Shown here: in pieces, positions 1-52,827 of the stretch | Numbering within the stretch: the stretch's first letter is position 1 | Layout: every line of letters begins with the position of its first letter | Assembly: GCA_964587855.1 (NCBI GenBank) | Contig: CAZPLT010000004.1 | Location: 1 to 52,827 of the forward strand | DNA: 52,827 nucleotides | Direction: 5' to 3' | From: an uncultured Muribaculaceae bacterium | GTDB lineage: Bacteria; Pseudomonadota; Alphaproteobacteria; Rs-D84 | Made by a program: the position numbers and the translations under genes | The notes under the pieces: generated by a model | The model's database searches: none | What the model saw: only the letters and a program-made list of their open reading frames with translations | What the model was told of the DNA's origin: nothing

Positions 1-52
1 AGCGCTGCGAGGCGTTTAGCTCAACCGTACTAATCGGATGATTGACTTTTTA
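1..52 (+). rRNA. rrl: 23S rRNA, extreme 3' end (partial, runs off the window start)
   Basis: AGCGCTGCGAGGCGTTTAGCTCAACCGTACTAAT matches, from memory, the conserved terminal region of bacterial 23S (E. coli ...AGCGCAGCGATGCGTTGAGCTAACCGGTACTAAT...). 5S follows about 110 nt later. The 3' boundary is approximate. Confidence 0.75.
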
Positions 53-162
53 TCTATTTGTTTGATTTTCTGAAACTTCAGGTTTTGGGAAATCAAACAG
101 AATGCTTGAAGAGTGCGTTGTACAAAATGATTCTTTTTGAAAATACGATGTTTGTGAATTTC

Positions 163-280
163 GTTCTGGTGATTATTGAGCATCAGCCACCCTCTGTTCC
201 ATCCCGAACCAGACAGGGAAACGATGTATCGCCGATGGTACTTTGGCTTAAGCCACGGAAGAGTAGGTCGTCGCCAGAAC
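163..280 (+). rRNA. rrf: 5S rRNA
   Basis: Helix I pairs GTTCTGGTGA with TCGCCAGAAC. Conserved 5S blocks are present: CCATCCCGAACC, GCCGATGGTACT, GAGTAGGTCGTCGCCAG. Length is about 118 nt. Confidence 0.9.
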
Positions 281-318
281 GAAATTCATAAAGATATATA
301 AAACCGAAATATAAATAA

Positions 319-349
319 TCCGCCAATTTTGGCGGTTTTTTTTTTTTTT
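319..349 (+). terminator. rho-independent terminator of the rrn operon
   Basis: Hairpin CCGCCAATTTTGGCGG followed by a 15-T run. Confidence 0.75.
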
Positions 350-360
350 ATAAATTATCT

Positions 361-389
361 TTGACAAACTGTAAATTAGGTATTATTAT
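361..389 (+). promoter_or_regulatory. sigma70-like promoter (TTGACA-17-TATTAT)
   Basis: Perfect -35 TTGACA at 361-366, a 17-nt spacer, then TATTAT at 384-389. The TTG that opens the tracked ORF at 361 is therefore more likely a promoter element than a start codon. Confidence 0.45.
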
Positions 390-405
390 TCAGTATAAAA
401 ATATA

Positions 406-846
406 ATGAGATATAAAATGGATAAAATAGAAACCATAGCTGGTAAAAAAGTAATAAAAGAATTAGATAAAAACACAGTAGTTTTAAAAAATAAAGATAA
501 AATTGAAATATATTTTTCAAAATTTGAAAAAACTATTAAATTTCCGGCGGGTTCCGAATTTATTGATGCCTTTTCTCATCGTGGTAAATGGGTAATAACC
601 AGTGAATATAAAAATGGTTTATTTGGTTTGGATTTAATAGGTAAATTTAAGCGAGTAAATTTATTAAAAAATCTTGCGCAAAAGCCCATGATAGAAGTTA
701 AAGATATGATGAGTTTATATGTTTCTGCAGCATATAGTTATTGTGATGATTTGGGATACCAAGCAAGAAGCGTTTGTTTCCAAGAAGGAAATAAAATGAA
801 AAAAATGAGCGTATCAAAATTAATAAGATCTAGAGTTAGAGAATAA
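406..846 (+). CDS. hypothetical protein (AT-rich orphan)
   Basis: Long ORF. First in-frame ATGs are at 406 and 418. It abuts the next gene (stop 846, next start 848). No recognisable motif and no clear RBS. Confidence 0.45.
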   Translation: MRYKMDKIETIAGKKVIKELDKNTVVLKNKDKIEIYFSKFEKTIKFPAGSEFIDAFSHRGKWVITSEYKNGLFGLDLIGKFKRVNLLKNLAQKPMIEVKDMMSLYVSAAYSYCDDLGYQARSVCFQEGNKMKKMSVSKLIRSRVRE

Positions 847-847
847 A

Positions 848-1468
848 ATGAAAAAAAAGAAAAATCTTTTAGTGTATCTTCATGGGTTTGGTTCACATGG
901 TTACGAGAACTTAAAATTTCAAAAAAAATTGGCGAAAGAATTAGATGCTTATTTATTATCTCCACAGGCGGAATTGCCCAGTGGTCGTGCTCGCGGTGGA
1001 TTTGCTTGGTATCCGTTCAGTGAAGATTGGCAACATGATTTAGATAGTGATTGGTTTATTGGACAACAAGGATTGATTTATGAAGATATAAAAACAGAAT
1101 TAAAAAAATTAAAGTTAGATTGGAATTCTGTAATTTTATCTGGTCGTAGTCAAGGCGCATTTATGGCATTAAAAACGGCACTAGGTGGTGTTATCCCCCA
1201 ACCAAAACTCGTGATATCTTTTAATGGTTATTATATTGATAAAAGTTTATTCCAAATAACAAATACAAATATCCCCGTGTTATGGGGAAATAGCGAACAT
1301 GATAATTTATTATCTAAAGAATTAAAAAATACTCATAGTATTTTAACTAACAAAGGTATAAATACAAAAGTTATGACATTAGATAATTCAAATCATGATA
1401 CGCTAGCATTAAAAGATATACGTAAAATAGTTGTCGAAACGAAACGAATTGAGAATGATCAACGTTAA
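848..1468 (+). CDS. alpha/beta hydrolase, phospholipase/carboxylesterase family
   Basis: LVYLHGFGSHG oxyanion-type start and the nucleophile elbow G-R-S-Q-G (ILSGRSQGAFMAL). About 200 aa, typical of Abhydrolase_2 esterases. No signal peptide. Confidence 0.7.
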   Translation: MKKKKNLLVYLHGFGSHGYENLKFQKKLAKELDAYLLSPQAELPSGRARGGFAWYPFSEDWQHDLDSDWFIGQQGLIYEDIKTELKKLKLDWNSVILSGRSQGAFMALKTALGGVIPQPKLVISFNGYYIDKSLFQITNTNIPVLWGNSEHDNLLSKELKNTHSILTNKGINTKVMTLDNSNHDTLALKDIRKIVVETKRIENDQR

Positions 1469-1472
1469 TTAT

Positions 1473-1493
1473 CCCGCGTTTTGCGGGGTTTTT
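1473..1493 (+). terminator. rho-independent terminator
   Basis: CCCGC-GTTTT-GCGGG stem-loop followed by GTTTTT, directly after the stop at 1468. Confidence 0.6.
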
Positions 1494-1547
1494 ATGCCCG
1501 AAGTTATTCCTATAATTTAAATTATAATTTTTAGTTATAATTATTTC

Positions 1548-1694
1548 ATGATTAAAGAAAATTTAAAAATTATTACTAAACCACAAATGCCTTGTGAAAT
1601 TTGTGGTTTTTGGAGTATGACATGCGATCAGTCTAAATGTCGATATTTTCAAAAATATAAAGAAGAAATGAAAAAAATTGAAGGTTGCAGATAA
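1548..1694 (+). CDS. possible 48-aa four-cysteine mini-protein (C-x2-C ... C-x4-C); may be non-coding
   Basis: ATG-to-TAA ORF not in the track (<60 aa): MIKENLKIITKPQMPCEICGFWSMTCDQSKCRYFQKYKEEMKKIEGCR. The Cys spacing is zinc-ribbon-like. The same DNA also holds a terminator-like hairpin (CCACAAAT-N10-ATTTGTGG-TTTTT), so coding status is uncertain. Confidence 0.2.
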   Translation: MIKENLKIITKPQMPCEICGFWSMTCDQSKCRYFQKYKEEMKKIEGCR

Positions 1695-1749
1695 CTTAAA
1701 AGTCTAAAAATTAAATTAAAAATTTATTTCCAAAATAGAAATTCTTACT

Positions 1750-1777
1750 TTCACAATTTATGCGGTTATGATATAAT
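1750..1777 (+). promoter_or_regulatory. sigma70-like promoter (TTCACA-16-TATAAT) for the 1804 gene
   Basis: -35 at 1750-1755 and -10 TATAAT at 1772-1777. Strong RBS AGAGGAAGGGG lies just before the ATG at 1804. Confidence 0.45.
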
Positions 1778-1803
1778 AAAATAAAAAGAGGAAGGGGTTT
1801 TTT

Positions 1804-3792
1804 ATGAAAAACCAATTTTTTGGATATTTTGCAGCTGTTTTGGGTACAATTTTAGTTGCTCCAGTCCATGCTGATCCAATCGCTGGATATGGACAGGTAA
1901 CACCTGTGACAAGCACTGCATCTACTGCTCAGTCCCCACGTGCGACGTCCACGCAACGTAGTCGTAAATCTGCTGAAAAAAATAAATCCAATGTTAATAA
2001 TGCTGTTGTAGCAAGAAGTGTTTCTTCAAGAAGTACCACCGCTTCTCGTTCTACTGCGCAAGCATCTAAAAACGTGGTTTCTCGTAGTAGTGGCAGTACT
2101 GCTGCTGCATCATCTCGTGCAACAAGTCGTGCCGTACGCTCGCGTGCCGCAACTATTGGTGCTACTGGTTCTACAGCCAGGGTTTCAATTTCTAGTGCAG
2201 CAGGAACCCGAGTTAGTGTAAGCGGTACGTCTTCTACATTGGCCAGTAAATTATATACTGGTACTTACTCGAACATTATTGATCCAACAACTGGTTTGAT
2301 TTCAGCCGATGCTTATAGCAATTGCGTGGAATCTTACTATACATGTATGGATGAAATTTGTACTGCACGTAATCCGGGACAACGCCGTTGTGCATGTGCA
2401 GGCCGTGTCAAAACATTTGCAAACGTAGAATCTCAATTACAAACCGCAAAAGAAGATTTATTAAAAGTTTCTGGGCAATTATCTTTGTTAATTTCAACCA
2501 AGGGTAAAGATGTAACAGATGCATTTACTTTGACAGAAGCAGAAAAAGTTTTGAATTGTGTTTCTTGGCGCGATGCCAAGACAGCAGGCACAGAATCAGA
2601 TTGGTGTGAAAGTCATACATTGCTGGCTGGTACCACTAGCTGCAGCAGTTATGCTGGTCCACCTGATTTTGTATCAGACTATTGCTCTAGCGAAGATTTT
2701 GTTTTGGGTGGCTCTGACTGGATGGATGTATTGAATGGTTCTGATTCCGATATATTATCAGGATTGGAAACTTATGCAGATACGATTAACGAAGTTAATG
2801 TTATAACCGCGGATGACTCGGACAGTTTGTGGTCTTCGTATATGAATGTTAGTGATATAGTTGGTGAATTAGATGGTACGGGAACAATAACAGATCTTTC
2901 GTCAGATACATTGGCCACAATGTGGGGATATGACTTGTTTGCATATGCTCATAATAATGTATGTAACCGAGTTTTGAATTCATGCTTTAATGGAATTTAT
3001 GAAGCATGCGGAAGTCATGATGGAACAACTGGCCCATATAATTATAATAATACTATAACCATAGATAACGACAGTTCGGATTTGACCTTTGTTGAAGCAA
3101 GTGCATCAACAACTACAAGTACTGCAACTTGTTTTGGTTATTCTTCGACCAGCGGCGATCCTTATTCAACATTACGTCGTCCAATTGCTAATTCTCGTCG
3201 CAGCATATTACAAAAATATGCGCTGGATGCTAATGCTGATTGCGATACTTATGGGGAAAAGTTAAAAACCCAGGCGACAAATATGGCGTATCAAAAAATT
3301 GCCGCTACACAATATCTTCAGAAAAAACGTTTAGAGTTTGCACAAGAAGAAGAGGTTGCAATCGCAACAGAATTGGCAGGGGCTAAAGAATATTATCGTA
3401 ATTGTGTAAATGAAGTTTATGATTGCTATGATCAACAAACCAGAACGAATCCAACATGGACAGCAGCACGTATAAAGAATTATTGTGCTCAAAGCGCAGA
3501 ATCTCCAAGCTGCTATAAAACAATGATATGTGATCAGGAAGTTCAAGTACTTATTGATCTTGCAGATAACATAACGTGTAATGATACTTTAGATTGGGAT
3601 AATAATACATGTAGAAACATCGTTCTGTTATCAGAAATCCTGAATGGAACGGGTGCGGCCGCAGTAGCAACGGGTAGTGAAGTAACAGCAAACTCTGCAG
3701 GATTACGCGAATACTGTTTGCAAGAAACGCCGGGTGTATATGGCGCAGGTAGTATTCGTAATTTCGGAGTTGATTGGGGCCCAGGATTTTAA
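1804..3792 (+). CDS. secreted cysteine-rich protein, unknown family (paralogue A)
   Basis: Strong RBS and signal peptide (MKNQFFGYFAAVLGTILVAPVHA). About 150 aa of Cys-free basic Ser/Thr/Ala/Arg-rich low complexity follow. Then come C-x6-C-x4-C-x9-C-x-C, a coiled coil, an acidic Ser/Asp tract and repeated C-x6-C units. I hand-counted 22 Cys, all after about aa 170. Confidence 0.85.
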   Translation: MKNQFFGYFAAVLGTILVAPVHADPIAGYGQVTPVTSTASTAQSPRATSTQRSRKSAEKNKSNVNNAVVARSVSSRSTTASRSTAQASKNVVSRSSGSTAAASSRATSRAVRSRAATIGATGSTARVSISSAAGTRVSVSGTSSTLASKLYTGTYSNIIDPTTGLISADAYSNCVESYYTCMDEICTARNPGQRRCACAGRVKTFANVESQLQTAKEDLLKVSGQLSLLISTKGKDVTDAFTLTEAEKVLNCVSWRDAKTAGTESDWCESHTLLAGTTSCSSYAGPPDFVSDYCSSEDFVLGGSDWMDVLNGSDSDILSGLETYADTINEVNVITADDSDSLWSSYMNVSDIVGELDGTGTITDLSSDTLATMWGYDLFAYAHNNVCNRVLNSCFNGIYEACGSHDGTTGPYNYNNTITIDNDSSDLTFVEASASTTTSTATCFGYSSTSGDPYSTLRRPIANSRRSILQKYALDANADCDTYGEKLKTQATNMAYQKIAATQYLQKKRLEFAQEEEVAIATELAGAKEYYRNCVNEVYDCYDQQTRTNPTWTAARIKNYCAQSAESPSCYKTMICDQEVQVLIDLADNITCNDTLDWDNNTCRNIVLLSEILNGTGAAAVATGSEVTANSAGLREYCLQETPGVYGAGSIRNFGVDWGPGF

Positions 3793-3813
3793 TTGAAAGA
3801 TAATAAAGAGCAA

Positions 3814-6138
3814 ATGATGGGTTTTTTACATTCATATGTGAAAAAAATAATCACGCTTGGCGCGCATGTTGTTTTTGCTCTTTTTGTTTTTGAAAATGCG
3901 TATGCTGCAGAAGTTAGTAGAGCAATTCCGGGCAAGGCAAATATTGTCGCCCAACAATCTGCAACAGAAACGACCGATAATGATAATATCAAATCTATAA
4001 GTCAACGTTCTGCAACGCCAGTAGTGGCAAGAACTGCAGCAGTAGCATCAAGAACGGCAACTAGTGCTGCCCCCAGAGAATCATTGAATGAAACTGCACG
4101 CCAGGTTGGTCGTTCTTCTAGGACAGAAGCAGCCAGTTTGAATTCTTCTGCGCCAGTTCGTCGTGCTGGAATTTCATTGCGTCCAACAACGGCAGAGGTT
4201 GGCGGGCGTGCAACAATTGTTGGTACTAATATTCAAACTGGTTCTAATATGAGTTCTGAAAATCGCCGTTTAACATCACGGGCTGCAACGGTTGGTCCGT
4301 CTGGTGTGGTGTCTACATCTGCTGGCAGTGATATAGAAAGTTCGAATAATATAACAGAATCATGTATTGCACAATATACAGATTGTATGGATCAATTTTG
4401 TTCAGTTATAGATGCAAATCAAAAAAGATGTGCGTGCAGTAATCGTCTCTCTTCTTATTCAAAGGTAGCATCTGCTGTAAAAGAAGCCAATACTCAATTA
4501 AATGATGTTGCTCAACGTATTCGTTATGTTGGATTATCTGCTGATGAAATCACCGCTATTATGAGTGCAACCGAGGCAGAAGAAGCATTAGAAAGAACGA
4601 AAGACACCACAGAATCTCGTAATATGTTGGATGAAATTGAAAAGCTTATTAAATCACCAGAAACAGCAACCAGTTCCAGCAGCAGTACTTCATTGGATTT
4701 AGATATTAGTTTTGATGCATCGGCAGATCCAGCAGATATGTTTAGTTTATCTGACAGTTCCAGTGATTCATTTTCTAGTTTACGTGGAACAGATCTTTAT
4801 AATTCAGCAAAAAAAAGATGTCAATCAATATTAACCTCTTGTAAATCAAAAGGTGCTGATATGTCCCAGGTCCAGGGTCGTTATGATATAGCAATTGATA
4901 AAGATTGTATATCGTATGAAACTGGTTTGGAAAAGATGAATCAAACCCTGCGCACGAATGTACGCAGTGCAACGCAAATGTTGCAAAAAGCACGCTTGGC
5001 GGTTTTGGATAATCATAATACTTATGATGCCAAAGGTTGTGTGGGTGCTTTAGAAGACTGTATGCAAGATGATATGGTTTGTGGCAGTGATTATTCAAAA
5101 TGTTTAGATCCTACAAAACGTTATATAGATGAAAATGGCGAAGTTGTTCTGGGACAAAATATTTCCAAGATCAGGGATATGATGGAGAATTTTGATAATT
5201 CTTCTATAGATGCTACATTTATTAGCAATGCATGGAGTATGTCCAGTATTACAAACTGTGATATATCGCCAAATAATAATGGTAAATGTATTGTAAAATA
5301 TCTTTTGGGAAAAATCGGAATGACGGATTCTACCAGTTCTGGTTTATGCCGACCAGTTCTAGAAAAATGTCAAAAGCAGACATATGATAGCAATGGAAGA
5401 TATAATTCTAAAAATTCAATAGTAGTTAATTATATTCAACGTGCTATGACTAATATTCGTGCAGATCAGGAAAAAATTATTTCTGATTATGCGTCCAGTT
5501 GTATGGCAGATATTGCGACATGCTATTCTAAACAGGTTACACAGATTAACGCATGGTCATCAAATGCGAATGTGCAAAATGTTTATTCAGTGTTAAAGGG
5601 CGCATGCCGTAATGTTGCGCTGACATGCAGTTATGCTGTATTTGCTGCAGACACAGGAATTGATGGTTGCCCAACAGAACAATTAATAACCTATCCATCT
5701 GAAACCGCATCAGATTCGTTACGCCAAAGCATTTGTATAGAAAATATTTCCGATATATTCTATCAATCAATGCTGTGCCCAGATTATTCTGTATGGGTGG
5801 CCACCGCGGGAGCAATTGGCAGTCTATATAGCTCTGGAACCAATGTTTATGTTAATGAACGTTGTATTTGCCAAGATGGGTATGGCGTGGACGATGGTGA
5901 ATGTATACAGTGTCCAACAGGGTACGAATTTAATTCCGCGTGTAATTATGCTAATGAATCAGTTGGTTGCCCGATTATTGGATGCGGTTGCCCATCTACA
6001 ACACCATATTGGGATAATGAAGATGAAGAATGTGTTGCTGTGTGTCCAACGGGAATACATGTTAACCCTAATAATAATGTTTGTTGCCCTTCTTCGACTC
6101 CATCTTGGAATAGTTTAACGGAAGTTTGCGAAGAATAA
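3814..6138 (+). CDS. secreted cysteine-rich protein, unknown family (paralogue B) with EGF/furin-like Cys-repeat tail
   Basis: Same architecture and collinear motifs as 1804..3792. The frame opens at TTG 3793, right after the upstream stop. ATG 3814, preceded by AAAGAG, is the likelier start. Hydrophobic signal: HVVFALFVFENAYA. Confidence 0.85.
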   Translation: MMGFLHSYVKKIITLGAHVVFALFVFENAYAAEVSRAIPGKANIVAQQSATETTDNDNIKSISQRSATPVVARTAAVASRTATSAAPRESLNETARQVGRSSRTEAASLNSSAPVRRAGISLRPTTAEVGGRATIVGTNIQTGSNMSSENRRLTSRAATVGPSGVVSTSAGSDIESSNNITESCIAQYTDCMDQFCSVIDANQKRCACSNRLSSYSKVASAVKEANTQLNDVAQRIRYVGLSADEITAIMSATEAEEALERTKDTTESRNMLDEIEKLIKSPETATSSSSSTSLDLDISFDASADPADMFSLSDSSSDSFSSLRGTDLYNSAKKRCQSILTSCKSKGADMSQVQGRYDIAIDKDCISYETGLEKMNQTLRTNVRSATQMLQKARLAVLDNHNTYDAKGCVGALEDCMQDDMVCGSDYSKCLDPTKRYIDENGEVVLGQNISKIRDMMENFDNSSIDATFISNAWSMSSITNCDISPNNNGKCIVKYLLGKIGMTDSTSSGLCRPVLEKCQKQTYDSNGRYNSKNSIVVNYIQRAMTNIRADQEKIISDYASSCMADIATCYSKQVTQINAWSSNANVQNVYSVLKGACRNVALTCSYAVFAADTGIDGCPTEQLITYPSETASDSLRQSICIENISDIFYQSMLCPDYSVWVATAGAIGSLYSSGTNVYVNERCICQDGYGVDDGECIQCPTGYEFNSACNYANESVGCPIIGCGCPSTTPYWDNEDEECVAVCPTGIHVNPNNNVCCPSSTPSWNSLTEVCEE

Positions 6139-6194
6139 ATTTCTTGAAAATTGTATAACATTTGCTATGCTTTTTCAAAAAGGAAGAAAGCATA

Positions 6195-7736
6195 ATGAGT
6201 GAAGCATACGCCGTTCTGGCACGTAAATACCGCAGTCAAGATTTCAACAGTTTAATTGGACAAGATGTTCTGGTCAAAACATTGACCACGGCAATCAATA
6301 CAGACCGTATTGCACATGCTTATATCTTTACTGGAATTCGTGGAACTGGTAAAACCAGTACTGCGCGAATACTGGCTAAATCTTTGAATTGTTTAAGCTC
6401 GGGCAAGGCTACGTCCAATCCTTGTGGGGTATGTGAAAATTGCAAAGCAATTGCCGCGGGGCAGCACATTGATGTTTTGGAAATTGACGCGGCATCTCAT
6501 ACGGGTGTTGATAATATGCGTGATATTTTGGACGCGGCGCAATATCGCCCAACAAATGGCAGATACAAAGTTTATATAATTGACGAAGTTCATATGCTTT
6601 CCACCAGTGCGTTTAATGCTTTATTAAAAACATTAGAAGAACCGCCAGAACACGTTATTTTTATTTTGGCTACAACAGAAATTAGAAAGGTTCCAGTTAC
6701 GATTTTATCACGTTGCCAACGCTTTGATTTGGTTCGAGTTCCGGTTGAAACACTTAAAAAACATTTTGCATGGATTGCAACCCAAGAAAAAATAGAATTA
6801 TCAGATTGTGCCAATGAATTATTGGCGCGCGCGGCAGATGGTTCGGTTCGAGATGGATTATCTTTGCTGGACCAGGCAATCGCGCAAACAGGTGGCAAGG
6901 TTGATGAAATTGCCGTGATGAATATGTTAAAGCGTGCAGATCGCGCCGTGGTTGTTGATTTTATGCGTATTGTATTGTCTGGTGATACATCGGCTGCAAT
7001 TCAAAAGGTGGACGAGTTATATTCTAATGGTGCCGATTTAACAATGTTATTAAATGATATGATGGAATGGACGCATTGGGCAACACGTATGCATCCCAGT
7101 TTACGTGTAAGTGATACTAACTCTGCGCCATATACAACCGATCAAAAAGAACAGATTAAAAAAATAAATGAAACAACGTCTTTGAATACTTTATCCAGAA
7201 TATGGCAGGTAATGGTGGCCAGTGTTCCAGAAATGCAAGCTGCTGGAAATCCCAAACAATGTTTTGATATGTTGATTGTTCGTTTGATGCATGTTGCTGA
7301 TATGCCCAGCATTTCAGAAATTATAAAAAATGAAACATCACCAGTAAAATCAGTAGTGCAAAAATCTGTATGTAAACCAGTGGAGAATTCTAAACAAAAT
7401 ATTTCAACCGTTGCGGAGCTTTCTAAAGCGTTATCTGATTCCAAAGAAGTTCTTTTAATGACGCATTGGAATAATAATATAGAAGTTGCAGAATTTACAG
7501 ATGGGAATATTAGATTCTTTGATAGGAAAGATGATAATGATTTTCAAAAAAAATTACGCGCATTCTTACTTGAAAAGACAGGGAAAGAATGGGTAATGGA
7601 AAAACTTGAACCAATACAAAAAGCTGAAAATTTGCAAACTCCAACCGAAGCAATACGGGCAGAGTTAGAATCAGATCCTGAAATAGCAAATGCTTTGGAT
7701 TTGTTTGCTGGTGCAGAAATTGTGTCAGTGAAATAA
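6195..7736 (+). CDS. dnaX: DNA polymerase III subunit gamma/tau
   Basis: Walker A GIRGTGKTS, Zn module CGVCENCKAI, DEVH box YIIDEVHMLS, SRC motif LSRCQRF. ATG 6195 follows RBS AAAGGAAG. Confidence 0.95.
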   Translation: MSEAYAVLARKYRSQDFNSLIGQDVLVKTLTTAINTDRIAHAYIFTGIRGTGKTSTARILAKSLNCLSSGKATSNPCGVCENCKAIAAGQHIDVLEIDAASHTGVDNMRDILDAAQYRPTNGRYKVYIIDEVHMLSTSAFNALLKTLEEPPEHVIFILATTEIRKVPVTILSRCQRFDLVRVPVETLKKHFAWIATQEKIELSDCANELLARAADGSVRDGLSLLDQAIAQTGGKVDEIAVMNMLKRADRAVVVDFMRIVLSGDTSAAIQKVDELYSNGADLTMLLNDMMEWTHWATRMHPSLRVSDTNSAPYTTDQKEQIKKINETTSLNTLSRIWQVMVASVPEMQAAGNPKQCFDMLIVRLMHVADMPSISEIIKNETSPVKSVVQKSVCKPVENSKQNISTVAELSKALSDSKEVLLMTHWNNNIEVAEFTDGNIRFFDRKDDNDFQKKLRAFLLEKTGKEWVMEKLEPIQKAENLQTPTEAIRAELESDPEIANALDLFAGAEIVSVK

Positions 7737-7746
7737 AGGATAAAAA

Positions 7747-8205
7747 ATGAAAGAACAAAGCGGGCGTAGTTTAATTGAAATGTTGGGGGTCATGGCAATA
7801 GCTGGGGTTATGACAGCTGGCGCAATCAAAATGTATCAGGTTGTTCGTACCAGACAAGTTCATATGATGGCCGCAGAAAAAATGAAAACAGTTGCATTAA
7901 ATACAAAATTATTATATGCAGCGCGCAGTAACTATGCTGGAATATCTATAGATTATTTGATCAAGTCTGGGGTAATGAGCTGTGGAAAATCGCCATTGCC
8001 GGGCACAATCTTTTCATTTACAGAAAATCCTGGCAGCAAAGAATTCGCAATGGTTTTTTCAGGTTTAGATTATAAAGATTGTATATGGATGACGACACTT
8101 AAAACAGATTGGGCATCCAAGGTTAGCGTTAATGGATATTTTGAATCTGCCAGTACGTATTGCAAAGAAAACGAAAAAAACGAAGTTCAAGTTTGGGTGA
8201 AATGA
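7747..8205 (+). CDS. type IV pilin / pseudopilin-like protein (class III signal peptide)
   Basis: N-terminus MKEQSG|RSLIEMLGVMAIAGVMTAGAI has a short basic leader, Gly at -1, Glu at +5 and a hydrophobic helix. Cysteines in the C-terminal half are as in pilin disulfide loops. About 150 aa. Confidence 0.7.
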   Translation: MKEQSGRSLIEMLGVMAIAGVMTAGAIKMYQVVRTRQVHMMAAEKMKTVALNTKLLYAARSNYAGISIDYLIKSGVMSCGKSPLPGTIFSFTENPGSKEFAMVFSGLDYKDCIWMTTLKTDWASKVSVNGYFESASTYCKENEKNEVQVWVK

Positions 8206-8879
8206 AAAAAATAAAATCAATTTTATTGTTTTTTGTTTTGGGGGGATGTATTGCTTATCAAACTCCGCCACATGGTAGGTGGGCGGAAATTTTACGTGGC
8301 GCAACTTTTGCTGAAATGACAGATACAATGAAGGTTGCCAAAAGACCAATTTTTTTGGGTGGTGGTGGAAAAATAATTAAGAAAGAAGAAGTAGTTGGTA
8401 AAAATCAATATGGTGAAGAACCATCGACGTCTAATTTAAATCCAGCGGTTGTAAAATATATGGCGTCATTAGAATATGAATTGTATGATTCTTTATTAAA
8501 ATCTGGAATCCAGGTTCAGCGTGTGGGAACAGATGTTGTTTTATTATTAACACGGGATTCTTTTATGTATACAGACGCCCCAGAAATTTCCAGAGATGGT
8601 GAAAATACATTAAAGATAGTATCAAAAATTTTGAAAAAATATGATGCAACATTTATGGAGATTGCCGGCTATACAGATTCTATGCAGGATAAAAATGCAT
8701 CCGAGGCATTATCTTTGGATATGGCGCAACGAGTTGCTATTTTCTTGGCAGAAAAAGATATAAATACAGCAAGAATGTTTATCGTTGGACGTGGGGCTGC
8801 GCGACCGATCGCTGCCCAGGATGATATAGGTCGCAGAATGAATCGTCGGGTAGAAATTAAGTTTTCACCAGCCAGATAA
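8202..8879 (+). CDS. OmpA/MotB-domain peptidoglycan-binding lipoprotein
   Basis: Lipobox MKKIKSILLFFVLGG|C. C-terminal OmpA domain (IAGYTDS...NRRVEIKF). Its ATG overlaps the pilin stop (ATGA at 8202-8205). Confidence 0.8.
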   Translation: MKKIKSILLFFVLGGCIAYQTPPHGRWAEILRGATFAEMTDTMKVAKRPIFLGGGGKIIKKEEVVGKNQYGEEPSTSNLNPAVVKYMASLEYELYDSLLKSGIQVQRVGTDVVLLLTRDSFMYTDAPEISRDGENTLKIVSKILKKYDATFMEIAGYTDSMQDKNASEALSLDMAQRVAIFLAEKDINTARMFIVGRGAARPIAAQDDIGRRMNRRVEIKFSPAR

Positions 8880-8944
8880 TTTTTCCCATTGAAATTTATT
8901 TTTTTATGATTACAATTGGGGCAAACAACCAAAAAGGAAGGAAA

Positions 8945-9604
8945 ATGAAAAACACAAAACCGCTTCCAAAAGAAGCAAAAAATTACAAAAAGATTGGTAT
9001 TGTCGCGGCAGCGGTTATTGTTGTTGCTGCGTTGGGGGTATGGGGTGTTCGTCACTTTACCGCACCTGTATCAGTTGAAAAAGCAGTTGAAAGCGTAACA
9101 GTTGAAGCCGTAAGCGGTGCAGATCTGCGTATAGCAGTTGTTCGTATGGATACCGTTCAAAACGAAGCAAAGGTTTTATCTGATTTGCGTAAACAACGTG
9201 AATCTTATGAAACTAAATTGCGTAATGAATTAACAAAACGTCAAAAAGATTTGGAAAGCGAAAAAGCAGAAATTGAAAAATCTCAAGATGTTTTGTCTCG
9301 TGAAGCTTTACAAAAACGTGTTGCTGACTATCAAAAGAAAGTCACAAAATTGCAACAAGATTTGACAATGCGCGCCCAAGCAATTGATGCGTCGTTTCAA
9401 AATTCTTTGAGCAAAGTTCAATCTACTCATTTGGATCCAATAATTGATGCAGTAATTGCTAAAAAGAATTTATCTTTGGTTATTGATGGTCGTTTGGCAC
9501 GTGTTGGTGCAAATATTAAAAACTTGGATATAACCCAAGATATAATAAATGCTTTGGACAAGCGCATAACAAGCACAAAGATGGAAACCCCAAAAGGTTT
9601 CTAA
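8945..9604 (+). CDS. skp: periplasmic chaperone Skp (OmpH family)
   Basis: TM/signal segment followed by a long coiled coil with an OmpH-like pattern. Conserved position upstream of lpxD-fabZ. RBS AAAGGAAGG precedes ATG 8945. Confidence 0.8.
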   Translation: MKNTKPLPKEAKNYKKIGIVAAAVIVVAALGVWGVRHFTAPVSVEKAVESVTVEAVSGADLRIAVVRMDTVQNEAKVLSDLRKQRESYETKLRNELTKRQKDLESEKAEIEKSQDVLSREALQKRVADYQKKVTKLQQDLTMRAQAIDASFQNSLSKVQSTHLDPIIDAVIAKKNLSLVIDGRLARVGANIKNLDITQDIINALDKRITSTKMETPKGF

Positions 9605-9610
9605 GAAATA

Positions 9611-9633
9611 ATCCGGCGAAAGCCGGATTTTTT
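9611..9633 (+). terminator. rho-independent terminator
   Basis: ATCCGGC-GAAA-GCCGGAT followed by TTTTTT. Confidence 0.7.
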
Positions 9634-9670
9634 ACTATCTCACTATTTCTCTTTATGATATAATTTAGGT

Positions 9671-10393
9671 ATGAAAAAACTCTGGTGTATTTTAGGGATA
9701 GTGTTATTTACAGGCAATCTTTATGCCTTGGATACCCCGGATTTTGAAACTTACGAGAATATTGCTATTCAACATCAACCAGAATCTTTGATTGAAACGG
9801 ATGATTTATTTCTTAATCCGCAGACCCCGACAGAAAATGTATGGCTTGTGGATGAAAATGATTTATATTCTGGGTGCCCTTTCTTTTCAACACGGGAATG
9901 TGATATTTGGAAAAGAAAACCCGCAGTAATAGAAACCATAGAATTGCCAGAACGTCATATAGAAAAAGCGTGTGATTACAAAAAAGAATTATTGAAAAGA
10001 TATCAAACATTAATGCAGGCTGCGCGTTCATGTTGTGTTTCTGGAATGGAGTATAGATTAAAACAATCTGGCGCAAGTAAAAGCTTAATTTATAAATTTA
10101 TGATAGATGATGCGAACTTTTATAGATTTGGTGATCGGTGTTTAATGATGTCAGATGAAAAATTGGAAACCAAATATCCAAACAGTGCAACCGCACAAAT
10201 GGTATCAGATGTTCGTGATACATGCTTGTGTAAACGGCGTGATTATTTCAGCGCTTTGCTTGCACCATTTGATGATTTTTCAGATGAAGAATATGAATAT
10301 TCTTATCAAGATGGATTAAAACGTGAATTAAATGCTTCTATTACAGAAGATGTGAATTTTATAAAAGAGCAATTAGAAAACTGCCCAAAATAA
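9671..10393 (+). CDS. secreted cysteine-rich hypothetical protein
   Basis: Signal peptide MKKLWCILGIVLFTGNLYA. Multiple Cys, including CC and C-x-C-K-R-R. No recognisable family. Flanked by its own terminators. Confidence 0.7.
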   Translation: MKKLWCILGIVLFTGNLYALDTPDFETYENIAIQHQPESLIETDDLFLNPQTPTENVWLVDENDLYSGCPFFSTRECDIWKRKPAVIETIELPERHIEKACDYKKELLKRYQTLMQAARSCCVSGMEYRLKQSGASKSLIYKFMIDDANFYRFGDRCLMMSDEKLETKYPNSATAQMVSDVRDTCLCKRRDYFSALLAPFDDFSDEEYEYSYQDGLKRELNASITEDVNFIKEQLENCPK

Positions 10394-10403
10394 TAATTAA
10401 AAA

Positions 10404-10426
10404 ACCGCACTTTGTGCGGTTTATTT
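10404..10426 (+). terminator. rho-independent terminator
   Basis: ACCGCAC-TTTG-TGCGGT followed by TTATTT. Confidence 0.65.
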
Positions 10427-10469
10427 CTAGTGCTTGCACTTGGGTTTTTGGTATGTTATTATTCCAGGC

Positions 10470-11519
10470 ATGAAAAAAATACTTAAATTTTTATTCGGCC
10501 CACGTGCCGCCAAAACAACCGCAGGCGAGCTTGCAAAGAAATTCGGATTGGAATTGCGTGGAAACGCAGCCATTGTGGTCAGTGGTGTTGCGCCAATCGC
10601 AGATGCAAAGCCGGGGGATTTGGCGTTCTATTCAACAGAACGTAACTCTGAAGCGTTCAAGATTTTACCCATAGAAACCCTTAAAAATGCCCAGGCTTCG
10701 GTTCTTTTGGTTCAGCCAGAAAATGTGAAATTTGCACCCAAGGGGGCAACTCTACTGATTACTGATAGCCCACGTGGAAACATTATCAAGGTAATTGGTG
10801 AAATATATAAAGAAAAACCCAGGGTGGGAATTCACTGGGCGGCAATGATAGAACATGGGGTATTTTTTAGAAAGCGCAAAACTGTTTATATCGGTCAATT
10901 TTCAACCGTAGAAAAAGGCGCAGTAGTCGAACAGGGGGTAAAAATTTATCCAGGGGCCTTTATTGGTCGTGGTGTAATACTGGGGGCGGGAACAATTGTT
11001 TATGGCGGCGCTCATATTGAAAACGCTACAATTGGCGCAGATTGTGTAATTCACAGCGGCGCAGTAATTGGCAAAGATGGATTTGGATATACCCGTCAAA
11101 ATAGTAAGAATGTTTTTATTCCTCATGTTGGACGTGTAATGCTTGGTGATCGTGTTTCTGTTGGGGCGAATTCTTGCATAGATCGTGGAATGATGACAGA
11201 TACAATGGTTGGCGACGGGACTAAAATTGATAACTTGGTCCAGATTGCACATGGTGTAATAATCGGCAAAGAATGCTTTTTGGCTGCGGGCGTTGGTTTA
11301 GCCGGCGGTGTTGTTGTTGGTGACCGGGTAATGCTTGGCGGACATGTTGGAATTGCCAATGGGGTTAAGATTGGTAATGACGCCGAGATAGGCGCACAAA
11401 GTGGTGTTTTCCGTGATGTTCCAGCAGGCGAAAGACACATGGGGTATCCAGCGGTTCCAGGTATGGAATTTATGCGCGCTCATGCATGGGTAAAGCAAAA
11501 AATGAAGGATAAAAAATGA
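10470..11519 (+). CDS. lpxD: UDP-3-O-acylglucosamine N-acyltransferase
   Basis: Left-handed beta-helix hexapeptide repeats with IGKDGFGY. Conserved skp-lpxD-fabZ order. The ATG at 10470 (MKKILKF) is preferred over the tracked start at 10434. Confidence 0.9.
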   Translation: MKKILKFLFGPRAAKTTAGELAKKFGLELRGNAAIVVSGVAPIADAKPGDLAFYSTERNSEAFKILPIETLKNAQASVLLVQPENVKFAPKGATLLITDSPRGNIIKVIGEIYKEKPRVGIHWAAMIEHGVFFRKRKTVYIGQFSTVEKGAVVEQGVKIYPGAFIGRGVILGAGTIVYGGAHIENATIGADCVIHSGAVIGKDGFGYTRQNSKNVFIPHVGRVMLGDRVSVGANSCIDRGMMTDTMVGDGTKIDNLVQIAHGVIIGKECFLAAGVGLAGGVVVGDRVMLGGHVGIANGVKIGNDAEIGAQSGVFRDVPAGERHMGYPAVPGMEFMRAHAWVKQKMKDKK

Positions 11520-11941
11520 TAGATACAAAAGGTGTAGAAGCGATAATTCCCCATCGTGGCGATATGAGAATGGTTGATGAAATCCGCGAGTTTAATGAAA
11601 CCAGCGGTGTCGGAATAAAACATGTGCGTAGCGATGAATTTTGGTGTGCTGGGCATTTTCCAGGGAATCCAATTATGCCGGGCGTATTACAGATAGAGGC
11701 TTTGGCACAAACCGCATGTTTTATAGTTTTTAAACAGTTAAAAACAACAGGCACAGATACTTTGGGTTATTTTACAACTATGGAAAAAATTAAGTTTTCA
11801 AATATGGTAAAACCTGGCGATACACTTGAACTGCATGTAGAAATTTTGGCAAAAAAAATGAGCATGTATAAATTCCATGGAATCGCATTGGTTAGTGGCA
11901 AAAAAGTGTCCGAGGCTACGTTTACAGCAATTATGAGTTAA
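11516..11941 (+). CDS. fabZ: 3-hydroxyacyl-ACP dehydratase FabZ
   Basis: HFPGNPIMPGVLQIEALAQ active-site block. ATGA overlap with lpxD. Confidence 0.93.
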   Translation: MIDTKGVEAIIPHRGDMRMVDEIREFNETSGVGIKHVRSDEFWCAGHFPGNPIMPGVLQIEALAQTACFIVFKQLKTTGTDTLGYFTTMEKIKFSNMVKPGDTLELHVEILAKKMSMYKFHGIALVSGKKVSEATFTAIMS

Positions 11942-12287
11942 CAAAGCGGGCATAGCCCGCTTTTTTTATATATTTATATAATTGGTATGGGGTCCATATA
12001 AAAGGTGCACGAATACCCAGTACTTGTTTAACAAAAGAAACACATGTAAAACAAGATTTGTAATTAAATGTGGAAGATATAAAGACATTTGTAAATACCC
12101 ATCCGTTTCGCTTTAAAATCATTATATCGCGGTTTTTAAGTGGTATAAAATGTATCTTGTTTCTGGATGTAAATTGAAGCATTAAATAGCAATTATTATA
12201 TTCCAAAATAACGGCACAATGGCGAAATCTTCGGCAGAAAATTCGCGGCAGTATTTTGCTGGTATTGTTTGTAAATCCGATAAGCAT
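11931..12287 (-). CDS. hypothetical protein, possibly a permuted papain-fold (YiiX/C92-like) hydrolase
   Basis: ORF with internal ATG start MLIGFTNN. An early His (FRHCAVIL) and a later Cys (SCFTCVSFVKQVLGI) sit in the order seen in permuted NlpC/P60-type enzymes. The resemblance is weak. The C-terminus reads through the fabZ terminator. Confidence 0.35.
   Translation of the reverse strand: MLIGFTNNTSKILPRIFCRRFRHCAVILEYNNCYLMLQFTSRNKIHFIPLKNRDIMILKRNGWVFTNVFISSTFNYKSCFTCVSFVKQVLGIRAPFIWTPYQLYKYIKKAGYARFVNS
11945..11967 (+). terminator. rho-independent terminator after fabZ
   Basis: AGCGGGC-ATA-GCCCGCT followed by a 7-T run. No lpxA follows. Confidence 0.7.
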
Positions 12288-12305
12288 TTTTAATCTCGTT
12301 ATTTT

Positions 12306-12337
12306 AAGAACAAAGAGTAAATTTACTCTTTGTTCTT
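12306..12337. repeat. perfect 32-bp palindrome
   Basis: AAGAACAAAGAGTAAA|TTTACTCTTTGTTCTT lies between the two minus-strand ORFs. It could be a hairpin or an operator. Confidence 0.8.
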
Positions 12338-12343
12338 TATTAT

Positions 12344-12532
12344 TTAATTTTCTAACCATTGTTTGGCATTAGCTGCGACAGCAATTTTTTTCATAGCGTC
12401 ATGCCATAAAGCGGCTGGGGCATTTTCTGACCAAATATGCTGATTTGGTGCACGACGCATATCTCCAAAGTCTTTTAATACTGTTAATTGTTGCTCGCTT
12501 AATTTTCCAGATAAATATAAACGTGTAATCAA
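12344..12532 (-). CDS. hypothetical protein (TTG start; frame stays open a further 70 codons upstream with no start codon; possible pseudogene)
   Basis: My hand translation keeps the frame open up to 12742 without ATG, GTG or another TTG. No recognisable family. Confidence 0.3.
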   Translation of the reverse strand: MITRLYLSGKLSEQQLTVLKDFGDMRRAPNQHIWSENAPAALWHDAMKKIAVAANAKQWLEN

Positions 12533-12863
12533 AGCTTCTACATCGATAGCCTCACAAGGATAAGGATTTTTTATAATTGTTTTTCCGAAATGGACGGCCG
12601 TTTTAAACCTGTCTCTTTTTCGACAAGTTAAAAACCAAAACCATAATTGTTCTGCGTCCCTAAATTTTTTTGATGAATCAGTATCTGTGTTTGAATAAGC
12701 AGATATTTTTTTTACATAATTGTTCTTTTTTCTCTCTCCATATTACCCGGTATGATTACTGGGCACTTATTCTTATACTAAAAATGATTGAATATTATCA
12801 AATAATACAATTATATATAGATATTAATATTGGATTTCAGAGTTATTTATAAAGCTTTGATAT

Positions 12864-12888
12864 AAAAAAATTCGCCTTATCGGCGAAT
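12864..12888 (-). terminator. rho-independent terminator ending the minus-strand T4SS-linked operon
   Basis: On the minus strand: ATTCGCC-GATAA-GGCGAAT followed by TTTTTTT, about 27 nt after the stop at 12915. Confidence 0.7.
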
Positions 12889-12914
12889 CGTAAATGATAA
12901 TTTAGAAAATAGAA

Positions 12915-13625
12915 TTATTGTTCTTTCTTTGTCCCGACTCTTGAATAGTCATCAAGATAACGACCGATACTTGCATTGAATGTATTTAAACAATTTGCTA
13001 AATTCCCTTTATCAATATGTGATGCATCTTTGCATGCGGTTTCTATCCATGCTTGGTCTTTTGGATCAGTTACATAAATTCTATAGGTATTAAGTTCATT
13101 TTCTAATTGTTTACGAACTTTTGTCATACTTGACTCGTTTCTTATCAAGCTAATATTCCTTTGGACGCATTTTAATGTTTCTTGGGTTGCGCCACTTTGG
13201 GTTAAACAATTTTGAACCCCCGCAATAATTACAGATTTATCATCAGATTTAGAACTGCTGCTGGATGAATCATCTGTTGCGTTGCCACCGGCGGCTTGGA
13301 CCTTGGCGGTCAGGATAGATTTTTGCAATTGGGTTTTAAGACGCTTTACCGTTACATCCAGAAAGTCATATTGCTTTTTCATTTGCTGTGTCATAATTGT
13401 AGTTTTCAAAGCGATAATATCGTTCATCTCTTGTTTATCGGCCGGATTATATGTTTCCCCAATGTTATAAGCATGTGTAGTGCATAGTGCGACAGCTTGA
13501 TTAATAAATTCATTATTATCATTAGTACAGCCATTATCAGCAGCGCGTACCGAAACAGTCGTCAAAATGGCGAAAGTAAAAACAGAAAAGATTAAAAATA
13601 TTTTTTTCATTTTTTTACAATTCAT
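12915..13625 (-). CDS. secreted helical protein, unknown family (VirB5-sized; function unknown)
   Basis: Signal peptide (MKKIFLIFSVFTFAILTTVSVRA), coiled-coil-like stretches and a poly-Ser linker. Its start overlaps the upstream stop (TAATG). Confidence 0.75.
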   Translation of the reverse strand: MNCKKMKKIFLIFSVFTFAILTTVSVRAADNGCTNDNNEFINQAVALCTTHAYNIGETYNPADKQEMNDIIALKTTIMTQQMKKQYDFLDVTVKRLKTQLQKSILTAKVQAAGGNATDDSSSSSSKSDDKSVIIAGVQNCLTQSGATQETLKCVQRNISLIRNESSMTKVRKQLENELNTYRIYVTDPKDQAWIETACKDASHIDKGNLANCLNTFNASIGRYLDDYSRVGTKKEQ

Positions 13626-15472
13626 TATCCACCAGTATTAAACATATTTGTTTTATTTCCATTGCCGGCCCCAGGATTAATGCTAAGATCTGGGACATTG
13701 AGAGAAGGGGCTTTCAGTTGCGGTACAAAAGAAGGGGCTTTCAGTTGCGGTACAAAAGAAGGGGCTTTCAGTTGCGGTACAAACACCACTCTATTAGAAT
13801 TATTCGGGGTTACTGTTGTCGTACTGGCGTTTATATTATAATTAAGTCCTGATGCTGAATTATTGCCAGGTACAGAGAATTGTTTATCTAAATTATTTAT
13901 GTCTACATTAGAATTATTCGGGGTTACTGTTGTCGTACTGGCGTTTATATTATAATTAAGTCCTGATGCTGAATTATTGCCAGGTACAGAGAATTGTTTA
14001 TCTAAATTATTTATGTCTACACATAAACCAGAATCAGGCAAACGTCTACGTTGAGTCATTGTTCTAAGTTTACCTATTATTTCTTCATCATTAACTCGGC
14101 ACCATTTTTTTGCATCCTCGGGATCTTTTACGACATTTGGTGCATCTTGGTTAATAATTCTTTTCAGGGTTTCTACATCAATGCTGGCTTGTTTTTTACG
14201 ATTTTTAAATAATTTAGAATTATCAATTGCATCAGATGCGCAAGCAACGCGAATACCGCCACTGCTGCCAGCATCCATATACAACCAGTTTTGTTGAACT
14301 TCTTCTTGGTTATTAAGCATATTTAACAAAGTACAATGGGGTTGTTGTGATGCTACACGACGGTTACCCTGATAATCTTCATAAGCAATTTGATAATATC
14401 CACGTCTTGTAGTATTGTCCCATTCGCACCCATCTGGAAGTTTATTCTCATTATCTGGTCTGCATGTATCACACATATATTTTCCCCAAACATTACATGA
14501 ACCGTTCAGCATCATATAAATATCGGTAATATCCACCCCCAGACTTTGTGCCAGAATAAGTGCATCATATAATTCATCCAAAACATTTTCGTATGGATCA
14601 AAAAATTTATTTGCTTTATCTTTGAATGCTCTTACACGTTTTGGGCCCGTGCAATTATCACCATTAACATCACACCCAGCATAATCAAAAACATTTTGCA
14701 TTGTGTTTTTTAAATCTTTCATTGAAACTTCGGCATCTTCAACTTTGGTTAATATTTGACCACCAATTTGCTCGCGGGCTAAAACATCAGCAGATACACC
14801 AGCAGCAGCAGCATTTGCAATGGCCACATCTGGCGCAGTTGCCGCGGCCACGGCTGCTTCGGCTTGCTGTGCCGCTAATTGTTTTTGTTCTTCTAATGCT
14901 TGCTGGACAGCAGCAGCAGATTGAGCAGATTGTTCCTGCATCTGTTGTTGCATCTGTGTCATTTGTTGTTGCATTTGCTCCATCTGAGCACTGGATTGAG
15001 CACTGGCAGCTTGGGCTGCACTTGCGGCGGCGGCGGCTTGGGCTTCGTTAGCTTTTGCATTCGCACTGCTAACCATTTGTGCGGCCAATGTTTGAATCAG
15101 TTCATCGCCATATTTTTTACATGAAGAATTACTTTGTACACACCCAGTGACAATTGGGATAGCTAAATCCATGCTGGTACAACCAGCACATTTAGGTTGA
15201 GCGCAGCGTAAAATTAAAGAATTACAATTTCCAAAATCAGCTGTTGCACCCTGTTGACCAATGGGATTTTGATTCATCATATTATTCCATTGATTGTTAT
15301 TTAATGCGCCAGTATTACCAGTAAAAGCAGTACGATTTCCAGACGATCCCCCCGAGTTTTCAAATGCAGGTCCCGGTCCACCAATCGGCGAATCCGCACG
15401 CGCAAAAGGTTCTGCGCATAAAGTAAAGCACAGAGCACAAAATACAGATAAAAATCTGGTTGAAAATTTCAT
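13625..15472 (-). CDS. secreted Gln/Ala-rich coiled-coil, cysteine-rich protein with C-terminal tandem repeats, unknown family
   Basis: Signal peptide MKFSTRFLSVFCALCFTLCAEPFARA. Gly/Asn/Gln-rich region, C-x6-C-x4-C-x2-C module and a long Q/A-rich tract (QQQMTQMQQQMQEQ). Then a Cys-rich globular part, 2x38-aa and 3x9-aa perfect repeats. ATG 15472 is preferred over 15499. Confidence 0.8.
   Translation of the reverse strand: MKFSTRFLSVFCALCFTLCAEPFARADSPIGGPGPAFENSGGSSGNRTAFTGNTGALNNNQWNNMMNQNPIGQQGATADFGNCNSLILRCAQPKCAGCTSMDLAIPIVTGCVQSNSSCKKYGDELIQTLAAQMVSSANAKANEAQAAAAASAAQAASAQSSAQMEQMQQQMTQMQQQMQEQSAQSAAAVQQALEEQKQLAAQQAEAAVAAATAPDVAIANAAAAGVSADVLAREQIGGQILTKVEDAEVSMKDLKNTMQNVFDYAGCDVNGDNCTGPKRVRAFKDKANKFFDPYENVLDELYDALILAQSLGVDITDIYMMLNGSCNVWGKYMCDTCRPDNENKLPDGCEWDNTTRRGYYQIAYEDYQGNRRVASQQPHCTLLNMLNNQEEVQQNWLYMDAGSSGGIRVACASDAIDNSKLFKNRKKQASIDVETLKRIINQDAPNVVKDPEDAKKWCRVNDEEIIGKLRTMTQRRRLPDSGLCVDINNLDKQFSVPGNNSASGLNYNINASTTTVTPNNSNVDINNLDKQFSVPGNNSASGLNYNINASTTTVTPNNSNRVVFVPQLKAPSFVPQLKAPSFVPQLKAPSLNVPDLSINPGAGNGNKTNMFNTGG
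13703..13783. repeat. 3 x 27-bp perfect tandem repeat (codes FVPQLKAPS x3)
   Basis: AGAAGGGGCTTTCAGTTGCGGTACAAA occurs three times head to tail, in frame. Confidence 0.95.
13793..14020. repeat. 2 x 114-bp perfect tandem repeat (codes a 38-aa unit VDINNLDKQFSVPGNNSASGLNYNINASTTTVTPNNSN)
   Basis: 13793-13906 is identical to 13907-14020 by direct reading, in frame. Confidence 0.95.
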
Positions 15473-15546
15473 ATTCTCTCTATGGATAAAGTTTATCATA
15501 AAATATAAAAAAATGAAAGAAAAAATAGTGGTTATTACAATAAAAT

Positions 15547-15571
15547 AAAATCCGCATAACTGCGGATTTTA
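15547..15571 (-). terminator. terminator/attenuator-like hairpin straight after virB10-like stop
   Basis: AAAATCCGCA-GTTA-TGCGGATTTT overlaps the TAA and is followed by ATTTTATT on the minus strand. It could be partial termination within the operon. Confidence 0.5.
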
Positions 15572-17905
15572 TTTTATTGGTGGAAAGCAATCGCCACCGG
15601 AACTGGGGCAACAATTAAATCCTTGTTCTCCCATGTCTGTATAAACTTCGCCGGAACAACATCCGTTTACATCTGGTGCATTTCCGTCTTCGCAAGTTAA
15701 TACTTGATTATTTTCTTCGGCTGGTGCTTTTTCTTTTGCAAATGGATTTTTTATACTTCCATCAGTGTTATATTCCAATCCCAAAACTTGTTCATTATAC
15801 TCTTTCGATCCCTTGGTTAATGCTTGGCCACCAGTACCAACAATTCCGGTCTTTTGTTGATTAGTATATACTGCAGCTTGTTTTGCATTGTTGATTGCCT
15901 GGTATTGTGTTGATTGGCAATACGCTACAACAGTGCGATAATCATAACCATCATCTGCGATGGATTGTGCCGTAACACCCGAAGCCAATTGCCCATTTTG
16001 TCCGCAGTATTTTTGAATATTAAATCCACGAACCTGCCCAATCCACGACGGATCTTTATAATTAACCCAAGGGCCATCAGAAGTTTCGGATGTGCTAATT
16101 GGCGGTGCTTTATGTACAGCATACTCAGATGGTTTTAATTTACAATTTTCCACTCCATTAACTTTGTCACAGAAATTAACAACTAAATCTTTTGGAGAAT
16201 AAACAGTTATACGTGTTCCAGCCGCTATAGAAAATGGAGGAACCGTATTATCCAGCATATCAACCATTAATTTTTGGGCAACTTTATTCCATGTATTAAT
16301 AATTTCATTTTTTGCAAGTTCCGAAGAACGAACCTGACCGCTTTGTGTAACGGTATTATTATCCCAATCAATTTGATTAACAAATTTATCCGATATTGGT
16401 GCAATTAAATTAACTGCTGCGGGTACGACTGCGGTTATCATTGGCATAATAAATTGTTCCATGTAATCGGTGCTTCCGTGTCCGGGAACCCCAACACGAC
16501 CCTGGCTGTCGCCGGCGAACGGTTCATTACCAGCAAAACTGAATTCCACACCATCTGGACGAACAAAGCGATACCATTTAATTTGCATACGCCCAATTGC
16601 CTTATACGGTCCGGGCATTTCGCCAGTTAAATATCCCAACATTAATGTTCCGGTTGGAACAATAATTGTGCGTCCATTATCGGAATAAACATGTCTGTCT
16701 ACGGTTGCTTGGACCGGTAACATTGATTGACGTTCAATTTTTGCATCTGCACGAATTTCATTAACAATTGTTGCGGGTATTGGTTTATATTGGCGTAATA
16801 CAAAAGAACGATCATAAGGGTCAGTGGATACGAATGCATCGCCTGCCTCGGCAGAAGAAGGAATTAAATTACTGGTTGGTTTATATGCAAACGCCGGATT
16901 AATTTCAGACAGACGTTTTGCGCCCCCCGCTGCGTTTGGTAATTCTGCGGCAGCACCAGCTTTTTGATGTGCCATATTTTTTTCGCGAGTTACAGCAGGA
17001 TTTGATAATACCGGCAATTTTGCGCCAGATGATATAAACCCGATACGATCAAAATCAGAACCTATTTTTTTGCTGGGATTTTTAAGATCTGTAATAAATC
17101 CAGTATCTGGATTGTATTCACCAATCGGTTGTGTGCAATTAGTATCAGAAAAAGGATGAAATAAATAGTGTCCAGCTTGGGGGCGAATCCAACCAATTTG
17201 TTTTCCATAAGTATCATATCCACCAAAAGAAAATTCATAACAACGTTCAGAATCTAGTTCGGATGTTGATTTACGTTCTTCTTTACGTTCCGGACCAACA
17301 TGATTTTTCATTGGTGGTGCAATGGTATCAACTGCTTCGGATACAGGATTTATTTCGGCTTTTTGTTCTGCAACAACTTTTGGTTCTTGTTTTACAGGTT
17401 CTGGTGGTTGAACAAATGTGGAAAGAGCAACAGGTATCTCGATTGTTTTTGCCATTTTTGCTTCGGCGCTGGCAGAATAATATTCGATCAAAATTTTAAT
17501 ACCTGTTTGTGTTAAATCAGTTCTGGGTATCCATACTAATTCTGCAGTACATGGAACCTCAGGAGAGATTTCACCCATATTAGTACATGTAGTATTTATG
17601 CTTAACCCGCTAATCGTTTCTGATAATTTTATACTGGGAATTATGGCAGAAGTATTAGGTGTAATTTTAATAGACTGAATAAGTTTTTCCCCTATTTTTG
17701 AATCTAGCCATTCTATTTCAGCCGGATCAGTTGTAATCTCTAGTGCGATTGTTGGGGCTTTTACGGTTTTGTCTTTTTTATTATGACCCAATAATAAAAC
17801 TAATAATACAATCACTACCAAGAATGCGGAAAATAAAACAATCCACAAAACATGCCGTGGCACGTTTTTTTTAATTTCGGAAATAGTTGTTGTTATCGTA
17901 GCCAA
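15569..17905 (-). CDS. virB10: VirB10/TrbI-family T4SS core protein, enlarged (778 aa) with N-proximal extra domain and Cys-rich C-terminal extension
   Basis: N-terminal TM (VLWIVLFSAFLVVIVLLVLLL) and a Pro-rich linker (VQPPEPVKQEPKV). The TrbI/VirB10 barrel region runs from IPATIVNEIRAD to RITVYSPKDLVVNF, via VPTGTLMLGY, WYRFVRPDGVEF and GDSQGRVGVPGH. The only available start is TTG. Confidence 0.8.
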   Translation of the reverse strand: MATITTTISEIKKNVPRHVLWIVLFSAFLVVIVLLVLLLGHNKKDKTVKAPTIALEITTDPAEIEWLDSKIGEKLIQSIKITPNTSAIIPSIKLSETISGLSINTTCTNMGEISPEVPCTAELVWIPRTDLTQTGIKILIEYYSASAEAKMAKTIEIPVALSTFVQPPEPVKQEPKVVAEQKAEINPVSEAVDTIAPPMKNHVGPERKEERKSTSELDSERCYEFSFGGYDTYGKQIGWIRPQAGHYLFHPFSDTNCTQPIGEYNPDTGFITDLKNPSKKIGSDFDRIGFISSGAKLPVLSNPAVTREKNMAHQKAGAAAELPNAAGGAKRLSEINPAFAYKPTSNLIPSSAEAGDAFVSTDPYDRSFVLRQYKPIPATIVNEIRADAKIERQSMLPVQATVDRHVYSDNGRTIIVPTGTLMLGYLTGEMPGPYKAIGRMQIKWYRFVRPDGVEFSFAGNEPFAGDSQGRVGVPGHGSTDYMEQFIMPMITAVVPAAVNLIAPISDKFVNQIDWDNNTVTQSGQVRSSELAKNEIINTWNKVAQKLMVDMLDNTVPPFSIAAGTRITVYSPKDLVVNFCDKVNGVENCKLKPSEYAVHKAPPISTSETSDGPWVNYKDPSWIGQVRGFNIQKYCGQNGQLASGVTAQSIADDGYDYRTVVAYCQSTQYQAINNAKQAAVYTNQQKTGIVGTGGQALTKGSKEYNEQVLGLEYNTDGSIKNPFAKEKAPAEENNQVLTCEDGNAPDVNGCCSGEVYTDMGEQGFNCCPSSGGDCFPPIK

Positions 17906-17953
17906 TTTTTAACTATGGGTTGAATTTATTTTTATCCCATATCCCTTTATCAT

Positions 17954-19426
17954 TTATTGCAACCGAACTACGTTACAGCTGGTACCTTGGAATTTGGTCA
18001 AACTGTTGCATAATTTTTCTGCAGTTTCCATATCTGCTATTGGACCAACACGCAAACGATAAAGTCTGGCATTAGCACCCGTTGCACCTAAATCACCGAC
18101 GCCTGCTTCATCGACTGCGAAATAAACCATACCTTTATACGGGGTCAAAAGTCCCTGGCCATCTTCACCACTGAATTTGGACAATAATTTGGTCCAATAA
18201 TCATTAAGTGCTTTGACCGAAGTATCGGATTTAAGTTCCACAGCAATGCCTGCTTGGTTAGATGATATAACCGGTATATCACTTTGTGGTAAGAACGCAC
18301 CAGTTGTGTTACGTGTTGTTGGTAACATGTTAACACCACTTGCTCCACCAGAAGTATCACTGGTTTGCATCGTCATTGGTATTTGGAATCCATTTGAATT
18401 GATGTTTTGTTTGTACGTAACTCCATAATCCATAGACTCATTCCCATAACCTACGTTTTGTAAGGATTGCGTTGATTGTATGCTTTGCATTACATTAGAT
18501 TCTGCCAAAGCCATAACGCTGGAAGTATCTGCAATCAAGAAAGGTTTAGAGCGACGTTTAATACAAACGATTCGTTGACCACTGCGCAGAACCATATCAC
18601 CGACTGCCTCTACAATCAAAAGACGTCCATTTTCACCATCAGTGCGGAAACCGACTGGCGATTCGCCACCTTCAACCAAAATAGAAACAACTGGCCGCTG
18701 GGTCATGGCGATAACTTTGTCGCCAAAGTCAATATAAGTAAAGATTCTGTCGCGCCATACGCGCTCTGGCGCAATTACAAAATCATCTGGATTTGGAACG
18801 AAAATATCCAAATCAAAACGGAATTCAGATGGATCAATTTTCATTGTTTTTATCCAACCATAATCTTCACCATCAACACCAACAGTAGAAGTTTTTGTTT
18901 TGCTGGGGAATATAGAATTCATACCAGATGTTTGACCATTACTGGAAGAAGTTGTTGCGCTGGATAAAGTAGAACGACCATCTAGGACGATATCAACCTG
19001 GGAATATGAGATTTCGCTGGAGTTAGCAGGTTCGCTGCGCAGATAGAATAAATATTTATTTCCAGATTTGCCGGTAACGATTAAATTTGTATCGCTGCCC
19101 TGATTTGTTGCAACTGGCGTCATATAAATTGTCCGACCACCTTTCTGCGGTTCAAACTGGAATAAACCATCGTTTCCGATAACACCATCTTCTATTGCTT
19201 CGCCTTCGGGCAAGTTAATCATAGTAACCATGCCATTACGTAATTTTATTGGTAATACAGTACCTGGGGCCCATGTCAATTGTGCATAGCCAGGTTTAGA
19301 ACTGCCAGTTGCCATGTTTGCTTCTGGATTATCCCATGCATCTTGAACGCCATGATCTTCAGCACTGGCAACGCCAATACAAAGAACAAAGAGCAAAGAA
19401 CAAAGAGCAAATAATTTATTTTTCAT
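17954..19426 (-). CDS. virB9: VirB9/TrbG/CagX-family T4SS core protein fused to a C-terminal SPOR domain
   Basis: Signal peptide. N-domain pattern (VTMINLPEGEAIEDGVIGN...TNLIVTGKSGNKYLFYLRS). C-domain (VIAPERVWRDRIFTYIDFG...PVVSILVEGGESPVGFR). The last 100 aa or so match the SPOR consensus (ARLYRLRVGPIADMETAEKLCNSLTKFQGTSCNVV). Confidence 0.85.
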   Translation of the reverse strand: MKNKLFALCSLLFVLCIGVASAEDHGVQDAWDNPEANMATGSSKPGYAQLTWAPGTVLPIKLRNGMVTMINLPEGEAIEDGVIGNDGLFQFEPQKGGRTIYMTPVATNQGSDTNLIVTGKSGNKYLFYLRSEPANSSEISYSQVDIVLDGRSTLSSATTSSSNGQTSGMNSIFPSKTKTSTVGVDGEDYGWIKTMKIDPSEFRFDLDIFVPNPDDFVIAPERVWRDRIFTYIDFGDKVIAMTQRPVVSILVEGGESPVGFRTDGENGRLLIVEAVGDMVLRSGQRIVCIKRRSKPFLIADTSSVMALAESNVMQSIQSTQSLQNVGYGNESMDYGVTYKQNINSNGFQIPMTMQTSDTSGGASGVNMLPTTRNTTGAFLPQSDIPVISSNQAGIAVELKSDTSVKALNDYWTKLLSKFSGEDGQGLLTPYKGMVYFAVDEAGVGDLGATGANARLYRLRVGPIADMETAEKLCNSLTKFQGTSCNVVRLQ

Positions 19427-19454
19427 ATTATATCCTTCCTAACCTAAAAATACG

Positions 19455-20117
19455 CTATTGCGCAAATTTTAGAACATTCAGTGGATCTCCATCCCCTGAT
19501 TCTATTCTGTATTCTGAGACTTGTAGTCCCAGAGGATTTTTTTGTTTTGCATTCCATTTTATTTCTGGTGCATAAGTCAAACCTATTACAATAGTAAAAT
19601 CTTTTGGCATAGTTTGTCCAGAGCTTTCTGATGTACAAAACCATCTGAATCGAACCGCAAATTTATCATTTCCGCGTGTTTCTATAACTGGGGATTGAAA
19701 TTCTACTGGACAAGAAAATGCAGGGTCTGGGGAATCATGCATAAATGCTGACCATAATTGTGTTTCGGTAAAGTTGGCATAAATCTCGCGTGAAGACCAA
19801 ATATAAACAGGACCATCAGGACTGCGCCATTTATAGCGCATAACATTGATATTTGGGATTATTTCATTACGTGCACGAATATATTCTTTGATAAAATTTT
19901 CTTTGTAATCAGTCAGGGTTTTATCATTCACAGGTAATGGTTGAATTTCAACCACTTGGGTTTCGGCGCGATGTGAATTTAAAAGAAAAATTTGAGTTTT
20001 GGTTAAAGGGAACATATTTGATACTGCAAAAACAAGGGCTAATGCAGTAGCAATAGCAGCAGCCAAAACAAAAGACATCATACGGGCAGTAAATGTATTA
20101 GGATCCAGTATAGCCAT
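19455..20117 (-). CDS. virB8: VirB8-family T4SS protein (canonical, with NPxG motif)
   Basis: Bitopic, with a short N-terminus and TM MMSFVLAAAIATALALVFAV. About 220 aa, with the hallmark NPLGLQVSEY near the C-terminus. Sits directly upstream of virB9. Confidence 0.8.
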   Translation of the reverse strand: MAILDPNTFTARMMSFVLAAAIATALALVFAVSNMFPLTKTQIFLLNSHRAETQVVEIQPLPVNDKTLTDYKENFIKEYIRARNEIIPNINVMRYKWRSPDGPVYIWSSREIYANFTETQLWSAFMHDSPDPAFSCPVEFQSPVIETRGNDKFAVRFRWFCTSESSGQTMPKDFTIVIGLTYAPEIKWNAKQKNPLGLQVSEYRIESGDGDPLNVLKFAQ

Positions 20118-20231
20118 TTTTTGCGAATTTCTCCCTTCTCTGGGGAATTGTAATAAATTTTTTACATATCACGCAAGTAAAATTTTCATTATAATAATCA
20201 TTTGTGTAATATTTAGGGCTTAAATTTTCGC

Positions 20232-20260
20232 TTGCCTTAAAAAAACTAATGCGCTAGAAT
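20232..20260 (+). promoter_or_regulatory. sigma70-like promoter (TTGCCT-17-TAGAAT) upstream of tRNA-Trp/secE
   Basis: The hexamers and spacing were read directly. It lies about 110 nt upstream of the tRNA. Confidence 0.4.
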
Positions 20261-20372
20261 ACTTTTCGCTTGATTTTGGTAATATATGTGGTATTGTGCG
20301 CGGGCGCAAATAGATAAAATAGGGTGGAATCTGCACACGACTGGCATAAAATATGTCGGTTAAAAAAGTTTT

Positions 20373-20446
20373 AGGGGCATAGTTCAACGGTAGAATAGAG
20401 GTCTCCAAAACCTTTGATGTGGGTTCGATTCCTACTGCCCCTGCCA
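20373..20446 (+). tRNA. trnW: tRNA-Trp (anticodon CCA), CCA end encoded
   Basis: Cloverleaf folded by hand. Acceptor AGGGGCA/TGCCCCT, anticodon loop CUCCAAA, T-arm GGGTTCGATTCC. Classic position before secE-nusG. Confidence 0.9.
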
Positions 20447-20464
20447 GAAAAAAACGGAAAAAAA

Positions 20465-20644
20465 TTGAAAAAATTTCTTGATTACATTAAAGCTGTCCGC
20501 CAGGAATGGTTCAAAATAGTTTGGCCATCACGCGATAATGTTATTCGTGCAACTATAATGATTTTGGTGTTTTCTGGACTTGCAGCACTATTCTTTTTCG
20601 TAACCGACAGCATTTTGAATGCGTTGGTTGGGCAAATTTTTTAA
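20465..20644 (+). CDS. secE: preprotein translocase subunit SecE
   Basis: A single C-terminal TM preceded by VRQEWFKIVWPSR, the conserved SecE block. The tracked start at 20414 overlaps the tRNA, so in-frame TTG 20465 (MKKFLDY) is preferred. The start is uncertain. Confidence 0.75.
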   Translation: MKKFLDYIKAVRQEWFKIVWPSRDNVIRATIMILVFSGLAALFFFVTDSILNALVGQIF

Positions 20645-20662
20645 ACTAGCGGGAGCAGGCTG

Positions 20663-21184
20663 ATGCAGTGGTACGTTGTTAATGTTCATACAGGATGTGA
20701 AGATAAAGTCGCAAGAGAATTGCGCGAACAAATCAACACACGTAAATTGAACGCATTGTTTGGCGAAATATTGGTACCAACACGTGAAGTGTCGGAAATC
20801 AAGGCTGGTAAACGTGTCAAAACAGAAAAGAAATTTTTCCCTGGGTATATCGTTGTTCAAATGACCATGACGAACGAAACGTTTTCGTTGGTAAAATTGC
20901 ACCCTCAGGTTGTTATGTTCTTGGGTCAAAAACAAAAGCCAGTCGCTATTTCCGAAGAAGAAGCCCGTCGTTTGATTAAGCAAATAGAAGATGGTTCAAA
21001 CGCTGTGGATGAAACAGAATATGAAGTTGGACAAGAAATACATATTATTGATGGTCCATTTATGAATTTTAATGGCATTGCAACCGAGGTTGATAACCTG
21101 AAACAAAAAATGGTTGTTAATGTATTGGTATTTGGTCGTGAAACCAGCGTCAGCTTGGACTTCACCCAAGTAGAAAAGGTATAA
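20663..21184 (+). CDS. nusG: transcription termination/antitermination factor NusG
   Basis: WYVVNVHTGCEDKV NGN start and a KOW motif near the C-terminus. Conserved position. RBS GGGAG. Confidence 0.95.
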   Translation: MQWYVVNVHTGCEDKVARELREQINTRKLNALFGEILVPTREVSEIKAGKRVKTEKKFFPGYIVVQMTMTNETFSLVKLHPQVVMFLGQKQKPVAISEEEARRLIKQIEDGSNAVDETEYEVGQEIHIIDGPFMNFNGIATEVDNLKQKMVVNVLVFGRETSVSLDFTQVEKV

Positions 21185-21263
21185 TATTTTTTAATATAAT
21201 ACCCAAAAATCGTGGTAGAAGTTGCCGCTTCGCACCACAAACTCTAAATCTAGGAGACTTAAA

Positions 21264-21695
21264 ATGGCAAAAAAAGAATTAAAGGGGCTCGTAAAACTAG
21301 TCGCCCCAGCAAAACAGGCTAATCCATCACCTCCAATCGGCCCAATTTTGGGTGCTAATGGTGTTAATATAGCCGAATTCTGCAAACAATTTAACGATGC
21401 TACTAAAGACATGGAAGCTGGTATGCCAGTTCCAGTTATTATAACAGTTTATACTGATCGCACTTTCGAATTTATTATGAAATTGCCACCAGTATCATAC
21501 TTTATTAAGAAAGCATTAAAACTGAAATCAGGTTCTAAAAAACCTGGACGTGATTTTGTCGGGACATTACCTATGTCCGAAATTCGCAAAATTGCCGAAG
21601 AAAAAATGCCGGATTTAAATTGCTCTACCGTTGATGCAGCTGCAAAAATCGTTGCTGGTCAATGCCGTTCTATGGGCGTAAAGGTGGAGGAATAA
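21264..21695 (+). CDS. rplK: 50S ribosomal protein L11
   Basis: MAKKELKGLVKLVAPAKQANPSPPIGPILG. RBS AGGAG precedes ATG 21264. Confidence 0.95.
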   Translation: MAKKELKGLVKLVAPAKQANPSPPIGPILGANGVNIAEFCKQFNDATKDMEAGMPVPVIITVYTDRTFEFIMKLPPVSYFIKKALKLKSGSKKPGRDFVGTLPMSEIRKIAEEKMPDLNCSTVDAAAKIVAGQCRSMGVKVEE

Positions 21696-21698
21696 GAT

Positions 21699-22370
21699 AT
21701 GAAAGCTACTAAAAGAATTAAAACTAGGGAATCATTAGATACCAAAAAAATCTATGGCTTGAACGAAGCAATCGAAACTTTGCGTGGTTTTACCAGCAAA
21801 AAGTTTGATGAAAGCATGGAAATTGCTGTTCGTTTGGGTGTTGATGTTACAAAAGCAGATCAAAATATTCGCCTTATGTTAGCACTTCCAAATGGAACCG
21901 GTAAAAAAGTTCGCGTCGCGGTTATTACTAATGATAAACAAGACGAAGCAAAGAAAGCCGGTGCCGAAGTTGTCGGTGGTGACGATTTGATTGAAAAAAT
22001 TGCTGGCGGACAAATGGATTTTGATCGTGTTATAGCATCACCTGATATGATGCCAAAAATGTCCAAAGTTGCACGTGTTTTGGGACCAAAAGGTTTAATG
22101 CCTAATCCGAAACTGGGCACAGTTACAAACAATGTGGCCGAAGCGATTAAAATTGCTAAAGCGGGTCAGGTTGAATTACGCGCCGAAAAGAAAGGTATTA
22201 TTCACGCGGCCTGTGGAAAAATGTCATTTTCTTCAGATAAACTAGTAGAAAATGCCACAGCTGTAATTGAGGCTTTGAAAAAAGCAAAACCAAGCACCAG
22301 CAAAGGTCAATATATTTTGGGTATAGCGGTATCAACAACCCAGGGGCCTGGTTTAAGGGTAAATATATAA
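21699..22370 (+). CDS. rplA: 50S ribosomal protein L1
   Basis: Typical L1 sequence (LPNGTGKKVRVAV..., GPKGLMPNPKLGTVT). Confidence 0.95.
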   Translation: MKATKRIKTRESLDTKKIYGLNEAIETLRGFTSKKFDESMEIAVRLGVDVTKADQNIRLMLALPNGTGKKVRVAVITNDKQDEAKKAGAEVVGGDDLIEKIAGGQMDFDRVIASPDMMPKMSKVARVLGPKGLMPNPKLGTVTNNVAEAIKIAKAGQVELRAEKKGIIHAACGKMSFSSDKLVENATAVIEALKKAKPSTSKGQYILGIAVSTTQGPGLRVNI

Positions 22371-22513
22371 AGAATTCTTGTCCAAGACTGAGGGCGGTTG
22401 AAAAACCTTAAAACCCCAAAGCCATCATAGACAAAAGAGATTAACGCTCTTTTGGGACACGAAAGAGCCCCAATCGCAAGATTGGAAAAGAAACGAAAGC
22501 AAAAGGATAAAGC
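22371..22513 (+). promoter_or_regulatory. rplJ 5' leader (candidate L10/L12 autoregulatory leader)
   Basis: 143-nt untranslated gap at the position where bacteria carry the L10 leader. The structure was not verified. Confidence 0.35.
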
Positions 22514-22990
22514 GTGAAAAAAGATGAAAAATCCGCGCTGATATCGTCTTTGCAGGAAAATATCAAAAGTGCGAATGGGATTTTCGTCGTTGAAAATCAT
22601 GGTACCAGCGTTAAAGATTTCGAGGCTTTGCGTCGTGAACTTGCGCCGATGACATCGATATTCAAAGTTGTAAAAAACCGTTTGTTCAAACTGGCATTGA
22701 AAGATTCCAGTTTTGGTGATATTGAAAAGCTGATGAAGCGTCCAACCGCTGTTGCAATTGCAACTGATAGTTTGGCTGTTACCAAGGTTTTGGCAAAATT
22801 TGCCGAAACTCATCCAACAATCACAATTGTTGGCGGTCAAATGGATGCTGGTTTGCTTGATGTAAAAGCGATAGAGCAATTGTCCAAACTTCCATCATTG
22901 CTTGAAATTCGTGGCACGATTGCACGCATACTTGTTGAGCCTGCATCGCGTTTGGCACGTGTTTCTGCGGAATATGGAAAAAAGAATTAA
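22514..22990 (+). CDS. rplJ: 50S ribosomal protein L10
   Basis: GTG start after RBS AAAAGGA. L10-like sequence and position. Confidence 0.9.
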   Translation: MKKDEKSALISSLQENIKSANGIFVVENHGTSVKDFEALRRELAPMTSIFKVVKNRLFKLALKDSSFGDIEKLMKRPTAVAIATDSLAVTKVLAKFAETHPTITIVGGQMDAGLLDVKAIEQLSKLPSLLEIRGTIARILVEPASRLARVSAEYGKKN

Positions 22991-23008
22991 AATCAAAAGG
23001 AAACTAAA

Positions 23009-23374
23009 ATGGCAGATATTCAGAAAATTGTTGAAGAATTGTCAAAATTGAGCGTTTTAGAAGCAGTTGAATTGTCAAAAGCTTTGGAAGAAGCTTGGGG
23101 CGTTTCCGCAGCAGCAGCAGTTGCAGTTGCAGCTGGTCCAGCAGCAGCGGCAGCAGCAGAAAAAACAGAATTTGACGTTGTGTTGGCAGATGCTGGTTCA
23201 AACAAATTGGGCGTTATCAAGGCTGTAAAAGACGCAACTGGTTTGGGTCTGGGCGATGCGAAAGCATTCGTAGAATCAGCACCAAAAGTTGTTAAAGAAG
23301 GCTTGTCTAAAGACGATGCTGAAAAATTGAAAGCAACTTTGGAAGCTGCAGGCGCCAAAGTAGAGCTGAAATAA
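23009..23374 (+). CDS. rplL: 50S ribosomal protein L7/L12
   Basis: Ala-rich hinge and C-terminal domain [24 protein letters not shown]...[11 protein letters not shown]. Confidence 0.97.
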
Positions 23375-23390
23375 AACAGTAAAGTGCAAA

Positions 23391-23418
23391 AAGCAAAGAG
23401 CAATGCTCTTGCTTTTTG
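23391..23418 (+). terminator. rplL-rpoB intergenic attenuator/terminator hairpin
   Basis: AAGCAA(A)GAGC-AAT-GCTCTTGCTT followed by a T run. This matches the known partial terminator position between rplL and rpoB. Confidence 0.55.
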
Positions 23419-23543
23419 CGCTCTATCTGACAATTTTGGAATTAATAAAGAATTAATTCTTGAATTGTTTTCAATTTTGCGAGTGAAGGTAATTAAAGAT
23501 TTTATCTAAGATTACATTTGCTCTTTAAAAATGGAGTATAAAA

Positions 23544-26500
23544 ATGGCTGTTATCCAAAAATTCAGAAGATCTTTCGGAAAAGGTTTTTTGAAAACACCC
23601 TTGCGTGATTTGGTTGAAATTCAATATGATTCTTATAAAGATTTTTTACAAGAAAATGTTGCCCCCAGTGCGCGCCGTAATGTCGGATTACAAAATGTTT
23701 TCAAATCCGCATTCCCAATTAAAGATTATGCAGGTGTTGCTGATCTGGAATTCGTAGAATATACTTTGGACAAGCCACAATATAATGTTAAAGAATGCAT
23801 GTTGCGTAACATGACATACAGCACCAGATTAAAATTGAAATTGAAATTGATAATCTGGGATGTTGCTGAAAATGGCAAAAAAACTTTGCGTGATATCAAA
23901 GACCAAGAAATATTTATGGGCGAAGTTCCATTGATGACAGAACGCGGAACCTTTGTTTCGTCTGGTGTTGAACGTGTTGTAGTATCACAAATGCATCGCG
24001 CCCAGGGTGTTGTTTTTGGTTTGACCAAAGAAGCGAAAGCAACTGATGCAACAAATGCAACATATACTGCACGTATTATTCCAGAACGCGGATCTTGGAT
24101 TGATTTTGAAGAAGCCAAGGGTATTATTTATGCACGTATTGATCGTAAACGTAAAATCCCAGCAAGTGTTATTTTGCGTTCTTTGCCAACAGCAAGCGAT
24201 GAAAAAAAGTTCGAAGCAGATCCACGCCGTGCATCTGTTGCTGGTATGACTGATACAGAAATATTGTCAGAATTTTATAAAAAAATATCTTTATCTTTAG
24301 ATGGAAATTTCTGGGTTGGTAAAACTGCAGATTTTGCTGGATTGGGTAACTTCCGTTTAAATTATGATTTGTTAGATGTAAAATCTCATAAACCCATTGT
24401 CGAAAAAGGCGAACGTATGACTGCCAAGAAATGGGAAAAATTATTTGCGTCTTATAAAGAATTTGCAATTGCTAAAGATGCTATAGTTAATGAATATTTA
24501 TTTGATGCAGTAAAACAAAACGACGAAGTATTATTCCCATCAGCTGCTGAAATAACAGAAGAAGTTCTGGCGGATTTTGAAAAACTTGGTGTTAAAAACA
24601 TATCTTTGATTTCTATAGATAATATGTTCTATGGCGCACATATCAGAAATACTTTGGCGGCAGATAAAACAACAAATCGCGAAGAAGCGATGATTGAAAT
24701 TTATAATGTTATTCGTCCGGGTGAACGTCCAACAGCCGAAGCGGCCGCAACATTATTTGCTCATCAAGGTTTTGATCCTGCTTATTATGATTTATCAGCA
24801 GTTGGTCGTTTCAAAATGAACAAACGTTTGAAAATTGATTCTGGTAAAAAACCTGAAGATGAAAGATTATTAAGCAAGCAAGATTTTCTGGCGACATTAA
24901 AAACTTTGGCGAACATTATTGATCGCAAAGATGTAATTGATGATATTGATAATTTATCTAATCGTCGTGTCAGAACAGTTGGTGAATTACTGGAACAACA
25001 ATTCCGTATTGGTATGGCACGTATTGAAAGATTGGTTCGTGAACATTTGGCATCACCAAACATTGCAACTATGAAACCCCAAGATGTAATTAATGTAAAA
25101 CCATTGACAGCATTGATTGCAGAATTTTTTGGAACATCACAATTATCACAATTTATGGATGCTTACAATCCATTAGCTGAATTGGAACACAAACGTTTGA
25201 TTTCTGCAATGGGACCAGGGGGACTTAATCGTGATCGTGCCGGAATTGATGTTCGTGACGTTCATCCAACACATTATGGTCGCTTGTGCCCAATACACAC
25301 GCCCGAAGGTGCGAATATTGGTTTGATAAACCATTTGGCGTCTTATGCACGTGTGAATCCTTACGGCTTTATTGAAACTCCATACTATGTTGTTAAAAAT
25401 GGAAAAATTACAGAAGATATTGTTTATCTGACTGCAGACGAAGAAACGGGACATCGTATTGCTCAGGGTAATACAGTTGCTAATTCAGACGGTAAAATTT
25501 CTGAAGAAGTTGTGACCGCTCGTATTGATGGGGAATTTTTGAAAATTCCACGTGAAGAAATTGATTTAATTGACGTTGCGCCACGTCAGGTTGTTTCTAT
25601 TGCTCCAGGCTTGATACCATTTATTGAAAATGACGACGCTAACCGTGCGTTGATGGGATCAAATATGCAACGCCAAGCAATTCCACTTATGCGTGTTGAT
25701 GCACCTATGATTGGAACGGGAATAGAACGTGAAGTTGCACGTGATTCCAGAACTGGAAAAATTGCAAAGCATAGTGGTGTTGTTGAGTCTGTTGATGCAA
25801 ATCGTATCGTTGTTAAATGTATGAACAGCCGCAATGTTGTTATGGGTGTTGATATTTATAATTTGGAAAAGTTCCAAAAATCAAACTCGGAAACAATGAT
25901 ACATCAAAAACCATTGGTAAAGGTTGGAGATCGTATTTCAGCAGGTGACATTATTGCTGATGGTGCCAGCATGAGCTATGGTGAACTTGCACTGGGTAAG
26001 AATGTGTTGATTGCATTCGTGCCTTGGCGCGGATATAACTATGAAGACTCTATCGTTATTTCTGAAAAGATTTCACGCGAAGATGTATTCACCAGTATTA
26101 AAATTGTTGAAAAAGAATTCAAAGCTCGTGATACACAACTGGGCCCAGAAAGCTTTACCAGGGACATTCCAAACGTTGGTGAAGAAGCGCTGAAAAATCT
26201 GGACGAATCTGGAATTATCTATATCGGTAGCCATGTGAAACAGGGTGATATTTTGGTTGGACGTGTTTCTCCTAAATCGGAAAGCTTGTTGACTCCAGAA
26301 GAATCATTGTTGCGCAGCATCTTTGGTGAAAAAGCATTATCTGTCAAAGACACATCTTTGCGTGTTGGTGCAAACGAAGAAGGTGTTGTTATAGGTGTTA
26401 ACATCTTGACACGTCACGGCGTGAAAAAAGATGAACGTACACAGATGATAGAATTACAAAAGATAGAAAAAATAAACGAAGATCGCGATGAAGAAATTTC

Positions 26501-27683
26501 AATTTTGGAACGAGGATTCGCAGCCCAAGTATTTCAAATCGCTGAAAATATGGTTATAGAGAGCGGGACCGGCAGCATAAAACCATTCATTGGTAAAAAA
26601 TTGTCCGAAGAAGTATTCGAAGCAATTCGCCCATCTGATATGAAAAAGATTCAAGTTCGTGGTAAAGACGCCATGGAAAAAATCGAAGAATTGCGTGAAC
26701 AACATGCGATCATTCTGAAAGATTTGAATGAAAAAGCAGATAACGAAGTTGTACGTGCAACTGAAAGCAATTCTTTGAATGCAGGTGTATTGAAAGAGGT
26801 CAAAGTTTACATTGCACATAAAATGAAACTGCAGCCTGGTGATAAAATGGCTGGACGTCATGGAAACAAGGGTATCGTTTCCAAAGTTGTTCCAATCGAA
26901 GATATGCCATATATGGAAGATGGAACCCCTGTTGATATCGTACTGAATCCTTTGGGTGTTCCCAGCCGTATGAACGTCGGTCAGGTGCTGGAGGTTCACT
27001 TGGGTATGGCCGGACGTGAATTGGGCAAGCAAATTGGTGAAATGCTGGAAGAGGTTAAGGCAAAACGTGCCGTAACAGACGATCTGCGTTCTATGATGAT
27101 TAAATTCTGTGGTAAAGAAATTGCACCACAAATTGAAAAAATGACAGACACAGATGTTCGCGCCCAAGCAGCCCTGTTGCGTAAAGGTGTAACGATGGCG
27201 ACCCCAACATTTGACGGTGCTACACCAGAAGATATTAAGAAAATGCTTAAACTTGCAAAATTACCGGAAAGCGGTCAATTCACTTTGTATGACGGAATGA
27301 CTGGTGAAAAATTTGCACGTCCTGTAACAGTCGGTGTTATGCATATGTTGAAATTGCATCACTTGGTGGATGAAAAAATCCATGCACGTTCAATCGGCAA
27401 TTATTCGTTAGTAACGCAACAACCTTTGTCTGGTAAAGCACACAATGGTGGTCAGCGTTTGGGTGAAATGGAAGTGTGGGCACTTGAAGCACATGGCGCA
27501 TCTCATTTAATCAAAGAAATGTTGACCGTTAAATCGGACGATATTGCTGGAAGAAACAAGATGTATGAAACCATTATAAATGGAAGCTATGACATACAAA
27601 CTGGTACACCAGAAGCGTTTAATGTTTTGACACGTGAACTTCGTGGACTTGGTCTTGCGATGACACCAAAAAAATTGGATTAA
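23544..27683 (+). CDS. rpoB: DNA-directed RNA polymerase subunit beta
   Basis: 1379 aa with conserved blocks (GTSQLSQFMD, NPLAELEHKRLISAMGPGGL, GRHGNKGIVSKV, GGQRLGEMEVWALEAHGA). Confidence 0.98.
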   Translation: MAVIQKFRRSFGKGFLKTPLRDLVEIQYDSYKDFLQENVAPSARRNVGLQNVFKSAFPIKDYAGVADLEFVEYTLDKPQYNVKECMLRNMTYSTRLKLKLKLIIWDVAENGKKTLRDIKDQEIFMGEVPLMTERGTFVSSGVERVVVSQMHRAQGVVFGLTKEAKATDATNATYTARIIPERGSWIDFEEAKGIIYARIDRKRKIPASVILRSLPTASDEKKFEADPRRASVAGMTDTEILSEFYKKISLSLDGNFWVGKTADFAGLGNFRLNYDLLDVKSHKPIVEKGERMTAKKWEKLFASYKEFAIAKDAIVNEYLFDAVKQNDEVLFPSAAEITEEVLADFEKLGVKNISLISIDNMFYGAHIRNTLAADKTTNREEAMIEIYNVIRPGERPTAEAAATLFAHQGFDPAYYDLSAVGRFKMNKRLKIDSGKKPEDERLLSKQDFLATLKTLANIIDRKDVIDDIDNLSNRRVRTVGELLEQQFRIGMARIERLVREHLASPNIATMKPQDVINVKPLTALIAEFFGTSQLSQFMDAYNPLAELEHKRLISAMGPGGLNRDRAGIDVRDVHPTHYGRLCPIHTPEGANIGLINHLASYARVNPYGFIETPYYVVKNGKITEDIVYLTADEETGHRIAQGNTVANSDGKISEEVVTARIDGEFLKIPREEIDLIDVAPRQVVSIAPGLIPFIENDDANRALMGSNMQRQAIPLMRVDAPMIGTGIEREVARDSRTGKIAKHSGVVESVDANRIVVKCMNSRNVVMGVDIYNLEKFQKSNSETMIHQKPLVKVGDRISAGDIIADGASMSYGELALGKNVLIAFVPWRGYNYEDSIVISEKISREDVFTSIKIVEKEFKARDTQLGPESFTRDIPNVGEEALKNLDESGIIYIGSHVKQGDILVGRVSPKSESLLTPEESLLRSIFGEKALSVKDTSLRVGANEEGVVIGVNILTRHGVKKDERTQMIELQKIEKINEDRDEEISILERGFAAQVFQIAENMVIESGTGSIKPFIGKKLSEEVFEAIRPSDMKKIQVRGKDAMEKIEELREQHAIILKDLNEKADNEVVRATESNSLNAGVLKEVKVYIAHKMKLQPGDKMAGRHGNKGIVSKVVPIEDMPYMEDGTPVDIVLNPLGVPSRMNVGQVLEVHLGMAGRELGKQIGEMLEEVKAKRAVTDDLRSMMIKFCGKEIAPQIEKMTDTDVRAQAALLRKGVTMATPTFDGATPEDIKKMLKLAKLPESGQFTLYDGMTGEKFARPVTVGVMHMLKLHHLVDEKIHARSIGNYSLVTQQPLSGKAHNGGQRLGEMEVWALEAHGASHLIKEMLTVKSDDIAGRNKMYETIINGSYDIQTGTPEAFNVLTRELRGLGLAMTPKKLD

Positions 27684-27751
27684 TTATTGTTAAAAAGATT
27701 GAGAAAAGGGAAATGTTTTTACAAATCCTGGATTTCTAATAAGGAGCAAAA

Positions 27752-30700
27752 ATGACAAACATGCTGCAAAAAATCTTTGGTCAAATTGAAACAAAAGAAC
27801 AATTTGACGCATTGCAAATAAAAATCGCATCACCAGAAGAAATTCTGTCATGGTCTCATGGTGAAGTTAAAAAGCCTGAAACGATAAACTATCATTCGTT
27901 AAAGCCAGAATTTGATGGATTGTTCTGTCAGCAGATTTTTGGTCCCAGCAAAGATTATGAATGTGCATGTGGTAAATACAAACGCGTTAAATTCCGTGGT
28001 GTAATTTGCGAACGTTGCGGTGTCGAAGTTGGATCTTCCAGTGTTCGTCGTGAACGTATGGGCCATATTAAATTGGCCACACCTGTTTCCCATTTTTGGT
28101 TTATGCGCGAAGGTAAAATTGCAACCTTGCTTAACAATATGCCTCAGAAAAAATTAGAACAAGTTATTTATTATGATGCATATGTTGTAACTGAACCGGG
28201 ACTTACAAAACTTAAATTGTATGATGTAATTTCTGAAGATGCATATCAAGAAGCCTTGACCGAATTTGGTGAAGGTTCTTTCCATGTTGGTATTGGTGCG
28301 GATGGTGTTCGCAGTGTTATTGCAAACTTGGATATGGGTGATGAAAGAACACGTTTGCGTGCAGAATTAGCAGATACAAAATCCGAAGCAAAACGCAAAG
28401 GTTTAATAAAACATTTGAAACTGGTAGAAGCATTCATGGAATCAAAAACAGAACCAGCATGGATGTTGCCAGATGTTCTGCCGGTTATTCCACCAGATAT
28501 GCGTCCATTGGTTCCGTTAGAGGCTGGACACGTTGCAGCATCTGATTTGAATGATTTGTATCGTCGTGTGATTATCCGTAACAATCGTTTGAAGAAATTG
28601 ATGGATTTACGTGCACCTGAAATTATCGTACGTAATGAAAAACGTATGTTGCAAGAAGCAGTAGATGCTTTGTTCGATAACGGACATAAAAGCCGCCCAT
28701 TGGTTTCACAAAATCGTCAAAAATTAAAATCTTTGTCGGATTCGTTGCTTGGAAAACAGGGTCGTTTCCGTATGAACATGTTGGGTAAGCGTGTTGATTA
28801 TTCGGGCCGTAGTGTTATCGTGTCTGGTCCCAGCTTGAAATTACATCAGGTTGGTTTGCCAAAAACAATGGCATTAGAATTGTTTAAACCATTTGTTTAT
28901 TCGCGTTTACTGGCTGGTGATTATGCAAATACTTTGAAGACTGCAAGAAAGATGGTTGAAGCAGATGAAGCAATTGTATGGGATATTTTGGAAAAAGTTA
29001 TTTATCAACATCCTGTATTGTTAAACCGTGCACCAACATTGCATCGTCTTGGTATGTTGGCATTTGAACCAATCTTGATAGAAGGTAAAGCAATTCGTTT
29101 ACATCCATTGGTTTGTAAGGGATTTAATGCTGACTTTGACGGTGACCAAATGTCCGTCTATGTTCCAATTTCATTAGAAGCTCAATTAGAAGCACGTACT
29201 TTGATGTTATCATCAAATAATGTTTTGTTACCGGCTAATGGTGAACCAGTAATTGTTCCATCACAAGACATGGTTTTGGGAGTTTACTATTTATCATTGG
29301 TTAATGGCGAACATACCGAAAAGTCTCCACGTTTTGCATCTATGGATGAAATTTATATGGCATTGGAAGCAAAAGCAATCACTTTGCATACACCGATTAT
29401 TACTCGTTATCATGCATTCGAAGGAACAAAAACAGTTAAAACAACTGCGGGTCGTATGATATTGGGTGAATTATTGCCAAAGAAACCAAATATGCCATTT
29501 GATTTAGTAAATCAAGAAATGCCAGTTGGAAAAATTAAATCTTTGTTATCTATAACTTATGATCGTTGTGGCGATAAAGATATGATTTTATTGGCAGATA
29601 ATTTGAAAAATACTGGTTTTGAACAGGCTGCACGCAGTGGAATTTCCATTGGGTTTGACGACATTAAAATTCCAGAAGAAAAACAAGAAATTATTGCAAC
29701 CGCAAATAAACATACCGAAGAAATCGAAACACAATATCAAAACGGTTTGATTTCCAGAAAAGAAAAATATAATAAAATCGTCGATATGTGGCATGGGGTT
29801 ACAAACAGATTGGCGGATCTTGCGTTCTCTAATTTACGTAAGTCTGAGGGCGATAACTGGAACAGCATTTCAATGATGCAAGCATCTGGTGCCCGCGGAT
29901 CCAAAGCCCAGATTCAACAGTTGGCAGCAATGCGTGGAATGATGATGAAACCAGACGGTTCTATTATAGAGGTTCCAATTATTTCGAACTTTAAAGAAGG
30001 TTTATCTATGTCGGAATACTTTAACAGTACCCACGGTGCTCGCAAAGGTTTGTCTGACACTGCGTTGAAAACCGCTAATGCTGGTTATTTGACCCGCAGA
30101 ATGGTTGTCTTGGCTCAGAACACATTTATTACAGAACATGATTGCGGAACAGAAGAATCTATTACAGCAAAACCTGTATTTGATGGATCTGTTTTATCAA
30201 TATCACTTGGTGATGTTGTTGTTGGTCGTACTGCTGCCCAAGATGTTATCAATCCTGGTACTGGCGAATTAATCGTTAAGAAAGGCGATTTGATTAACAA
30301 AGTAGACGCAAAGAAAATCAATGATTCTGGTTTGGCCAGTATTGAAATTCGCAGCGTTTTGACATGTAAATCAAACGGCTTGTGTGCAAAATGTTATGGT
30401 ATGGATTTGTCTCGCGGAACATTGGTTCATGTTGGCGAAGCTGTCGGCGTTATTGCTGGACAATCAATTGGTGAACCTGGAACTCAGTTGACATTGCGTA
30501 CCTTCCACGTTGGTGGAATTGCATCTGGCGACAGTGGCAGCAACTTTGTAGAAGCACCAATGAGTGGCAATGTAAAAGTAATAGATGCAGATTTGGTTAC
30601 TAACAGTGCTGGTAAAATGATTGTTGTTTCTCGTAACGCAAAAGTTGCAGTTACAGATGCCAAGGGCAATCAATTATTTACCGCTAAATTACCTTACGCA

Positions 30701-31876
30701 TCATGGCTGATTGTAAAAGACGGCATGAATGTTGAAAAAGGCACCAAGATTGCTGAATGGGATGCATACTCTAATTTGATTATTGCTGAAAAAGACGGAA
30801 AGATTGCACTTGCTGATATGATTGAAAATATTTCATTCACAGAAAATGTTGATCCAATGACCGGTATTACCAGCCGTAAAATCTTGAATTGGAAAAATCA
30901 AACCAAGAAAGCTTTGCAACCAAAAATCTTGCTTTTGGATAACAAAGGCGAAATTATTTCGTTGGGCGGTAGAAAACATGCCGAATATATGTTACCGATG
31001 TATTCAATAATGAATGTATCCGAAGGCCAAGAAGTCAAGGCTGGTGATGTTTTGGCACGTATACCAAAAGAAACCAAGAAAGCGGCCGACATTACTGGTG
31101 GTTTGCCACGTATTAACGAATTGTTAGAAGTGCGCCAACCAAAGAATCCAGCAATATTAGCAGAAATAGATGGTGAAATCGAAATAGAAGATACCGGCAA
31201 AAATAAAATTGTTGTCCGTATCGTTCCAACAGATGGTACACCAGTAGAATATATGATTCCAAAGGGTGAACCATTATTGGTTCGCAGCGGCGATATTGTA
31301 AAGAAAGCCGATATGTTGGTCAGTGGTGATCCAGTTGCTCAAGACATCTTGCGTATTTTGGGTCAGAAAGCATTGGCTACATTTATGGTAAATCAAATCC
31401 AACAGGTTTATCGCTTGCAGGGTGTGGTTATTAACAATAAACACATTGAAATTTTGATACGTGAAATGACCAGACGTGTAGAAGTTTCAGAACCAGGTGA
31501 TACCCAGTTTTTGATGGGACAGGTTGTTGATCGTGTTGATTTTGAAGAAGAAAACGAACGTGTTGCACGTGACAATGGTCGCCAGGCAGTTGCCAGCCAA
31601 ATCTTGGTTGGACTTACTCGCGCCAGCTTGACCAGCCGTTCATTTATCTCTAATGCGGCGTTCCAACAAACAACCAAAATTTTGGTGGATGCGGCTATAA
31701 ACGGCGCAACTGATAAATTAGCCGGTATCAATGAAAACTTGATAGTTGGACGTTTGATTCCGGTTGGAACTGGCTCTTATGTTCAACGTGTTCGCGAAAT
31801 CGCCAAGGAAGAAGAACGCCAAGAAAAATTGGCGAACGAAAAAGCTGGCGGCGAACAGCAAATGTTGGGAATATAA
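27752..31876 (+). CDS. rpoC: DNA-directed RNA polymerase subunit beta'
   Basis: 1374 aa. Zn finger CACGKYKRVKFRGVICERCGVEV, catalytic NADFDGDQM and other conserved blocks. RBS AAGGAG. Confidence 0.98.
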   Translation: MTNMLQKIFGQIETKEQFDALQIKIASPEEILSWSHGEVKKPETINYHSLKPEFDGLFCQQIFGPSKDYECACGKYKRVKFRGVICERCGVEVGSSSVRRERMGHIKLATPVSHFWFMREGKIATLLNNMPQKKLEQVIYYDAYVVTEPGLTKLKLYDVISEDAYQEALTEFGEGSFHVGIGADGVRSVIANLDMGDERTRLRAELADTKSEAKRKGLIKHLKLVEAFMESKTEPAWMLPDVLPVIPPDMRPLVPLEAGHVAASDLNDLYRRVIIRNNRLKKLMDLRAPEIIVRNEKRMLQEAVDALFDNGHKSRPLVSQNRQKLKSLSDSLLGKQGRFRMNMLGKRVDYSGRSVIVSGPSLKLHQVGLPKTMALELFKPFVYSRLLAGDYANTLKTARKMVEADEAIVWDILEKVIYQHPVLLNRAPTLHRLGMLAFEPILIEGKAIRLHPLVCKGFNADFDGDQMSVYVPISLEAQLEARTLMLSSNNVLLPANGEPVIVPSQDMVLGVYYLSLVNGEHTEKSPRFASMDEIYMALEAKAITLHTPIITRYHAFEGTKTVKTTAGRMILGELLPKKPNMPFDLVNQEMPVGKIKSLLSITYDRCGDKDMILLADNLKNTGFEQAARSGISIGFDDIKIPEEKQEIIATANKHTEEIETQYQNGLISRKEKYNKIVDMWHGVTNRLADLAFSNLRKSEGDNWNSISMMQASGARGSKAQIQQLAAMRGMMMKPDGSIIEVPIISNFKEGLSMSEYFNSTHGARKGLSDTALKTANAGYLTRRMVVLAQNTFITEHDCGTEESITAKPVFDGSVLSISLGDVVVGRTAAQDVINPGTGELIVKKGDLINKVDAKKINDSGLASIEIRSVLTCKSNGLCAKCYGMDLSRGTLVHVGEAVGVIAGQSIGEPGTQLTLRTFHVGGIASGDSGSNFVEAPMSGNVKVIDADLVTNSAGKMIVVSRNAKVAVTDAKGNQLFTAKLPYASWLIVKDGMNVEKGTKIAEWDAYSNLIIAEKDGKIALADMIENISFTENVDPMTGITSRKILNWKNQTKKALQPKILLLDNKGEIISLGGRKHAEYMLPMYSIMNVSEGQEVKAGDVLARIPKETKKAADITGGLPRINELLEVRQPKNPAILAEIDGEIEIEDTGKNKIVVRIVPTDGTPVEYMIPKGEPLLVRSGDIVKKADMLVSGDPVAQDILRILGQKALATFMVNQIQQVYRLQGVVINNKHIEILIREMTRRVEVSEPGDTQFLMGQVVDRVDFEEENERVARDNGRQAVASQILVGLTRASLTSRSFISNAAFQQTTKILVDAAINGATDKLAGINENLIVGRLIPVGTGSYVQRVREIAKEEERQEKLANEKAGGEQQMLGI

Positions 31877-31898
31877 TAAAAATATCAAAAATAAAAAA

Positions 31899-31922
31899 AC
31901 GACGCGATATGCGTCGTTTTTT
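31899..31922 (+). terminator. rho-independent terminator after rpoC (first of two)
   Basis: ACGACGC-GATAT-GCGTCGT followed by TTTTTT. Confidence 0.75.
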
Positions 31923-31942
31923 ATTTGATAAAATACAAGCAT

Positions 31943-31964
31943 ACCGCGCCATAGCGCGGTTTTT
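31943..31964 (+). terminator. second tandem terminator after rpoC
   Basis: ACCGCGC-CATA-GCGCGGT followed by TTTT. Confidence 0.6.
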
Positions 31965-32082
31965 GTATATACGATTGTATTTTAAAAATAGGCAAAACAA
32001 TAAAAATAATTTTTAAAAATATAACAAATGATTCGTAAAACTGGCGGATTTCTGGCAAAACTGAAGATTGTTAAAAATCCTC

Positions 32083-32112
32083 TTGACGGCCGAATCGATT
32101 TTGTTCTATGAT
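32083..32112 (+). promoter_or_regulatory. sigma70-like promoter (TTGACG-18-TATGAT)
   Basis: Hexamers read directly. It lies about 70 nt upstream of the GTG start at 32181. Confidence 0.4.
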
Positions 32113-32180
32113 TCGTGTATAGGCAAGGGTATAGGCGACAAAAGTAGCTGAAAACCGGGAAAAAATCAAAGGAGGGCGAT

Positions 32181-32510
32181 GTGCCAAAAAATATCAAAGA
32201 GATAATGGTGGCGCTGGATAGCGTTCTTACAACAACAGTTTGGGTTAACGGTGATCGTCAAATTGTTTCGCTGGCGGATGAATTGCATATTGGTGCGGGA
32301 AATGCTCCACGCAGCATCGAAGATTTATCACGGGCATCTTTGGTTGGCGCATACGTTTCACTGCAAATTCGCATGGATAATTTTGATGTTGCAGCAGAAA
32401 GCCTGGAAACTGAAGTTTTGTCTTGTAAAGTTAAAGAAATGGTTTTTGCCGAGGCCAAGAAAGTTATGGATGCATCAGAAACAGAAGAAGATGTAGCGTT
32501 GGCAGCATAG
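32181..32510 (+). CDS. hypothetical protein (109 aa, acidic C-terminus)
   Basis: A monocistronic-looking unit with its own promoter-like element, RBS AAAGGAGGG and a strong terminator. Noticeably more GC-rich than its neighbours. No family recognised. Confidence 0.55.
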   Translation: MPKNIKEIMVALDSVLTTTVWVNGDRQIVSLADELHIGAGNAPRSIEDLSRASLVGAYVSLQIRMDNFDVAAESLETEVLSCKVKEMVFAEAKKVMDASETEEDVALAA

Positions 32511-32545
32511 TTATAAAGATTCCGGTATCCGGAAGGAAGGGAGAG

Positions 32546-32575
32546 ATCGCGGGGATTTATATCCCCGCGATTTTT
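32546..32575 (+). terminator. rho-independent terminator
   Basis: ATCGCGGGGAT-TTAT-ATCCCCGCGAT followed by TTTTT. Confidence 0.75.
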
Positions 32576-32588
32576 CATTTTTAAATAA

Positions 32589-33317
32589 TTAAACTTCCCA
32601 ATAAATGTTTTCTTTGACTATTTTTGCAGGATTTCCCGCAATTACAATGTTTGATTTTTCATATTTTTTATTTGCTACCACTGCATTTGCACCTATAACC
32701 GAATTTTCAGAAATAATGCAGCCTTTTAAAATAAGCGCTCCACTTGCCACCCAAACATGATTTTGCAAAATTACAGGTTTATTATTTTTTTCTCGATTAG
32801 TTTTTTGATAATTTTTATCGTAAATCAAATGTTCATCTGAAGTTCTTATTTCACATCCATATCCCAGCATACAATCATTCCCAATAATAATGTTTCCATT
32901 TGGGAAAGGTCTTAATTTAACCGGATTTCCAAATAAATCTTTACCTATTTTAACCATCGAGTTTTTACAATTCCAACCACCTATATCCAAACCATGAATT
33001 CTGTATTTTGTTGATTCTATAATTATATTCATATTTTCTATAACGTTAATTCGGCAACCTTTAAAATCAAATGGTTCATGGATTTCAATATAATTGCCAT
33101 TTCCTATAAATTTTATTCTTATTCCTTTTATTTTTTTGACTTTTATTTTTGTTCCATCGGTTTTTATTAGATAAATTTTATTATTTTTCAAACAACCATA
33201 TAATAAATAATTTCTAAGATTTTTTCTAAAATTATTAAATGGAATAAAACAGCATAATGTATTTGTTAAAAATTTTGATAATTTTAATTTTTTATTTTGA
33301 TTAATTTTAATAAACAT
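32589..33317 (-). CDS. hexapeptide-repeat (LbH) O-acetyltransferase, polysaccharide/sugar acetyltransferase-like
   Basis: The C-terminal half has left-handed beta-helix repeats (NHVWVASGALILKGCIISENSVIGANAVVAN...IAGNPAKIV). Very AT-rich. Confidence 0.75.
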   Translation of the reverse strand: MFIKINQNKKLKLSKFLTNTLCCFIPFNNFRKNLRNYLLYGCLKNNKIYLIKTDGTKIKVKKIKGIRIKFIGNGNYIEIHEPFDFKGCRINVIENMNIIIESTKYRIHGLDIGGWNCKNSMVKIGKDLFGNPVKLRPFPNGNIIIGNDCMLGYGCEIRTSDEHLIYDKNYQKTNREKNNKPVILQNHVWVASGALILKGCIISENSVIGANAVVANKKYEKSNIVIAGNPAKIVKENIYWEV

Positions 33318-33412
33318 TTCTAATCCACAGGTAGTATTAAATTATTTTTTTATTATTATATATTGATAGCAATTTGAGTTCAAGTAATTTTTGGTATCAA
33401 AATGTTATCAAG

Positions 33413-33661
33413 ATGAAAACTACCCCTAAAACTATTTTTGATTCAAGATATGACAAGTTGATAGAACGTATTGTGGAATTAAGGCATAAAAAAGCAATTA
33501 CTCAACGAACCTTGGCGTTAATGCTTGGGACTTCACATTGTTTTGTTGGCAGGACGGAAATTAAAGAACGCAGGTTGGATTTAATAGAGACTTTGGATTT
33601 AATGAAAGCATTGGGGCTTTCTAAAAAAGAAATTATAAAAGAGCTAGAAAAATTGATTTAA
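33413..33661 (+). CDS. XRE-family helix-turn-helix transcriptional regulator
   Basis: HTH_3 pattern ITQRTLALMLGTSHCFVGRTEIKERRLDLIETLDLMKALG. Divergent from the acetyltransferase. ATG 33413 is preferred over TTG 33374. Confidence 0.7.
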   Translation: MKTTPKTIFDSRYDKLIERIVELRHKKAITQRTLALMLGTSHCFVGRTEIKERRLDLIETLDLMKALGLSKKEIIKELEKLI

Positions 33662-33664
33662 AAA

Positions 33665-33686
33665 AATCGCCGCGGATGCGGCGATT
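33665..33686. terminator. bidirectional terminator between convergent XRE gene and rpmA
   Basis: AATCGCCGC-GGAT-GCGGCGATT, flanked by an A run upstream and T-rich sequence downstream. Confidence 0.7.
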
Positions 33687-33688
33687 TA

Positions 33689-33955
33689 TTATTTTGCAGT
33701 TTCTTCTGGCATGACCGAGACCGTTTTGCGATCTTGGGCACCACGCTTGAATACCACGCGTCCAGCTTTTGTTGCAAATATGGTATGGTCTTTGCCCATT
33801 CCAACGTTTGCTCCTGGATGAACCGTAGTTCCGCGTTGTCTGATAATGATGTTCCCAGAAATTACTTTCTGACCACCGCTTTTTTTAATGCCTAATCTGC
33901 GTCCGGCTGAATCGCGTCCGTTTGTTGACGCCGAGCCTGCTTTCTTGTGTGCCAT
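33689..33955 (-). CDS. rpmA: 50S ribosomal protein L27
   Basis: [29 protein letters not shown]. Confidence 0.97.
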
Positions 33956-34004
33956 AATTTGCTCCTTTTTGGTCGCAAATAGTATAATCTTTTCAGATTA
34001 TAGA

Positions 34005-34307
34005 CTATCCCTTGATTTCCGTTATCTTTAATACAGTGATATTTTGACGATGACCCTTGGTGCGGCGATAGTTTTGACGACGTTTTTTCTTGAATACCAA
34101 GACTTTATCAGTTCGTTCTTGTGCCACAACATGGGCGGATACTTTTGCGCCCGAAACCAAAGGATTGCCGATTTTATCGCCAACCATCAGAACCTGGTCG
34201 AAATCAACCTTGTCGTCAGCTTTCAGCTTTTCCACTTTGACAGTGTCGCCTACTTTGACGCGGTATTGCTTTCCACCAGTTTGAAATATTGCATAAATTT
34301 CTGCCAT
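34005..34307 (-). CDS. rplU: 50S ribosomal protein L21
   Basis: [17 protein letters not shown]; rplU-rpmA order. Confidence 0.95.
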
Positions 34308-34604
34308 ATTTTACCCTTTTTGTAAAAAACTTTATGCAATAATAACATTTTTTATACGAAAGTCAACATAAAATCGAATCAATAAATAATAATTATAAAA
34401 TGATAATTTTTATAAATTTTTTACGTGTTTTGCTGCTTTTAAGAACAAATATATTTTTTTGTACAAATACTTTTTTACTTTATTATTTTTTGTATAAAAA
34501 AATAAGCGAATCGTTTTAAAAAAAACCTTGAAAACATACTGTTTCATAAAATCAAGCATCAAATACATAAATTTTTAAAAAAAATTATCATTTTAGGGGC
34601 CAAA

Positions 34605-34620
34605 ATACTATATATTGTGT
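34605..34620 (+). promoter_or_regulatory. NrdR box (operator of ribonucleotide reductase genes)
   Basis: ATACTATATATTGTGT matches 15 of 16 positions of the published NrdR-box consensus acaCwAtATaTwGtgt. It lies about 110 nt upstream of the nrdJ ATG. Confidence 0.6.
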
Positions 34621-34728
34621 TATAAAGATAAAAATAACCACTACCTGTTGATTTTTTGTGATTCGGAGAGGGACGCAAAATCGGCAGAAAAAGCGAAAAA
34701 TCGCGAAATTTATAAAGGGCGTCCACAA

Positions 34729-36600
34729 ATGAACGAATCACTAAGGCTTTTATCCGATTTAGTATATTATATGAAATACAGCCGGTATATTCCGGAATTA
34801 AAACGTCGTGAAACTTGGCCTGAAACGGTTCAACGTAATAAAGAAATGCATTTGGCTAAATATGCTAATATTCCAGAAATTCACCCATTTATTGAAAAAG
34901 CTTATGAATTTGTAATGGATAAAAAAATTTTGCCATCTGGTCGTTCTTTGCAATTTGGTGGCCAGGGTATTTTGGATAAAAACAACAAGATTTATAATTG
35001 TTCGGCATTGGGGATTGATTCTGTTCGTGCTTTTTCGGATTTAATGTATTTATTACTTTGTGGTTGTGGCGTCGGAATTTCTGTACGCCATATTTTTATA
35101 GATAGATTGCCATTGTTGGCCAAAAAATCGGGAAAAACTGTGAAATTCAAACCAGATGATTCTATTGAAGGTTGGGCAGATTGCTTGAAAACATTATTAC
35201 ATGCAGCATTTGAAACAGGGGATGATGTGGAATTTGATTTTTCAAACATCAGACCAAAGGGCGCTTTGATAAAATCTTCGCTTTGTAGCGCACCTGGTCC
35301 AGAACCTTTGGGGGAAATGTTAGACAAGGTTAAAGAATTTTTGGATAAAAAAATTACAGAGCAAGATTATAAAATGTCATCACTGGATTGCTTTGATTTG
35401 TGTTGCTTGGCGGCAGATGCGGTTTTGTCTGGCGGAATTCGTCGTAGCGCGCTGATTACTTTGTTTGATAAAGATGATGAATTGATGTTGCACGCGAAAG
35501 AGGGCGAATGGTGGAAAACTGCCCCTTGGCGTGGGAACTCTAATAACTCGGTTCAGTTTGATCGTGGCAACACAACCAAAGAAGAATTTGATAAGATATT
35601 TAAACAATGCAAAGATTCTGAATGTGGGGAACCAGGATTTGTTTGGACTGATAATCCAGAATGGTGTGTAAATCCATGTTGTGAAATTTCATTCCCCAGC
35701 CGTGGTTTTTGTAACTTGTCTTCTATAAATCTGGGCAGTGTTGAATCCCAGGAAGATTTTAATGAACGTGCTTATTGGTGCTCGGTTATTGGAACACTTC
35801 AGGCGGGATATACAGACTTGAAATATGTTGAACCAAAATGGAAAGAAAACGCCGAGGATATGTCTTTGATTGGTGTTTCTATTACCGGAATTGCATCTCA
35901 TCCTGATATTACACAGCTCAGTTTTGAAGAAGCTGTATCACACGTCAAGAAAGCTAACGAAGAAGTCGCAAAAATACTGGGGATCAAGCCAGCTGACAGA
36001 TTGACCAATGTAAAACCAGATGGTACTGGTGCGCCGATTTTGGGTACCAGCAGTGGAATTCACAGTTGGCATGCTAAACATTACTATCGTCGTATTCGCG
36101 TAAATAAAGTTGAACCAATTTACGAATATATGTTAAAGAATTTCCCTGATTTGATTGAAGATGATAAACGTAAATCAACAGATGGGGTTATATCGCTTGT
36201 AATCCGCGCACCCGAGGGCGCAGTTACACGCAGAAACGAAACAGCTATAGAATTTTTGGAACGTGTAAAATATATATTTGAACATTGGGTAAAGCCTGGG
36301 CACATCCGTGGTGATAACTATAACAATGTATCTTGCACTTGTAATGTAAAGAATCATGAATGGGACGAGGTTCGCGAATGGATGTGGGAAAATCGCGACA
36401 ATTACACTGGAATATCTTTGTTGCCTTATTCTGACGCCAGTTATGATCAGGCCCCATTTGAAGACACTAACGAAGATGTTTACAAAGAATTCGCAGCTCA
36501 AGATTACAAATTTGAATTTGATAAAATTAAAGAAGAAAAAAATTGGGTAAACTTTGGTGCGGCCATGGCATGTACTGGTGGCGGATGCGAGGTAATATAA
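34729..36600 (+). CDS. nrdJ: adenosylcobalamin-dependent ribonucleotide reductase, class II, monomeric (RTPR-like)
   Basis: The N-terminus YYMKYSRYIPELKRRETWPETVQR resembles the L. leichmannii RTPR start (YKRTYARWLPEKGRSENWDETVKR, from memory). Active-site NPCCEI...FCNLSSINL. C-terminal redox Cys pair CTGGGCEVI. Confidence 0.85.
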   Translation: MNESLRLLSDLVYYMKYSRYIPELKRRETWPETVQRNKEMHLAKYANIPEIHPFIEKAYEFVMDKKILPSGRSLQFGGQGILDKNNKIYNCSALGIDSVRAFSDLMYLLLCGCGVGISVRHIFIDRLPLLAKKSGKTVKFKPDDSIEGWADCLKTLLHAAFETGDDVEFDFSNIRPKGALIKSSLCSAPGPEPLGEMLDKVKEFLDKKITEQDYKMSSLDCFDLCCLAADAVLSGGIRRSALITLFDKDDELMLHAKEGEWWKTAPWRGNSNNSVQFDRGNTTKEEFDKIFKQCKDSECGEPGFVWTDNPEWCVNPCCEISFPSRGFCNLSSINLGSVESQEDFNERAYWCSVIGTLQAGYTDLKYVEPKWKENAEDMSLIGVSITGIASHPDITQLSFEEAVSHVKKANEEVAKILGIKPADRLTNVKPDGTGAPILGTSSGIHSWHAKHYYRRIRVNKVEPIYEYMLKNFPDLIEDDKRKSTDGVISLVIRAPEGAVTRRNETAIEFLERVKYIFEHWVKPGHIRGDNYNNVSCTCNVKNHEWDEVREWMWENRDNYTGISLLPYSDASYDQAPFEDTNEDVYKEFAAQDYKFEFDKIKEEKNWVNFGAAMACTGGGCEVI

Positions 36601-36601
36601 T

Positions 36602-37057
36602 ATGAAACTGAAAGTTGTATTTGAAAGTGAAAAAATTCGTGATGCGTATATGCTGGGCGAAAAAAAATTCGTCTGGTCTGATGGTAATTCTGGAATAGAT
36701 TTACGCAGCGCCGAAGATACTTTTGAATTACAACCCGGGGAAAGAAAAATAGTTAGTTCTGGTATCAGAACCCAGTTGAATGAAAATAATGATTTGTGGG
36801 AAATTCAATTACGCCCCAGATCCGGAATGAATGCCAAGGGTATTTATGTAGCATTTGGAACGATTGATTATTCTTATACTGGTGTTATGGGCGTTGTTAT
36901 GACAAATCAAACGGCTGCGCCATTCAAAGTCGAATTTGGGGATAGAATTGCGCAAATAGTTGTTTGCCCAATATCAAAACCAGAAATAGAAATTGTAGAA
37001 AAACTAAATGAAACAGATAGAAACACAGGTGGATTTGGATCGACAGGTATAAAATAA
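36602..37057 (+). CDS. dut: dUTP diphosphatase (trimeric dUTPase)
   Basis: Motifs GIDLRS, RPRSG, GTIDYSYTG, RIAQ and C-terminal GGFGSTG. Confidence 0.9.
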   Translation: MKLKVVFESEKIRDAYMLGEKKFVWSDGNSGIDLRSAEDTFELQPGERKIVSSGIRTQLNENNDLWEIQLRPRSGMNAKGIYVAFGTIDYSYTGVMGVVMTNQTAAPFKVEFGDRIAQIVVCPISKPEIEIVEKLNETDRNTGGFGSTGIK

Positions 37058-37086
37058 CAAAAATACATAGGGAAGGGGATTGTATC

Positions 37087-37629
37087 ATGGCACAGATTAT
37101 GACCAAAAAAGGCGATTACGGAATGACTCAGCTGAATCCAGACAGGATTGCCAGTAAAACTCATCCTGTAATTGAAATAATGGGCGCAATTGACGAAGTG
37201 TCATGTGCACTGGGTTTGTCTGGTGATAAATTTGATGGAATTCAAACTTTTTTATCTGAAATAATGGGATATTTGTATTACAAAACATTGGACGAAAGAA
37301 GAATCGCACAGCAAATCTGGCAATTAGAAGATTATATTACAACACACAATAATTCTATACCTAATTTCTTTGTTAATTCACGTGGATATGTTGGTTTGGC
37401 ACGTGCAATATGCCGCCGCGCAGAAAGACGCGTTGTTGAATTTATGGAAGCAGAACGCAATGCGGATCTGGATGAAAGATACGGAATGAATTTGCAACCA
37501 GTGCAACAGTATTTAAACAGACTCAGCGATTATCTGTTTGTAAAGGGCTTTGAACGTGTTGTTACCGAACCTACATTATTCCCAGACGAATTGGCGGTAG
37601 AACCTCAACCAATCGCAGCGGTTGCATAA
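37087..37629 (+). CDS. ATP:cob(I)alamin adenosyltransferase, PduO type
   Basis: TKKGDYGMTQL...ASKTHPVIEIMGAIDEVSCALG and LNRLSDYLFV are typical of the PduO/MMAB family. Confidence 0.8.
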   Translation: MAQIMTKKGDYGMTQLNPDRIASKTHPVIEIMGAIDEVSCALGLSGDKFDGIQTFLSEIMGYLYYKTLDERRIAQQIWQLEDYITTHNNSIPNFFVNSRGYVGLARAICRRAERRVVEFMEAERNADLDERYGMNLQPVQQYLNRLSDYLFVKGFERVVTEPTLFPDELAVEPQPIAAVA

Positions 37630-37648
37630 ATAAAATAAGAAAAAACAA

Positions 37649-37672
37649 ACCCACAATCGTGGGTGTTTTTTT
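37649..37672. terminator. bidirectional terminator
   Basis: ACCCAC-AATC-GTGGGT followed by GTTTTTTT. Sits between convergent genes. Confidence 0.65.
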
Positions 37673-37677
37673 ATTTA

Positions 37678-37794
37678 TTATTTCGTTGGGTAATCGCGTG
37701 GGAATTCATTCCCGTTTGGATGTCGCAGTTCTGATTTAACGCCACATGCCGCCAATGTCATAATTAACATTAAAAATAAAATCGTTTTTTTCAT
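37678..37794 (-). CDS. 38-aa lipoprotein, LptM/YifL-like (tentative)
   Basis: Not in the track (<60 aa): MKKTILFLMLIMTLAA|CGVKSELRHPNGNEFPRDYPTK. It has a lipobox followed by CG-x-K, as in small LptM-type lipoproteins. Confidence 0.45.
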   Translation of the reverse strand: MKKTILFLMLIMTLAACGVKSELRHPNGNEFPRDYPTK

Positions 37795-37841
37795 ACCTAG
37801 ATTATGCATTAAAAAATTACAAAAATAAACAAAAATCTCTC

Positions 37842-37870
37842 TTGCACGAGAATTTTAATTGAGTTATCAT
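37842..37870 (+). promoter_or_regulatory. sigma70-like promoter (TTGCAC-17-TATCAT)
   Basis: Hexamers read directly, about 40 nt upstream of ATG 37910. Confidence 0.4.
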
Positions 37871-37909
37871 TTGCATACTAAATAACTTATCAAAGTAAAG
37901 GAATATAAA

Positions 37910-38419
37910 ATGAAGTTTAGCAAAATTATTTTGGGATTGGGATTATTAATCTTTACCCATGGCGCATTTGCAGCACAAAAAATAGAAATTTATTATTCCC
38001 CATCTTGCCCACATTGTCATCATGCATTGGGCTTTATTGATCAAACATTAAGACCTGAATATAAAAATCTAGAAGTTGTAAAAGTTAACGTAATGGAACA
38101 ACAAAATCGTCCAAATTTTATAGAGGTTCTTAAAAAATGTAAATTTCAATCTGGTGGTGTTCCAGTCTTGGTCGTAAATGGAAAATGTTTCCAGGGTTAT
38201 GCAGAGTTTATGAATACAGACATTATGGCTGCATTGGGACCAGCAGACGCAAAAGCATCGGAAGAGCAAATCGCAACAGATAAAAAAGCAGAACCAGCTG
38301 AATTGCCTGAAGAACCAATTGTAAAACCAGATAATGGAAACTCTGTAATGTTGTATGTTTTATTTGGATTACTGATTGCAGCATTATTTGCGGTTATGTT
38401 TGTAAAAAAGAAAAAATAA
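37910..38419 (+). CDS. exported thioredoxin/glutaredoxin-fold thiol-disulfide oxidoreductase (CPHC), C-terminally membrane-anchored
   Basis: Signal peptide. CPHC active site, the same tetrad as DsbA. GGVPVLVVNG cis-Pro-type loop. C-terminal TM VMLYVLFGLLIAALFAVMFV. Confidence 0.75.
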   Translation: MKFSKIILGLGLLIFTHGAFAAQKIEIYYSPSCPHCHHALGFIDQTLRPEYKNLEVVKVNVMEQQNRPNFIEVLKKCKFQSGGVPVLVVNGKCFQGYAEFMNTDIMAALGPADAKASEEQIATDKKAEPAELPEEPIVKPDNGNSVMLYVLFGLLIAALFAVMFVKKKK

Positions 38420-38428
38420 TAAATAAAA

Positions 38429-39178
38429 ATGTTTGATCTAACGCATCTTGATTATGTTTATATGGGCTTTTTGTTGGTATCAACAATTTGGGCATCTATT
38501 CGTGGTGGTGTATATGAAACGGTTGCTACAATTTCTTGGATTGTGGCGGCGTTGGCAGCGCGATTTATTTCCCCATGGTTAGATGGCGTATTACAGGGCT
38601 GGTTTAAGCTGACCGAATCAACAATCGGCACATTGGTTACTTCGTATTTCGTTGTGTTTTTTGTAATTTTGGTTATTTTTGGATTATTTAATCAAAAGCT
38701 TCGGGATCGTGTTCAAGACAGTATGTTAAAAGTTACAGATCACACCTTTGGTATTGTATTTGGAATTATCCGTGGTATTGCAGTTATGGGGTTGGTTTAC
38801 TGGGGATTGCTTTGGTATTATTCAGATACAGATTTACCGTCTTATATTACAACTGCGCGCACCAGACCAGTTATGCAATTAACTGCAAAAAAAATACACG
38901 ATTGGTTTATCCCCGGCGAAAATAAATTGATTGAACGTGATATGCTGACCGAGGCTGAAACCCAAAAACTGTATGACAATTTAATAAATCCAGCTGTTAA
39001 AACAAAAAAAGAATCATCAGAAAAGGTTTCTGTTAAAACAAAAGAAACCATTGAAAGAAAAGAGGAACCAGTAGCATCAGAAGAAATTGTTTTAGATAAA
39101 CCGGTCGAGGTTGGATACAAAGAATCCGAACGTCAGGCATTAGATAGTCAATTAATACAAATAGAATCAAAAGAATAA
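38429..39178 (+). CDS. cvpA: CvpA-family membrane protein
   Basis: N-terminal CvpA pattern (LDYVYMGFLLVSTIWASIRGGVYE) and four predicted TMs. The charged C-terminal extension is unusual. Confidence 0.75.
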   Translation: MFDLTHLDYVYMGFLLVSTIWASIRGGVYETVATISWIVAALAARFISPWLDGVLQGWFKLTESTIGTLVTSYFVVFFVILVIFGLFNQKLRDRVQDSMLKVTDHTFGIVFGIIRGIAVMGLVYWGLLWYYSDTDLPSYITTARTRPVMQLTAKKIHDWFIPGENKLIERDMLTEAETQKLYDNLINPAVKTKKESSEKVSVKTKETIERKEEPVASEEIVLDKPVEVGYKESERQALDSQLIQIESKE

Positions 39179-39180
39179 AA

Positions 39181-39204
39181 AATGTCGCGAACGCGACATT
39201 TTTA
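39181..39204 (+). terminator. rho-independent terminator
   Basis: AATGTCGCG-AA-CGCGACATT followed by TTTATTT. Confidence 0.7.
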
Positions 39205-39211
39205 TTTAAGG

Positions 39212-39288
39212 TGGGGCGAATGACGGGGCTCGAACCCGCGACAACCGGTACCACAAACCGGCGCTCTACCAACTGAGCTACATCCGCC
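39212..39288 (-). tRNA. trnH: tRNA-His (anticodon GUG) with encoded G-1, C73 and CCA
   Basis: Folded by hand. G-1 + GCGGATG / CATTCGC + C73 + CCA, anticodon loop UUGUGGU, T-arm GCGGGTTCGAGCCCCGT. Confidence 0.9.
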
Positions 39289-39296
39289 ATAAACTT

Positions 39297-39372
39297 TGGT
39301 GGAGCTGATCGGACTCGAACCGACGACCCCTTGCATGCCATGCAAGTGCTCTACCAACTGAGCTACAACCCC
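39297..39372 (-). tRNA. trnA: tRNA-Ala (anticodon GGC), CCA encoded
   Basis: Folded by hand. Acceptor GGGGTTG/CAGCTCC with the G3:U70 alanine identity pair. Anticodon loop AUGGCAU. Confidence 0.88.
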
Positions 39373-39453
39373 TTGGGCTTGGGCATTTTACTTTTCTTAT
39401 TGCAAAAAGTCAAACAAATTTGCTAGGCTTTATGTATAAAAAGGAGTCCTTAT

Positions 39454-40014
39454 ATGGATTATGCTAATCTTAAATCCGAAGCAGAACAAAAAACCGTACA
39501 AACAATAGAAGTATTAAAATCAGAATTCGCTGGTTTGCGTACTGGGCGTGCTTCTGTTCATTTGTTGGATGGTATTCGTGTTCCTGTTTATGGTACAGAA
39601 ATGCCAATAGACCAGGTTGCAACCGTTTCTGCACCTGAATCCCAGGTATTATCCATTTCCGTTTGGGATATGTCCAATGCCGCGGTCGTGGAAAAGGCTA
39701 TACGTGAATCTGGTTTGGGATTAAATCCAATGACTGCCGGTGGTGTTATCCGCTTGAATCTGCCACCACTTACCGAAGAACGCAGAAAAGAATTGGTCAA
39801 GGTTGCTGGCAAATACGCCGAAGAAGCCAAAATTTCTATGCGTAATATTCGCCAAGATATGATGAGTAAAATAAAACGTGCCAAAGACGATAAAGAAATT
39901 TCCGAGGATGATCAGCACAGATACGAAGATGATTTACAGAAAATTTTTGATGCACGTGCATCTGATGTAGATGTCCTGGCCAAACAAAAAGAACACGATA
40001 TTATGAGCGTGTAA
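39454..40014 (+). CDS. frr: ribosome recycling factor
   Basis: Typical RRF sequence (LRTGRASVHLLDGIRV..., NLPPLTEERRKELVK). RBS AAGGAG. Confidence 0.95.
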   Translation: MDYANLKSEAEQKTVQTIEVLKSEFAGLRTGRASVHLLDGIRVPVYGTEMPIDQVATVSAPESQVLSISVWDMSNAAVVEKAIRESGLGLNPMTAGGVIRLNLPPLTEERRKELVKVAGKYAEEAKISMRNIRQDMMSKIKRAKDDKEISEDDQHRYEDDLQKIFDARASDVDVLAKQKEHDIMSV

Positions 40015-40021
40015 AAATAAA

Positions 40022-40043
40022 AACCGCCATTCGGCGGTTTTTT
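40022..40043. terminator. bidirectional terminator between frr and ispA
   Basis: AACCGCC-ATTC-GGCGGTT followed by TTTT. Confidence 0.7.
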
Positions 40044-40926
40044 AACTTTCACGTGTAATCATATAATCCATTAATTCGCGCAGGTTATCGGCGCGCCCGT
40101 CAAAAATATCCAATGCTGATTTTGCATCTGTCGCCAGACGCGTTGCATGTTCGCGCGCTCCATCCAGCCCATAAAGTGAAATATATGTTGCCTTGCCCGC
40201 GGCATCATCTTTGCGCAATGTTTTTCCAACCTTTGATTCATCACCAACAGCGTCCAGAATATCATCTGTGATTTGGAAACAAAGTCCCATTGCATTGGTG
40301 AATTTTTTAAGCGCCGCGCGCGACGCATCGTCTGTATTACCCAGCGTTGCGCCAAACATTGTGCAGGCATTAAAAATACATCCGGTTTTCAATGATTGAA
40401 TTGCATTAACCTCAGGCAGAGTTTGGAATTTTCCATCTTCGGCCTGAACATCCATCCATTCCCCCAACAACATTCCTTCGGTCATCTCAGAAAGTATTTT
40501 TATCAATTTCATTCTGATGGAAATGTCTGTGGATATTTTTTCATCTGTTGCCAATATGAAGTAAGGGCGATTTAATAAATAATCCCCACCCAGCAGTCCG
40601 TCACATTCGCCAAATTTCGCCCATGCAGACGCGCGACCGCGACGCAGCGTATCATTATCAATACATGGCATATCATCATGAATTAATGAAAAATTATGAA
40701 CCATTTCAATACATGCACCGGCACGCAAAGCAGATTGATAATCAACATCAAAAAGCGCGGCAGATTGTGTGCACAAAAAACTGCGAATACGTTTACCCGC
40801 GTCCAGTGCAGAATATCTGGCGACATTTGCAGGTGCACCAGTCCATTCTGATTTTTCCGACGGAATCATTTCATCTAGAACTTTATCAATATCTGATGCA
40901 ATACGCGAAAGTTCGGTTTTAAGCAT
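40042..40926 (-). CDS. ispA: (E)-polyprenyl diphosphate synthase (farnesyl/geranylgeranyl diphosphate synthase)
   Basis: First Asp-rich motif LIHDDMPCIDND and second motif FQITDDILD. Confidence 0.88.
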   Translation of the reverse strand: MLKTELSRIASDIDKVLDEMIPSEKSEWTGAPANVARYSALDAGKRIRSFLCTQSAALFDVDYQSALRAGACIEMVHNFSLIHDDMPCIDNDTLRRGRASAWAKFGECDGLLGGDYLLNRPYFILATDEKISTDISIRMKLIKILSEMTEGMLLGEWMDVQAEDGKFQTLPEVNAIQSLKTGCIFNACTMFGATLGNTDDASRAALKKFTNAMGLCFQITDDILDAVGDESKVGKTLRKDDAAGKATYISLYGLDGAREHATRLATDAKSALDIFDGRADNLRELMDYMITRES

Positions 40927-40947
40927 TTTACTCTCTCTCCACTTTTT

Positions 40948-42006
40948 TTAATTCCATCCAAATACACGCGCAATATCATTCCACATTGTAAATGCGAATA
41001 AAGCGGCAATTAAAATCCAACCAAATAAAATTACAAAGTCCATTCCGCGGCCTTGCAATTTTTTGCGAATGACACCTTCGACACCTAAAATCAACAGATA
41101 CCCACCGTCCAAGACTGGTAATGGTAATATATTGATGATTGCTAAATTAACCGACAGTAATGCGATAATAGAAAGTAGTGCAAAAATACCCGCGCTCATT
41201 GCTTGTCCACTGACTTTTGCAATGGTAATGAAACTGCCCAATTGTTTAGAAGAGCGTTCCCCAGTTATAATTTGTTTTAATACGCGAACCAGAGTTTTAC
41301 TTTGGACCCAAGTTTCACGAGCACCACTGTACATAGCCTGAAAAATATTTTTCTTTTGTAATTCAGTTTTTGTTCCGTCTGCAATCAATCCCCATCTTTC
41401 GCCGGGTGCGATTTTAACCTGAACCAATTTTTCACCACGAATCAAAACCACGTCGGCATTATGCATACCGGTCATTTCTTTAGCCAGAATAATTTCACCC
41501 CAATTAGAAATTTTTCCTTTGTTAATACGAATTATTTTATCACCAGCGTGAACCCCAGCATTAAATGCAGGACTTTTTTGAATAACCTGGCCAATTACTG
41601 GTAATTGAACAATTCTGGGCTTTACCGCAAACATAGTTGTATAAATTCCCCATGCCAAAACAAAGTTCATTATAACACCAGCGGCAACTATGATTGCTTG
41701 TTTCCATGCTGGAACAGATAAATAATGACCACTTTTTTTTGCGCGTGATAATGATGCATATTTTTTCCGATTAAACATATCTTCTTGTCCATATGCCGCG
41801 CAATAACCACCCAGTGGTAATATGGATATTTTCCAAAGAGTTCCATGTTTATCATACCACTTTATCAATGCGGGTCCAAAACCAACTGAAAAAGTATTAA
41901 CCCGGACCCCGGCCCAACGTGCAGCCCAAAAATGTCCCAGCTCGTGAATAAATACCACAACCCCCAAAACAATTAACAAAGCAACAATAGTCATAATAAC
42001 ATGCAT
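40948..42006 (-). CDS. rseP: RIP metalloprotease RseP (site-2 protease) with PDZ domain
   Basis: HELGHFWAAR zinc motif, PDZ-like middle and NILPLPVLDGG motif. Confidence 0.92.
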   Translation of the reverse strand: MHVIMTIVALLIVLGVVVFIHELGHFWAARWAGVRVNTFSVGFGPALIKWYDKHGTLWKISILPLGGYCAAYGQEDMFNRKKYASLSRAKKSGHYLSVPAWKQAIIVAAGVIMNFVLAWGIYTTMFAVKPRIVQLPVIGQVIQKSPAFNAGVHAGDKIIRINKGKISNWGEIILAKEMTGMHNADVVLIRGEKLVQVKIAPGERWGLIADGTKTELQKKNIFQAMYSGARETWVQSKTLVRVLKQIITGERSSKQLGSFITIAKVSGQAMSAGIFALLSIIALLSVNLAIINILPLPVLDGGYLLILGVEGVIRKKLQGRGMDFVILFGWILIAALFAFTMWNDIARVFGWN

Positions 42007-42019
42007 TTTATTTCCTTTT

Positions 42020-42676
42020 TTATATCATAACCAGCCAAACAATCGGCATAACCAAAATCCATCCATCAAAGCGATCAATAACACCGCCATGTCCAGGCAG
42101 CAAGTTTCCAAAATCTTTAATTCCTAATTTGCGTTTTAATGCGCTGGATGAAATGTCACCATATTGTGATAACAATGAAACAGAAATTCCAATCCACATC
42201 AGTTGTGGCATAAATGTATCAGTCCCTAGCAATCCGTACAAAACAGCGGCGATTGTTCCGCAAATAATACCGGCAATTTGTCCAGACCAAGTTTTCCCAG
42301 GGGAAATTTTAGGACACATTTTTTCGCCACCAATTAATCGACCAAAAAACCAGGCCCCTGTATCGGCTGCTGCAATAACCAAAAGCAACAACAACATAAT
42401 CCAAGGTTTTGTCCCAACAAAATATCCGGCCACACCAACCAATATTAACCAAGCCCCAAATGCAACGCGCAATGCGCATAATTTTTTGTTTTTAATTTTC
42501 AGACGCACAGTTTCAAAAACCATTGCGGCTGCAACCAATACGGCCAACCAACGAACAGCTGGGATTTTATAATATTCCGCAATTGCGGCAATTGCAGCGA
42601 TTGCAACCATGGCCGCACTTGTTAAGATTCTTTTTTGTGTTTCTTTCATAATTTTCCCCTGATAATTATTTTCCAA
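42020..42676 (-). CDS. cdsA: phosphatidate cytidylyltransferase
   Basis: C-terminal signature SALKRKLGIKDFGNLLPGHGGVIDRFDG. Short form (about 210-218 aa). Alternative start ATG at 42649. Confidence 0.9.
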   Translation of the reverse strand: MENNYQGKIMKETQKRILTSAAMVAIAAIAAIAEYYKIPAVRWLAVLVAAAMVFETVRLKIKNKKLCALRVAFGAWLILVGVAGYFVGTKPWIMLLLLLVIAAADTGAWFFGRLIGGEKMCPKISPGKTWSGQIAGIICGTIAAVLYGLLGTDTFMPQLMWIGISVSLLSQYGDISSSALKRKLGIKDFGNLLPGHGGVIDRFDGWILVMPIVWLVMI

Positions 42677-43364
42677 ATCTGCGTTTTCTGTTCGAATATT
42701 CGTTCAACATTTTTTCGTAATCTTGAGTTTTTAATGCAGGCCAGAATTTCGGATAAAATATTAATTCTGCATAAGCCAATTTCCATAACATAAAATTAGA
42801 AATACGTTCTTCTTCGCTGGTTCTGACAACTAGATCAATTGGTAATAATTCGCCTGAATCCATAAAAGATTCAAATTCATCCATACTAACTGATTTACCG
42901 TTTTCGATTGCAGCATTTGTTGCACGTAATATTTCGTCCTGTCCACCATAATCCAATGCCATAACAATAGTCCCAGCAGTATTTTCACTGGTTTTATTTT
43001 CTATACCTTCGAACATTTTGATTACTTTTGCTGAAAATCTGTCGCGGCGACCAATAATTTTAACGCGTATATTTTTTTCATGAGCACGGTCCGCATGTTG
43101 TTGAAGTTCGGCGGTCATTAAATCCATCAAATATTTAACTTCGTCAGCTGGCCGTAACCAATTTTCAGTTGAAAAAAGGAAATAACTGACGGTGGATACC
43201 CCATGTTGAATAAAGAATTCAGCGGACTTGTCAACTACTTCTGCACCCAGTTTATATCCAGCAACAGCAGGCATTCCACGATTACGTGCCCAACGACGAT
43301 TTCCATCACATATAAATGCGATATGTTGTGGGATTTTTGTTTCTTTTTTCTTTTTAAATAACAT
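42666..43364 (-). CDS. uppS: undecaprenyl diphosphate synthase
   Basis: HIAFICDGNRRWA and ERISNFMLWKLAYAEL motifs. Confidence 0.95.
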   Translation of the reverse strand: MLFKKKKETKIPQHIAFICDGNRRWARNRGMPAVAGYKLGAEVVDKSAEFFIQHGVSTVSYFLFSTENWLRPADEVKYLMDLMTAELQQHADRAHEKNIRVKIIGRRDRFSAKVIKMFEGIENKTSENTAGTIVMALDYGGQDEILRATNAAIENGKSVSMDEFESFMDSGELLPIDLVVRTSEEERISNFMLWKLAYAELIFYPKFWPALKTQDYEKMLNEYSNRKRRFGK

Positions 43365-43462
43365 TTACTTTCCTTACCCCGGCAATTTTATAATGTAAAT
43401 TGTCAAAAAACAAGCTCTTTTAATCCTTGAAACTGGGACAATAAATTGCTAAGTTTGAAAAC

Positions 43463-45748
43463 ATGAAAAAAATCATATCTTTGGCTTTTTGCCTTTTACC
43501 TTTTGTTGCGGCGTCTGCTGCGACAATTTTACGTGTTGATGTTACCGGTAACAAACGTATGGACGCCGAATCCGTTCGCTTACTGGCGGATGTTAAAACA
43601 GGTGTAAATATAAATTCCGAGGATATAAATCAAATCGTAAAACGGTTGCAACAATCTGGGTATTTTTCGGCTGTTTCCGCAAAAATGGACGGAAATGTAT
43701 TGAAAATTAATATTACCGAAGCGCCAACAATTGCCCAGGTTACTGTCGAGGGTAACGATGAAATATCAACCGAAGATTTGAAAAAAGAAATCCAGGTAAA
43801 AGAACGCGGAACATTTGATGAAACCGAAATTGGCGCGGATGTTCAAAGATTGTTAACTGTCTATCAGCGCAAGGGTTTTTTTGGTACTCGGGTAAACCCA
43901 CAAAAAATACAGCAAGAAGATGGTCGTGTTAATGTTGTATATGAAATAAAAGAAGGTCATCCAACCTATATTAAAGATATAAAATTCAAGGGTAATGATA
44001 ATTTTTCATCACGCACACTGGGTAAAGAATTATTGTCGCGCGAGCATGCTTGGTGGAAATTTATGGCTCAGTTCGATGTTTATGACGAGGACCGAATTCA
44101 ATATGATGCGCAAATGATACGTCAATTTTATCTGCGCAATGGATATGCAGATGTCCAGGTAAGAATTCAAAATGGTACATTTACTCCTGATCGTGAATAT
44201 TACTCGGTAGTATTTGATGTTCAAGAAGGTAAAAGATATAAATTTGGTGAATTAAAAATAGAAAATCCATTCAAAGATGTTGATGATAAAGATTTGAAAG
44301 ATGTTTTAGAAATGAGAGCAGGCGATATTTATAATGTGGATAAAGTAGATTCAACAATTTCAGCATTACGTGGTGTGGTTGCATTCCAAGGATATTCTTT
44401 TATAAATGTTGATACAATTCCTGAAAAAAATGATACTGATCGTACAATCTCTATGACCTTTAAGATTCAAAAAACGAATCGTATTTATTTAGACAGTATA
44501 AATATACTTGGGAATGTCAGAACTTTTGACAGCGTAATTGAACATCAATTAGATGTTCGCGGGGGGGATCCATTTTCTTTGCAAACTATAGAAGCCGGGC
44601 GTCAAAGAATGATGCGTTCCAGATATTATAAAGATGTTCAAATGGTTCCAACACGCATTTCTGGAACAAACCTGATGAATTTGGATGTAAAAGTAGAAGA
44701 ACAACCCACTGGTGAACTTTCTGGTGGTGTTGGTTGGTCCAGTATTAATGGATTTATGGTTGACGCTGGAATTACCGAAACTAATTTTATGGGTCGTGGT
44801 CAAATGGTTCAATTAAAGGGCAGTATTGCACAATATACCAAACAGGTTTCGTTGGGCTTTACTGAACCTTATTTGTTTGGGCGTGAATTGTCCGGAGGAT
44901 TTGATGTAAATTATACAATGTATAATTATGGCAGCTTGGGCAGCTATGGTTATGATCGTGATAGCCTTTCATTGTCTGGTCGTTTGGGTTGGAAGCTGAC
45001 CGATCATTGGACCCAAATGATGCGTTTGTCTGCAATGTATGATCAAAACTATGATTTACATACGGCCAGCGGTTGGCAACAAGCAAGTTTATATACACTG
45101 GGAACAACTTTTAAATATCAAAATCTGGATACGGATTTTAAACAAAATACGCATACTGGTATAGTTGCAAATCTTGGCGTTGCTTATACAGGTTTCGGAG
45201 TTAGTACAGAGACATTTATGCGTTATAGTGGAGATATTACAGGATTATTAAATTTCTTTGAGAACAGATGGCAATTGAAATCTAGTTTGGAATTTGGTTA
45301 TGCACAGCCACTGGAAGGGGATTATATCAGCCGAGTATATCGTTATTTCTTGGGGGGTGAATCTTTGCGCGGATTCCAAATTGCTGGTATAGGATCACGT
45401 AACTGGGCATATCGTAATTATGCGCTGGGGGGGCTATGGAAAGCAAATGGTAGTACTCAATTAAACTTCCCTGTATTTATACCTGATGAATACCAGGTCA
45501 AAGGATTTGTATTTGCGGATTATGGTGTTGTTGGTAAACCACCAAAAGAAGAATATACATATACATTAAGTGGTACTTCGGTAACCAGTGATAACTTTAT
45601 AGATCAAGATTTGCGAACCAGTGTTGGTGTTGGTGTTTTCTGGAATACACCGATGGGACCTATGAATTTCTCGTGGGGTTGGCCGTTAAAGATAAATGAA
45701 TATGACCGAGAACAAAGATTCTTGTTATCGTTTGAAACTCAGTTTTAA
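43463..45748 (+). CDS. bamA: outer membrane protein assembly factor BamA
   Basis: Signal peptide, POTRA repeats and a C-terminal Omp85 barrel ending in F (FLLSFETQF). Confidence 0.95.
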   Translation: MKKIISLAFCLLPFVAASAATILRVDVTGNKRMDAESVRLLADVKTGVNINSEDINQIVKRLQQSGYFSAVSAKMDGNVLKINITEAPTIAQVTVEGNDEISTEDLKKEIQVKERGTFDETEIGADVQRLLTVYQRKGFFGTRVNPQKIQQEDGRVNVVYEIKEGHPTYIKDIKFKGNDNFSSRTLGKELLSREHAWWKFMAQFDVYDEDRIQYDAQMIRQFYLRNGYADVQVRIQNGTFTPDREYYSVVFDVQEGKRYKFGELKIENPFKDVDDKDLKDVLEMRAGDIYNVDKVDSTISALRGVVAFQGYSFINVDTIPEKNDTDRTISMTFKIQKTNRIYLDSINILGNVRTFDSVIEHQLDVRGGDPFSLQTIEAGRQRMMRSRYYKDVQMVPTRISGTNLMNLDVKVEEQPTGELSGGVGWSSINGFMVDAGITETNFMGRGQMVQLKGSIAQYTKQVSLGFTEPYLFGRELSGGFDVNYTMYNYGSLGSYGYDRDSLSLSGRLGWKLTDHWTQMMRLSAMYDQNYDLHTASGWQQASLYTLGTTFKYQNLDTDFKQNTHTGIVANLGVAYTGFGVSTETFMRYSGDITGLLNFFENRWQLKSSLEFGYAQPLEGDYISRVYRYFLGGESLRGFQIAGIGSRNWAYRNYALGGLWKANGSTQLNFPVFIPDEYQVKGFVFADYGVVGKPPKEEYTYTLSGTSVTSDNFIDQDLRTSVGVGVFWNTPMGPMNFSWGWPLKINEYDREQRFLLSFETQF

Positions 45749-46233
45749 TTGTTTCTGCAAGAACGTAAATTATAGTTTATAATTTCTTGTTTTGCAGCAT
45801 TTAACATATTTTGTTCAGCTAAGTTTAAGTTTGCCATGGATAATATACCAATAATTTTTTCAGCTGATTTTACATTGTTTTCACTGGGGATAATCGGATG
45901 ATTTTCAGGCTGTGGTACTTCTGGGCCTTTAATATCTTTTATCTTGTCAAAACATAAAGAAAACAATTCTATTTCCTCTGGGGTTTTTGGTCCACCGCTT
46001 TCTATTATTTTTATAAAAAAGTCCATATAATTTTCATATTTTTTCATAAAAACCTTATGCTTTCTGGTAAAAGAATGTATTATTTTGGTCGCTATTGCTA
46101 GATCTTTTTTTATAGGACGAGTTCTTGTAAAGTAATTATATGAAATTGCATTATCTTGTTTAGCAATAGAAAGCCACGCTTTCAGCATTGAAGGAAATAA
46201 TTTACCATTAAAAAAATATGGTTTTTTTGACAT
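45745..46233 (-). CDS. hypothetical protein (AT-rich, cytoplasmic)
   Basis: Long ORF convergent with bamA (4-nt overlap). No signal peptide and no family recognised. Confidence 0.5.
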   Translation of the reverse strand: MSKKPYFFNGKLFPSMLKAWLSIAKQDNAISYNYFTRTRPIKKDLAIATKIIHSFTRKHKVFMKKYENYMDFFIKIIESGGPKTPEEIELFSLCFDKIKDIKGPEVPQPENHPIIPSENNVKSAEKIIGILSMANLNLAEQNMLNAAKQEIINYNLRSCRNN

Positions 46234-46310
46234 AATTAAGACTAATTTTATATACTAAAGTTATTATTGTCAATATATTTTATAGTTTAATAAATTTCTT
46301 TGCTTTACGC

Positions 46311-46340
46311 TTGACGCAATGCTTAGAAATTCACTATAAT
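46311..46340 (+). promoter_or_regulatory. sigma70-like promoter (TTGACG-18-TATAAT)
   Basis: Hexamers read directly, 25 nt before RBS AAAGGTGGG and ATG 46366. Confidence 0.5.
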
Positions 46341-46365
46341 TTTTATAAAAGAAAAAGGTGGGAAA

Positions 46366-46512
46366 ATGAAAAAAATTCTTTTGGGCTTATTGGTAGTTTT
46401 TGCGTTGGCCGGGTGCGGACAGGTTTATGATCGTGAACCCGTTGGTGTCGGATTTGATAACAACGAATTAAAATTGTCCCCTTGCGCGTGTATGCAGGTT
46501 TATAGGGCATAA
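46366..46512 (+). CDS. 48-aa lipoprotein, VirB7-like candidate
   Basis: Not in the track (<60 aa): MKKILLGLLVVFALAG|CGQVYDREPVGVGFDNNELKLSPCACMQVYRA. It has a lipobox and a strong RBS. It sits immediately upstream of two VirB8-like genes and has free Cys in the mature part. Confidence 0.55.
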   Translation: MKKILLGLLVVFALAGCGQVYDREPVGVGFDNNELKLSPCACMQVYRA

Positions 46513-46528
46513 CAGATAAGATAACATC

Positions 46529-47212
46529 ATGGATTTTCCGGCAGATTATGATACAAGAATGTTCCCGGAGACACGCTATCTTTCAATGGCGCGGATGTTT
46601 GCTATTTGGTCTGCAGTATTATTTTTTTTAATAGTAGGGCTTTCTTGGACTTTGGTTTGGACCATGCGTGCCAGTCGAACTGAACCTGTTTTATTTTCAA
46701 TATCTGATGATGGAACAACTTGGACAGCTATTATTGGTGGGGATACACGTTTAAAATATTCTGCTATGCGTGTTATGCAAGAATCAGTGGTTGTAAATTT
46801 CACACAGCTTTGGTTTAAAATTTCTAACGATGCAAAAGAAAACGAAGAAAATTGGTGCAAATGTGATCCTGCAAAATGTTGGAGTAATGAATTAGCCCCA
46901 GTGAGATGTAATATTTGTTGTGCATCTGGCGAAAGTTTATTTACCAATTTTTCAGAAGTTGTAAACAATGATTTTCGTGTACGTGCGACAGCTGGTGAAG
47001 AATGGTCAGTAATTCCAGAAACAATTCATGCAGTACCAGTTGGTGTAATTTCAGACAAGGGTGGGCTTTGGTCTTTAACTGCAAGCATTAATATGGGTGG
47101 CGGTAAAATACAAAATATAGAAGCATATGCTAAAATAACGAAATCAGAGCAAGGTTATCCTGCAACTTTGAGATATTATGTTGAAGATTTCAATGCATAT
47201 CCGGCGGAATAA
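46529..47212 (+). CDS. VirB8-like bitopic membrane protein, divergent (no NPxG)
   Basis: Cytoplasmic N-terminus, one TM (MFAIWSAVLFFLIVGLSWTLVW) and a periplasmic part of about 180 aa. C-terminal GYPATLRYYVEDF aligns with ADPATILRFRVLEV of the next gene and with KNPLGLQVSEYRIE of the canonical VirB8 at 19455..20117. Confidence 0.5.
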   Translation: MDFPADYDTRMFPETRYLSMARMFAIWSAVLFFLIVGLSWTLVWTMRASRTEPVLFSISDDGTTWTAIIGGDTRLKYSAMRVMQESVVVNFTQLWFKISNDAKENEENWCKCDPAKCWSNELAPVRCNICCASGESLFTNFSEVVNNDFRVRATAGEEWSVIPETIHAVPVGVISDKGGLWSLTASINMGGGKIQNIEAYAKITKSEQGYPATLRYYVEDFNAYPAE

Positions 47213-47862
47213 TGAAAAAATTAACGATATTTTTATTTGGAAGTTTTTTACTGGTTATCGCGGCTGGTCTGGCAATTATTGGTGCAAAGATTTTTGATGT
47301 CAGTCGTAACTTTTCCGTAAATTCGGTTATATTTCAACCTGCAGATTTATCCAGGGATAGAATTGAAAAACCTTTACCACTGCATGTTTTATCAGATGAT
47401 TTTATACGCGACAATTTGATAAAAAAATTTGTTTATGAATATTTTTATATAGTTCCAGATTCTGGCAATATAAAAAAACGCAGAATGCCGCGCAGTACTC
47501 TGGCAGAGATGTCAAGCGAATCAGTATTTAATCAGTGGAATAACGATTTCGCAAAAGATATGGAAAAGCAAGCAGATGAAAATGTTATGCGGCGTGTATT
47601 TGTAAAAAGCATCGTTCTGCCGCCCAGCAGTGAATATTTTCAAATAACTTATGATTTGCTGACATGGAATATTGCAAACGATATTAAGGCTGCACCGCAA
47701 ATTCAAAAAAACAAAACAATGTCTATTAGATTGAATTTTGAAAAAATGGTGAAACAAAAACAAGCAAATGGAATAAATTTCGATGTAAAAAAGTATTTGT
47801 CGAATGGTGCAGATCCTGCTACGATTCTAAGGTTCAGAGTATTAGAAGTCATAGTTAAATAA
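47212..47862 (+). CDS. VirB8-like bitopic membrane protein, divergent (no NPxG)
   Basis: N-terminal TM. LPLHVLSDDFIRDNLIKKFVYEYFYI parallels LPVNDKTLTDYKENFIKEYIRARNEI of the canonical VirB8. TAATG overlap with the upstream gene. Confidence 0.55.
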   Translation: MKKLTIFLFGSFLLVIAAGLAIIGAKIFDVSRNFSVNSVIFQPADLSRDRIEKPLPLHVLSDDFIRDNLIKKFVYEYFYIVPDSGNIKKRRMPRSTLAEMSSESVFNQWNNDFAKDMEKQADENVMRRVFVKSIVLPPSSEYFQITYDLLTWNIANDIKAAPQIQKNKTMSIRLNFEKMVKQKQANGINFDVKKYLSNGADPATILRFRVLEVIVK

Positions 47863-47872
47863 GGAAAAATAA

Positions 47873-48739
47873 GTGAAAAAAAATAAAAAGTCTTTTTTAT
47901 ATAAATCGATAAAGCTTTCACTAGCAGTTTGTTTTATGCTTTTTCATATTTTTGCTGTATCAACTTTTTATAATACAGCGTGGGCGGACGAAGAAAAAGA
48001 TCCATTTATTATTGATGCAGAAATGGGCACAGATTCTAAATTACCGAATGCAACAATTTCTGACCCAGAGCCTGTTGAATTTGACAGTACTCCATTGGTA
48101 TTGAACGATGGTGCCGGGTATTATGCTATTTCTAATTTTGATATTTCTGGAATTTATTTGGGTATGCCATTTGAAGATGTTCAAACTTTATTTTTCAAAA
48201 AACAGTCTTTATATGTTCCACGTAAAAAAAATTCCATAATTTTTACTTTGACCAGTGATTGGCGTGTAAATCTAGATTATGAATGTACCCAACAGGGAAT
48301 ATATGTTCCGTCTGAACTGGAAAAATGCATCTTGTCTGCTGCTCGTAAACGTGGATTATTATATCCAGCAGAATTACATTTGGTACGTGAATCAACCGGG
48401 GAAACCATAGATATTTATTTTACAAGCAATGCGACCGAGAATGTTGTTTGGCGTGTTGTTTATAAAAATGATGTTAATGATATGCCAGGATCTGCGGAAA
48501 AATATTCTCAGCAACGTGATAATAAAATAATAGTATTTTGGCAGGAAGTTGTTGGAAAATATGGTCAGCCAAACAGTGGCAATGATAAATGGGTATCCAG
48601 TAATAATTCGTTTGACCCGATGTTAACGGCATATTATGGAATGCTGGAATTAACAGCCCAAGGAATAATGGCAACAGATACGGCCAAGAACGCTTCTGAT
48701 GCACGTGAAAATTTCCGGGCAAAACCTTATGCTTTCTAA
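47873..48739 (+). CDS. exported/membrane-anchored hypothetical protein (288 aa)
   Basis: GTG start after RBS AAGGAAA. N-terminal hydrophobic segment LSLAVCFMLFHIFAVSTF. No family recognised. Same operon-like string as the VirB8-like genes. Confidence 0.6.
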   Translation: MKKNKKSFLYKSIKLSLAVCFMLFHIFAVSTFYNTAWADEEKDPFIIDAEMGTDSKLPNATISDPEPVEFDSTPLVLNDGAGYYAISNFDISGIYLGMPFEDVQTLFFKKQSLYVPRKKNSIIFTLTSDWRVNLDYECTQQGIYVPSELEKCILSAARKRGLLYPAELHLVRESTGETIDIYFTSNATENVVWRVVYKNDVNDMPGSAEKYSQQRDNKIIVFWQEVVGKYGQPNSGNDKWVSSNNSFDPMLTAYYGMLELTAQGIMATDTAKNASDARENFRAKPYAF

Positions 48740-49079
48740 AAATACTTATCAGGCTGGTCTTTTTGCAGAATTTTTAGCGCGTATTTATTTACGCATTCAT
48801 GGATTCAAAATTTTAAAATCCAGATATATAACTGGAAAGTATACCAAGCGCGCAGAAATAGATATAATCGCACGACGTGGAAATTTGGTTGTTTTTATAG
48901 AGGTTAAAAACAGACCGGATATTCGCACAGCATTTGATGCAATTGGTCATACTCAGGCATTAAGATTAAGACGTGCTGCCGAGACATGGATTGTAAAAAA
49001 TCGTTGGAATGGGGACGCCAGATTTGATGTAATTGTTGTGACCGGCTTGCATGTTAAATGGTTCAAAAACGGGATATAA
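48729..49079 (+). CDS. yraN: YraN-family (UPF0102) endonuclease-like protein
   Basis: YQAGLFAEFLARIYLRIHGFKILKSRY...EIDIIARRGNLVVFIEVKNR is the typical YraN core. Confidence 0.8.
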   Translation: MLSKNTYQAGLFAEFLARIYLRIHGFKILKSRYITGKYTKRAEIDIIARRGNLVVFIEVKNRPDIRTAFDAIGHTQALRLRRAAETWIVKNRWNGDARFDVIVVTGLHVKWFKNGI

Positions 49080-49080
49080 T

Positions 49081-49515
49081 ATGAAGGCATTAACGCTTTG
49101 GCAACCTTTTGCCCAGGCAATAGCATTAGGGCTGAAAAAGTATGAAACTCGTTCTTGGGCAACTCGGCATCGTGGTCGTTTGGCGATTCATTGCTCGGTA
49201 AAGTCATTAGGAAAAGAATACAAAAAGTTGGCGGATAAATACGGAATAACCGACAAATTGGAATATGAAAAGATAATTGTAATTTGTGATCTGGTCGATT
49301 GTATTTTAATGACAGAGGAGTTTATAAAACAGCAAACACAAACAGAACGAGACTTTGGTGATTGGCGCGTGGGGAGATTCGCTTGGGAGTTTAAAATTAT
49401 CAAAATTTTACAAAATCCAGTTTTAACAAAAGGATATCAAGGTTTATGGAATACAGATTTGTTCCCAGACATGGAAGATACGCCAAAATCTCAACAAATA
49501 AAAATGAATTTTTAA
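49081..49515 (+). CDS. ASCH-domain protein
   Basis: MKALTLWQPFAQAIALGLKKYETRSW...GRLAIH is the typical ASCH/PUA-like N-terminal pattern. Confidence 0.7.
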   Translation: MKALTLWQPFAQAIALGLKKYETRSWATRHRGRLAIHCSVKSLGKEYKKLADKYGITDKLEYEKIIVICDLVDCILMTEEFIKQQTQTERDFGDWRVGRFAWEFKIIKILQNPVLTKGYQGLWNTDLFPDMEDTPKSQQIKMNF

Positions 49516-49604
49516 CCTATAAAAAAAAGATTCCATATATAGATATTTAGTTTATAATAGCTTTGTTCTGCAAACGCAGTTCTTATTAAACAAGGAGTAA
49601 ACAA

Positions 49605-49754
49605 ATGAAAAAAGCAATATTATTGGGCTTTGCAGTTTTAACATTGGCTGCTTGCACTGGTTCTTATAAATCTGGAAATTGTCAGTATGATTTCTTGCTG
49701 CATAAAGATATTTCTATTTCCAAAATTATTGGTAACGCAACTGGCGGATGCTAA
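49605..49754 (+). CDS. 49-aa cysteine-containing lipoprotein
   Basis: Not in the track: MKKAILLGFAVLTLAA|CTGSYKSGNCQYDFLLHKDISISKIIGNATGGC. RBS AAGGAG, a lipobox and a terminator directly after. Confidence 0.5.
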   Translation: MKKAILLGFAVLTLAACTGSYKSGNCQYDFLLHKDISISKIIGNATGGC

Positions 49755-49769
49755 TAAAAAGAAAATAAG

Positions 49770-49795
49770 ACGCGGCGTTTGCCGCGTTTTATTTT
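49770..49795. terminator. bidirectional terminator
   Basis: ACGCGGC-GTTT-GCCGCGT followed by TTTTATTTT. It overlaps the 3' end of the convergent minus-strand ORF. Confidence 0.65.
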
Positions 49796-50049
49796 ATAAC
49801 TGCTGATTTTATCAGCGACAAATCTTCTTTTATTCCATCTATCTTTAATTGTAATTGTCCAATACCAGATTCCAAAATGGTGGTTCTGTTTTCAAGCGCG
49901 GTTATTCGTGCATCAGATTTTTTAATATCGTCTATATCCGAAGATTGTCGGGCTGCCCACCAAATTACTCCACCAATAAAAGCCAATAAAAACCAACTGC
50001 TGCGCAGAGTTTCCATTATTCCATTTTTATCCATTTTTACCCCGTTCAA
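49789..50049 (-). CDS. small membrane protein with C-terminal coiled coil (phage-associated; holin/spanin-like guess)
   Basis: One TM (WFLLAFIGGVIWWAA) followed by a heptad-like region. Lies in the phage-derived block. The start is uncertain (50049, 50034 or 50016). Confidence 0.5.
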   Translation of the reverse strand: MNGVKMDKNGIMETLRSSWFLLAFIGGVIWWAARQSSDIDDIKKSDARITALENRTTILESGIGQLQLKIDGIKEDLSLIKSAVIK

Positions 50050-50224
50050 TTAAAGTTTCAATTTGATGTACCAATGCTCGCCCGGCTTCCAAAGAGCGCA
50101 ATTCTGCATCGGTTGCATTTGGTCCTAAAAATCGTTCGATGGTTATATTGCGCAAGTGCATCAAAACACGTGCGCCATCATTTGTGCAAAAAGCTCGCGC
50201 AAAAGATTTTTCTATGTCTTTCAT
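50027..50224 (-). CDS. small phage-associated protein (Bbp19-like, tentative)
   Basis: FCTNDGARVLMHLRN...ELRSLEAGRALVHQIETLI resembles, from memory, a small domain common in alphaproteobacterial prophages. Weak call. Confidence 0.4.
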   Translation of the reverse strand: MKDIEKSFARAFCTNDGARVLMHLRNITIERFLGPNATDAELRSLEAGRALVHQIETLIERGKNG

Positions 50225-50254
50225 TTTTATTTCCTTTTGTGATAGAATTTATTT

Positions 50255-50644
50255 ATGAAAAAATTATTTTTAGTTTTTCCGATTCTTTGCGCATGTGTAG
50301 AAACACAACCAATCCTTACTAATAATTCTAATTTTATTGGGGATTGGTATTTGAACAAAGATAGTAATAATTATGATGGAAAAATGATTATAAAAAATTG
50401 CAATGAATCGCAGTGTGAATTTAACATGCATTCATCAAAAAATAATCATACTTGCGATGCGGACGGAATTATGAAATTTTCTGACGATGACAAAGCCCAG
50501 TATTATTTTAAGTATTTTGATGCAAGTATTATATTTTCACTAACGCCAGATAAAAATATGAATGTGCATTATGGTAATACACATTCATATTCTGCATTTT
50601 GCGGAATGAATGCAACGATAGAAGGAGTTTGGATGAAAGATTAA
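50255..50644 (+). CDS. AT-rich putative lipoprotein, unknown function
   Basis: MKKLFLVFPILCA|C lipobox-like start and several Cys. No family recognised. Confidence 0.5.
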   Translation: MKKLFLVFPILCACVETQPILTNNSNFIGDWYLNKDSNNYDGKMIIKNCNESQCEFNMHSSKNNHTCDADGIMKFSDDDKAQYYFKYFDASIIFSLTPDKNMNVHYGNTHSYSAFCGMNATIEGVWMKD

Positions 50645-50674
50645 TATTTCATAGTTCTGCTGGTCCATCCATTT

Positions 50675-51070
50675 TTATTTTCTTTTAAAGTAAAACTTGC
50701 ATCCATCTAAGTTTTGATACAGGGTGTCTGGTAATATAAAATAAAAACTTTCTATAACTTTTTTATCTTTTTTTATAGTCAATTTATATTCTTCGTTGTA
50801 TTTAATTTCTTTCATGTTAATAATAACATTATCAGTTTCTATCATAGAATGATTTATATTATTTATTTTACAAAATTTATCTAAAGTAAGTTTTAACACA
50901 GAATTTGTATATAACTTTTCAGCGGTATTTTCGCAATCTGTCGTAATATATCCATCATATTCAAATTTATCAAAATACCATTTCCCGCAAAATTCACATG
51001 GCTGACTTGTTTTTTTTACGCAACCAGTTAGGGCAAAAAATATCAATAATAATAAAAATAATTTTTTCAT
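50675..51070 (-). CDS. AT-rich lipoprotein co-translated with the lysozyme gene
   Basis: MKKLFLLLLIFFALTG|C lipobox. Its start overlaps the lysozyme stop (ATGA). Confidence 0.6.
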   Translation of the reverse strand: MKKLFLLLLIFFALTGCVKKTSQPCEFCGKWYFDKFEYDGYITTDCENTAEKLYTNSVLKLTLDKFCKINNINHSMIETDNVIINMKEIKYNEEYKLTIKKDKKVIESFYFILPDTLYQNLDGCKFYFKRK

Positions 51071-51567
51071 CTTTTTATTTTATATATTCCATATTCAAAT
51101 ATATTCCAATCATCTTTTCTGCGATTAACAAGCCCATAATTTGTTTCTATTTTTTTTGTTTTCGGATTATATGTTTTATTAAATGCTTTGAATGCGGATT
51201 CCATATTTGGGTAATTTTCACTTATAAAATCGTCATTATTTAAATATAGTAATAATGTAGAATTTGAAAAATTACTCTCTCCGACATTGTATATGAAAGA
51301 TGCTAATGCGTCAAATTGTTTCTGAGTCAAATTCCTGGTTACAAGTTTTTTAATAACGTTTTCTACTTTATTTAAATCTTTTTCAAATAATCTTATAGAT
51401 TCAGGTTTTGAAATTGAATTAAAGTTTTCTCCATTTTTTATAACATGTCCATATCCAATGGTCATTTTTCCTGTTCCATCATCATACGGTTTGGGTTCAA
51501 AACGTTCATACTGTCTTATATATTTTTGCCCTTTACTGCTGGTATGCATATTTTTTGGATTTTGCAT
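51067..51567 (-). CDS. phage-type lysozyme (glycoside hydrolase family 24)
   Basis: IRQYERFEPKPYDDGTGKMTIGYGH (E...D...T triad spacing), FDALASFIYNVG and VNRRKDDWNIF are the typical GH24 endolysin pattern. Confidence 0.85.
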   Translation of the reverse strand: MQNPKNMHTSSKGQKYIRQYERFEPKPYDDGTGKMTIGYGHVIKNGENFNSISKPESIRLFEKDLNKVENVIKKLVTRNLTQKQFDALASFIYNVGESNFSNSTLLLYLNNDDFISENYPNMESAFKAFNKTYNPKTKKIETNYGLVNRRKDDWNIFEYGIYKIKR

Positions 51568-51597
51568 TTTTTCTTCTCTTTTTGTAAATATATTTTT

Positions 51598-52827
51598 TCA
51601 TATTCCTGCGTCCTGGCTCATTTGTGCGATTGGGGCGATGTATTTTAACCTGGCGTCGCCATGCAATGAAATACTATCTATGATTCCGCGGCGCGATAAA
51701 ATTTGCAATCCGCGTTCGCACAATGGGCGAATAAATTCGTGCAGCAAACGACCATATGTCGCACCCAACACGCGCATCATATCTGCATTGCGCGCCAAAA
51801 TTTCCGTTGCGGTCATTTCTTTGTCAGACATTAATTGCAATCTGTCGGCCAGCAAGGTGTGTGAAATTCGTGTGCGTAAATCTGATAAAATAAGTTGCGA
51901 CACATCAAAGTCTGCGCCAGATTTTAATGGCGTCAGACCCGTGCTGCCAATCGCCTTTGGTATGATTGCGCCAGGCGTTAAATTTATATTGGATAAATTT
52001 ATTACACCATCGTCGTCGGCCTGCCAAATACCACTGACCGCAATAGTTGCGTTTTTCAGGACCAGTTCAACGACTTTGTTCGCGGTCTTGATGTCGGGCA
52101 GCGCGCGCAACACAGGACTGCGTCCATAACTTTCGCCCGCGGCAACCGACCAACGAAAGATAATGTATGGATTGGTTTCAAATTTCCCACGTGACACAAT
52201 ATTATTTTCCAAATCACCACCAACATCCAGCCAAGCGGTAAATTCTGTTCCAATCAGTGCTTGCACCAAACGCAGTGGGGTTTCTGGGTGTTCTTTTATA
52301 GTGCTGCGCAAATTTGTCGGTGGTGTCCATTCGGGATATTTTTCCAAAACTTCGGATGCGGGCATTGTTGTGGTGTGAAAAATCGCGCCACGTGTAATTG
52401 CAATATCGCTCATTGGAATTGCGGTAAAAGAAAAAGCGCTGTCCGCGCCAATTGGATTTTCTGACATGAATAAACACGCCGTCCCCAAAACCACTAAATC
52501 CAAATAGCATTGATGAATGGTCGTATAAAAATTTGAATCATTCAAATGCTGGCGCAGCATATTTGTCGCATGCGCGGTTGATTCGTTTAATGGTTCAATT
52601 TCGCTTTCAGAAATTAAATTCAGCCACAGCGATTCTGGTGGTGTCAGCAGCGAATACATAGAAGCCGCTAAATTTTCAACAGCATCACCAGCTGTCGCAT
52701 CAAACAAAGTCGCCGATTCATCGTCCGCCGCAGGCAGAGTATAGCGCTGGCACGCAGTCCAACGATTAACCCATGGACCGCGCATATCAGTTGCTTGTTT
52801 ATAAAGTTGCAAAATATTTGCATTCAT
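51598..52827 (-). CDS. phage head-to-tail connector (portal) protein, T7 gp8-like
   Basis: RGPWVNRWTACQRYTLPA, AVENLAASMYSLLTP and GESYGRSPV parallel T7 gp8 blocks (RAPYETRAQNCAQYTIPS, LNNLASKLMLALFP, GESYGRSYI; from memory). The ATG is the last codon in the window, so the true start may lie beyond the edge. Confidence 0.75.
   Translation of the reverse strand: MNANILQLYKQATDMRGPWVNRWTACQRYTLPAADDESATLFDATAGDAVENLAASMYSLLTPPESLWLNLISESEIEPLNESTAHATNMLRQHLNDSNFYTTIHQCYLDLVVLGTACLFMSENPIGADSAFSFTAIPMSDIAITRGAIFHTTTMPASEVLEKYPEWTPPTNLRSTIKEHPETPLRLVQALIGTEFTAWLDVGGDLENNIVSRGKFETNPYIIFRWSVAAGESYGRSPVLRALPDIKTANKVVELVLKNATIAVSGIWQADDDGVINLSNINLTPGAIIPKAIGSTGLTPLKSGADFDVSQLILSDLRTRISHTLLADRLQLMSDKEMTATEILARNADMMRVLGATYGRLLHEFIRPLCERGLQILSRRGIIDSISLHGDARLKYIAPIAQMSQDAGI

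Follow-up and report, generated by a model that had tools for sequence, protein, structure and literature searches.

Two adjacent genes encode cysteine-rich proteins with predicted signal peptides

We analyzed a 52,827-nucleotide stretch of contig CAZPLT010000004.1 (the window), which comes from an uncultured member of the alphaproteobacterial order Rs-D84. Gene A (1804..3792, forward strand) encodes a protein of 662 amino acids (aa) with 22 cysteines, and gene B (3814..6138, forward strand) encodes a protein of 773 to 774 aa with 36 cysteines. Their homologs were compared in alignment A2 (family A) and alignment A1 (family B). The preliminary description of this DNA had called both proteins giant, which is overstated at 662 and ~773 aa. 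Its hand count of 22 cysteines in A was correct by computation, and all of these are C-terminal to residue 173.

ORF B is open from a TTG codon at position 3793 (3793..6138, forward strand, 781 aa). The database copy of B has 773 aa and starts at ATG 3817. The earlier estimate of about 774 aa fits a start at ATG 3814, which follows closely on an AAAGAG ribosome-binding site. The stop codon of A and the start of B are separated by 22 to 25 nt, in agreement with the earlier statement that the second gene starts at or just after the end of the first, and no terminator was found between them. Gene A is preceded by the ribosome-binding site AAGAGGAAGGGG before ATG 1804 and by a promoter-like site (TTCACA-16-TATAAT, 11/12, extended −10; 1750..1777, forward strand) that is a match to the consensus only. 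Upstream of this site, the esterase gene that comes before A has a terminator-like hairpin (1471-1489). Because there is a single strong promoter-like site 5′ of A and only a short terminator-free gap before B, the two genes are probably co-transcribed as one unit.

Domain organization of A and B

Each protein has one hydrophobic segment, located at the N terminus and ending in an A-x-A site, so that both are predicted to carry signal peptides, as previously proposed. The predicted signal peptide of A spans aa 1-23 (1804..1872; cleavage between VHA and DPIA), and that of B spans aa 1-30 (3817..3906; cleavage between AYA and AEVSRA). In family A, A-D-P after the cleavage site is invariant or nearly so. 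Hydrophobicity analysis and AlphaFold2 (AF2) models revealed no further membrane segment and no barrel in either protein.

Following the signal peptide, A has a basic, cysteine-free region (aa 24-165; 1873..2298) that is disordered according to its composition (22% S, 15% A, 15% T, and 9% R) and its pLDDT of <50. Its pI is 11.9. This region contains a conserved strand-like motif, ARVSISSAAGTRVSVSGT (2176-2229), with a mean identity of 56%, compared with 35% in the remainder of the region. Next comes the module CVESYYTCMDEICTARNPGQRRCAC (C-x6-C-MD-x2-C-x9-C-x-C; 2323..2397), which is the best-conserved segment of family A (73% mean pairwise identity) and is followed by a helix (aa 202-232). An acidic Ser/Asp tract (aa 295-370; 2686..2913) with 17 D/E and no K/R residues is mostly modeled with low confidence. 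The helical cysteine-rich core (2962..3447), delimited by the AF2 model and motif positions, includes CNRVLNSC (2962-2985), a helix of ~90 residues (aa 458-548; 3175-3447) carrying ATQYLQKKRL (3304-3333), and CVNEVYDC (3403-3426). A has three C-x6-C units.

B is organized in the same way. Its basic disordered region (3907..4326; pI 11.4) contains the conserved motif RRAGISLRPTTAEVGGRATIVGTNIQTGSN (4159-4248), with 66% mean identity versus 31% in the rest of the region. Its module CIAQYTDCMDQFCSVIDANQKRCAC (4363..4437) precedes a helix and lies in a segment with 81% mean pairwise identity and no indels over 80 aa across the family. The helical core (aa 171-655; 4327..5781) contains an acidic Ser-rich tract of low pLDDT (aa 277-319; 4645..4773) and seven C-x6-C units, two of which overlap with an eighth (C415-x6-C422). 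The C-terminal part of B (aa 656-773; 5782..6135) consists of cysteine-rich beta-hairpin repeats, modeled as strands, with C-x-C, CxxC, and CC motifs and a weak internal repeat. This tail is the variable part of family B (38% identity), ranging from 63 to 323 aa in the alignment and exceeding 1,500 aa at the extreme, with family representatives of up to 2,338 aa. The disordered regions of the two proteins (pI 11.4-11.9), described earlier as Ser/Thr/Ala/Arg-rich stretches of ~150 aa, and the acidic tracts were both borne out by composition; the cores have pIs of 4.3 to 4.5.

A and B are anciently diverged paralogs

All of the shared motifs quoted in the preliminary description were present and collinear when the two proteins were aligned. 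These are RSRAATIGATGS (A aa 112-123) and TSRAATVGPSGV (B aa 153-164); the identically spaced C-x6-C-MD-x2-C-x9-C-x-C module (A aa 174-198 and B aa 183-207); CNRVLNSC (A aa 387) and CQSILTSC (B aa 335); ATQYLQKKRL (A aa 501) and ATQMLQKARL (B aa 385); and CVNEVYDC (A aa 534) and CVGALEDC (B aa 408). In shuffles that preserve composition, the module arises at frequencies of 4e-5 (A) and 4e-4 (B). A and B aligned by BLASTP with E = 4e-15 (24% identity over 274 columns), and their family profiles aligned by hhalign with a probability of 98.4% (E = 7.6e-15). Further downstream, only weak collinear alignments were found, between A343-394 and B299-342 (E = 0.077), A468-518 and B352-402 (E = 0.0015), and A532-555 and B560-583 (E = 0.007). 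At the level of sequence comparison, A and B are thus anciently diverged paralogs with one collinear architecture, in which strict homology is demonstrated for the N-terminal ~250 aa and the remainder is weakly similar. BLASTP, hhalign, and the collinear alignments agree on this, and the original picture of an adjacent, co-oriented pair built to one plan stands.

The A and B families are widespread in Rs-D84

A and B found two uncharacterized families that are probably core to Rs-D84, the alphaproteobacterial order comprising “Candidatus Enterousia” and its relatives. Family A has >1,200 homologous clusters (46-100% identity), none of them named, and family B has >1,000 clusters, with 774 clusters at 50% identity matching the B profile. 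Relatives of B occur in the genomes of 287 GTDB species, of which the best 80 were gut, rumen, or termite alphaproteobacterial or Enterousia metagenome-assembled genomes or mislabeled bins. Every record with a name was assigned to Rs-D84/Ca. Enterousia and derives from a gut metagenome-assembled genome of <1 Mb. Rs-D84/Ca. Enterousia are gut bacteria with genomes of 0.7 to 1 Mb. The lineage has been described as having genomes under 1 Mb, no respiration, a presumed partner-dependent lifestyle, and “hypothetical membrane-bound proteins” (PMC12306168).

Of the 64 loci with enough flanking sequence, 41 (~64%) have A 5′ of B in the same orientation, and in linked pairs the genes were either adjacent or separated by rplU-rpmA. 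Reduced genomes have a stable gene order, so this linkage speaks only weakly for a joint function. Genes near A and B in the clade of the window include prepilin-like and OmpA-like genes, skp, and lpxD.

A and B match no known family

Searches of Pfam, NCBIfam, PHROGs, PDB sequence profiles, and Foldseek returned no significant match to A or B, in line with the initial failure to name a family. The AF2 models, searched with Foldseek as the preliminary description had proposed, are mainly helical. Their mean pLDDT of only 62 to 64 is moderate, so a novel fold and the helix-staple arrangement discussed below are provisional.

Foldseek weakly matched both models to long-helix proteins, colicin Ia among them (E 1-3), which, together with the predicted signal peptide and variable C terminus, could suggest secreted effectors or toxins that act on a host or competitor with long helical hairpins like those of pore-forming colicins. 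We regard this as very unlikely. The matches are far below significance (probability 0.06), no immunity-like small gene lies beside A or B, and toxins are seldom single-copy syntenic core genes at ~50-60% identity across an order.

The C-terminal ~120 aa of B resemble furin-like and ephrin-receptor-like repeats (PF07699, the insulin receptor CR domain, and R-spondin Fu) in having short beta-hairpins with closely spaced cysteines. The best structural matches of the tail were the insulin receptor CR domain and RSPO2 Fu1-Fu2 furin repeats, both weak (Foldseek E ~1), and the sole PDB profile match of B, also weak, was EphA2 (E = 0.96). PF07699 was present in the B ortholog P0070 and weakly in P0421, and one long ortholog carries a Listeria-Bacteroides repeat while others carry ephrin-receptor-like repeats; B of the window, in contrast, is below every Pfam threshold, including that of PF07699. 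In B these hairpins are a small, variable appendage, and nothing corresponds to its helical core, the conserved part of 480 aa. Helicobacter Hcp proteins (Sel1-like repeats) are secreted, helical, and disulfide bridged, as proposed here for A and B, but Pfam found neither Sel1 nor TPR repeats in A and B, and Foldseek gave no match.

Conserved cysteines may form disulfides

The core cysteines of B were substituted in 0 to 3 of ~230-260 relatives. C481/C491 and C618/C640 were lost together and were mutual best partners, with co-loss statistics that are inflated by sequence relatedness. Another protein encoded in the window (37910..38419, forward strand) combines a signal peptide for export, a thioredoxin fold with the active site CPHC, and a membrane anchor at the C terminus; we infer it to be a candidate oxidase for the cysteine-rich proteins. 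Near-invariant core cysteines, pairwise loss, and the CPHC protein make the disulfide-locked extracytoplasmic fold proposed in the preliminary description plausible. Mitochondrial intermembrane space proteins of the CHCH/twin Cx9C and Cx3C type offer a parallel: their cysteine pairs have fixed spacing on helices, as do the C-x6-C units of B (seven) and A (three), and such pairs are apt to staple neighboring helices by two disulfides in an oxidizing extracytoplasmic compartment. A and B differ from them in spacing (6 rather than 9 or 3), are ten times larger, and are bacterial; no homology was found.

Alternatively, the conserved cysteines could bind metal (Zn, Fe, or Fe-S), for example in an extracytoplasmic redox or metal-storage protein of an anaerobe. 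The habitat is anoxic, there is no respiratory chain to reoxidize a DsbB-type system, the invariant cysteines come in odd numbers (21 in A and, counting near-invariant ones, 29 in B), and the B tail has C-x-C, CxxC, and CC motifs. Neither CxxCH, known metal-cluster spacings, nor a Pfam metal-binding domain was found, however, and the paired losses fit disulfide partners, an exported CPHC oxidoreductase is present, and the B tail resembles disulfide-bonded repeats. Metal binding thus appears improbable. Against the disulfide reading, these bacteria have no respiratory chains and live in the reducing lumen of the gut, where disulfides may be hard to form and keep.

Relationship to the type IV secretion system

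A third conserved secreted cysteine-rich protein, of 624 aa (13625-15499, reverse strand), and its translationally coupled partner of 236 aa (12915-13625, reverse strand) are encoded 3′ of virB10. These genes come after virB8-virB9-virB10 on the same strand, following a gap of ~70 nt, both in the window and in its closest relatives; A and B are ~7-9 kb from the operon. The C-x6-C-x4-C pattern noted earlier does occur in the 624-aa protein (chance rate of ~1% in shuffles), but as a pattern only: its family profile gave hhalign probabilities of 8.6% and 1.7% against A and B, which is no detectable homology. The reading that all three form one family of type IV secretion system (T4SS) accessory proteins or VirB substrates also conflicts with genomic context. 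Adjacency to virB10 was seen only in the closest relatives of the window (L001, L003, and L005); orthologs of the 624-aa protein lie beside leuS, an acyl-ACP thioesterase gene, skp, or A/B, without virB, in L081, L031, L062, and L006, and no virB gene adjoined A or B in any of 80 B loci from other genomes. We therefore consider this reading highly improbable; a tie of A and B to T4SS genes is not supported, and the suggestion of one dispersed family linked to the secretion apparatus was not upheld. VirB5/CagL-type T4SS proteins are likewise helical, secreted, and encoded in virB operons, as the 624-aa protein is in the window; A and B, in contrast, lie outside the operon, and the adjacency of the operon protein is lost in other lineages.

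A single weak hit in L057, considered as a virB gene, proved not to be a T4SS gene. Genes for the 624-aa and 236-aa proteins are fused as one ORF in L003 and L062, and their orthologs lie near A/B in L006, L031, and L062; the pair may be functionally associated with A and B.

Possible role at the cell envelope or surface

With a probability of roughly 0.5, we propose that A and B are Sec-exported, disulfide-stapled helical proteins with a structural or adhesive role in the envelope or at the cell surface, with the variable cysteine-repeat tail of B exposed. Both would be exported by Sec and their signal peptides cleaved. The acidic, mostly helical core would be stapled by many disulfides, each C-x6-C unit placing two cysteines on one helix face and the periplasmic CPHC oxidoreductase being available for their formation. 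As structural components, they might be tethered or docked through the basic disordered N-terminal region and its strand-like motif, plausibly to anionic polymers of the envelope or to another protein as partner. The shared N-terminal cysteine module, as the best-conserved part, may be a common interaction or assembly domain, and the length-variable C-terminal array of B an exposed, fast-evolving binding part. No recognizable outer-membrane translocation or anchoring domain, lipobox, or secretion-system signal was found in A or B, so surface exposure would need some unrecognized route.

Chlamydial OmcB is large, rich in cysteine, exported by Sec, and located in the envelope of a bacterium that lives in obligate association with a host and has a reduced genome. 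It has a basic N-terminal segment, regarded as exposed and as binding anionic glycans, and the remainder is disulfide cross-linked. OmcB/OmcA (the 60-kDa CRP) recall A and B in cysteine richness, basic N terminus, and the export that is predicted for A and B. Unlike the beta-rich OmcB, A and B are predicted to consist mainly of helices, and the absence of any Pfam match indicates that A and B are unrelated in sequence to the OmcB families.

By analogy with the chlamydial cysteine-rich outer-membrane complex, A and B might instead form a periplasmic, cross-linked scaffold that stiffens a reduced-genome cell and is not surface exposed. Such a scaffold would accord with a predicted cleavable Sec signal unaccompanied by outer-membrane export features, with cores that are very highly conserved order-wide, and with envelope-biogenesis neighbors (OmpA, Skp, LpxD, and PagL), and the basic tail might attach to peptidoglycan or to the inner leaflet. 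We view it as a serious but rather unlikely alternative. Unlike in the chlamydial case, Rs-D84 keeps normal peptidoglycan genes; a substitute wall would be needless since the lineage retains peptidoglycan and rod-shape machinery and has genes for MraY, FtsW, and MurG. Hypervariable, expandable C-terminal repeats such as those of B are, moreover, typical of exposed proteins. For the preferred envelope or surface reading, the low identity and wide length range of the B tail, together with the Listeria-Bacteroides and ephrin-receptor-like repeats of its orthologs, point to an exposed C terminus.

Organization and paralogy of the A-B gene pair

Gene A (1804-3792, +) encodes a 662-aa protein, and the adjacent ORF B (3793-6138, +) is open from a TTG located directly after the A stop codon. 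The database copy of B is 773 aa long and starts at ATG 3817. B has an AAAGAG ribosome-binding site upstream of ATG 3814/3817, and the real gap between the genes is therefore 22-25 nt. A good ribosome-binding site was also found upstream of ATG 1804 of A. A terminator-like hairpin (1471-1489) lies at the 3' end of the esterase gene that precedes A, a strong promoter-like site (1750-1777; 11/12 consensus match with an extended -10) lies upstream of A, and no terminator-like site was found between A and B. From these signals, the two genes look like one transcription unit. A 5S rRNA gene at the start of the window (165-279, +; Rfam, 74.5 bits) is probably the end of an rRNA operon.

The preliminary description presented A and B as adjacent paralogues with a collinear architecture. 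All of the motifs that it listed were found in both proteins in identical order, and its count of 22 cysteines in A, all past the disordered region, was confirmed. B has 36 cysteines, and in both proteins every cysteine is downstream of the disordered region. The shared cysteine module, C-x6-C-MD-x2-C-x9-C-x-C, occurred in shuffled sequences at frequencies of 4e-5 (A) and 4e-4 (B). BLASTP aligned A with B at E = 4e-15 across 274 columns, and hhalign comparison of the family profiles, built from 36-37 orthologues each, gave a probability of 98.4% (E = 7.6e-15). When alternative alignments were allowed, the first covered A 1-250 and B 8-258, and three more were weak but collinear (A343-394/B299-342, A468-518/B352-402, and A532-555/B560-583). 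None of these three reaches significance by itself, and evidence of similarity past residue ~250 is weak. As a collinear series they are consistent with an ancient duplication and strong later divergence. Judged by these alignments, A and B are members of one superfamily and paralogous in their N-terminal part. The proposed collinear paralogy is thus significant for the N-terminal ~250 aa and continues beyond it as weak collinear matches.

Predicted export and architecture of A and B

Each protein has a single hydrophobic segment, which is N-terminal and ends in an A-x-A-type site. This cleavage-type site is conserved among orthologues of both proteins, and in family A the A-D-P residues that follow it are invariant or nearly so. 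Signal peptides are predicted from the hydrophobic stretch and the A-x-A-type site, and we infer that A and B are Sec-exported; localization and function are likewise inferences, as is disulfide bonding. The next ~140-150 residues are Cys-free, rich in Ser, Thr, Ala, and Arg (pI 11.4-11.9), and disordered in the AlphaFold models. A strand-like motif inside this region (RRAG-x-TLRPSTAEVGGRATI in B and ARVS-x-x-G-x-A-IR in A) has a mean identity of 66% in B and 56% in A, compared with 31-35% for the rest of the region. The cysteine module and a helix form the most conserved part of the proteins, with mean pairwise identities of 81% in B, without an indel, and 73% in A. The rest of each protein has an acidic pI (4.3-4.5), with a Ser/Asp tract modeled at low confidence.

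The AF2 models of both proteins are mainly helical. The A model has a helix of ~90 residues (aa 458-548). The B core contains seven C-x6-C units, and the B C-terminus (aa 656-773) consists of short Cys-rich beta-hairpins with a weak internal repeat. Model confidence was moderate (mean pLDDT of 62-64, with cores at 70-90). The best-supported reading of this anatomy is that A and B are envelope or surface proteins. Predicted export with a signal peptide would also suit a rival reading, in which they form a purely periplasmic scaffold.

Comparison with characterized families

The preliminary description could name no family for A and B, which was borne out by searches of Pfam, NCBIfam, PHROGs, PDB profiles, and Foldseek. 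Pfam, NCBIfam, and PHROGs scans gave no meaningful match for A, B, the 624-aa Cys-rich protein encoded 3' of virB10 (hereafter C), its 236-aa partner (p236), or a 240-aa Cys-rich protein. With the Pfam threshold relaxed to E up to 1, A had no match and B had only a spurious match to GH39. PDB sequence searches with the family profiles of A, B, and C and with the isolated module returned nothing at E < 0.1, and Foldseek returned nothing at E < 0.02 for the A and B models against the PDB or for B against BFVD. The top Foldseek matches were generic long helices or small Cys repeats.

The absence of adhesin, autotransporter, RTX, and OmcB-type signatures, also reported in that description, agreed with the Pfam scan and the AF2 models. 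OmcB/DUF11-type Pfam models did not match A or B, which places them outside the chlamydial OmcB family. No Pfam match to autotransporter, two-partner, or intimin-type adhesins was found, and the models contain no barrel, only helices and short hairpins. The Gly-Asp nonapeptide repeats of RTX/T1SS substrates were likewise unmatched in Pfam, and A and B carry an N-terminal signal-like segment, unlike those substrates, which have no N-terminal signal peptide. Phage structural proteins were considered and rejected: PHROGs gave only marginal coiled-coil matches (E about 1e-3), and the best BFVD match of the B model had an E of 0.027 with a TM-score < 0.1.

The sole coherent hint of a known relative was a resemblance of the B tail to furin-like/ephrin-receptor-like Cys repeats. 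The Foldseek match of the B C-terminus to furin-like repeats had an E of about 1 and a probability < 0.3, and the B profile matched EphA2 in the PDB at E 0.96. B from the window fell below every Pfam threshold, including those of PF07699 and PF00757; PF07699 is recorded in two B orthologues (P0070 and P0421). In the literature on Enterousia and Rs-D84, we found no paper mentioning A, B, or a T4SS of this lineage. A and B, and perhaps C, are two, perhaps three, large uncharacterized families specific to the order.

Cysteine conservation and predicted disulfides

Each core cysteine column carried 0-3 substitutions in a set of about 260 B-family sequences. Two pairs of more variable cysteines tended to be lost together. 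C481 and C491 were both present in 148 sequences, both absent in 61, and discordant in 18; for C618 and C640 the corresponding counts were 138, 38, and 26. In each pair, each cysteine was the other's best co-loss partner, by statistics that are inflated by sequence relatedness. Such paired loss fits disulfide partners. A rival explanation of the conserved cysteines is that they bind metals; the pairwise pattern of loss is what we would read as disulfide bonding. The window also encodes an exported thioredoxin-fold protein (37910-38419, +) with a signal peptide and a CPHC (DsbA-type) site, anchored in the membrane through its C-terminus; its gene adjoins a CvpA-family gene. The lineage is reported to have no respiratory chains.

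Relationship to the type IV secretion genes

A partial T4SS operon (12915-20117, -) comprises virB8 (19455-20117, -), virB9 (17954-19426, -; SPOR domain at the C-terminus), virB10 (15569-17905, -; unusually long at 778 aa, 14 Cys), and the genes for C and p236. These two unnamed secreted Cys-rich proteins occupy the place of virB11 and virD4. The stop and start of their genes (C, 13625-15499, -; p236, 12915-13625, -) overlap in the window, indicating translational coupling, and their orthologues are one fused ORF of about 740-760 aa in two other genomes (L003, 11956-14172, and L062, 2695-4977). The C family is widely conserved, with >1100 clusters. The 3' end of the C gene (13703-14021, -) contains two sets of perfect tandem repeats (two copies of 114 nt and three of 27 nt, 100% identical in both sets), which indicate a very recent expansion and a length-variable C-terminus.

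The preliminary description had united A, B, and C in one dispersed family tied to the secretion apparatus, and this proposal was not supported. C contains C-x6-C-x4-C, a pattern with a chance rate of about 1%, and shares only this pattern with A and B. The C family profile failed to match either the A or the B profile over the cysteine module: hhalign gave a probability of 8.6% against B (E 0.0039, in a different region) and 1.7% against A, and the single C sequence scored E values of 0.11 and 0.17 against the A/B profiles. C was therefore rejected as a member of the A/B family. By eye, the C segment CNSLILRC...SNSSCKKYGDELI looks closer to the second A/B unit (CNRVLNSC...ANADCDTYGEKL), but because the hhalign E was only 0.03 we retain this likeness solely as a lead.

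Gene order spoke to the other half of the proposal, that A and B are T4SS accessory proteins. virB10 does lie near the Cys-rich genes in the closest relatives of the window (L001, L003, and L005), as this rival reading would have it, and the remaining 77 of the 80 B loci have none around B. In other lineages C orthologues adjoin leuS and an acyl-ACP thioesterase gene, skp, or A/B, with no virB gene nearby (L081, L031, L006, and L062). An apparent virB10 match in L057 was rejected, as it sits among ABC-transporter genes and unnamed ORFs rather than T4SS genes. Since virB10 adjacency is confined to the nearest relatives and lost elsewhere, the secretion link appears to be a local feature of gene order. 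On these genomic grounds a tie of A and B to the T4SS is not supported, and a tempting link is thereby removed. A, B, and C recur close together in genomes of different arrangement, which modestly supports joint function of the three.

Distribution and gene neighborhoods

A and B each have >1000 homologous clusters at 90% identity, typically 46-60% identical over nearly the full length and all unnamed or labeled "hypothetical." With each GTDB species represented by one genome, B relatives were found in 287 genomes. The 80 B-bearing genomes listed are gut MAGs (human, rodent, ruminant, bird, and termite), labeled Alphaproteobacteria, Rickettsiales, or Candidatus Enterousia apart from a few plainly mislabeled bins; one is a 716,531-bp chromosome. 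These Rs-D84 genes also occur in public records named "uncultured Muribaculaceae," "Bacteroides fragilis," and "Lachnospiraceae bacterium" (L003, L004, L005, L013, L024, L041, and L071; P0273), which are probably taxonomic mislabels of MAGs. This lineage is the GTDB order Rs-D84, which has been described as having genomes under 1 Mb, incomplete glycolysis, neither respiration nor standard transporters, and a way of life presumed to depend on a partner (PMC12306168).

An exhaustive search with the B profile recovered 774 clusters at 50% identity (E up to 1e-3), 310 of them at E up to 1e-30. The longest matches, up to 2338 aa, consist of the B core followed by extended C-terminal arrays in which repeats match weakly. 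A Listeria-Bacteroides repeat was found in one of these proteins, and a weak match to ephrin-receptor-like repeats in another. The 2338-aa protein (in L083, region 1-9849) adjoins phage/defense-type genes (terminase, ParB-methylase, Fic, and ZorA-like with OmpA), a setting unlike the housekeeping context found elsewhere.

Of the 64 loci that extend far enough upstream, 41 had A upstream of B on the same strand, either directly next to it (the arrangement of the window clade) or separated from it by about 0.75-1.3 kb. On a 923-kb Enterousia-type contig, rplU and rpmA lie inside the A-B gap and PagL lies upstream of A. Five consecutive genes of ~400-480 aa downstream of B on this contig (L082, 15122-21722; four on the minus strand and one on the plus strand) have no Pfam match and may be another lineage-specific family. 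When every ORF of the window and of the fetched loci was searched with HMMs, no paralogues near B emerged beyond A, B, C, and p236.

The closest relatives of the window keep the order A, B, dnaX, prepilin-like gene, OmpA-like gene, skp, 240-aa Cys-rich protein gene, lpxD, and the order dnaX, pilin, ompA, skp is kept as far as Enterousia-type loci (L049 and L060). The type IV prepilin-like gene (7747-8205, +) has a G|RSLIE motif and an N_methyl Pfam match, and the OmpA-like ORF begins before this gene ends. The 240-aa secreted protein between skp and lpxD (9671-10393, +; 10 Cys, no Pfam match) is conserved in relatives and is encoded near the C/p236 pair in L031.

Putative role of the A-B pair

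The original observation was real and well described, and A and B are a conserved protein pair of unassigned function for which an envelope or surface role is plausible. We propose that they are mainly helical proteins of the envelope or surface, exported by Sec and stapled by disulfides, and that they would be core to Rs-D84. The basic disordered head may act as a tether or docking element, the shared cysteine module may be a common assembly or interaction domain, and the variable Cys-repeat tail of B could be the exposed part. A toxin function is a rival reading of exported proteins of this kind; A and B are kept order-wide, and the envelope or surface reading is the one we favor. In its most specific form, to which we give roughly one chance in five, A and B, probably with C and p236, would build a lineage-specific, disulfide-stapled helical surface fibril or attachment device of a new fold that docks Rs-D84/Enterousia cells onto the partner cell or host surface on which they depend, with the expandable Cys-repeat tip of B setting partner specificity.

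Rs-D84/Candidatus Enterousia bacteria occur widely in the guts of humans, livestock, rodents, birds, and termites, and large exported proteins retained order-wide offer the most concrete molecular access to their lifestyle. A and B could be used as antigens in imaging and cell sorting, as baits for a partner or ligand, and as targets for structure determination, since they may have a new disulfide-rich helical fold. The pair is thus a sound lead for the study of these gut bacteria.

Other features of the window

Three consecutive ORFs (46529-48739, +; 227, 216, and 288 aa) had no Pfam match. A phage lysozyme gene (51067-51567, -) and a T7-type head-to-tail connector/portal gene cut by the window end (51598-52827, -) lie at the window edge and may represent a prophage or an assembly join. 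Genes for a class II (B12-dependent) ribonucleotide reductase, a dUTPase, and a cobalamin adenosyltransferase stand in a row (34615-37629, +). This cluster is of the nucleotide-salvage type; the genome is said to be without nucleotide biosynthesis.

Follow-up and report, generated by a model that had tools for sequence, protein, structure and literature searches.

Two cysteine-rich, predicted secreted proteins encoded as an obligate pair in the gut order Rs-D84, after virB10 in one clade, and their possible tie to a scattered T4SS

The accessory subunits of expanded T4SSs, such as Cag3, CagM and CagT of H. pylori and DotC, DotD, DotF and DotK of Legionella, are lineage-restricted secreted proteins that have no known homologues in other T4SSs and decorate the VirB9/VirB10 core. 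The subunits of pertussis toxin are exported by Sec and are encoded beside the ptl genes. T4SSs of the rvh type are marked by duplicated VirB4, VirB8 and VirB9 and by an expanded set of VirB6 paralogues. In the rvh system of Rickettsia, virB11 and virD4 follow virB10 and VirB6 paralogues follow virB4; for VirB5, a function in the periplasm, at the tip of the pilus or in contact with the host has been proposed (PMC2653234). Members of the order Rs-D84 (Ca. Enterousia and relatives) are common gut bacteria with genomes below 1 Mb from which most biosynthetic pathways are absent, and they are suspected of living off other cells (PMC12306168). T4SS goes unmentioned in that genomic study of the order, the one such study found (PMC12306168).

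The 52,827-nucleotide stretch of DNA analyzed here (the window) comes from a member of this uncultured gut order (Ca. Enterousia and kin, genomes <1 Mb) and not from Rickettsiales sensu stricto, the frame of comparison adopted in the initial annotation. On the minus strand the order is virB8, virB9, virB10, a 615-aa gene (unkA), a 236-aa gene (unkB) and a terminator (Table 1), and all of these elements were found where the initial annotation had placed them, with spacings of 28 and 48 nt between virB8 and virB9 and between virB9 and virB10, respectively. Its claim that no T4SS ATPase, VirB6, VirB2 or VirB3 is encoded in the window is upheld by a Pfam and NCBIfam scan of the ORFs without obvious housekeeping identity. 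A 227-aa membrane protein encoded at 46529-47212 was considered as a second VirB8 and rejected, as it has no VirB8 similarity. A thioredoxin-like secreted CPHC protein is also encoded within the window.

Table 1. Coordinates of the genes and signals in the virB8-unkB region of the window.
Feature	Position	Strand	Description
virB8	19455..20117	-	220 aa; N-terminal transmembrane helix, periplasmic domain, NPLG motif
virB9 (CagX family)	17954..19426	-	490 aa; signal peptide; extra C-terminal SPOR domain
virB10 (TrbI family)	15569..17905	-	778 aa; long N- and C-terminal extensions, Cys-rich tail
Intrinsic-terminator-like hairpin	15538..15579	-	overlaps virB10 stop codon (15569-15571), then U-run
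Own promoter and leader of unkA-unkB	15473..15519	-	-35-like CTTTCA (15519-15514); extended -10 TATGATAAACT (15500-15490); Shine-Dalgarno AGAGAGAA
unkA	13625..15472	-	615 aa; conserved N-terminal motif, Cys-rich helical domain, Q/A-rich coiled coil, alpha/beta Cys-containing domain, variable repeat tail
Perfect tandem repeats in 3' unkA	13703..14021	-	27 bp x 3 at 13703-13783; 114 bp x 2 at 13793-14021
unkB	12915..13625	-	236 aa; conserved N-terminal Cys/His motif, long helix, S/D-rich linker, C-terminal four-helix bundle with 4 Cys
Intrinsic terminator closing unkA-unkB unit	12860..12889	-	8-bp stem, 4 GC pairs (12889-12869), then TTTTTAT
c6 + c5	11931..12721	-	two small cytoplasmic genes; directly follow virB10 in most relatives

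UnkA and UnkB form an obligate partnership that is restricted to the clade and variable in genomic position. Among 100 unkA loci, unkB lies immediately downstream of unkA in 86 and is fused to it in one ORF in 10, and contig ends truncate the remaining 4; the fused loci are spread over several distinct lineages, and a representative library likewise contains fusions, 700-780 aa long. The pair usually lies away from T4SS genes in the sampled genomes, and it follows virB10 only in the clade of the window, L023 included, with one gene between virB10 and the pair in L106 and an inverted block in L102. A T4SS link, as initially proposed, is nonetheless plausible because a second, unrelated lineage (L146, L148 and L163) has unkA-unkB directly after virB3-virB4-p206. 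By a rough estimate that assumes ~20 distinct contexts and ~900-gene genomes, ~0.1 chance adjacencies to the ends of two T4SS clusters are expected, and at least 27 assemblies contain both unkA and VirB10 loci and at least 32 both unkA and VirB4 loci. Over deep lineages the most persistent neighbors of the pair are not vir genes but lpxD-fabZ and the gene for c18, a Cys-rich secreted protein. The pair is directly downstream of lpxD-fabZ in L100-L103, L107 and L111, divergent from it in L014, L139, L156 and L171, and upstream of it in L113 and L114; c18 is a neighbor in many Enterousia loci and lies three genes off in the window. Neither a tblastn search of 72,556 plasmids nor a scan of viral contigs found unkA-unkB, indicating that the pair is not plasmid or phage cargo.

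The three Vir proteins pass Pfam thresholds: VirB8 matches PF04335 with 54.9 bits (cut-off 23.2, residues 11-206), VirB9 matches PF03524 (CagX) with 76.3 bits (cut-off 34.2) and PF05036 (SPOR) with 22.3 bits, and VirB10 matches PF03743 (TrbI) with 65.5 bits (cut-off 35, residues 370-575). The NPLG motif of VirB8 is seen in ...KQKNPLGLQV, and its hydrophobic N-terminus is visible in the translation, as is the transmembrane segment of VirB10, a protein with 14 Cys and a C-terminal extension of ~200 aa. The term canonical, given to VirB8 in the initial annotation, is nevertheless too strong, as the NCBIfam models have equivalog cut-offs far above the scores of VirB8 (14.2 bits, cut-off 188), VirB9 (TIGR02781, 51.8 bits, cut-off 217.7, hence not equivalog) and VirB10 (NF038091, 59.8 bits, cut-off 220). 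Likeness to solved homologues is also weak: VirB9 weakly matches R388 TrwF (PDB 7o3j), and VirB10 weakly matches the CagY, VirB10 and ComB10 structures (PDB 2bhv for ComB10).

Genomes of relatives were read as flanks of +/-10 kb around matches. Upstream of virB9 in every case, virB8 was found in 86 related loci; virB9 lies between virB8 and virB10 in 80/80 sampled genomes, and virB8-virB9-virB10 is a stand-alone trio in all 80. In most of these genomes virB10 is followed by c6 and then c5, the commonest downstream order in the clade, with no unkA-unkB within the 10-kb flank, so that virB10-unkA-unkB adjacency is not a general rule. Neither c5 nor c6 belongs to a Pfam family, and the c6 frame of the window is conserved to ~12721, yet has no ATG, GTG or TTG before 12532. 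The pair does sit directly after virB10, the site of virB11-virD4 in Rickettsia (PMC2653234). The wording that it stands there instead of virB11/virD4 cannot be kept, since the trio stands alone throughout the clade and no gene after virB10 has therefore been replaced. A virB8-virB9-virB10-virB11-virD4 cluster of the rvh type was not encountered: in the window a terminator and then unkA come after virB10, and most relatives have c6-c5 there.

Elsewhere in the genomes of relatives virB3-virB4 is present (PF05101, 8.9e-8; PF03135, 1.1e-11), and a VirB4 relative is encoded at 168 loci, all in relatives, the window genome being known from a single contig. Directly after virB4 comes p206, encoding an HExxH protein with a signal peptide, in 79 of the 80 virB4 loci sampled. 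The p206 family is highly conserved, and its matches listed are all within Enterousia. The T4SS genes and UnkA all show strong conservation (VirB4, 74-79% identity; UnkA, 45-50%) in bacteria that are believed to rely on other cells. A Walker-motif scan of ~4.5 Mb of sampled loci, a sample and not a genome inventory, yielded only DnaX, FtsK, ABC, ClpX-like and RecF-like proteins and no VirB11- or VirD4-like Walker A protein; no VirB6 or VirB2 was found in the same sample, and only rpmJ, not virB2, lies upstream of virB3.

Both members of the pair are predicted to be Sec-type secreted and belong to no known family, as the initial annotation had it. UnkA, which it described as a secreted Q/A-rich, Cys-rich protein of 615 aa, indeed has a signal peptide, 19 Cys (16 in the mature part) and a stretch with 60% Q+A (residues 126-225). 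This form, starting at the ATG at 15472, carries the signal peptide and is the one called in the protein database, as opposed to a 624-aa form from the ATG at 15499. More than 1,100 homologues share 45-50% identity and many invariant Cys. The tandem repeats (100% matches in Tandem Repeats Finder) encode FVPQLKAPS three times and a 38-aa unit twice, in a tail that is disordered in the AF2 model and varies in length between relatives. UnkB matches its earlier description as a secreted helical protein with TAATG coupling: it has a signal peptide and 6 mature Cys, its model is helical, and its start overlaps the unkA stop at 13625. An exhaustive HMM search of 1.84 billion proteins found 259 representatives of the UnkB family, and the best 150 of these 259 matches are single and full-length with E <= 1e-46. 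These features would fit exported, disulfide-bonded and partly surface-exposed proteins.

Scans of Pfam, NCBIfam and PHROGs gave no real family for UnkA, UnkB, p206, c5 or c6, the sole matches being compositional coiled-coil ones (TFIIA, tape-measure protein). No VirB5/TrbJ profile in Pfam or NCBIfam matches UnkA or UnkB at E <= 0.1, and the family profiles of both found no significant match among PDB sequences, VirB5, TraC and CagL included; for UnkB this profile search gave only a marginal DUF1311 match (PDB 3gi7, E = 0.13). A DUF1311/LprI four-helix domain at the UnkB C-terminus was rejected on the strength of that E value and its absence from the Pfam hits and the 50 Foldseek matches listed. 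With Foldseek, the AF2 model of UnkA (mean pLDDT 62.6) has no PDB fold match at E <= 0.001, and none of the 134 matches of the UnkB model (mean pLDDT 70.5) reaches that value. The 50 matches listed for each model include neither TraC nor VirB5 nor CagL, and both searches gave only generic helical bundles. The suggestion that UnkB is of the VirB5/TraC/CagL type therefore finds no backing in Pfam, in PDB sequences or among the 50 best Foldseek matches listed, although a fold match could have been missed since both models are only moderately confident. UnkB and p206 show no relationship in hhalign.

The region had been read as one operon, virB8-virB10-unkA-unkB. The adjacency is real, but a hairpin follows virB10 and unkA has its own extended -10 promoter. 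The hairpin has a 19-bp stem (-24.5 kcal/mol, z = -9.6) and is the same in the close relatives L001 and L010; L023 and L106 have different terminator-like hairpins at this site, and the hairpin is weak in L002, L003 and L018, so that read-through is possible in those lineages. The pattern TGnTAnnnT occurs 14-19 nt before the unkA ATG in all 84 distinct readable upstream regions, the window lineage included, compared with a mean of ~8/84 for shuffles. In its strict form the extended -10 motif has only five copies in the window, four of them upstream of secreted or lipoprotein-like genes of unknown function, and a strong promoter of this type also stands before c18 (at 9654) and before a further gene for a secreted protein of unknown function (at 1767). 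At the other end of the unit the claimed terminator is present, a stem followed by a T-run. The region would thus comprise two tandem transcription units rather than one operon. The first, virB8-virB9-virB10, would encode VirB8, at the inner membrane, and the outer-membrane core made of VirB9 and VirB10. The T4SS to which these would belong is divergent, has its genes scattered over the chromosome and appears to be conserved throughout the genome-reduced order. The second, unkA-unkB, would be a self-contained module that has a sigma-70 extended -10 promoter close to consensus and a terminator of its own.

The reading that we favor, at somewhat below even confidence, is that UnkA and UnkB are an abundant disulfide-bonded periplasmic or surface heterodimer working with the scattered T4SS of the clade. 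Both proteins would be exported by Sec and then oxidized in the periplasm through their 16 and 6 mature cysteines, would assemble 1:1, and would act as an abundant T4SS accessory, such as an adhesin, a tip or a stalk-like element on which the variable UnkA repeat tail would be exposed. Such a heterodimer might do the work of a VirB2, VirB5 or VirB7 protein; the sampled sequence yielded no homologue of these three. We infer that the proteins are exported, disulfide-bonded, highly expressed, joined as a heterodimer and associated with the T4SS; gene content, signals, pairing or fusion, restriction to the clade and variable genomic position are what the sequences show. In favor are the obligate partnership, the autonomous promoter and terminators, the two different T4SS junctions, co-occurrence and conservation, along with sequence features suited to export and disulfide bonding and the thioredoxin-like CPHC protein of the window; as the pair is always together and stands beside secretion genes in two lineages, it may be a new part of the machine. 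Against this reading, most genomes do not have the pair near T4SS genes, lpxD-fabZ and c18 are more persistent neighbors, and neither protein resembles any T4SS component in sequence or fold. All cases of virB10 linkage may go back to one inherited arrangement, which would leave just two independent junction events, and the strong constitutive promoter of unkA is unlike what would be expected for core T4SS subunits. A wider and tentative proposal is that UnkA-UnkB, possibly with p206, make up the extracellular or periplasmic part that is missing from a strongly derived T4SS, standing in for VirB2-, VirB5- or VirB7-type components, and that this T4SS is the core device of Rs-D84 for attaching to, or drawing resources from, gut partner cells.

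The lpxD-fabZ adjacency in many loci, with c18 nearby and under the same promoter type, would also suit a structural complex, abundant and cross-linked by disulfides, that resides in the periplasm or outer membrane, is tied to outer-membrane biogenesis (skp-c18-lpxD-fabZ) and has no specific T4SS tie, in which case the virB10 adjacency in the window would reflect inherited synteny or be a side effect of genome shuffling. High expression would be in keeping with a structural role in the envelope, and vir linkage is absent in most genomes. This is the main rival, somewhat less probable than the favored reading: chance is an unlikely source of two separate T4SS junctions, the lpxD-fabZ linkage is equally explicable as slowly decaying ancestral synteny, and no similarity to chlamydial cysteine-rich proteins, Lpp, Tol/Pal or other envelope proteins was found in Pfam, NCBIfam or the PDB. 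The same two junctions, together with the signal peptides, an even number of conserved cysteines, the variable, repeat-bearing UnkA tail and a separate strong promoter, as expected for cargo made in excess, could point to a Sec-dependent cargo or released adhesin that folds with disulfides in the periplasm and then leaves through the VirB9/VirB10 channel, like pertussis toxin by Ptl. Such a role is improbable, as the UnkA core, with its many invariant residues, is unusually conserved for a host-facing effector, the pair contains no toxin or enzyme domain, and obligate 1:1 pairing with repeated fusion suits a structural unit at least as well. Most improbable is a single operon with the 236-aa protein as a cryptic minor pilin of the VirB5/TraC type. 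The size, signal peptide and helical content of UnkB are VirB5-like and the hairpin after virB10 is weak in three lineages, but the searches described above gave no VirB5 match, unkA has its own promoter in every readable region and a terminator follows virB10 in the window, and the canonical VirB5 position after virB4 is held by p206.

Rs-D84 thus keeps a strongly conserved, scattered T4SS (virB3-virB4-p206 and virB8-virB9-virB10) and also a module restricted to the clade, in which two cysteine-rich, predicted secreted proteins always come as a pair. If UnkA-UnkB are part of the T4SS, they would represent a new accessory class and offer a way into the question of how these organisms make contact with their partners; if they are not, they would still be a conserved, probably abundant envelope complex with no known fold from an uncultured lineage.

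Compared with described systems, the likeness to VirB5/TraC/CagL lies in UnkB and p206 being proteins of ~200-240 aa with a signal peptide encoded beside T4SS genes, UnkB being largely helical. UnkB differs in having no detected sequence or fold similarity to these proteins, in being cysteine-rich, in being transcribed from the promoter of the pair and usually away from vir genes, and in never occurring without the 600-aa UnkA, to which it is sometimes fused; unkB follows unkA and does not lie between virB4 and virB6. The Rickettsia rvh system is likewise a chromosomal T4SS of a reduced alphaproteobacterial genome, with scattered clusters, one of which starts virB8-virB9-virB10, and no recognizable VirB5 (PMC2653234), whereas in Rs-D84, which is not Rickettsiales, virB10 is followed by c6-c5 or unkA-unkB and virB4 by p206. 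Helicobacter ComB resembles the present system in its stand-alone B8-B9-B10 cluster apart from a B3-B4 cluster, and VirB10 of the window scores 47.2 bits against the ComB10 model, under the cut-off of 300; ComB has nothing like UnkA or UnkB, and there is no evidence of DNA uptake for the Rs-D84 system. As in the pertussis toxin/Ptl system, Sec-exported, disulfide-bonded proteins (predicted to be so for the pair) are encoded beside T4SS genes, but UnkA-UnkB have no AB5 or other toxin fold, have their own promoter and are usually unlinked from vir genes. With the Cag and Dot systems the present one shares an enlarged VirB9, with its SPOR tail, and an enlarged VirB10 of 778 aa; the Cag and Dot subunits are encoded inside the T4SS island, whereas unkA-unkB are an autonomous unit that moves around the genome.

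Five open reading frames occupy positions 12915-20117 on the minus strand, and the arrangement described in the initial annotation, in which virB8, virB9, and virB10 are followed by two genes for secreted proteins (unkA and unkB) and a terminator, is confirmed in all its elements. The gaps between virB8 and virB9 and between virB9 and virB10 are 28 and 48 nt, respectively. The three Vir proteins are distant members of their families, with scores nowhere near the NCBIfam equivalog cut-offs, and they match solved homologues weakly (TrwF, 4e-5; CagY, 8e-7; TrwG, 0.08). VirB9 carries an additional SPOR (peptidoglycan-binding) domain at its C-terminus, and the 778-aa VirB10 continues for ∼200 aa past the TrbI domain into a CC-rich (Cys-rich) tail; both extensions are unusual for core T4SS subunits. 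The other ORFs of the window, which is the entire 52.8-kb contig, encode housekeeping proteins or unknowns, with a T4SS signature in none. Three consecutive genes downstream of bamA (46529-48739; 227, 216, and 288 aa) encode membrane or secreted proteins with no Pfam or NCBIfam match, the first having no detectable likeness to VirB8. Two phage genes running off the contig end, one for a lysozyme (PF00959, 3e-29) and one for a portal/head-tail connector (PF12236, 2e-82), mark positions 51067-52827 as a prophage or phage junction.

Features of the T4SS-related and unkA-unkB loci (window positions unless stated otherwise)
Feature	Position	Strand	Description
VirB8	20117-19455	minus	PF04335, 54.9 bits, above Pfam threshold
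VirB9	19426-17954	minus	CagX, PF03524, 76.3 bits, above Pfam threshold
VirB10	17905-15569	minus	TrbI, PF03743, 65.5 bits, above Pfam threshold
unkA	15472 (ATG) to 13625	minus	615 aa, signal peptide
unkB	13625-12915	minus	236 aa, signal peptide, TAATG overlap with unkA
unkA-unkB terminator	12889-12869	minus	closes the unit
c18	9671-10393		between skp/ompH and lpxD, conserved clade-wide; secreted, family not known
UnkA Cys-rich helical domain	residues 80-145		confident in AF2 model
UnkA Q/A region			long helices in AF2 model
UnkA helical and beta domain	residues about 230-420		confident in AF2 model
UnkA tail	from residue 496		disordered in AF2 model
virB3-virB4-p206 module	6552-9890 of locus L146		conserved across Rs-D84, loci L174-L253

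The window proteins have relatives solely in uncultured Alphaproteobacteria of the gut, the rumen, and termites; many of these organisms carry the name Candidatus Enterousia, and a closed MAG of 958,618 bp is among them. Among the related loci L002, L003, L018, L103, and L181, several contigs were deposited under the titles 'uncultured Muribaculaceae' or 'Bacteroides fragilis', and a Lachnospiraceae name is attached to one protein; such names on alphaproteobacterial genes are probably MAG binning or labelling errors. Enterousia belongs to the order Rs-D84, has genomes of <1 Mb lacking most biosynthetic pathways, and has been proposed to live in dependence on a partner (PMC12306168, published in 2025). 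That paper does not mention a T4SS, and none of the papers searched describes the scattered T4SS of Rs-D84.

The initial annotation read the five genes as a single operon, of which the gene adjacency stands but transcriptional continuity finds no support in the sequence motifs. The virB10 stop codon overlaps a hairpin with a 19-bp stem (-24.5 kcal/mol, z = -9.6), behind which lies a U-run; the closest relatives keep the same hairpin, loci L023 and L106 have different terminator-like hairpins at this position, and in L002, L003, and L018 the hairpin is weak. Downstream of it in the window lie a -35-like CTTTCA, a spacer of 18 nt, the extended -10 TATGATAAACT, and the Shine-Dalgarno sequence AGAGAGAATATG. 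When the 100 nt 5' of unkA were surveyed in 84 non-redundant relatives from every genomic context, an extended -10 (TGnTAnnnT) was found to end 11-25 nt before the unkA ATG in all 84 and at 14-19 nt in 82, as against about 8 of 84 shuffled upstream regions. Judged by its sequence motifs, unkA-unkB would be an autonomous unit that has a near-consensus promoter of its own and stands in tandem after virB8-virB9-virB10.

Among 80 species-level genomes virB8-virB9-virB10 is present wherever the surroundings of virB10 are readable, and UnkA-UnkB follows virB10 solely in close relatives of the window (L001-L003, L008/L016, L010/L011, L017-L020, and L023). In most other relatives the next genes, 200-300 nt past virB10, are the small cytoplasmic c6 and c5, which in the window are located after unkB, so that unkA-unkB here lies between virB10 and c6-c5. 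In the window c6 and c5 together occupy 11931-12721 (minus strand); the c6 frame is conserved to about 12721 but has no ATG, GTG, or TTG start before 12532, so that c6 may use a non-canonical start codon or be in early decay. In 80 further UnkA loci the immediate neighbours of unkA fall into about 20 different arrangements; relatives of the pair were found neither on plasmids nor in viral contigs. Throughout, the two genes stay together: unkB lies directly 3' of unkA in 86 of 100 unkA genes, the two are fused into a single ORF of 670-802 aa in 10, from several separate lineages, and contig ends truncate the other 4. That the genes are obligately adjacent and have fused repeatedly speaks for a 1:1 complex of UnkA and UnkB.

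Both proteins are without a family in Pfam or NCBIfam and represent new, clade-restricted families. UnkA has >1,100 homologues, 45-50% identical order-wide, in which numerous Cys, Gly, Pro, and aromatic positions are invariant; its mature form contains 16 cysteines and a 100-residue stretch that is 60% Q+A, and its AF2 model has a mean pLDDT of 62.6. The tail is encoded by perfect tandem repeats (27-bp x3 and 114-bp x2, window 13703-14021), differs in length between relatives, and forms the linker in UnkA-UnkB fusions; the perfect identity of the repeats suggests an exposed tail that has expanded recently and varies in length. When 1.84 billion representative proteins were searched exhaustively with the UnkB profile, only 259 relatives emerged, of which the best 150, fused forms included, are clear family members. 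Mature UnkB has 6 cysteines, and its most conserved residues (C33, C48, H51, N54, and N60 among others) fall in the N-terminal part, for much of which the model is poor. Next come a long helix (64-111) and, confidently modelled, a four-helix bundle (130-236) that contains four conserved Cys. The product of window positions 37910-38419, which is secreted, resembles thioredoxin/glutaredoxin, and has a CPHC motif, is a candidate for the oxidoreductase that would form disulfides in the many exported Cys-rich proteins in the periplasm.

The proposal that UnkB is a VirB5-type protein failed in sequence, fold, and gene position. Foldseek against the PDB gave no match at E <= 0.001 for either model, the 50 listed matches per model include no TraC, VirB5, or CagL, and profile searches of PDB sequences with UnkA and UnkB yielded nothing past a marginal DUF1311 match (E = 0.13). 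The VirB5 position is held by the gene for p206, a 206-aa secreted protein with 594 homologues, no known family, and no PDB relative, whose invariant HEDxH motif suggests a zinc peptidase. In L146, L148, and L163 the pair lies directly after virB3-virB4-p206 on the same strand (VirB3, PF05101, 8.9e-8; VirB4, PF03135, 1.1e-11). A genome scan with VirB4 of the L146 lineage gave 168 loci; in 80 of these, VirB4 shares 74-79% identity with the query, three close relatives apart, and the next gene is p206 at 79 of these 80 loci, with variable neighbours beyond. These loci and those of the trio and the pair indicate that the clade carries at least three conserved modules, namely virB3-virB4-p206, virB8-virB9-virB10 (with c6-c5), and unkA-unkB. 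No VirB11, VirD4, VirB6, or VirB2 was found in about 4.5 Mb of sampled flanks.

The pair is thus docked behind virB8-virB9-virB10 in one clade and behind virB3-virB4-p206 in another, and these two groups lie far apart in a neighbour-joining tree of UnkA. By a rough calculation from ∼20 contexts and ∼900 genes per genome, roughly 0.1 adjacencies to T4SS cluster ends would be expected by chance, versus the two observed; the linkage to virB10 may have been inherited as a single arrangement. The T4SS interpretation of the initial annotation is favoured in part: in the most likely, still tentative, account, a divergent T4SS core operon would precede an autonomous, probably strongly expressed unit encoding a Sec-exported, disulfide-bonded UnkA-UnkB heterodimer, which might serve the T4SS as an accessory in the periplasm or at the surface. 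A serious competitor, somewhat less likely in our estimation, is that UnkA-UnkB forms an abundant envelope-structural complex independent of secretion, because lpxD-fabZ and the Cys-rich secreted c18 accompany the pair more persistently than any other genes, and because of a common promoter type. The pair is directly downstream of lpxD-fabZ in L100-L103, L107, and L111, divergent from it in L014, L139, L156, and L171, and upstream in L113 and L114; c18 adjoins the pair in many Enterousia loci, and in the window skp-c18-lpxD-fabZ converges on c5-c6-unkB-unkA. The CTTTCA/TRTGATAnAAT promoter of unkA recurs before c18 (site 9654) and a 662-aa secreted gene (site 1767), and four of the five strict motif sites in the window precede genes for secreted or lipoprotein-like proteins without known function. 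That UnkA-UnkB is Sec-dependent cargo appears improbable.

Further secreted proteins without a known family are encoded at 1804-3792 (662 aa) and 3793-6138 (781 aa). Between dnaX and an OmpA-like gene, positions 7747-8205 encode 152 aa that begin with a prepilin-type N-terminal methylation motif, for which the PF07963 score falls just short of the threshold. Many Enterousia genomes have two copies of a larger pilin-like paralogue, c11 (about 435 aa), upstream of unkA.

In Rickettsia, virB8b-virB9b-virB10-virB11-virD4 form one cluster and VirB5 has not been found (PMC2653234), in agreement with the initial annotation. Its further suggestion, that the pair takes the place of virB11/virD4, is not upheld: since the trio stands alone clade-wide, nothing has been replaced here. 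The present system differs from Rickettsia rvh in that its trio stands without virB11-virD4, in an organism outside the Rickettsiales.

What the first reader, a model, noticed from the sequence alone, without database searches (positions are those of the whole stretch)
46311..48739. Second T4SS-like module: VirB7-like mini-lipoprotein, two divergent VirB8 paralogues lacking NPxG, and an unknown exported protein
A strong promoter (TTGACG-18-TATAAT) and RBS precede a 48-aa lipoprotein with free cysteines (..LKLSPCACMQVYRA). Two adjacent bitopic proteins of VirB8 size and topology follow. They resemble each other at the C-terminus (GYPATLRYYVEDF / ADPATILRFRVLEV) and align there with the canonical VirB8 at 19455-20117 (KNPLGLQVSEYRIE). 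The second also shares the LP-x-...-[FL]IK-[EK]-[YF] helix with the canonical copy. Both lack the NPxG hallmark. A GTG-started 288-aa exported protein of unknown family completes the string. Duplicated VirB8 genes, one atypical, and scattered vir islands are hallmarks of Rickettsiales rvh systems. A third VirB8-like copy and this particular lipoprotein are not something I recognise. In Agrobacterium, VirB7 disulfide-bonds to VirB9. The VirB9 here has a lone Cys in its C-domain (QRIVCIKRR) that could pair with the lipoprotein.
Basis: partly seen in the sequence, partly recalled or inferred. Interest (0 to 1): 0.62.

Follow-up and report, generated by a model that had tools for sequence, protein, structure and literature searches.

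The report
Detached VirB7/VirB8 type IV secretion operon
A four-gene operon kept by a whole order of tiny-genome gut and wastewater bacteria encodes a VirB7-type lipoprotein, two extra and very diverged copies of the secretion-channel protein VirB8, and one unknown exported protein, so it is most likely the detached half of an unusual type IV secretion machine.

Summary
Promoter, ribosome-binding site and four tightly packed genes are at the stated coordinates. Both bitopic proteins belong to the VirB8 family. Their AlphaFold2 models match VirB8, TraE and TrwG structures. 66 of 76 P227 orthologues and 15 of 76 P216 orthologues hit Pfam VirB8. The two families match each other (hhalign E 2e-8), and P216 matches the resident canonical VirB8 (E 3e-6).

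The 48-aa lipoprotein is a VirB7 homologue. Its only plasmid relatives, four of four, are small lipoprotein genes directly upstream of virB8 in complete VirB2-to-VirD4 clusters. They share the motif N-x-[LM]-K-x-[ST]-P-C-A-C. Their VirB9 proteins share the invariant odd cysteine of the VirB9 encoded here.

The organism belongs to order Rs-D84 (Candidatus Enterousia and relatives; genomes under 1 Mb, thought partner-dependent), not to a named Rickettsiales. The operon, with its own conserved promoter, is intact in 79 of 88 related loci. A virB8-virB9-virB10 island is likewise conserved.

The 288-aa protein belongs to an unnamed alphaproteobacterial family that stands alone elsewhere, so its link to secretion is unproven. 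No VirB4, VirB11 or VirD4 gene was seen, and whole genomes could not be scanned. Verdict: a new variant of a known kind, of moderate interest.

The parts
46311..46340 (+). Sigma-70-type promoter, TTGACG-18-TATAAT
   Evidence: It matches 11 of 12 positions. CTTGAC-N18-TATAAT is conserved at the same distance from the start codon in 17 of 17 Rs-D84 loci inspected, often directly after the bamA stop codon.
46355..46362 (+). Ribosome-binding site AAGGTGGG
   Evidence: Read from the sequence. It is conserved as AAGGTGGG or AAGGAG in relatives.
46366..46512 (+). VirB7-family mini-lipoprotein: 48-aa precursor, 32-aa mature peptide CGQVYDREPVGVGFDNNELKLSPCACMQVYRA
   Evidence: It has a lipobox (Pfam LPAM_1). 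The first 26 mature residues are near-invariant in 78 loci, and variants occur in 3 more. Homologues sit directly upstream of virB8 in 4 of 4 plasmid T4SS clusters.
46529..47212 (+). P227: divergent VirB8 paralogue with a conserved cytoplasmic tail (FPADYDT..FPE.R), one TM helix, a Cys-rich insert (C110/112/117/127/130/131) and YPAT in place of NPxG
   Evidence: Pfam VirB8 scores E 0.011 for the window copy, and 66 of 76 orthologues hit it at E <= 0.01, best 3.6e-10. The AF2 model has pLDDT 74 and matches VirB8-family structures by Foldseek. The N-terminus matches Erythrobacter plasmid VirB8.
47212..47862 (+). P216: second divergent VirB8 paralogue with almost no cytoplasmic tail, no cysteine and no NPxG
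   Evidence: BLASTP against the window VirB8 gives E 0.001 over 166 aa. The AF2 model has pLDDT 71.5, and its top 25 Foldseek matches are all VirB8-family, best E 4.4e-6. 15 of 76 orthologues hit Pfam VirB8. hhalign gives E 2.9e-6 against the lineage's canonical VirB8 and E 2.1e-8 against the P227 family.
47873..48739 (+). P288: exported protein of an unnamed alphaproteobacterial family with an invariant Cys pair (C138, C152) and an invariant C-terminus ENF+AKPY[AS]F
   Evidence: It is 52-83% identical across Rs-D84. It has no Pfam, NCBIfam or PDB match and is not related to VirB8, VirB9 or VirB10 by hhalign. Remote relatives stand alone in other lineages.
48699..49079 (+). yraN (UPF0102). It overlaps the end of P288 and is probably co-transcribed here, but it is not a constant member of the operon.
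   Evidence: Pfam UPF0102 at 1.3e-17. It lies downstream of the P288 gene in 31 of 88 loci.
19455..20117 (-). Canonical virB8 (has NPLG): first gene of the partner island
   Evidence: Pfam VirB8 at 1.4e-14. It is conserved next to nusG across Rs-D84. No lipoprotein gene lies upstream of it.
17954..19426 (-). virB9 with a C-terminal SPOR domain. Its C-domain is near-invariant and carries an odd invariant Cys288.
   Evidence: Pfam CagX at 3.6e-21 plus SPOR. C288 is present in 17 of 17 orthologues. The same cysteine and the same SPOR-like end occur in the plasmid VirB9 proteins that accompany the homologous lipoprotein.
15569..17905 (-). virB10 (778 aa, 14 conserved cysteines)
   Evidence: Pfam TrbI at 7.4e-18. 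Orthologues occur in 32 metagenome loci.
43463..45748 (+). bamA, the usual upstream neighbour. This is context, not part of the operon.
   Evidence: In relatives the corresponding gene hits Omp85 and POTRA. It lies directly upstream on the same strand in 68 of 73 loci and is displaced in at least 5.

Best explanation
The string is a single operon with its own conserved sigma-70 promoter. It encodes the VirB7 and VirB8 end of a chromosomal, vertically inherited VirB-type (P-type) type IV secretion apparatus of the reduced-genome alphaproteobacterial order Rs-D84. The other half is the virB8-virB9(SPOR)-virB10 island, 26 kb away in this window.

Proposed mechanism. The family memberships are shown; the interactions are inferred.

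1. The 32-residue lipoprotein is lipidated at Cys17 and sits in the inner leaflet of the outer membrane. It binds the near-invariant C-terminal domain of VirB9 as VirB7, TraN and TrwH do. One of its two conserved cysteines (SPC-A-C) probably forms a disulfide with the odd, invariant VirB9 Cys288, as VirB7 Cys24 does with VirB9 Cys262 in Agrobacterium.
2. P227 and P216 arose by duplication of the single virB8 found in the related plasmid systems. Together with the canonical VirB8 they form the VirB8 layer (the periplasmic 'arches' and inner-membrane collar) as a mixed assembly.
3. P227 keeps the ancestral cytoplasmic tail, which could contact the inner-membrane complex. P216 has lost the tail. 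Both have lost the NPxG dimer motif, as the divergent RvhB8-II of Rickettsiales has.
4. P288 is a periplasmic protein recruited from a more widespread alphaproteobacterial family. Its role in the machine is open.
For: Operon:
- Median intergenic gaps are 28, 0 and 9 bp across 88 loci.
- There is no plus-strand terminator inside the string.
- The promoter is conserved in 17 of 17 loci inspected.
- Weak metatranscriptome contigs span the lipoprotein/P227 and P227/P216 junctions.

VirB8 membership:
- Foldseek matches to VirB8-family structures.
- Pfam VirB8 in 66 of 76 P227 orthologues and 15 of 76 P216 orthologues.
- hhalign between the two families gives 95% probability, E 2.1e-8.
- The P216 family against the canonical VirB8 gives E 2.9e-6 over 203 columns.
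- All three Rs-D84 VirB8 profiles hit the single VirB8 of the plasmid clusters.

VirB7 membership:
- tblastn of the lipoprotein against 72,556 plasmids returned only two places, both directly upstream of virB8 in VirB2-to-VirD4 clusters.
- Two further plasmids have the same gene at the same place.
- The shared motif is [PA][VI]G[VI]G-x3-N-x-[LM]K-x-[ST]PCA[CQ].
- The canonical island has no virB7 of its own.

Partner:
- The VirB9 C-domain is about 95% conserved, and C288 is invariant and unpaired.
- The same cysteine is present in the VirB9 of the three plasmids whose VirB9 I read (Erythrobacter, Microvirga, Magnetospira).

Co-occurrence:
- Both islands are on the window and on contig Ga0123353_10001706.
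- The operon is intact in 79 of 88 loci.
- The P288 gene, its most conserved member, was found in 294 species genomes.
- virB8-9-10 is conserved next to nusG across the lineage.

Precedents from the literature:
- The VirB7-VirB9 disulfide, the P[ILV]NK motif and the degenerate XPxX motif of the divergent Rickettsia VirB8 (PMC2653234).
- Divergent RvhB8-II (PMC4676284).
Against: - No VirB2, B3, B4, B5, B6, B11 or D4 homologue is present in the 52.8-kb window or in the 1.9 Mb of Rs-D84 sequence around the two islands that I hold. Whole genomes could not be scanned, so a working secretion machine is not demonstrated.
- The window's own P227 is below the Pfam threshold (16.1 versus 23.2 bits), and P216 has no Pfam hit.
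- Profiles of both families find no VirB8 among PDB sequences.
- The classical VirB7 motif P[ILV]NK is not met (PVGV).
- The resemblance YDREPV / FNREPV to TrwH is weak (shuffle p = 0.02) and is absent for TraN.
- The individual tblastn E-values of the lipoprotein hits are poor (0.1 and 3). Their weight comes from the genomic position.
- The AF2 models are of moderate confidence (pLDDT 74 and 71.5).
- P288 has no T4SS relative or T4SS context outside Rs-D84.
- No interaction was computed or measured.
Confidence: 0.7

Rival explanations
1. The VirB7, VirB8, VirB9 and VirB10 proteins of Rs-D84 no longer form a substrate-translocating T4SS. They form a pared-down envelope-spanning scaffold without the usual ATPases. 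The scaffold would be exapted for attachment to, or exchange with, a partner cell, or for DNA uptake as in the ComB system. The extra VirB8 copies and P288 would be lineage-specific parts of that structure.
For: - Only virB7, virB8 (three copies), virB9 and virB10 were seen, always in housekeeping surroundings.
- Genomes are under 1 Mb and the lifestyle is predicted to be partner-dependent (PMC12306168).
- VirB9 carries a peptidoglycan-binding SPOR domain.
- P288 comes from a non-T4SS family.
Against: - Absence of the ATPases is not shown, because only two neighbourhoods per genome were examined.
- The closest relatives of these genes lie in complete conjugation-type clusters with VirB4, VirB11 and VirD4.
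- Scattered vir islands are normal in Rickettsiales, which do have the ATPases (PMC2653234).
Confidence: 0.15
2. The operon is an outer-membrane biogenesis module that works with BamA. The lipoprotein and P288 would be BAM accessory factors, and the VirB8-fold proteins would be inner-membrane tethers.
For: - bamA lies directly upstream on the same strand in 68 of 73 loci.
- In several loci the promoter follows the bamA stop codon immediately.
- P288 and 55 of 92 long family members end in aromatic-x-Phe, like outer-membrane proteins.
- One remote P288 relative lies between lptFG-like and asmA genes.
Against: - The lipoprotein's only relatives outside the lineage are VirB7-position genes of T4SS clusters.
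- The two bitopic proteins are VirB8-family members.
- There is no similarity to any Bam, Lpt or Tam family in Pfam or NCBIfam.
- bamA has moved away in at least 5 loci while the operon stays intact, and an opposite-strand gene or a gap of about 1.1 kb separates them in many loci, including the window.
- The operon has its own promoter.
Confidence: 0.07
3. The string is a decaying remnant of an integrated conjugative element or plasmid T4SS and has no present function.
For: - The nearest relatives of the lipoprotein, VirB8 and VirB9 are plasmid-borne.
- Only a subset of vir genes was seen.
Against: - The four genes are intact in 79 of 88 loci of an order-level clade with genomes of about 0.9 Mb.
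- The mature lipoprotein is near-invariant.
- P288 is 52-83% identical across the clade.
- The promoter is conserved.
- There are no frameshifts, and no relaxase or integrase alongside.
Confidence: 0.03

Closest known systems
VirB7 lipoproteins of P-type T4SS: A. tumefaciens VirB7, pKM101 TraN, R388 TrwH (PDB 7o3j chain C, 3jqo, 2ofq)
   Same: - Small lipoprotein: 47-48-aa precursor and a mature peptide of about 31-33 residues (30-45 residues is the norm according to PMC3093366).
- The gene lies directly upstream of a virB8 gene.
- A Pro-Val core follows an acidic or Arg-Glu stretch (YDREPV versus TrwH FNREPV).
- Free cysteine(s), together with an odd cysteine in the VirB9 C-domain, as in the Agrobacterium VirB7-VirB9 disulfide (PMC2653234).
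   Different: - P[ILV]NK is replaced by PVGVG.
- A second conserved block, N-x-LK-x-SPCAC, is absent from TraN and TrwH.
- There is no match to any curated VirB7 or LvhB7 model.
- The gene is separated from virB9 and virB10 by 26 kb.
Unnamed VirB7-position lipoproteins of alphaproteobacterial plasmid T4SS: Erythrobacter aureus YH-07 plasmid, Sphingosinicella sp. BN140058 p1, Microvirga sp. VF16 pMVF16-3, Magnetospira sp. QH-2 plasmid
   Same: - Lipobox, [PA][VI]G[VI]G, and N-x-[LM]K-x-[ST]PCA[CQ].
- In the three plasmids whose VirB9 I read (Erythrobacter, Microvirga, Magnetospira), VirB9 carries the same C-domain cysteine. Erythrobacter and Microvirga VirB9 also have the SPOR-like C-terminal end with a Cys pair.
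- Erythrobacter VirB8 shares P227's cytoplasmic tail: YPADYDT..LPERR..ARM.
   Different: - Those systems are plasmid-borne and contiguous (VirB2 to VirD4), and have a single VirB8 with NPxG.
- Their lipoproteins have longer, variable C-terminal tails.
- They have no P288-like gene.
VirB8 family (PF04335): Brucella VirB8, pKM101 TraE, R388 TrwG, H. pylori CagV
   Same: - Bitopic, with a single N-terminal TM helix, then helices and a four-stranded sheet.
- Foldseek TM-score 0.57-0.73 on the targets.
- Profile-level homology.
   Different: - NPxG is lost (YPAT in P227; none or DPAT in P216).
- P227 has a Cys-rich insert of about 25 residues and three extra strands before helix 1.
- P216 has no cytoplasmic tail.
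- Identity to solved VirB8 structures is 7-19%.
Divergent VirB8 paralogue RvhB8-II of the Rickettsiales rvh T4SS (PDB 4o3v)
   Same: - A canonical and a fast-evolving VirB8 are co-resident in one reduced genome.
- The NPxG motif is degenerate (XPxX).
- The vir islands are scattered (PMC2653234; PMC4676284).
- 4o3v is among P227's structural matches.
   Different: - There are three paralogues here rather than two.
- The two divergent ones are adjacent and share an operon with virB7. In Rickettsia each virB8 is followed by a virB9.
- No duplicated virB9 was seen.
- The lineage is GTDB Rs-D84.
- No specific sequence affinity to RvhB8-II was detected.
- The 2015 study reported such paralogues as unknown outside Rickettsiales.
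Legionella DotI/DotJ (IcmL/IcmM), in the gene order icmN-icmM-icmL-icmK
   Same: - Two adjacent VirB8-family paralogues, one lacking a part of the other, are preceded by a lipoprotein gene and followed by an exported protein gene. The gene order and the DotI-DotJ complex are from my own knowledge.
- IcmL-like and DotI structures are among the fold matches.
   Different: - There is no sequence relation to the Dot/Icm proteins.
- The partners here are VirB9 and VirB10 of P-type.
- P288 shows no relation to DotH or VirB9.

Membership tests
VirB8 (PF04335) | Bitopic inner-membrane protein of about 220-240 aa with a short cytoplasmic N-terminus and one TM helix | tested here: met
   AF2 models give helix 14-48 in P227 and helix 2-30 in P216, followed by a soluble domain. 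Lengths are 227 and 216 aa. Topology was inferred from the model and the hydrophobic segment, not from a dedicated predictor.
VirB8 (PF04335) | NTF2-like periplasmic domain: helices packed on a curved four-stranded sheet | tested here: met
   Foldseek against the PDB. For P216 the top 25 matches are all VirB8, TraE, TrwG or CagV, best E 4.4e-6, TM 0.73. P227 matches IcmL-like, CagV, TrwG, RvhB8-II and VirB8 at E 1e-3 to 2e-2, TM up to 0.71.
VirB8 (PF04335) | Sequence match to the family profile at the curated threshold | tested here: inconclusive
   For the window copies, P227 scores 16.1 bits against a cut-off of 23.2 and P216 has no hit. At family level, 66 of 76 and 15 of 76 orthologues match at E <= 0.01, best 3.6e-10 and 8.5e-9. 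Profile-profile links are E 2.1e-8 and 2.9e-6.
VirB8 (PF04335) | NPxG motif before strand beta-4 (the dimer interface) | tested here: not met
   P227 has YPAT. P216 has NGIN or DPAT, depending on the register. About 10% of VirB8 proteins, and all RvhB8-II, also lack the motif (PMC4676284). Its absence therefore marks a divergent subgroup and does not exclude membership.
VirB7 | Small outer-membrane lipoprotein with a lipobox and a mature peptide of about 30-45 residues | tested here: met
   LAGC lipobox, Pfam LPAM_1 at E 4.4e-4. The mature peptide has 32 residues. The size norm comes from PMC3093366.
VirB7 | Gene directly upstream of virB8 in a T4SS cluster, with homologues in that position in complete systems | tested here: met
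   In the window it lies 17 bp upstream of P227. Four of four plasmid homologues sit immediately upstream of virB8 in clusters that also contain virB9, virB10 and virB11. VirB2, VirB3, VirB4 and/or VirD4 are also annotated or detected in the three clusters whose flanks reached that far.
VirB7 | P[ILV]NK motif that docks on the VirB9 C-terminal domain | tested here: not met
   The sequence is E-P-V-G-V, so only P-V is kept. Similarity to TrwH FNREPVNK has shuffle p = 0.02, and there is none to TraN.
VirB7 | Physical binding, or a disulfide, to VirB9 | not testable with these tools
   The evidence is indirect. An odd cysteine is invariant in the VirB9 C-domain (17 of 17) and is also present in the three plasmid VirB9 proteins I read that accompany the homologous lipoprotein.
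Functional type IV secretion system | VirB4-type ATPase, plus VirB6 and VirB3 and usually VirB11 and VirD4, encoded in the genome | not tested
   None is in the window or in 1.9 Mb of flanks of the two islands. Whole Rs-D84 genomes could not be read with the tools available.
VirB9 / CagX (proposed identity of the 288-aa protein) | Sequence or profile similarity to VirB9 | tested here: not met
   No CagX hit in 24 members at E <= 0.1. hhalign against the lineage's VirB9 gives probability 0.3%. The fold was not tested.
BAM complex accessory lipoproteins (BamB-F) | Similarity to a Bam family | tested here: not met
   No Bam family appears in Pfam or NCBIfam for any of the four proteins. Adjacency to bamA is common but not universal.

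The most novel reading that the evidence does not exclude
Rs-D84 bacteria, which have genomes of about 0.9 Mb and no known means of taking metabolites from a partner, keep a remodelled VirB machine as their core interaction organelle. In it, three specialised VirB8 paralogues occupy the three non-equivalent positions of the VirB8 'arch' protomer, which is a homotrimer of TrwG in the R388 structure (PDB 7q1v). A near-invariant PCAC lipoprotein staples the VirB9 ring by disulfides. A recruited periplasmic protein, P288, is a new structural subunit. This would be the first T4SS with an obligate hetero-oligomeric VirB8 layer, and the second lineage after Rickettsiales with divergent co-expressed VirB8 paralogues.
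Probability: 0.2. Interest if true: 0.8.

Novelty: new variant of a known kind. Interest (0 to 1): 0.55.

Why it matters
Divergent VirB8 paralogues living in one genome were reported as a peculiarity of the Rickettsiales rvh system and 'unknown in other T4SSs' (PMC4676284). Here a different, uncultured order has three VirB8 genes. Two have lost the NPxG dimer motif and sit in an operon with VirB7. This gives an independent case for asking what VirB8 diversification is for.

The work also defines a previously unnamed VirB7 subfamily with the motif N-x-LK-x-SPCAC. This subfamily is co-conserved with a cysteine in VirB9 and links the Rs-D84 chromosomal genes to a small group of alphaproteobacterial plasmid T4SSs.

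Rs-D84 (Candidatus Enterousia and relatives) is common in animal and human guts and in wastewater. It has lost most biosynthesis and is thought to live off other cells, yet no interaction machinery has been described for it. A conserved VirB-type apparatus is an obvious candidate.

Tried and rejected
- Sequence searches of the PDB with profiles of either VirB8-like family found no VirB8 (shallow alignments; 76-sequence alignments). Only fold and Pfam-level evidence links them.
- The lipoprotein alone found nothing in the PDB.
- P288 gave nothing in Pfam, NCBIfam or PDB profile searches, nothing by hhalign against VirB8, VirB9 or VirB10, and nothing by tblastn against plasmids. Its remote relatives carry no domain or name.
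- tblastn of P216 against plasmids found no hit.
- The first, shallow profile comparison of the two families was insignificant (E 0.058). It became significant only with 76 orthologues each.
- Extending the window through contig look-up returned only short contigs.
- A search for VirB2, B3, B4, B5, B6, B11 and D4 in all held Rs-D84 loci found nothing, but those loci cover only two neighbourhoods.
- RNA evidence is limited to one metatranscriptome with a few low-depth contigs, which may include DNA.
- No supplement is held for the Rs-D84 genome paper.
- I considered the idea that the operon is transcribed with bamA and rejected it, because of the conserved own promoter and the intervening opposite-strand gene.

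Full report
**What is in the sequence**

- TTGACG-18-TATAAT lies at 46311-46340 and matches 11 of 12 positions. Promoter-like sites are no commoner in this AT-rich stretch than in shuffles (18 found, 18.2 expected), so the match alone proves little.
- The same CTTGAC-N18-TATAAT, at the same distance from the start codon, is present in all 17 related loci I inspected. These span relatives whose proteins are only about 35% identical, which is a phylogenetic footprint.
- There is no plus-strand terminator inside the string.
- Across 88 related loci the median gaps between the four genes are 28, 0 and 9 bp, so this is one operon.
- One metatranscriptome holds short, low-depth contigs that cross the lipoprotein/P227 and P227/P216 junctions. 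This is weak support only.

**Whose genome it is**

- Close homologues of P227 and P216 are few (13 clusters each) and all come from uncultured Alphaproteobacteria.
- The 288-aa protein (P288) is much better conserved. Relatives were found in 294 species-level genomes, many labelled Candidatus Enterousia.
- Enterousia belongs to GTDB order Rs-D84. All its members have reduced genomes, mostly under 1 Mb, lack most biosynthesis, and are predicted to depend on other cells (PMC12306168).
- The window's own organism occurs in bioreactor and wastewater metagenomes.
- I found no paper that mentions a secretion system in this lineage.

**The two bitopic proteins are VirB8-family members**

Structure:
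- AlphaFold2 models built on the orthologue alignments have pLDDT 74 (P227) and 71.5 (P216). Both show an N-terminal TM helix, then helices and a four-stranded sheet.
- For P216, the 25 best Foldseek matches in the PDB are all VirB8, TraE, TrwG or CagV (best E 4.4e-6, TM 0.73 on the target).
- For P227, the best matches are Tim44, an IcmL-like protein, CagV, TrwG, R. typhi RvhB8-II and Brucella and Agrobacterium VirB8 (E 8e-4 to 2e-2, TM up to 0.71).

Sequence:
- The window copies are marginal. P227 scores E 0.011 against Pfam VirB8, below the cut-off. P216 against the window's canonical VirB8 gives BLASTP E 0.001.
- I therefore extracted orthologues from 76 loci. 66 of 76 P227 orthologues and 15 of 76 P216 orthologues hit Pfam VirB8 (best 3.6e-10 and 8.5e-9).
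- The two families match each other by hhalign (95%, E 2.1e-8).
- The P216 family matches the lineage's canonical VirB8 over 203 columns (E 2.9e-6). P227 against the canonical VirB8 is weak (E 0.011).
- Neither protein has NPxG. P227 has YPAT. P216 has NGIN or DPAT, depending on which of two registers is right.
- A degenerate XPxX motif is exactly what marks the divergent VirB8 of Rickettsia (PMC2653234; PMC4676284).

**The lipoprotein is a VirB7 homologue**

- The first 26 residues of the mature peptide, CGQ[VI]YDREPVG[VI]G[YF]D[NT][ND]ELKLSPCAC, are almost invariant in 78 loci. Three more loci carry variants (YNREPV, YDADPV, YDKEPV). My search pattern fixed some positions, but the free positions are equally constant.
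- It is the most conserved product of the operon. Identity to the window copy is 26-78% for P227 and P216 orthologues and 52-83% for P288.
- It matches no curated family beyond the lipobox and nothing in the PDB.
- tblastn against 72,556 plasmids gave only two weak places (E 0.1 and 3). Both are small unnamed lipoprotein genes immediately upstream of virB8, in clusters that run from virB2, virB3 and virB4 to virB9, virB10, virB11 and virD4 (Microvirga pMVF16-3 and the Magnetospira QH-2 plasmid).
- An Erythrobacter aureus plasmid came up because its VirB8 matches the N-terminus of P227. It has the same gene at the same place. A search with that protein added a fourth case, unannotated, in Sphingosinicella p1.
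- The shared pattern is lipobox, [PA][VI]G[VI]G, then N-x-[LM]K-x-[ST]PCA[CQ].
- Four hits out of four in the VirB7 position cannot be chance, whatever the individual E-values.
- The classical P[ILV]NK motif is not kept. The resemblance YDREPV / FNREPV to R388 TrwH is only suggestive (p = 0.02).

**The partner island, and the cysteine**

- The window carries virB8 (with NPLG), virB9 (CagX plus a C-terminal SPOR domain) and virB10 at 15.6-20.1 kb on the minus strand.
- This trio lies next to nusG throughout the lineage and is flanked by housekeeping genes.
- It has no lipoprotein gene of its own, so the operon studied here supplies the only VirB7 candidate.
- The VirB9 C-domain is nearly invariant. 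Cys288 (RIVCIK) is present in 17 of 17 orthologues and has no partner inside VirB9, because the two other mature-protein cysteines sit together in the SPOR domain.
- The three plasmid VirB9 proteins I read that accompany the homologous lipoprotein have the same cysteine (KFVCIKQR, RLVCLRLA, KHLCIEYT). Two of them also have the same SPOR-like end.
- The Magnetospira lipoprotein keeps only the first cysteine of C-A-C. If a disulfide forms, it probably involves that first one.
- This parallels the Agrobacterium VirB7 Cys24-VirB9 Cys262 bond (PMC2653234). It is an inference, not a test.

**Origin of the three VirB8 genes**

- The plasmid clusters have one VirB8, and it is hit by all three Rs-D84 profiles. 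Scores against the Erythrobacter, Microvirga and Magnetospira proteins are: canonical 38.6, 75.6 and 45.0 bits; P227 family 43.6, 19.8 and 8.8 bits; P216 family about 21 bits for the first two, with no significant match to Magnetospira.
- P227 has kept the cytoplasmic tail of the Erythrobacter VirB8 (FPADYDTRMFPETRY..MARMFAI versus YPADYDTDALPERR..FARMMAV). It has gained a Cys-rich insert: six cysteines invariant among close relatives, four nearly invariant across 76 orthologues.
- P216 has no tail and no cysteine.
- The simplest history is an ancestral virB7-virB8-virB9-virB10 operon in which virB8 was duplicated twice and the operon then split.

**The 288-aa protein**

- It has a signal peptide, an invariant Cys pair and an invariant C-terminus ENF+AKPY[AS]F.
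- An exhaustive profile search found 144 clusters at 50% identity. The more distant ones are 320-520 aa, with a long acidic or Pro-rich linker before the same domain. 55 of 92 long members end in aromatic-x-Phe.
- None has a Pfam domain or a name.
- In four such genomes the gene stands alone, with no VirB8-like or VirB7-like neighbour. One copy lies between lptFG-like and asmA genes.
- It is not related to VirB8, VirB9 or VirB10 and is absent from plasmids.
- It therefore belongs to an older alphaproteobacterial periplasmic family and was joined to the operon in Rs-D84. Whether it is a subunit of the machine is open.

**The bamA neighbourhood**

- bamA is directly upstream on the same strand in 68 of 73 loci. 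In 5 loci it has moved to the other side, and in several it is not within 8 kb, while the operon stays intact.
- In the window a 162-aa opposite-strand ORF lies between them. In many loci the gap is about 1.1 kb.
- Together with the operon's own promoter and the T4SS ancestry of three of the four genes, this makes a BAM-related function unlikely, though not excluded for P288.

**What remains unknown**

- I saw no VirB2, B3, B4, B5, B6, B11 or D4 in the window or in the 1.9 Mb of flanks held. I could not read whole genomes.
- Scattered islands are normal for Rickettsiales, which do have these genes, so absence nearby says little.
- The interaction claims are inferences from homology, conservation and cysteine bookkeeping. 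They cover lipoprotein with VirB9, a mixed VirB8 layer, and P288 as a subunit.

**Verdict**

- This is a new variant of a known kind: a split, chromosomal P-type T4SS gene set with three VirB8 paralogues and a previously unnamed VirB7 subfamily, fixed in an uncultured reduced-genome order.
- Interest is moderate (0.55). It would rise if the VirB8 layer proves hetero-oligomeric, or if the apparatus proves to be the lineage's means of exploiting partner cells.

Noticed in passing
window 49789-52827 (minus strand); also L001, L003, L005: Phage-type genes lie just downstream of the operon: Bbp19-like at 50027-50224, lysozyme at 51067-51567 and a portal (Head-tail_con, E 1.7e-82) at 51598-52827. 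Portal, T7-type terminase and T7-capsid-like genes sit at the same chromosomal place, beside dnaB, in relatives of the window organism. This could be a domesticated podovirus-like element or gene-transfer-agent-like cluster rather than a recent prophage.
   Followed up: partly
window 1804-3792, 3793-6138 (plus strand); 13625-15499, 12915-13625 (minus strand): These are large secreted, Cys-rich proteins with Ser/Thr/Ala-rich N-terminal regions and no Pfam hit. The first two share a motif (C..YY.CMD..C....N..+RCAC..R), so they are paralogues. The 624-aa and 236-aa proteins lie directly downstream of virB10, but only in close relatives. They are candidate surface proteins or substrates.
   Followed up: partly
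window 17954-19426 (minus strand): VirB9 carries a C-terminal SPOR (peptidoglycan-binding) domain with a conserved Cys pair. The same C-terminal end is seen in VirB9 of the Erythrobacter and Microvirga plasmids. This is an unusual way of anchoring a T4SS core complex to the cell wall.
   Followed up: partly
window 15569-17905 (minus strand): VirB10 is long (778 aa) and has 14 cysteines, 12 invariant in all 23 sequences and 2 in 21 of 23. This suggests extensive periplasmic disulfide bonding in this apparatus.
   Followed up: no
window 45745-46233 (minus strand): A 162-aa ORF with no family match is wedged between bamA and the operon promoter, and its end overlaps the bamA stop codon. Close relatives lack it. 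About 16 more distant loci have a gap of roughly 1.1 kb at this place, and in L005 that gap holds a 305-aa opposite-strand gene.
   Followed up: no
window 49605-49754 (plus strand) and 37678-37809 (minus strand): There are two further mini-lipoproteins. One is a DUF4223 member (E 1.4e-12) that follows yraN in several relatives. The other is a 43-aa LptM-like lipoprotein (E 1.1e-3, below the cut-off).
   Followed up: partly
window 7747-8205 and 8160-8879 (plus strand): A pilin-like protein with an N-terminal methylation motif lies next to an OmpA-domain lipoprotein. skp (OmpH), lpxD and probably fabZ follow at 8.9-11.9 kb, detached from bamA, which they usually follow in Proteobacteria.
   Followed up: no
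L126 63-1256; L128 1-878: In the Microvirga and Erythrobacter plasmids a DnaB-like helicase gene directly precedes virB2 of the related T4SS cluster. In Rs-D84 a dnaB gene lies a few kb from the operon. This may be coincidence.
   Followed up: no
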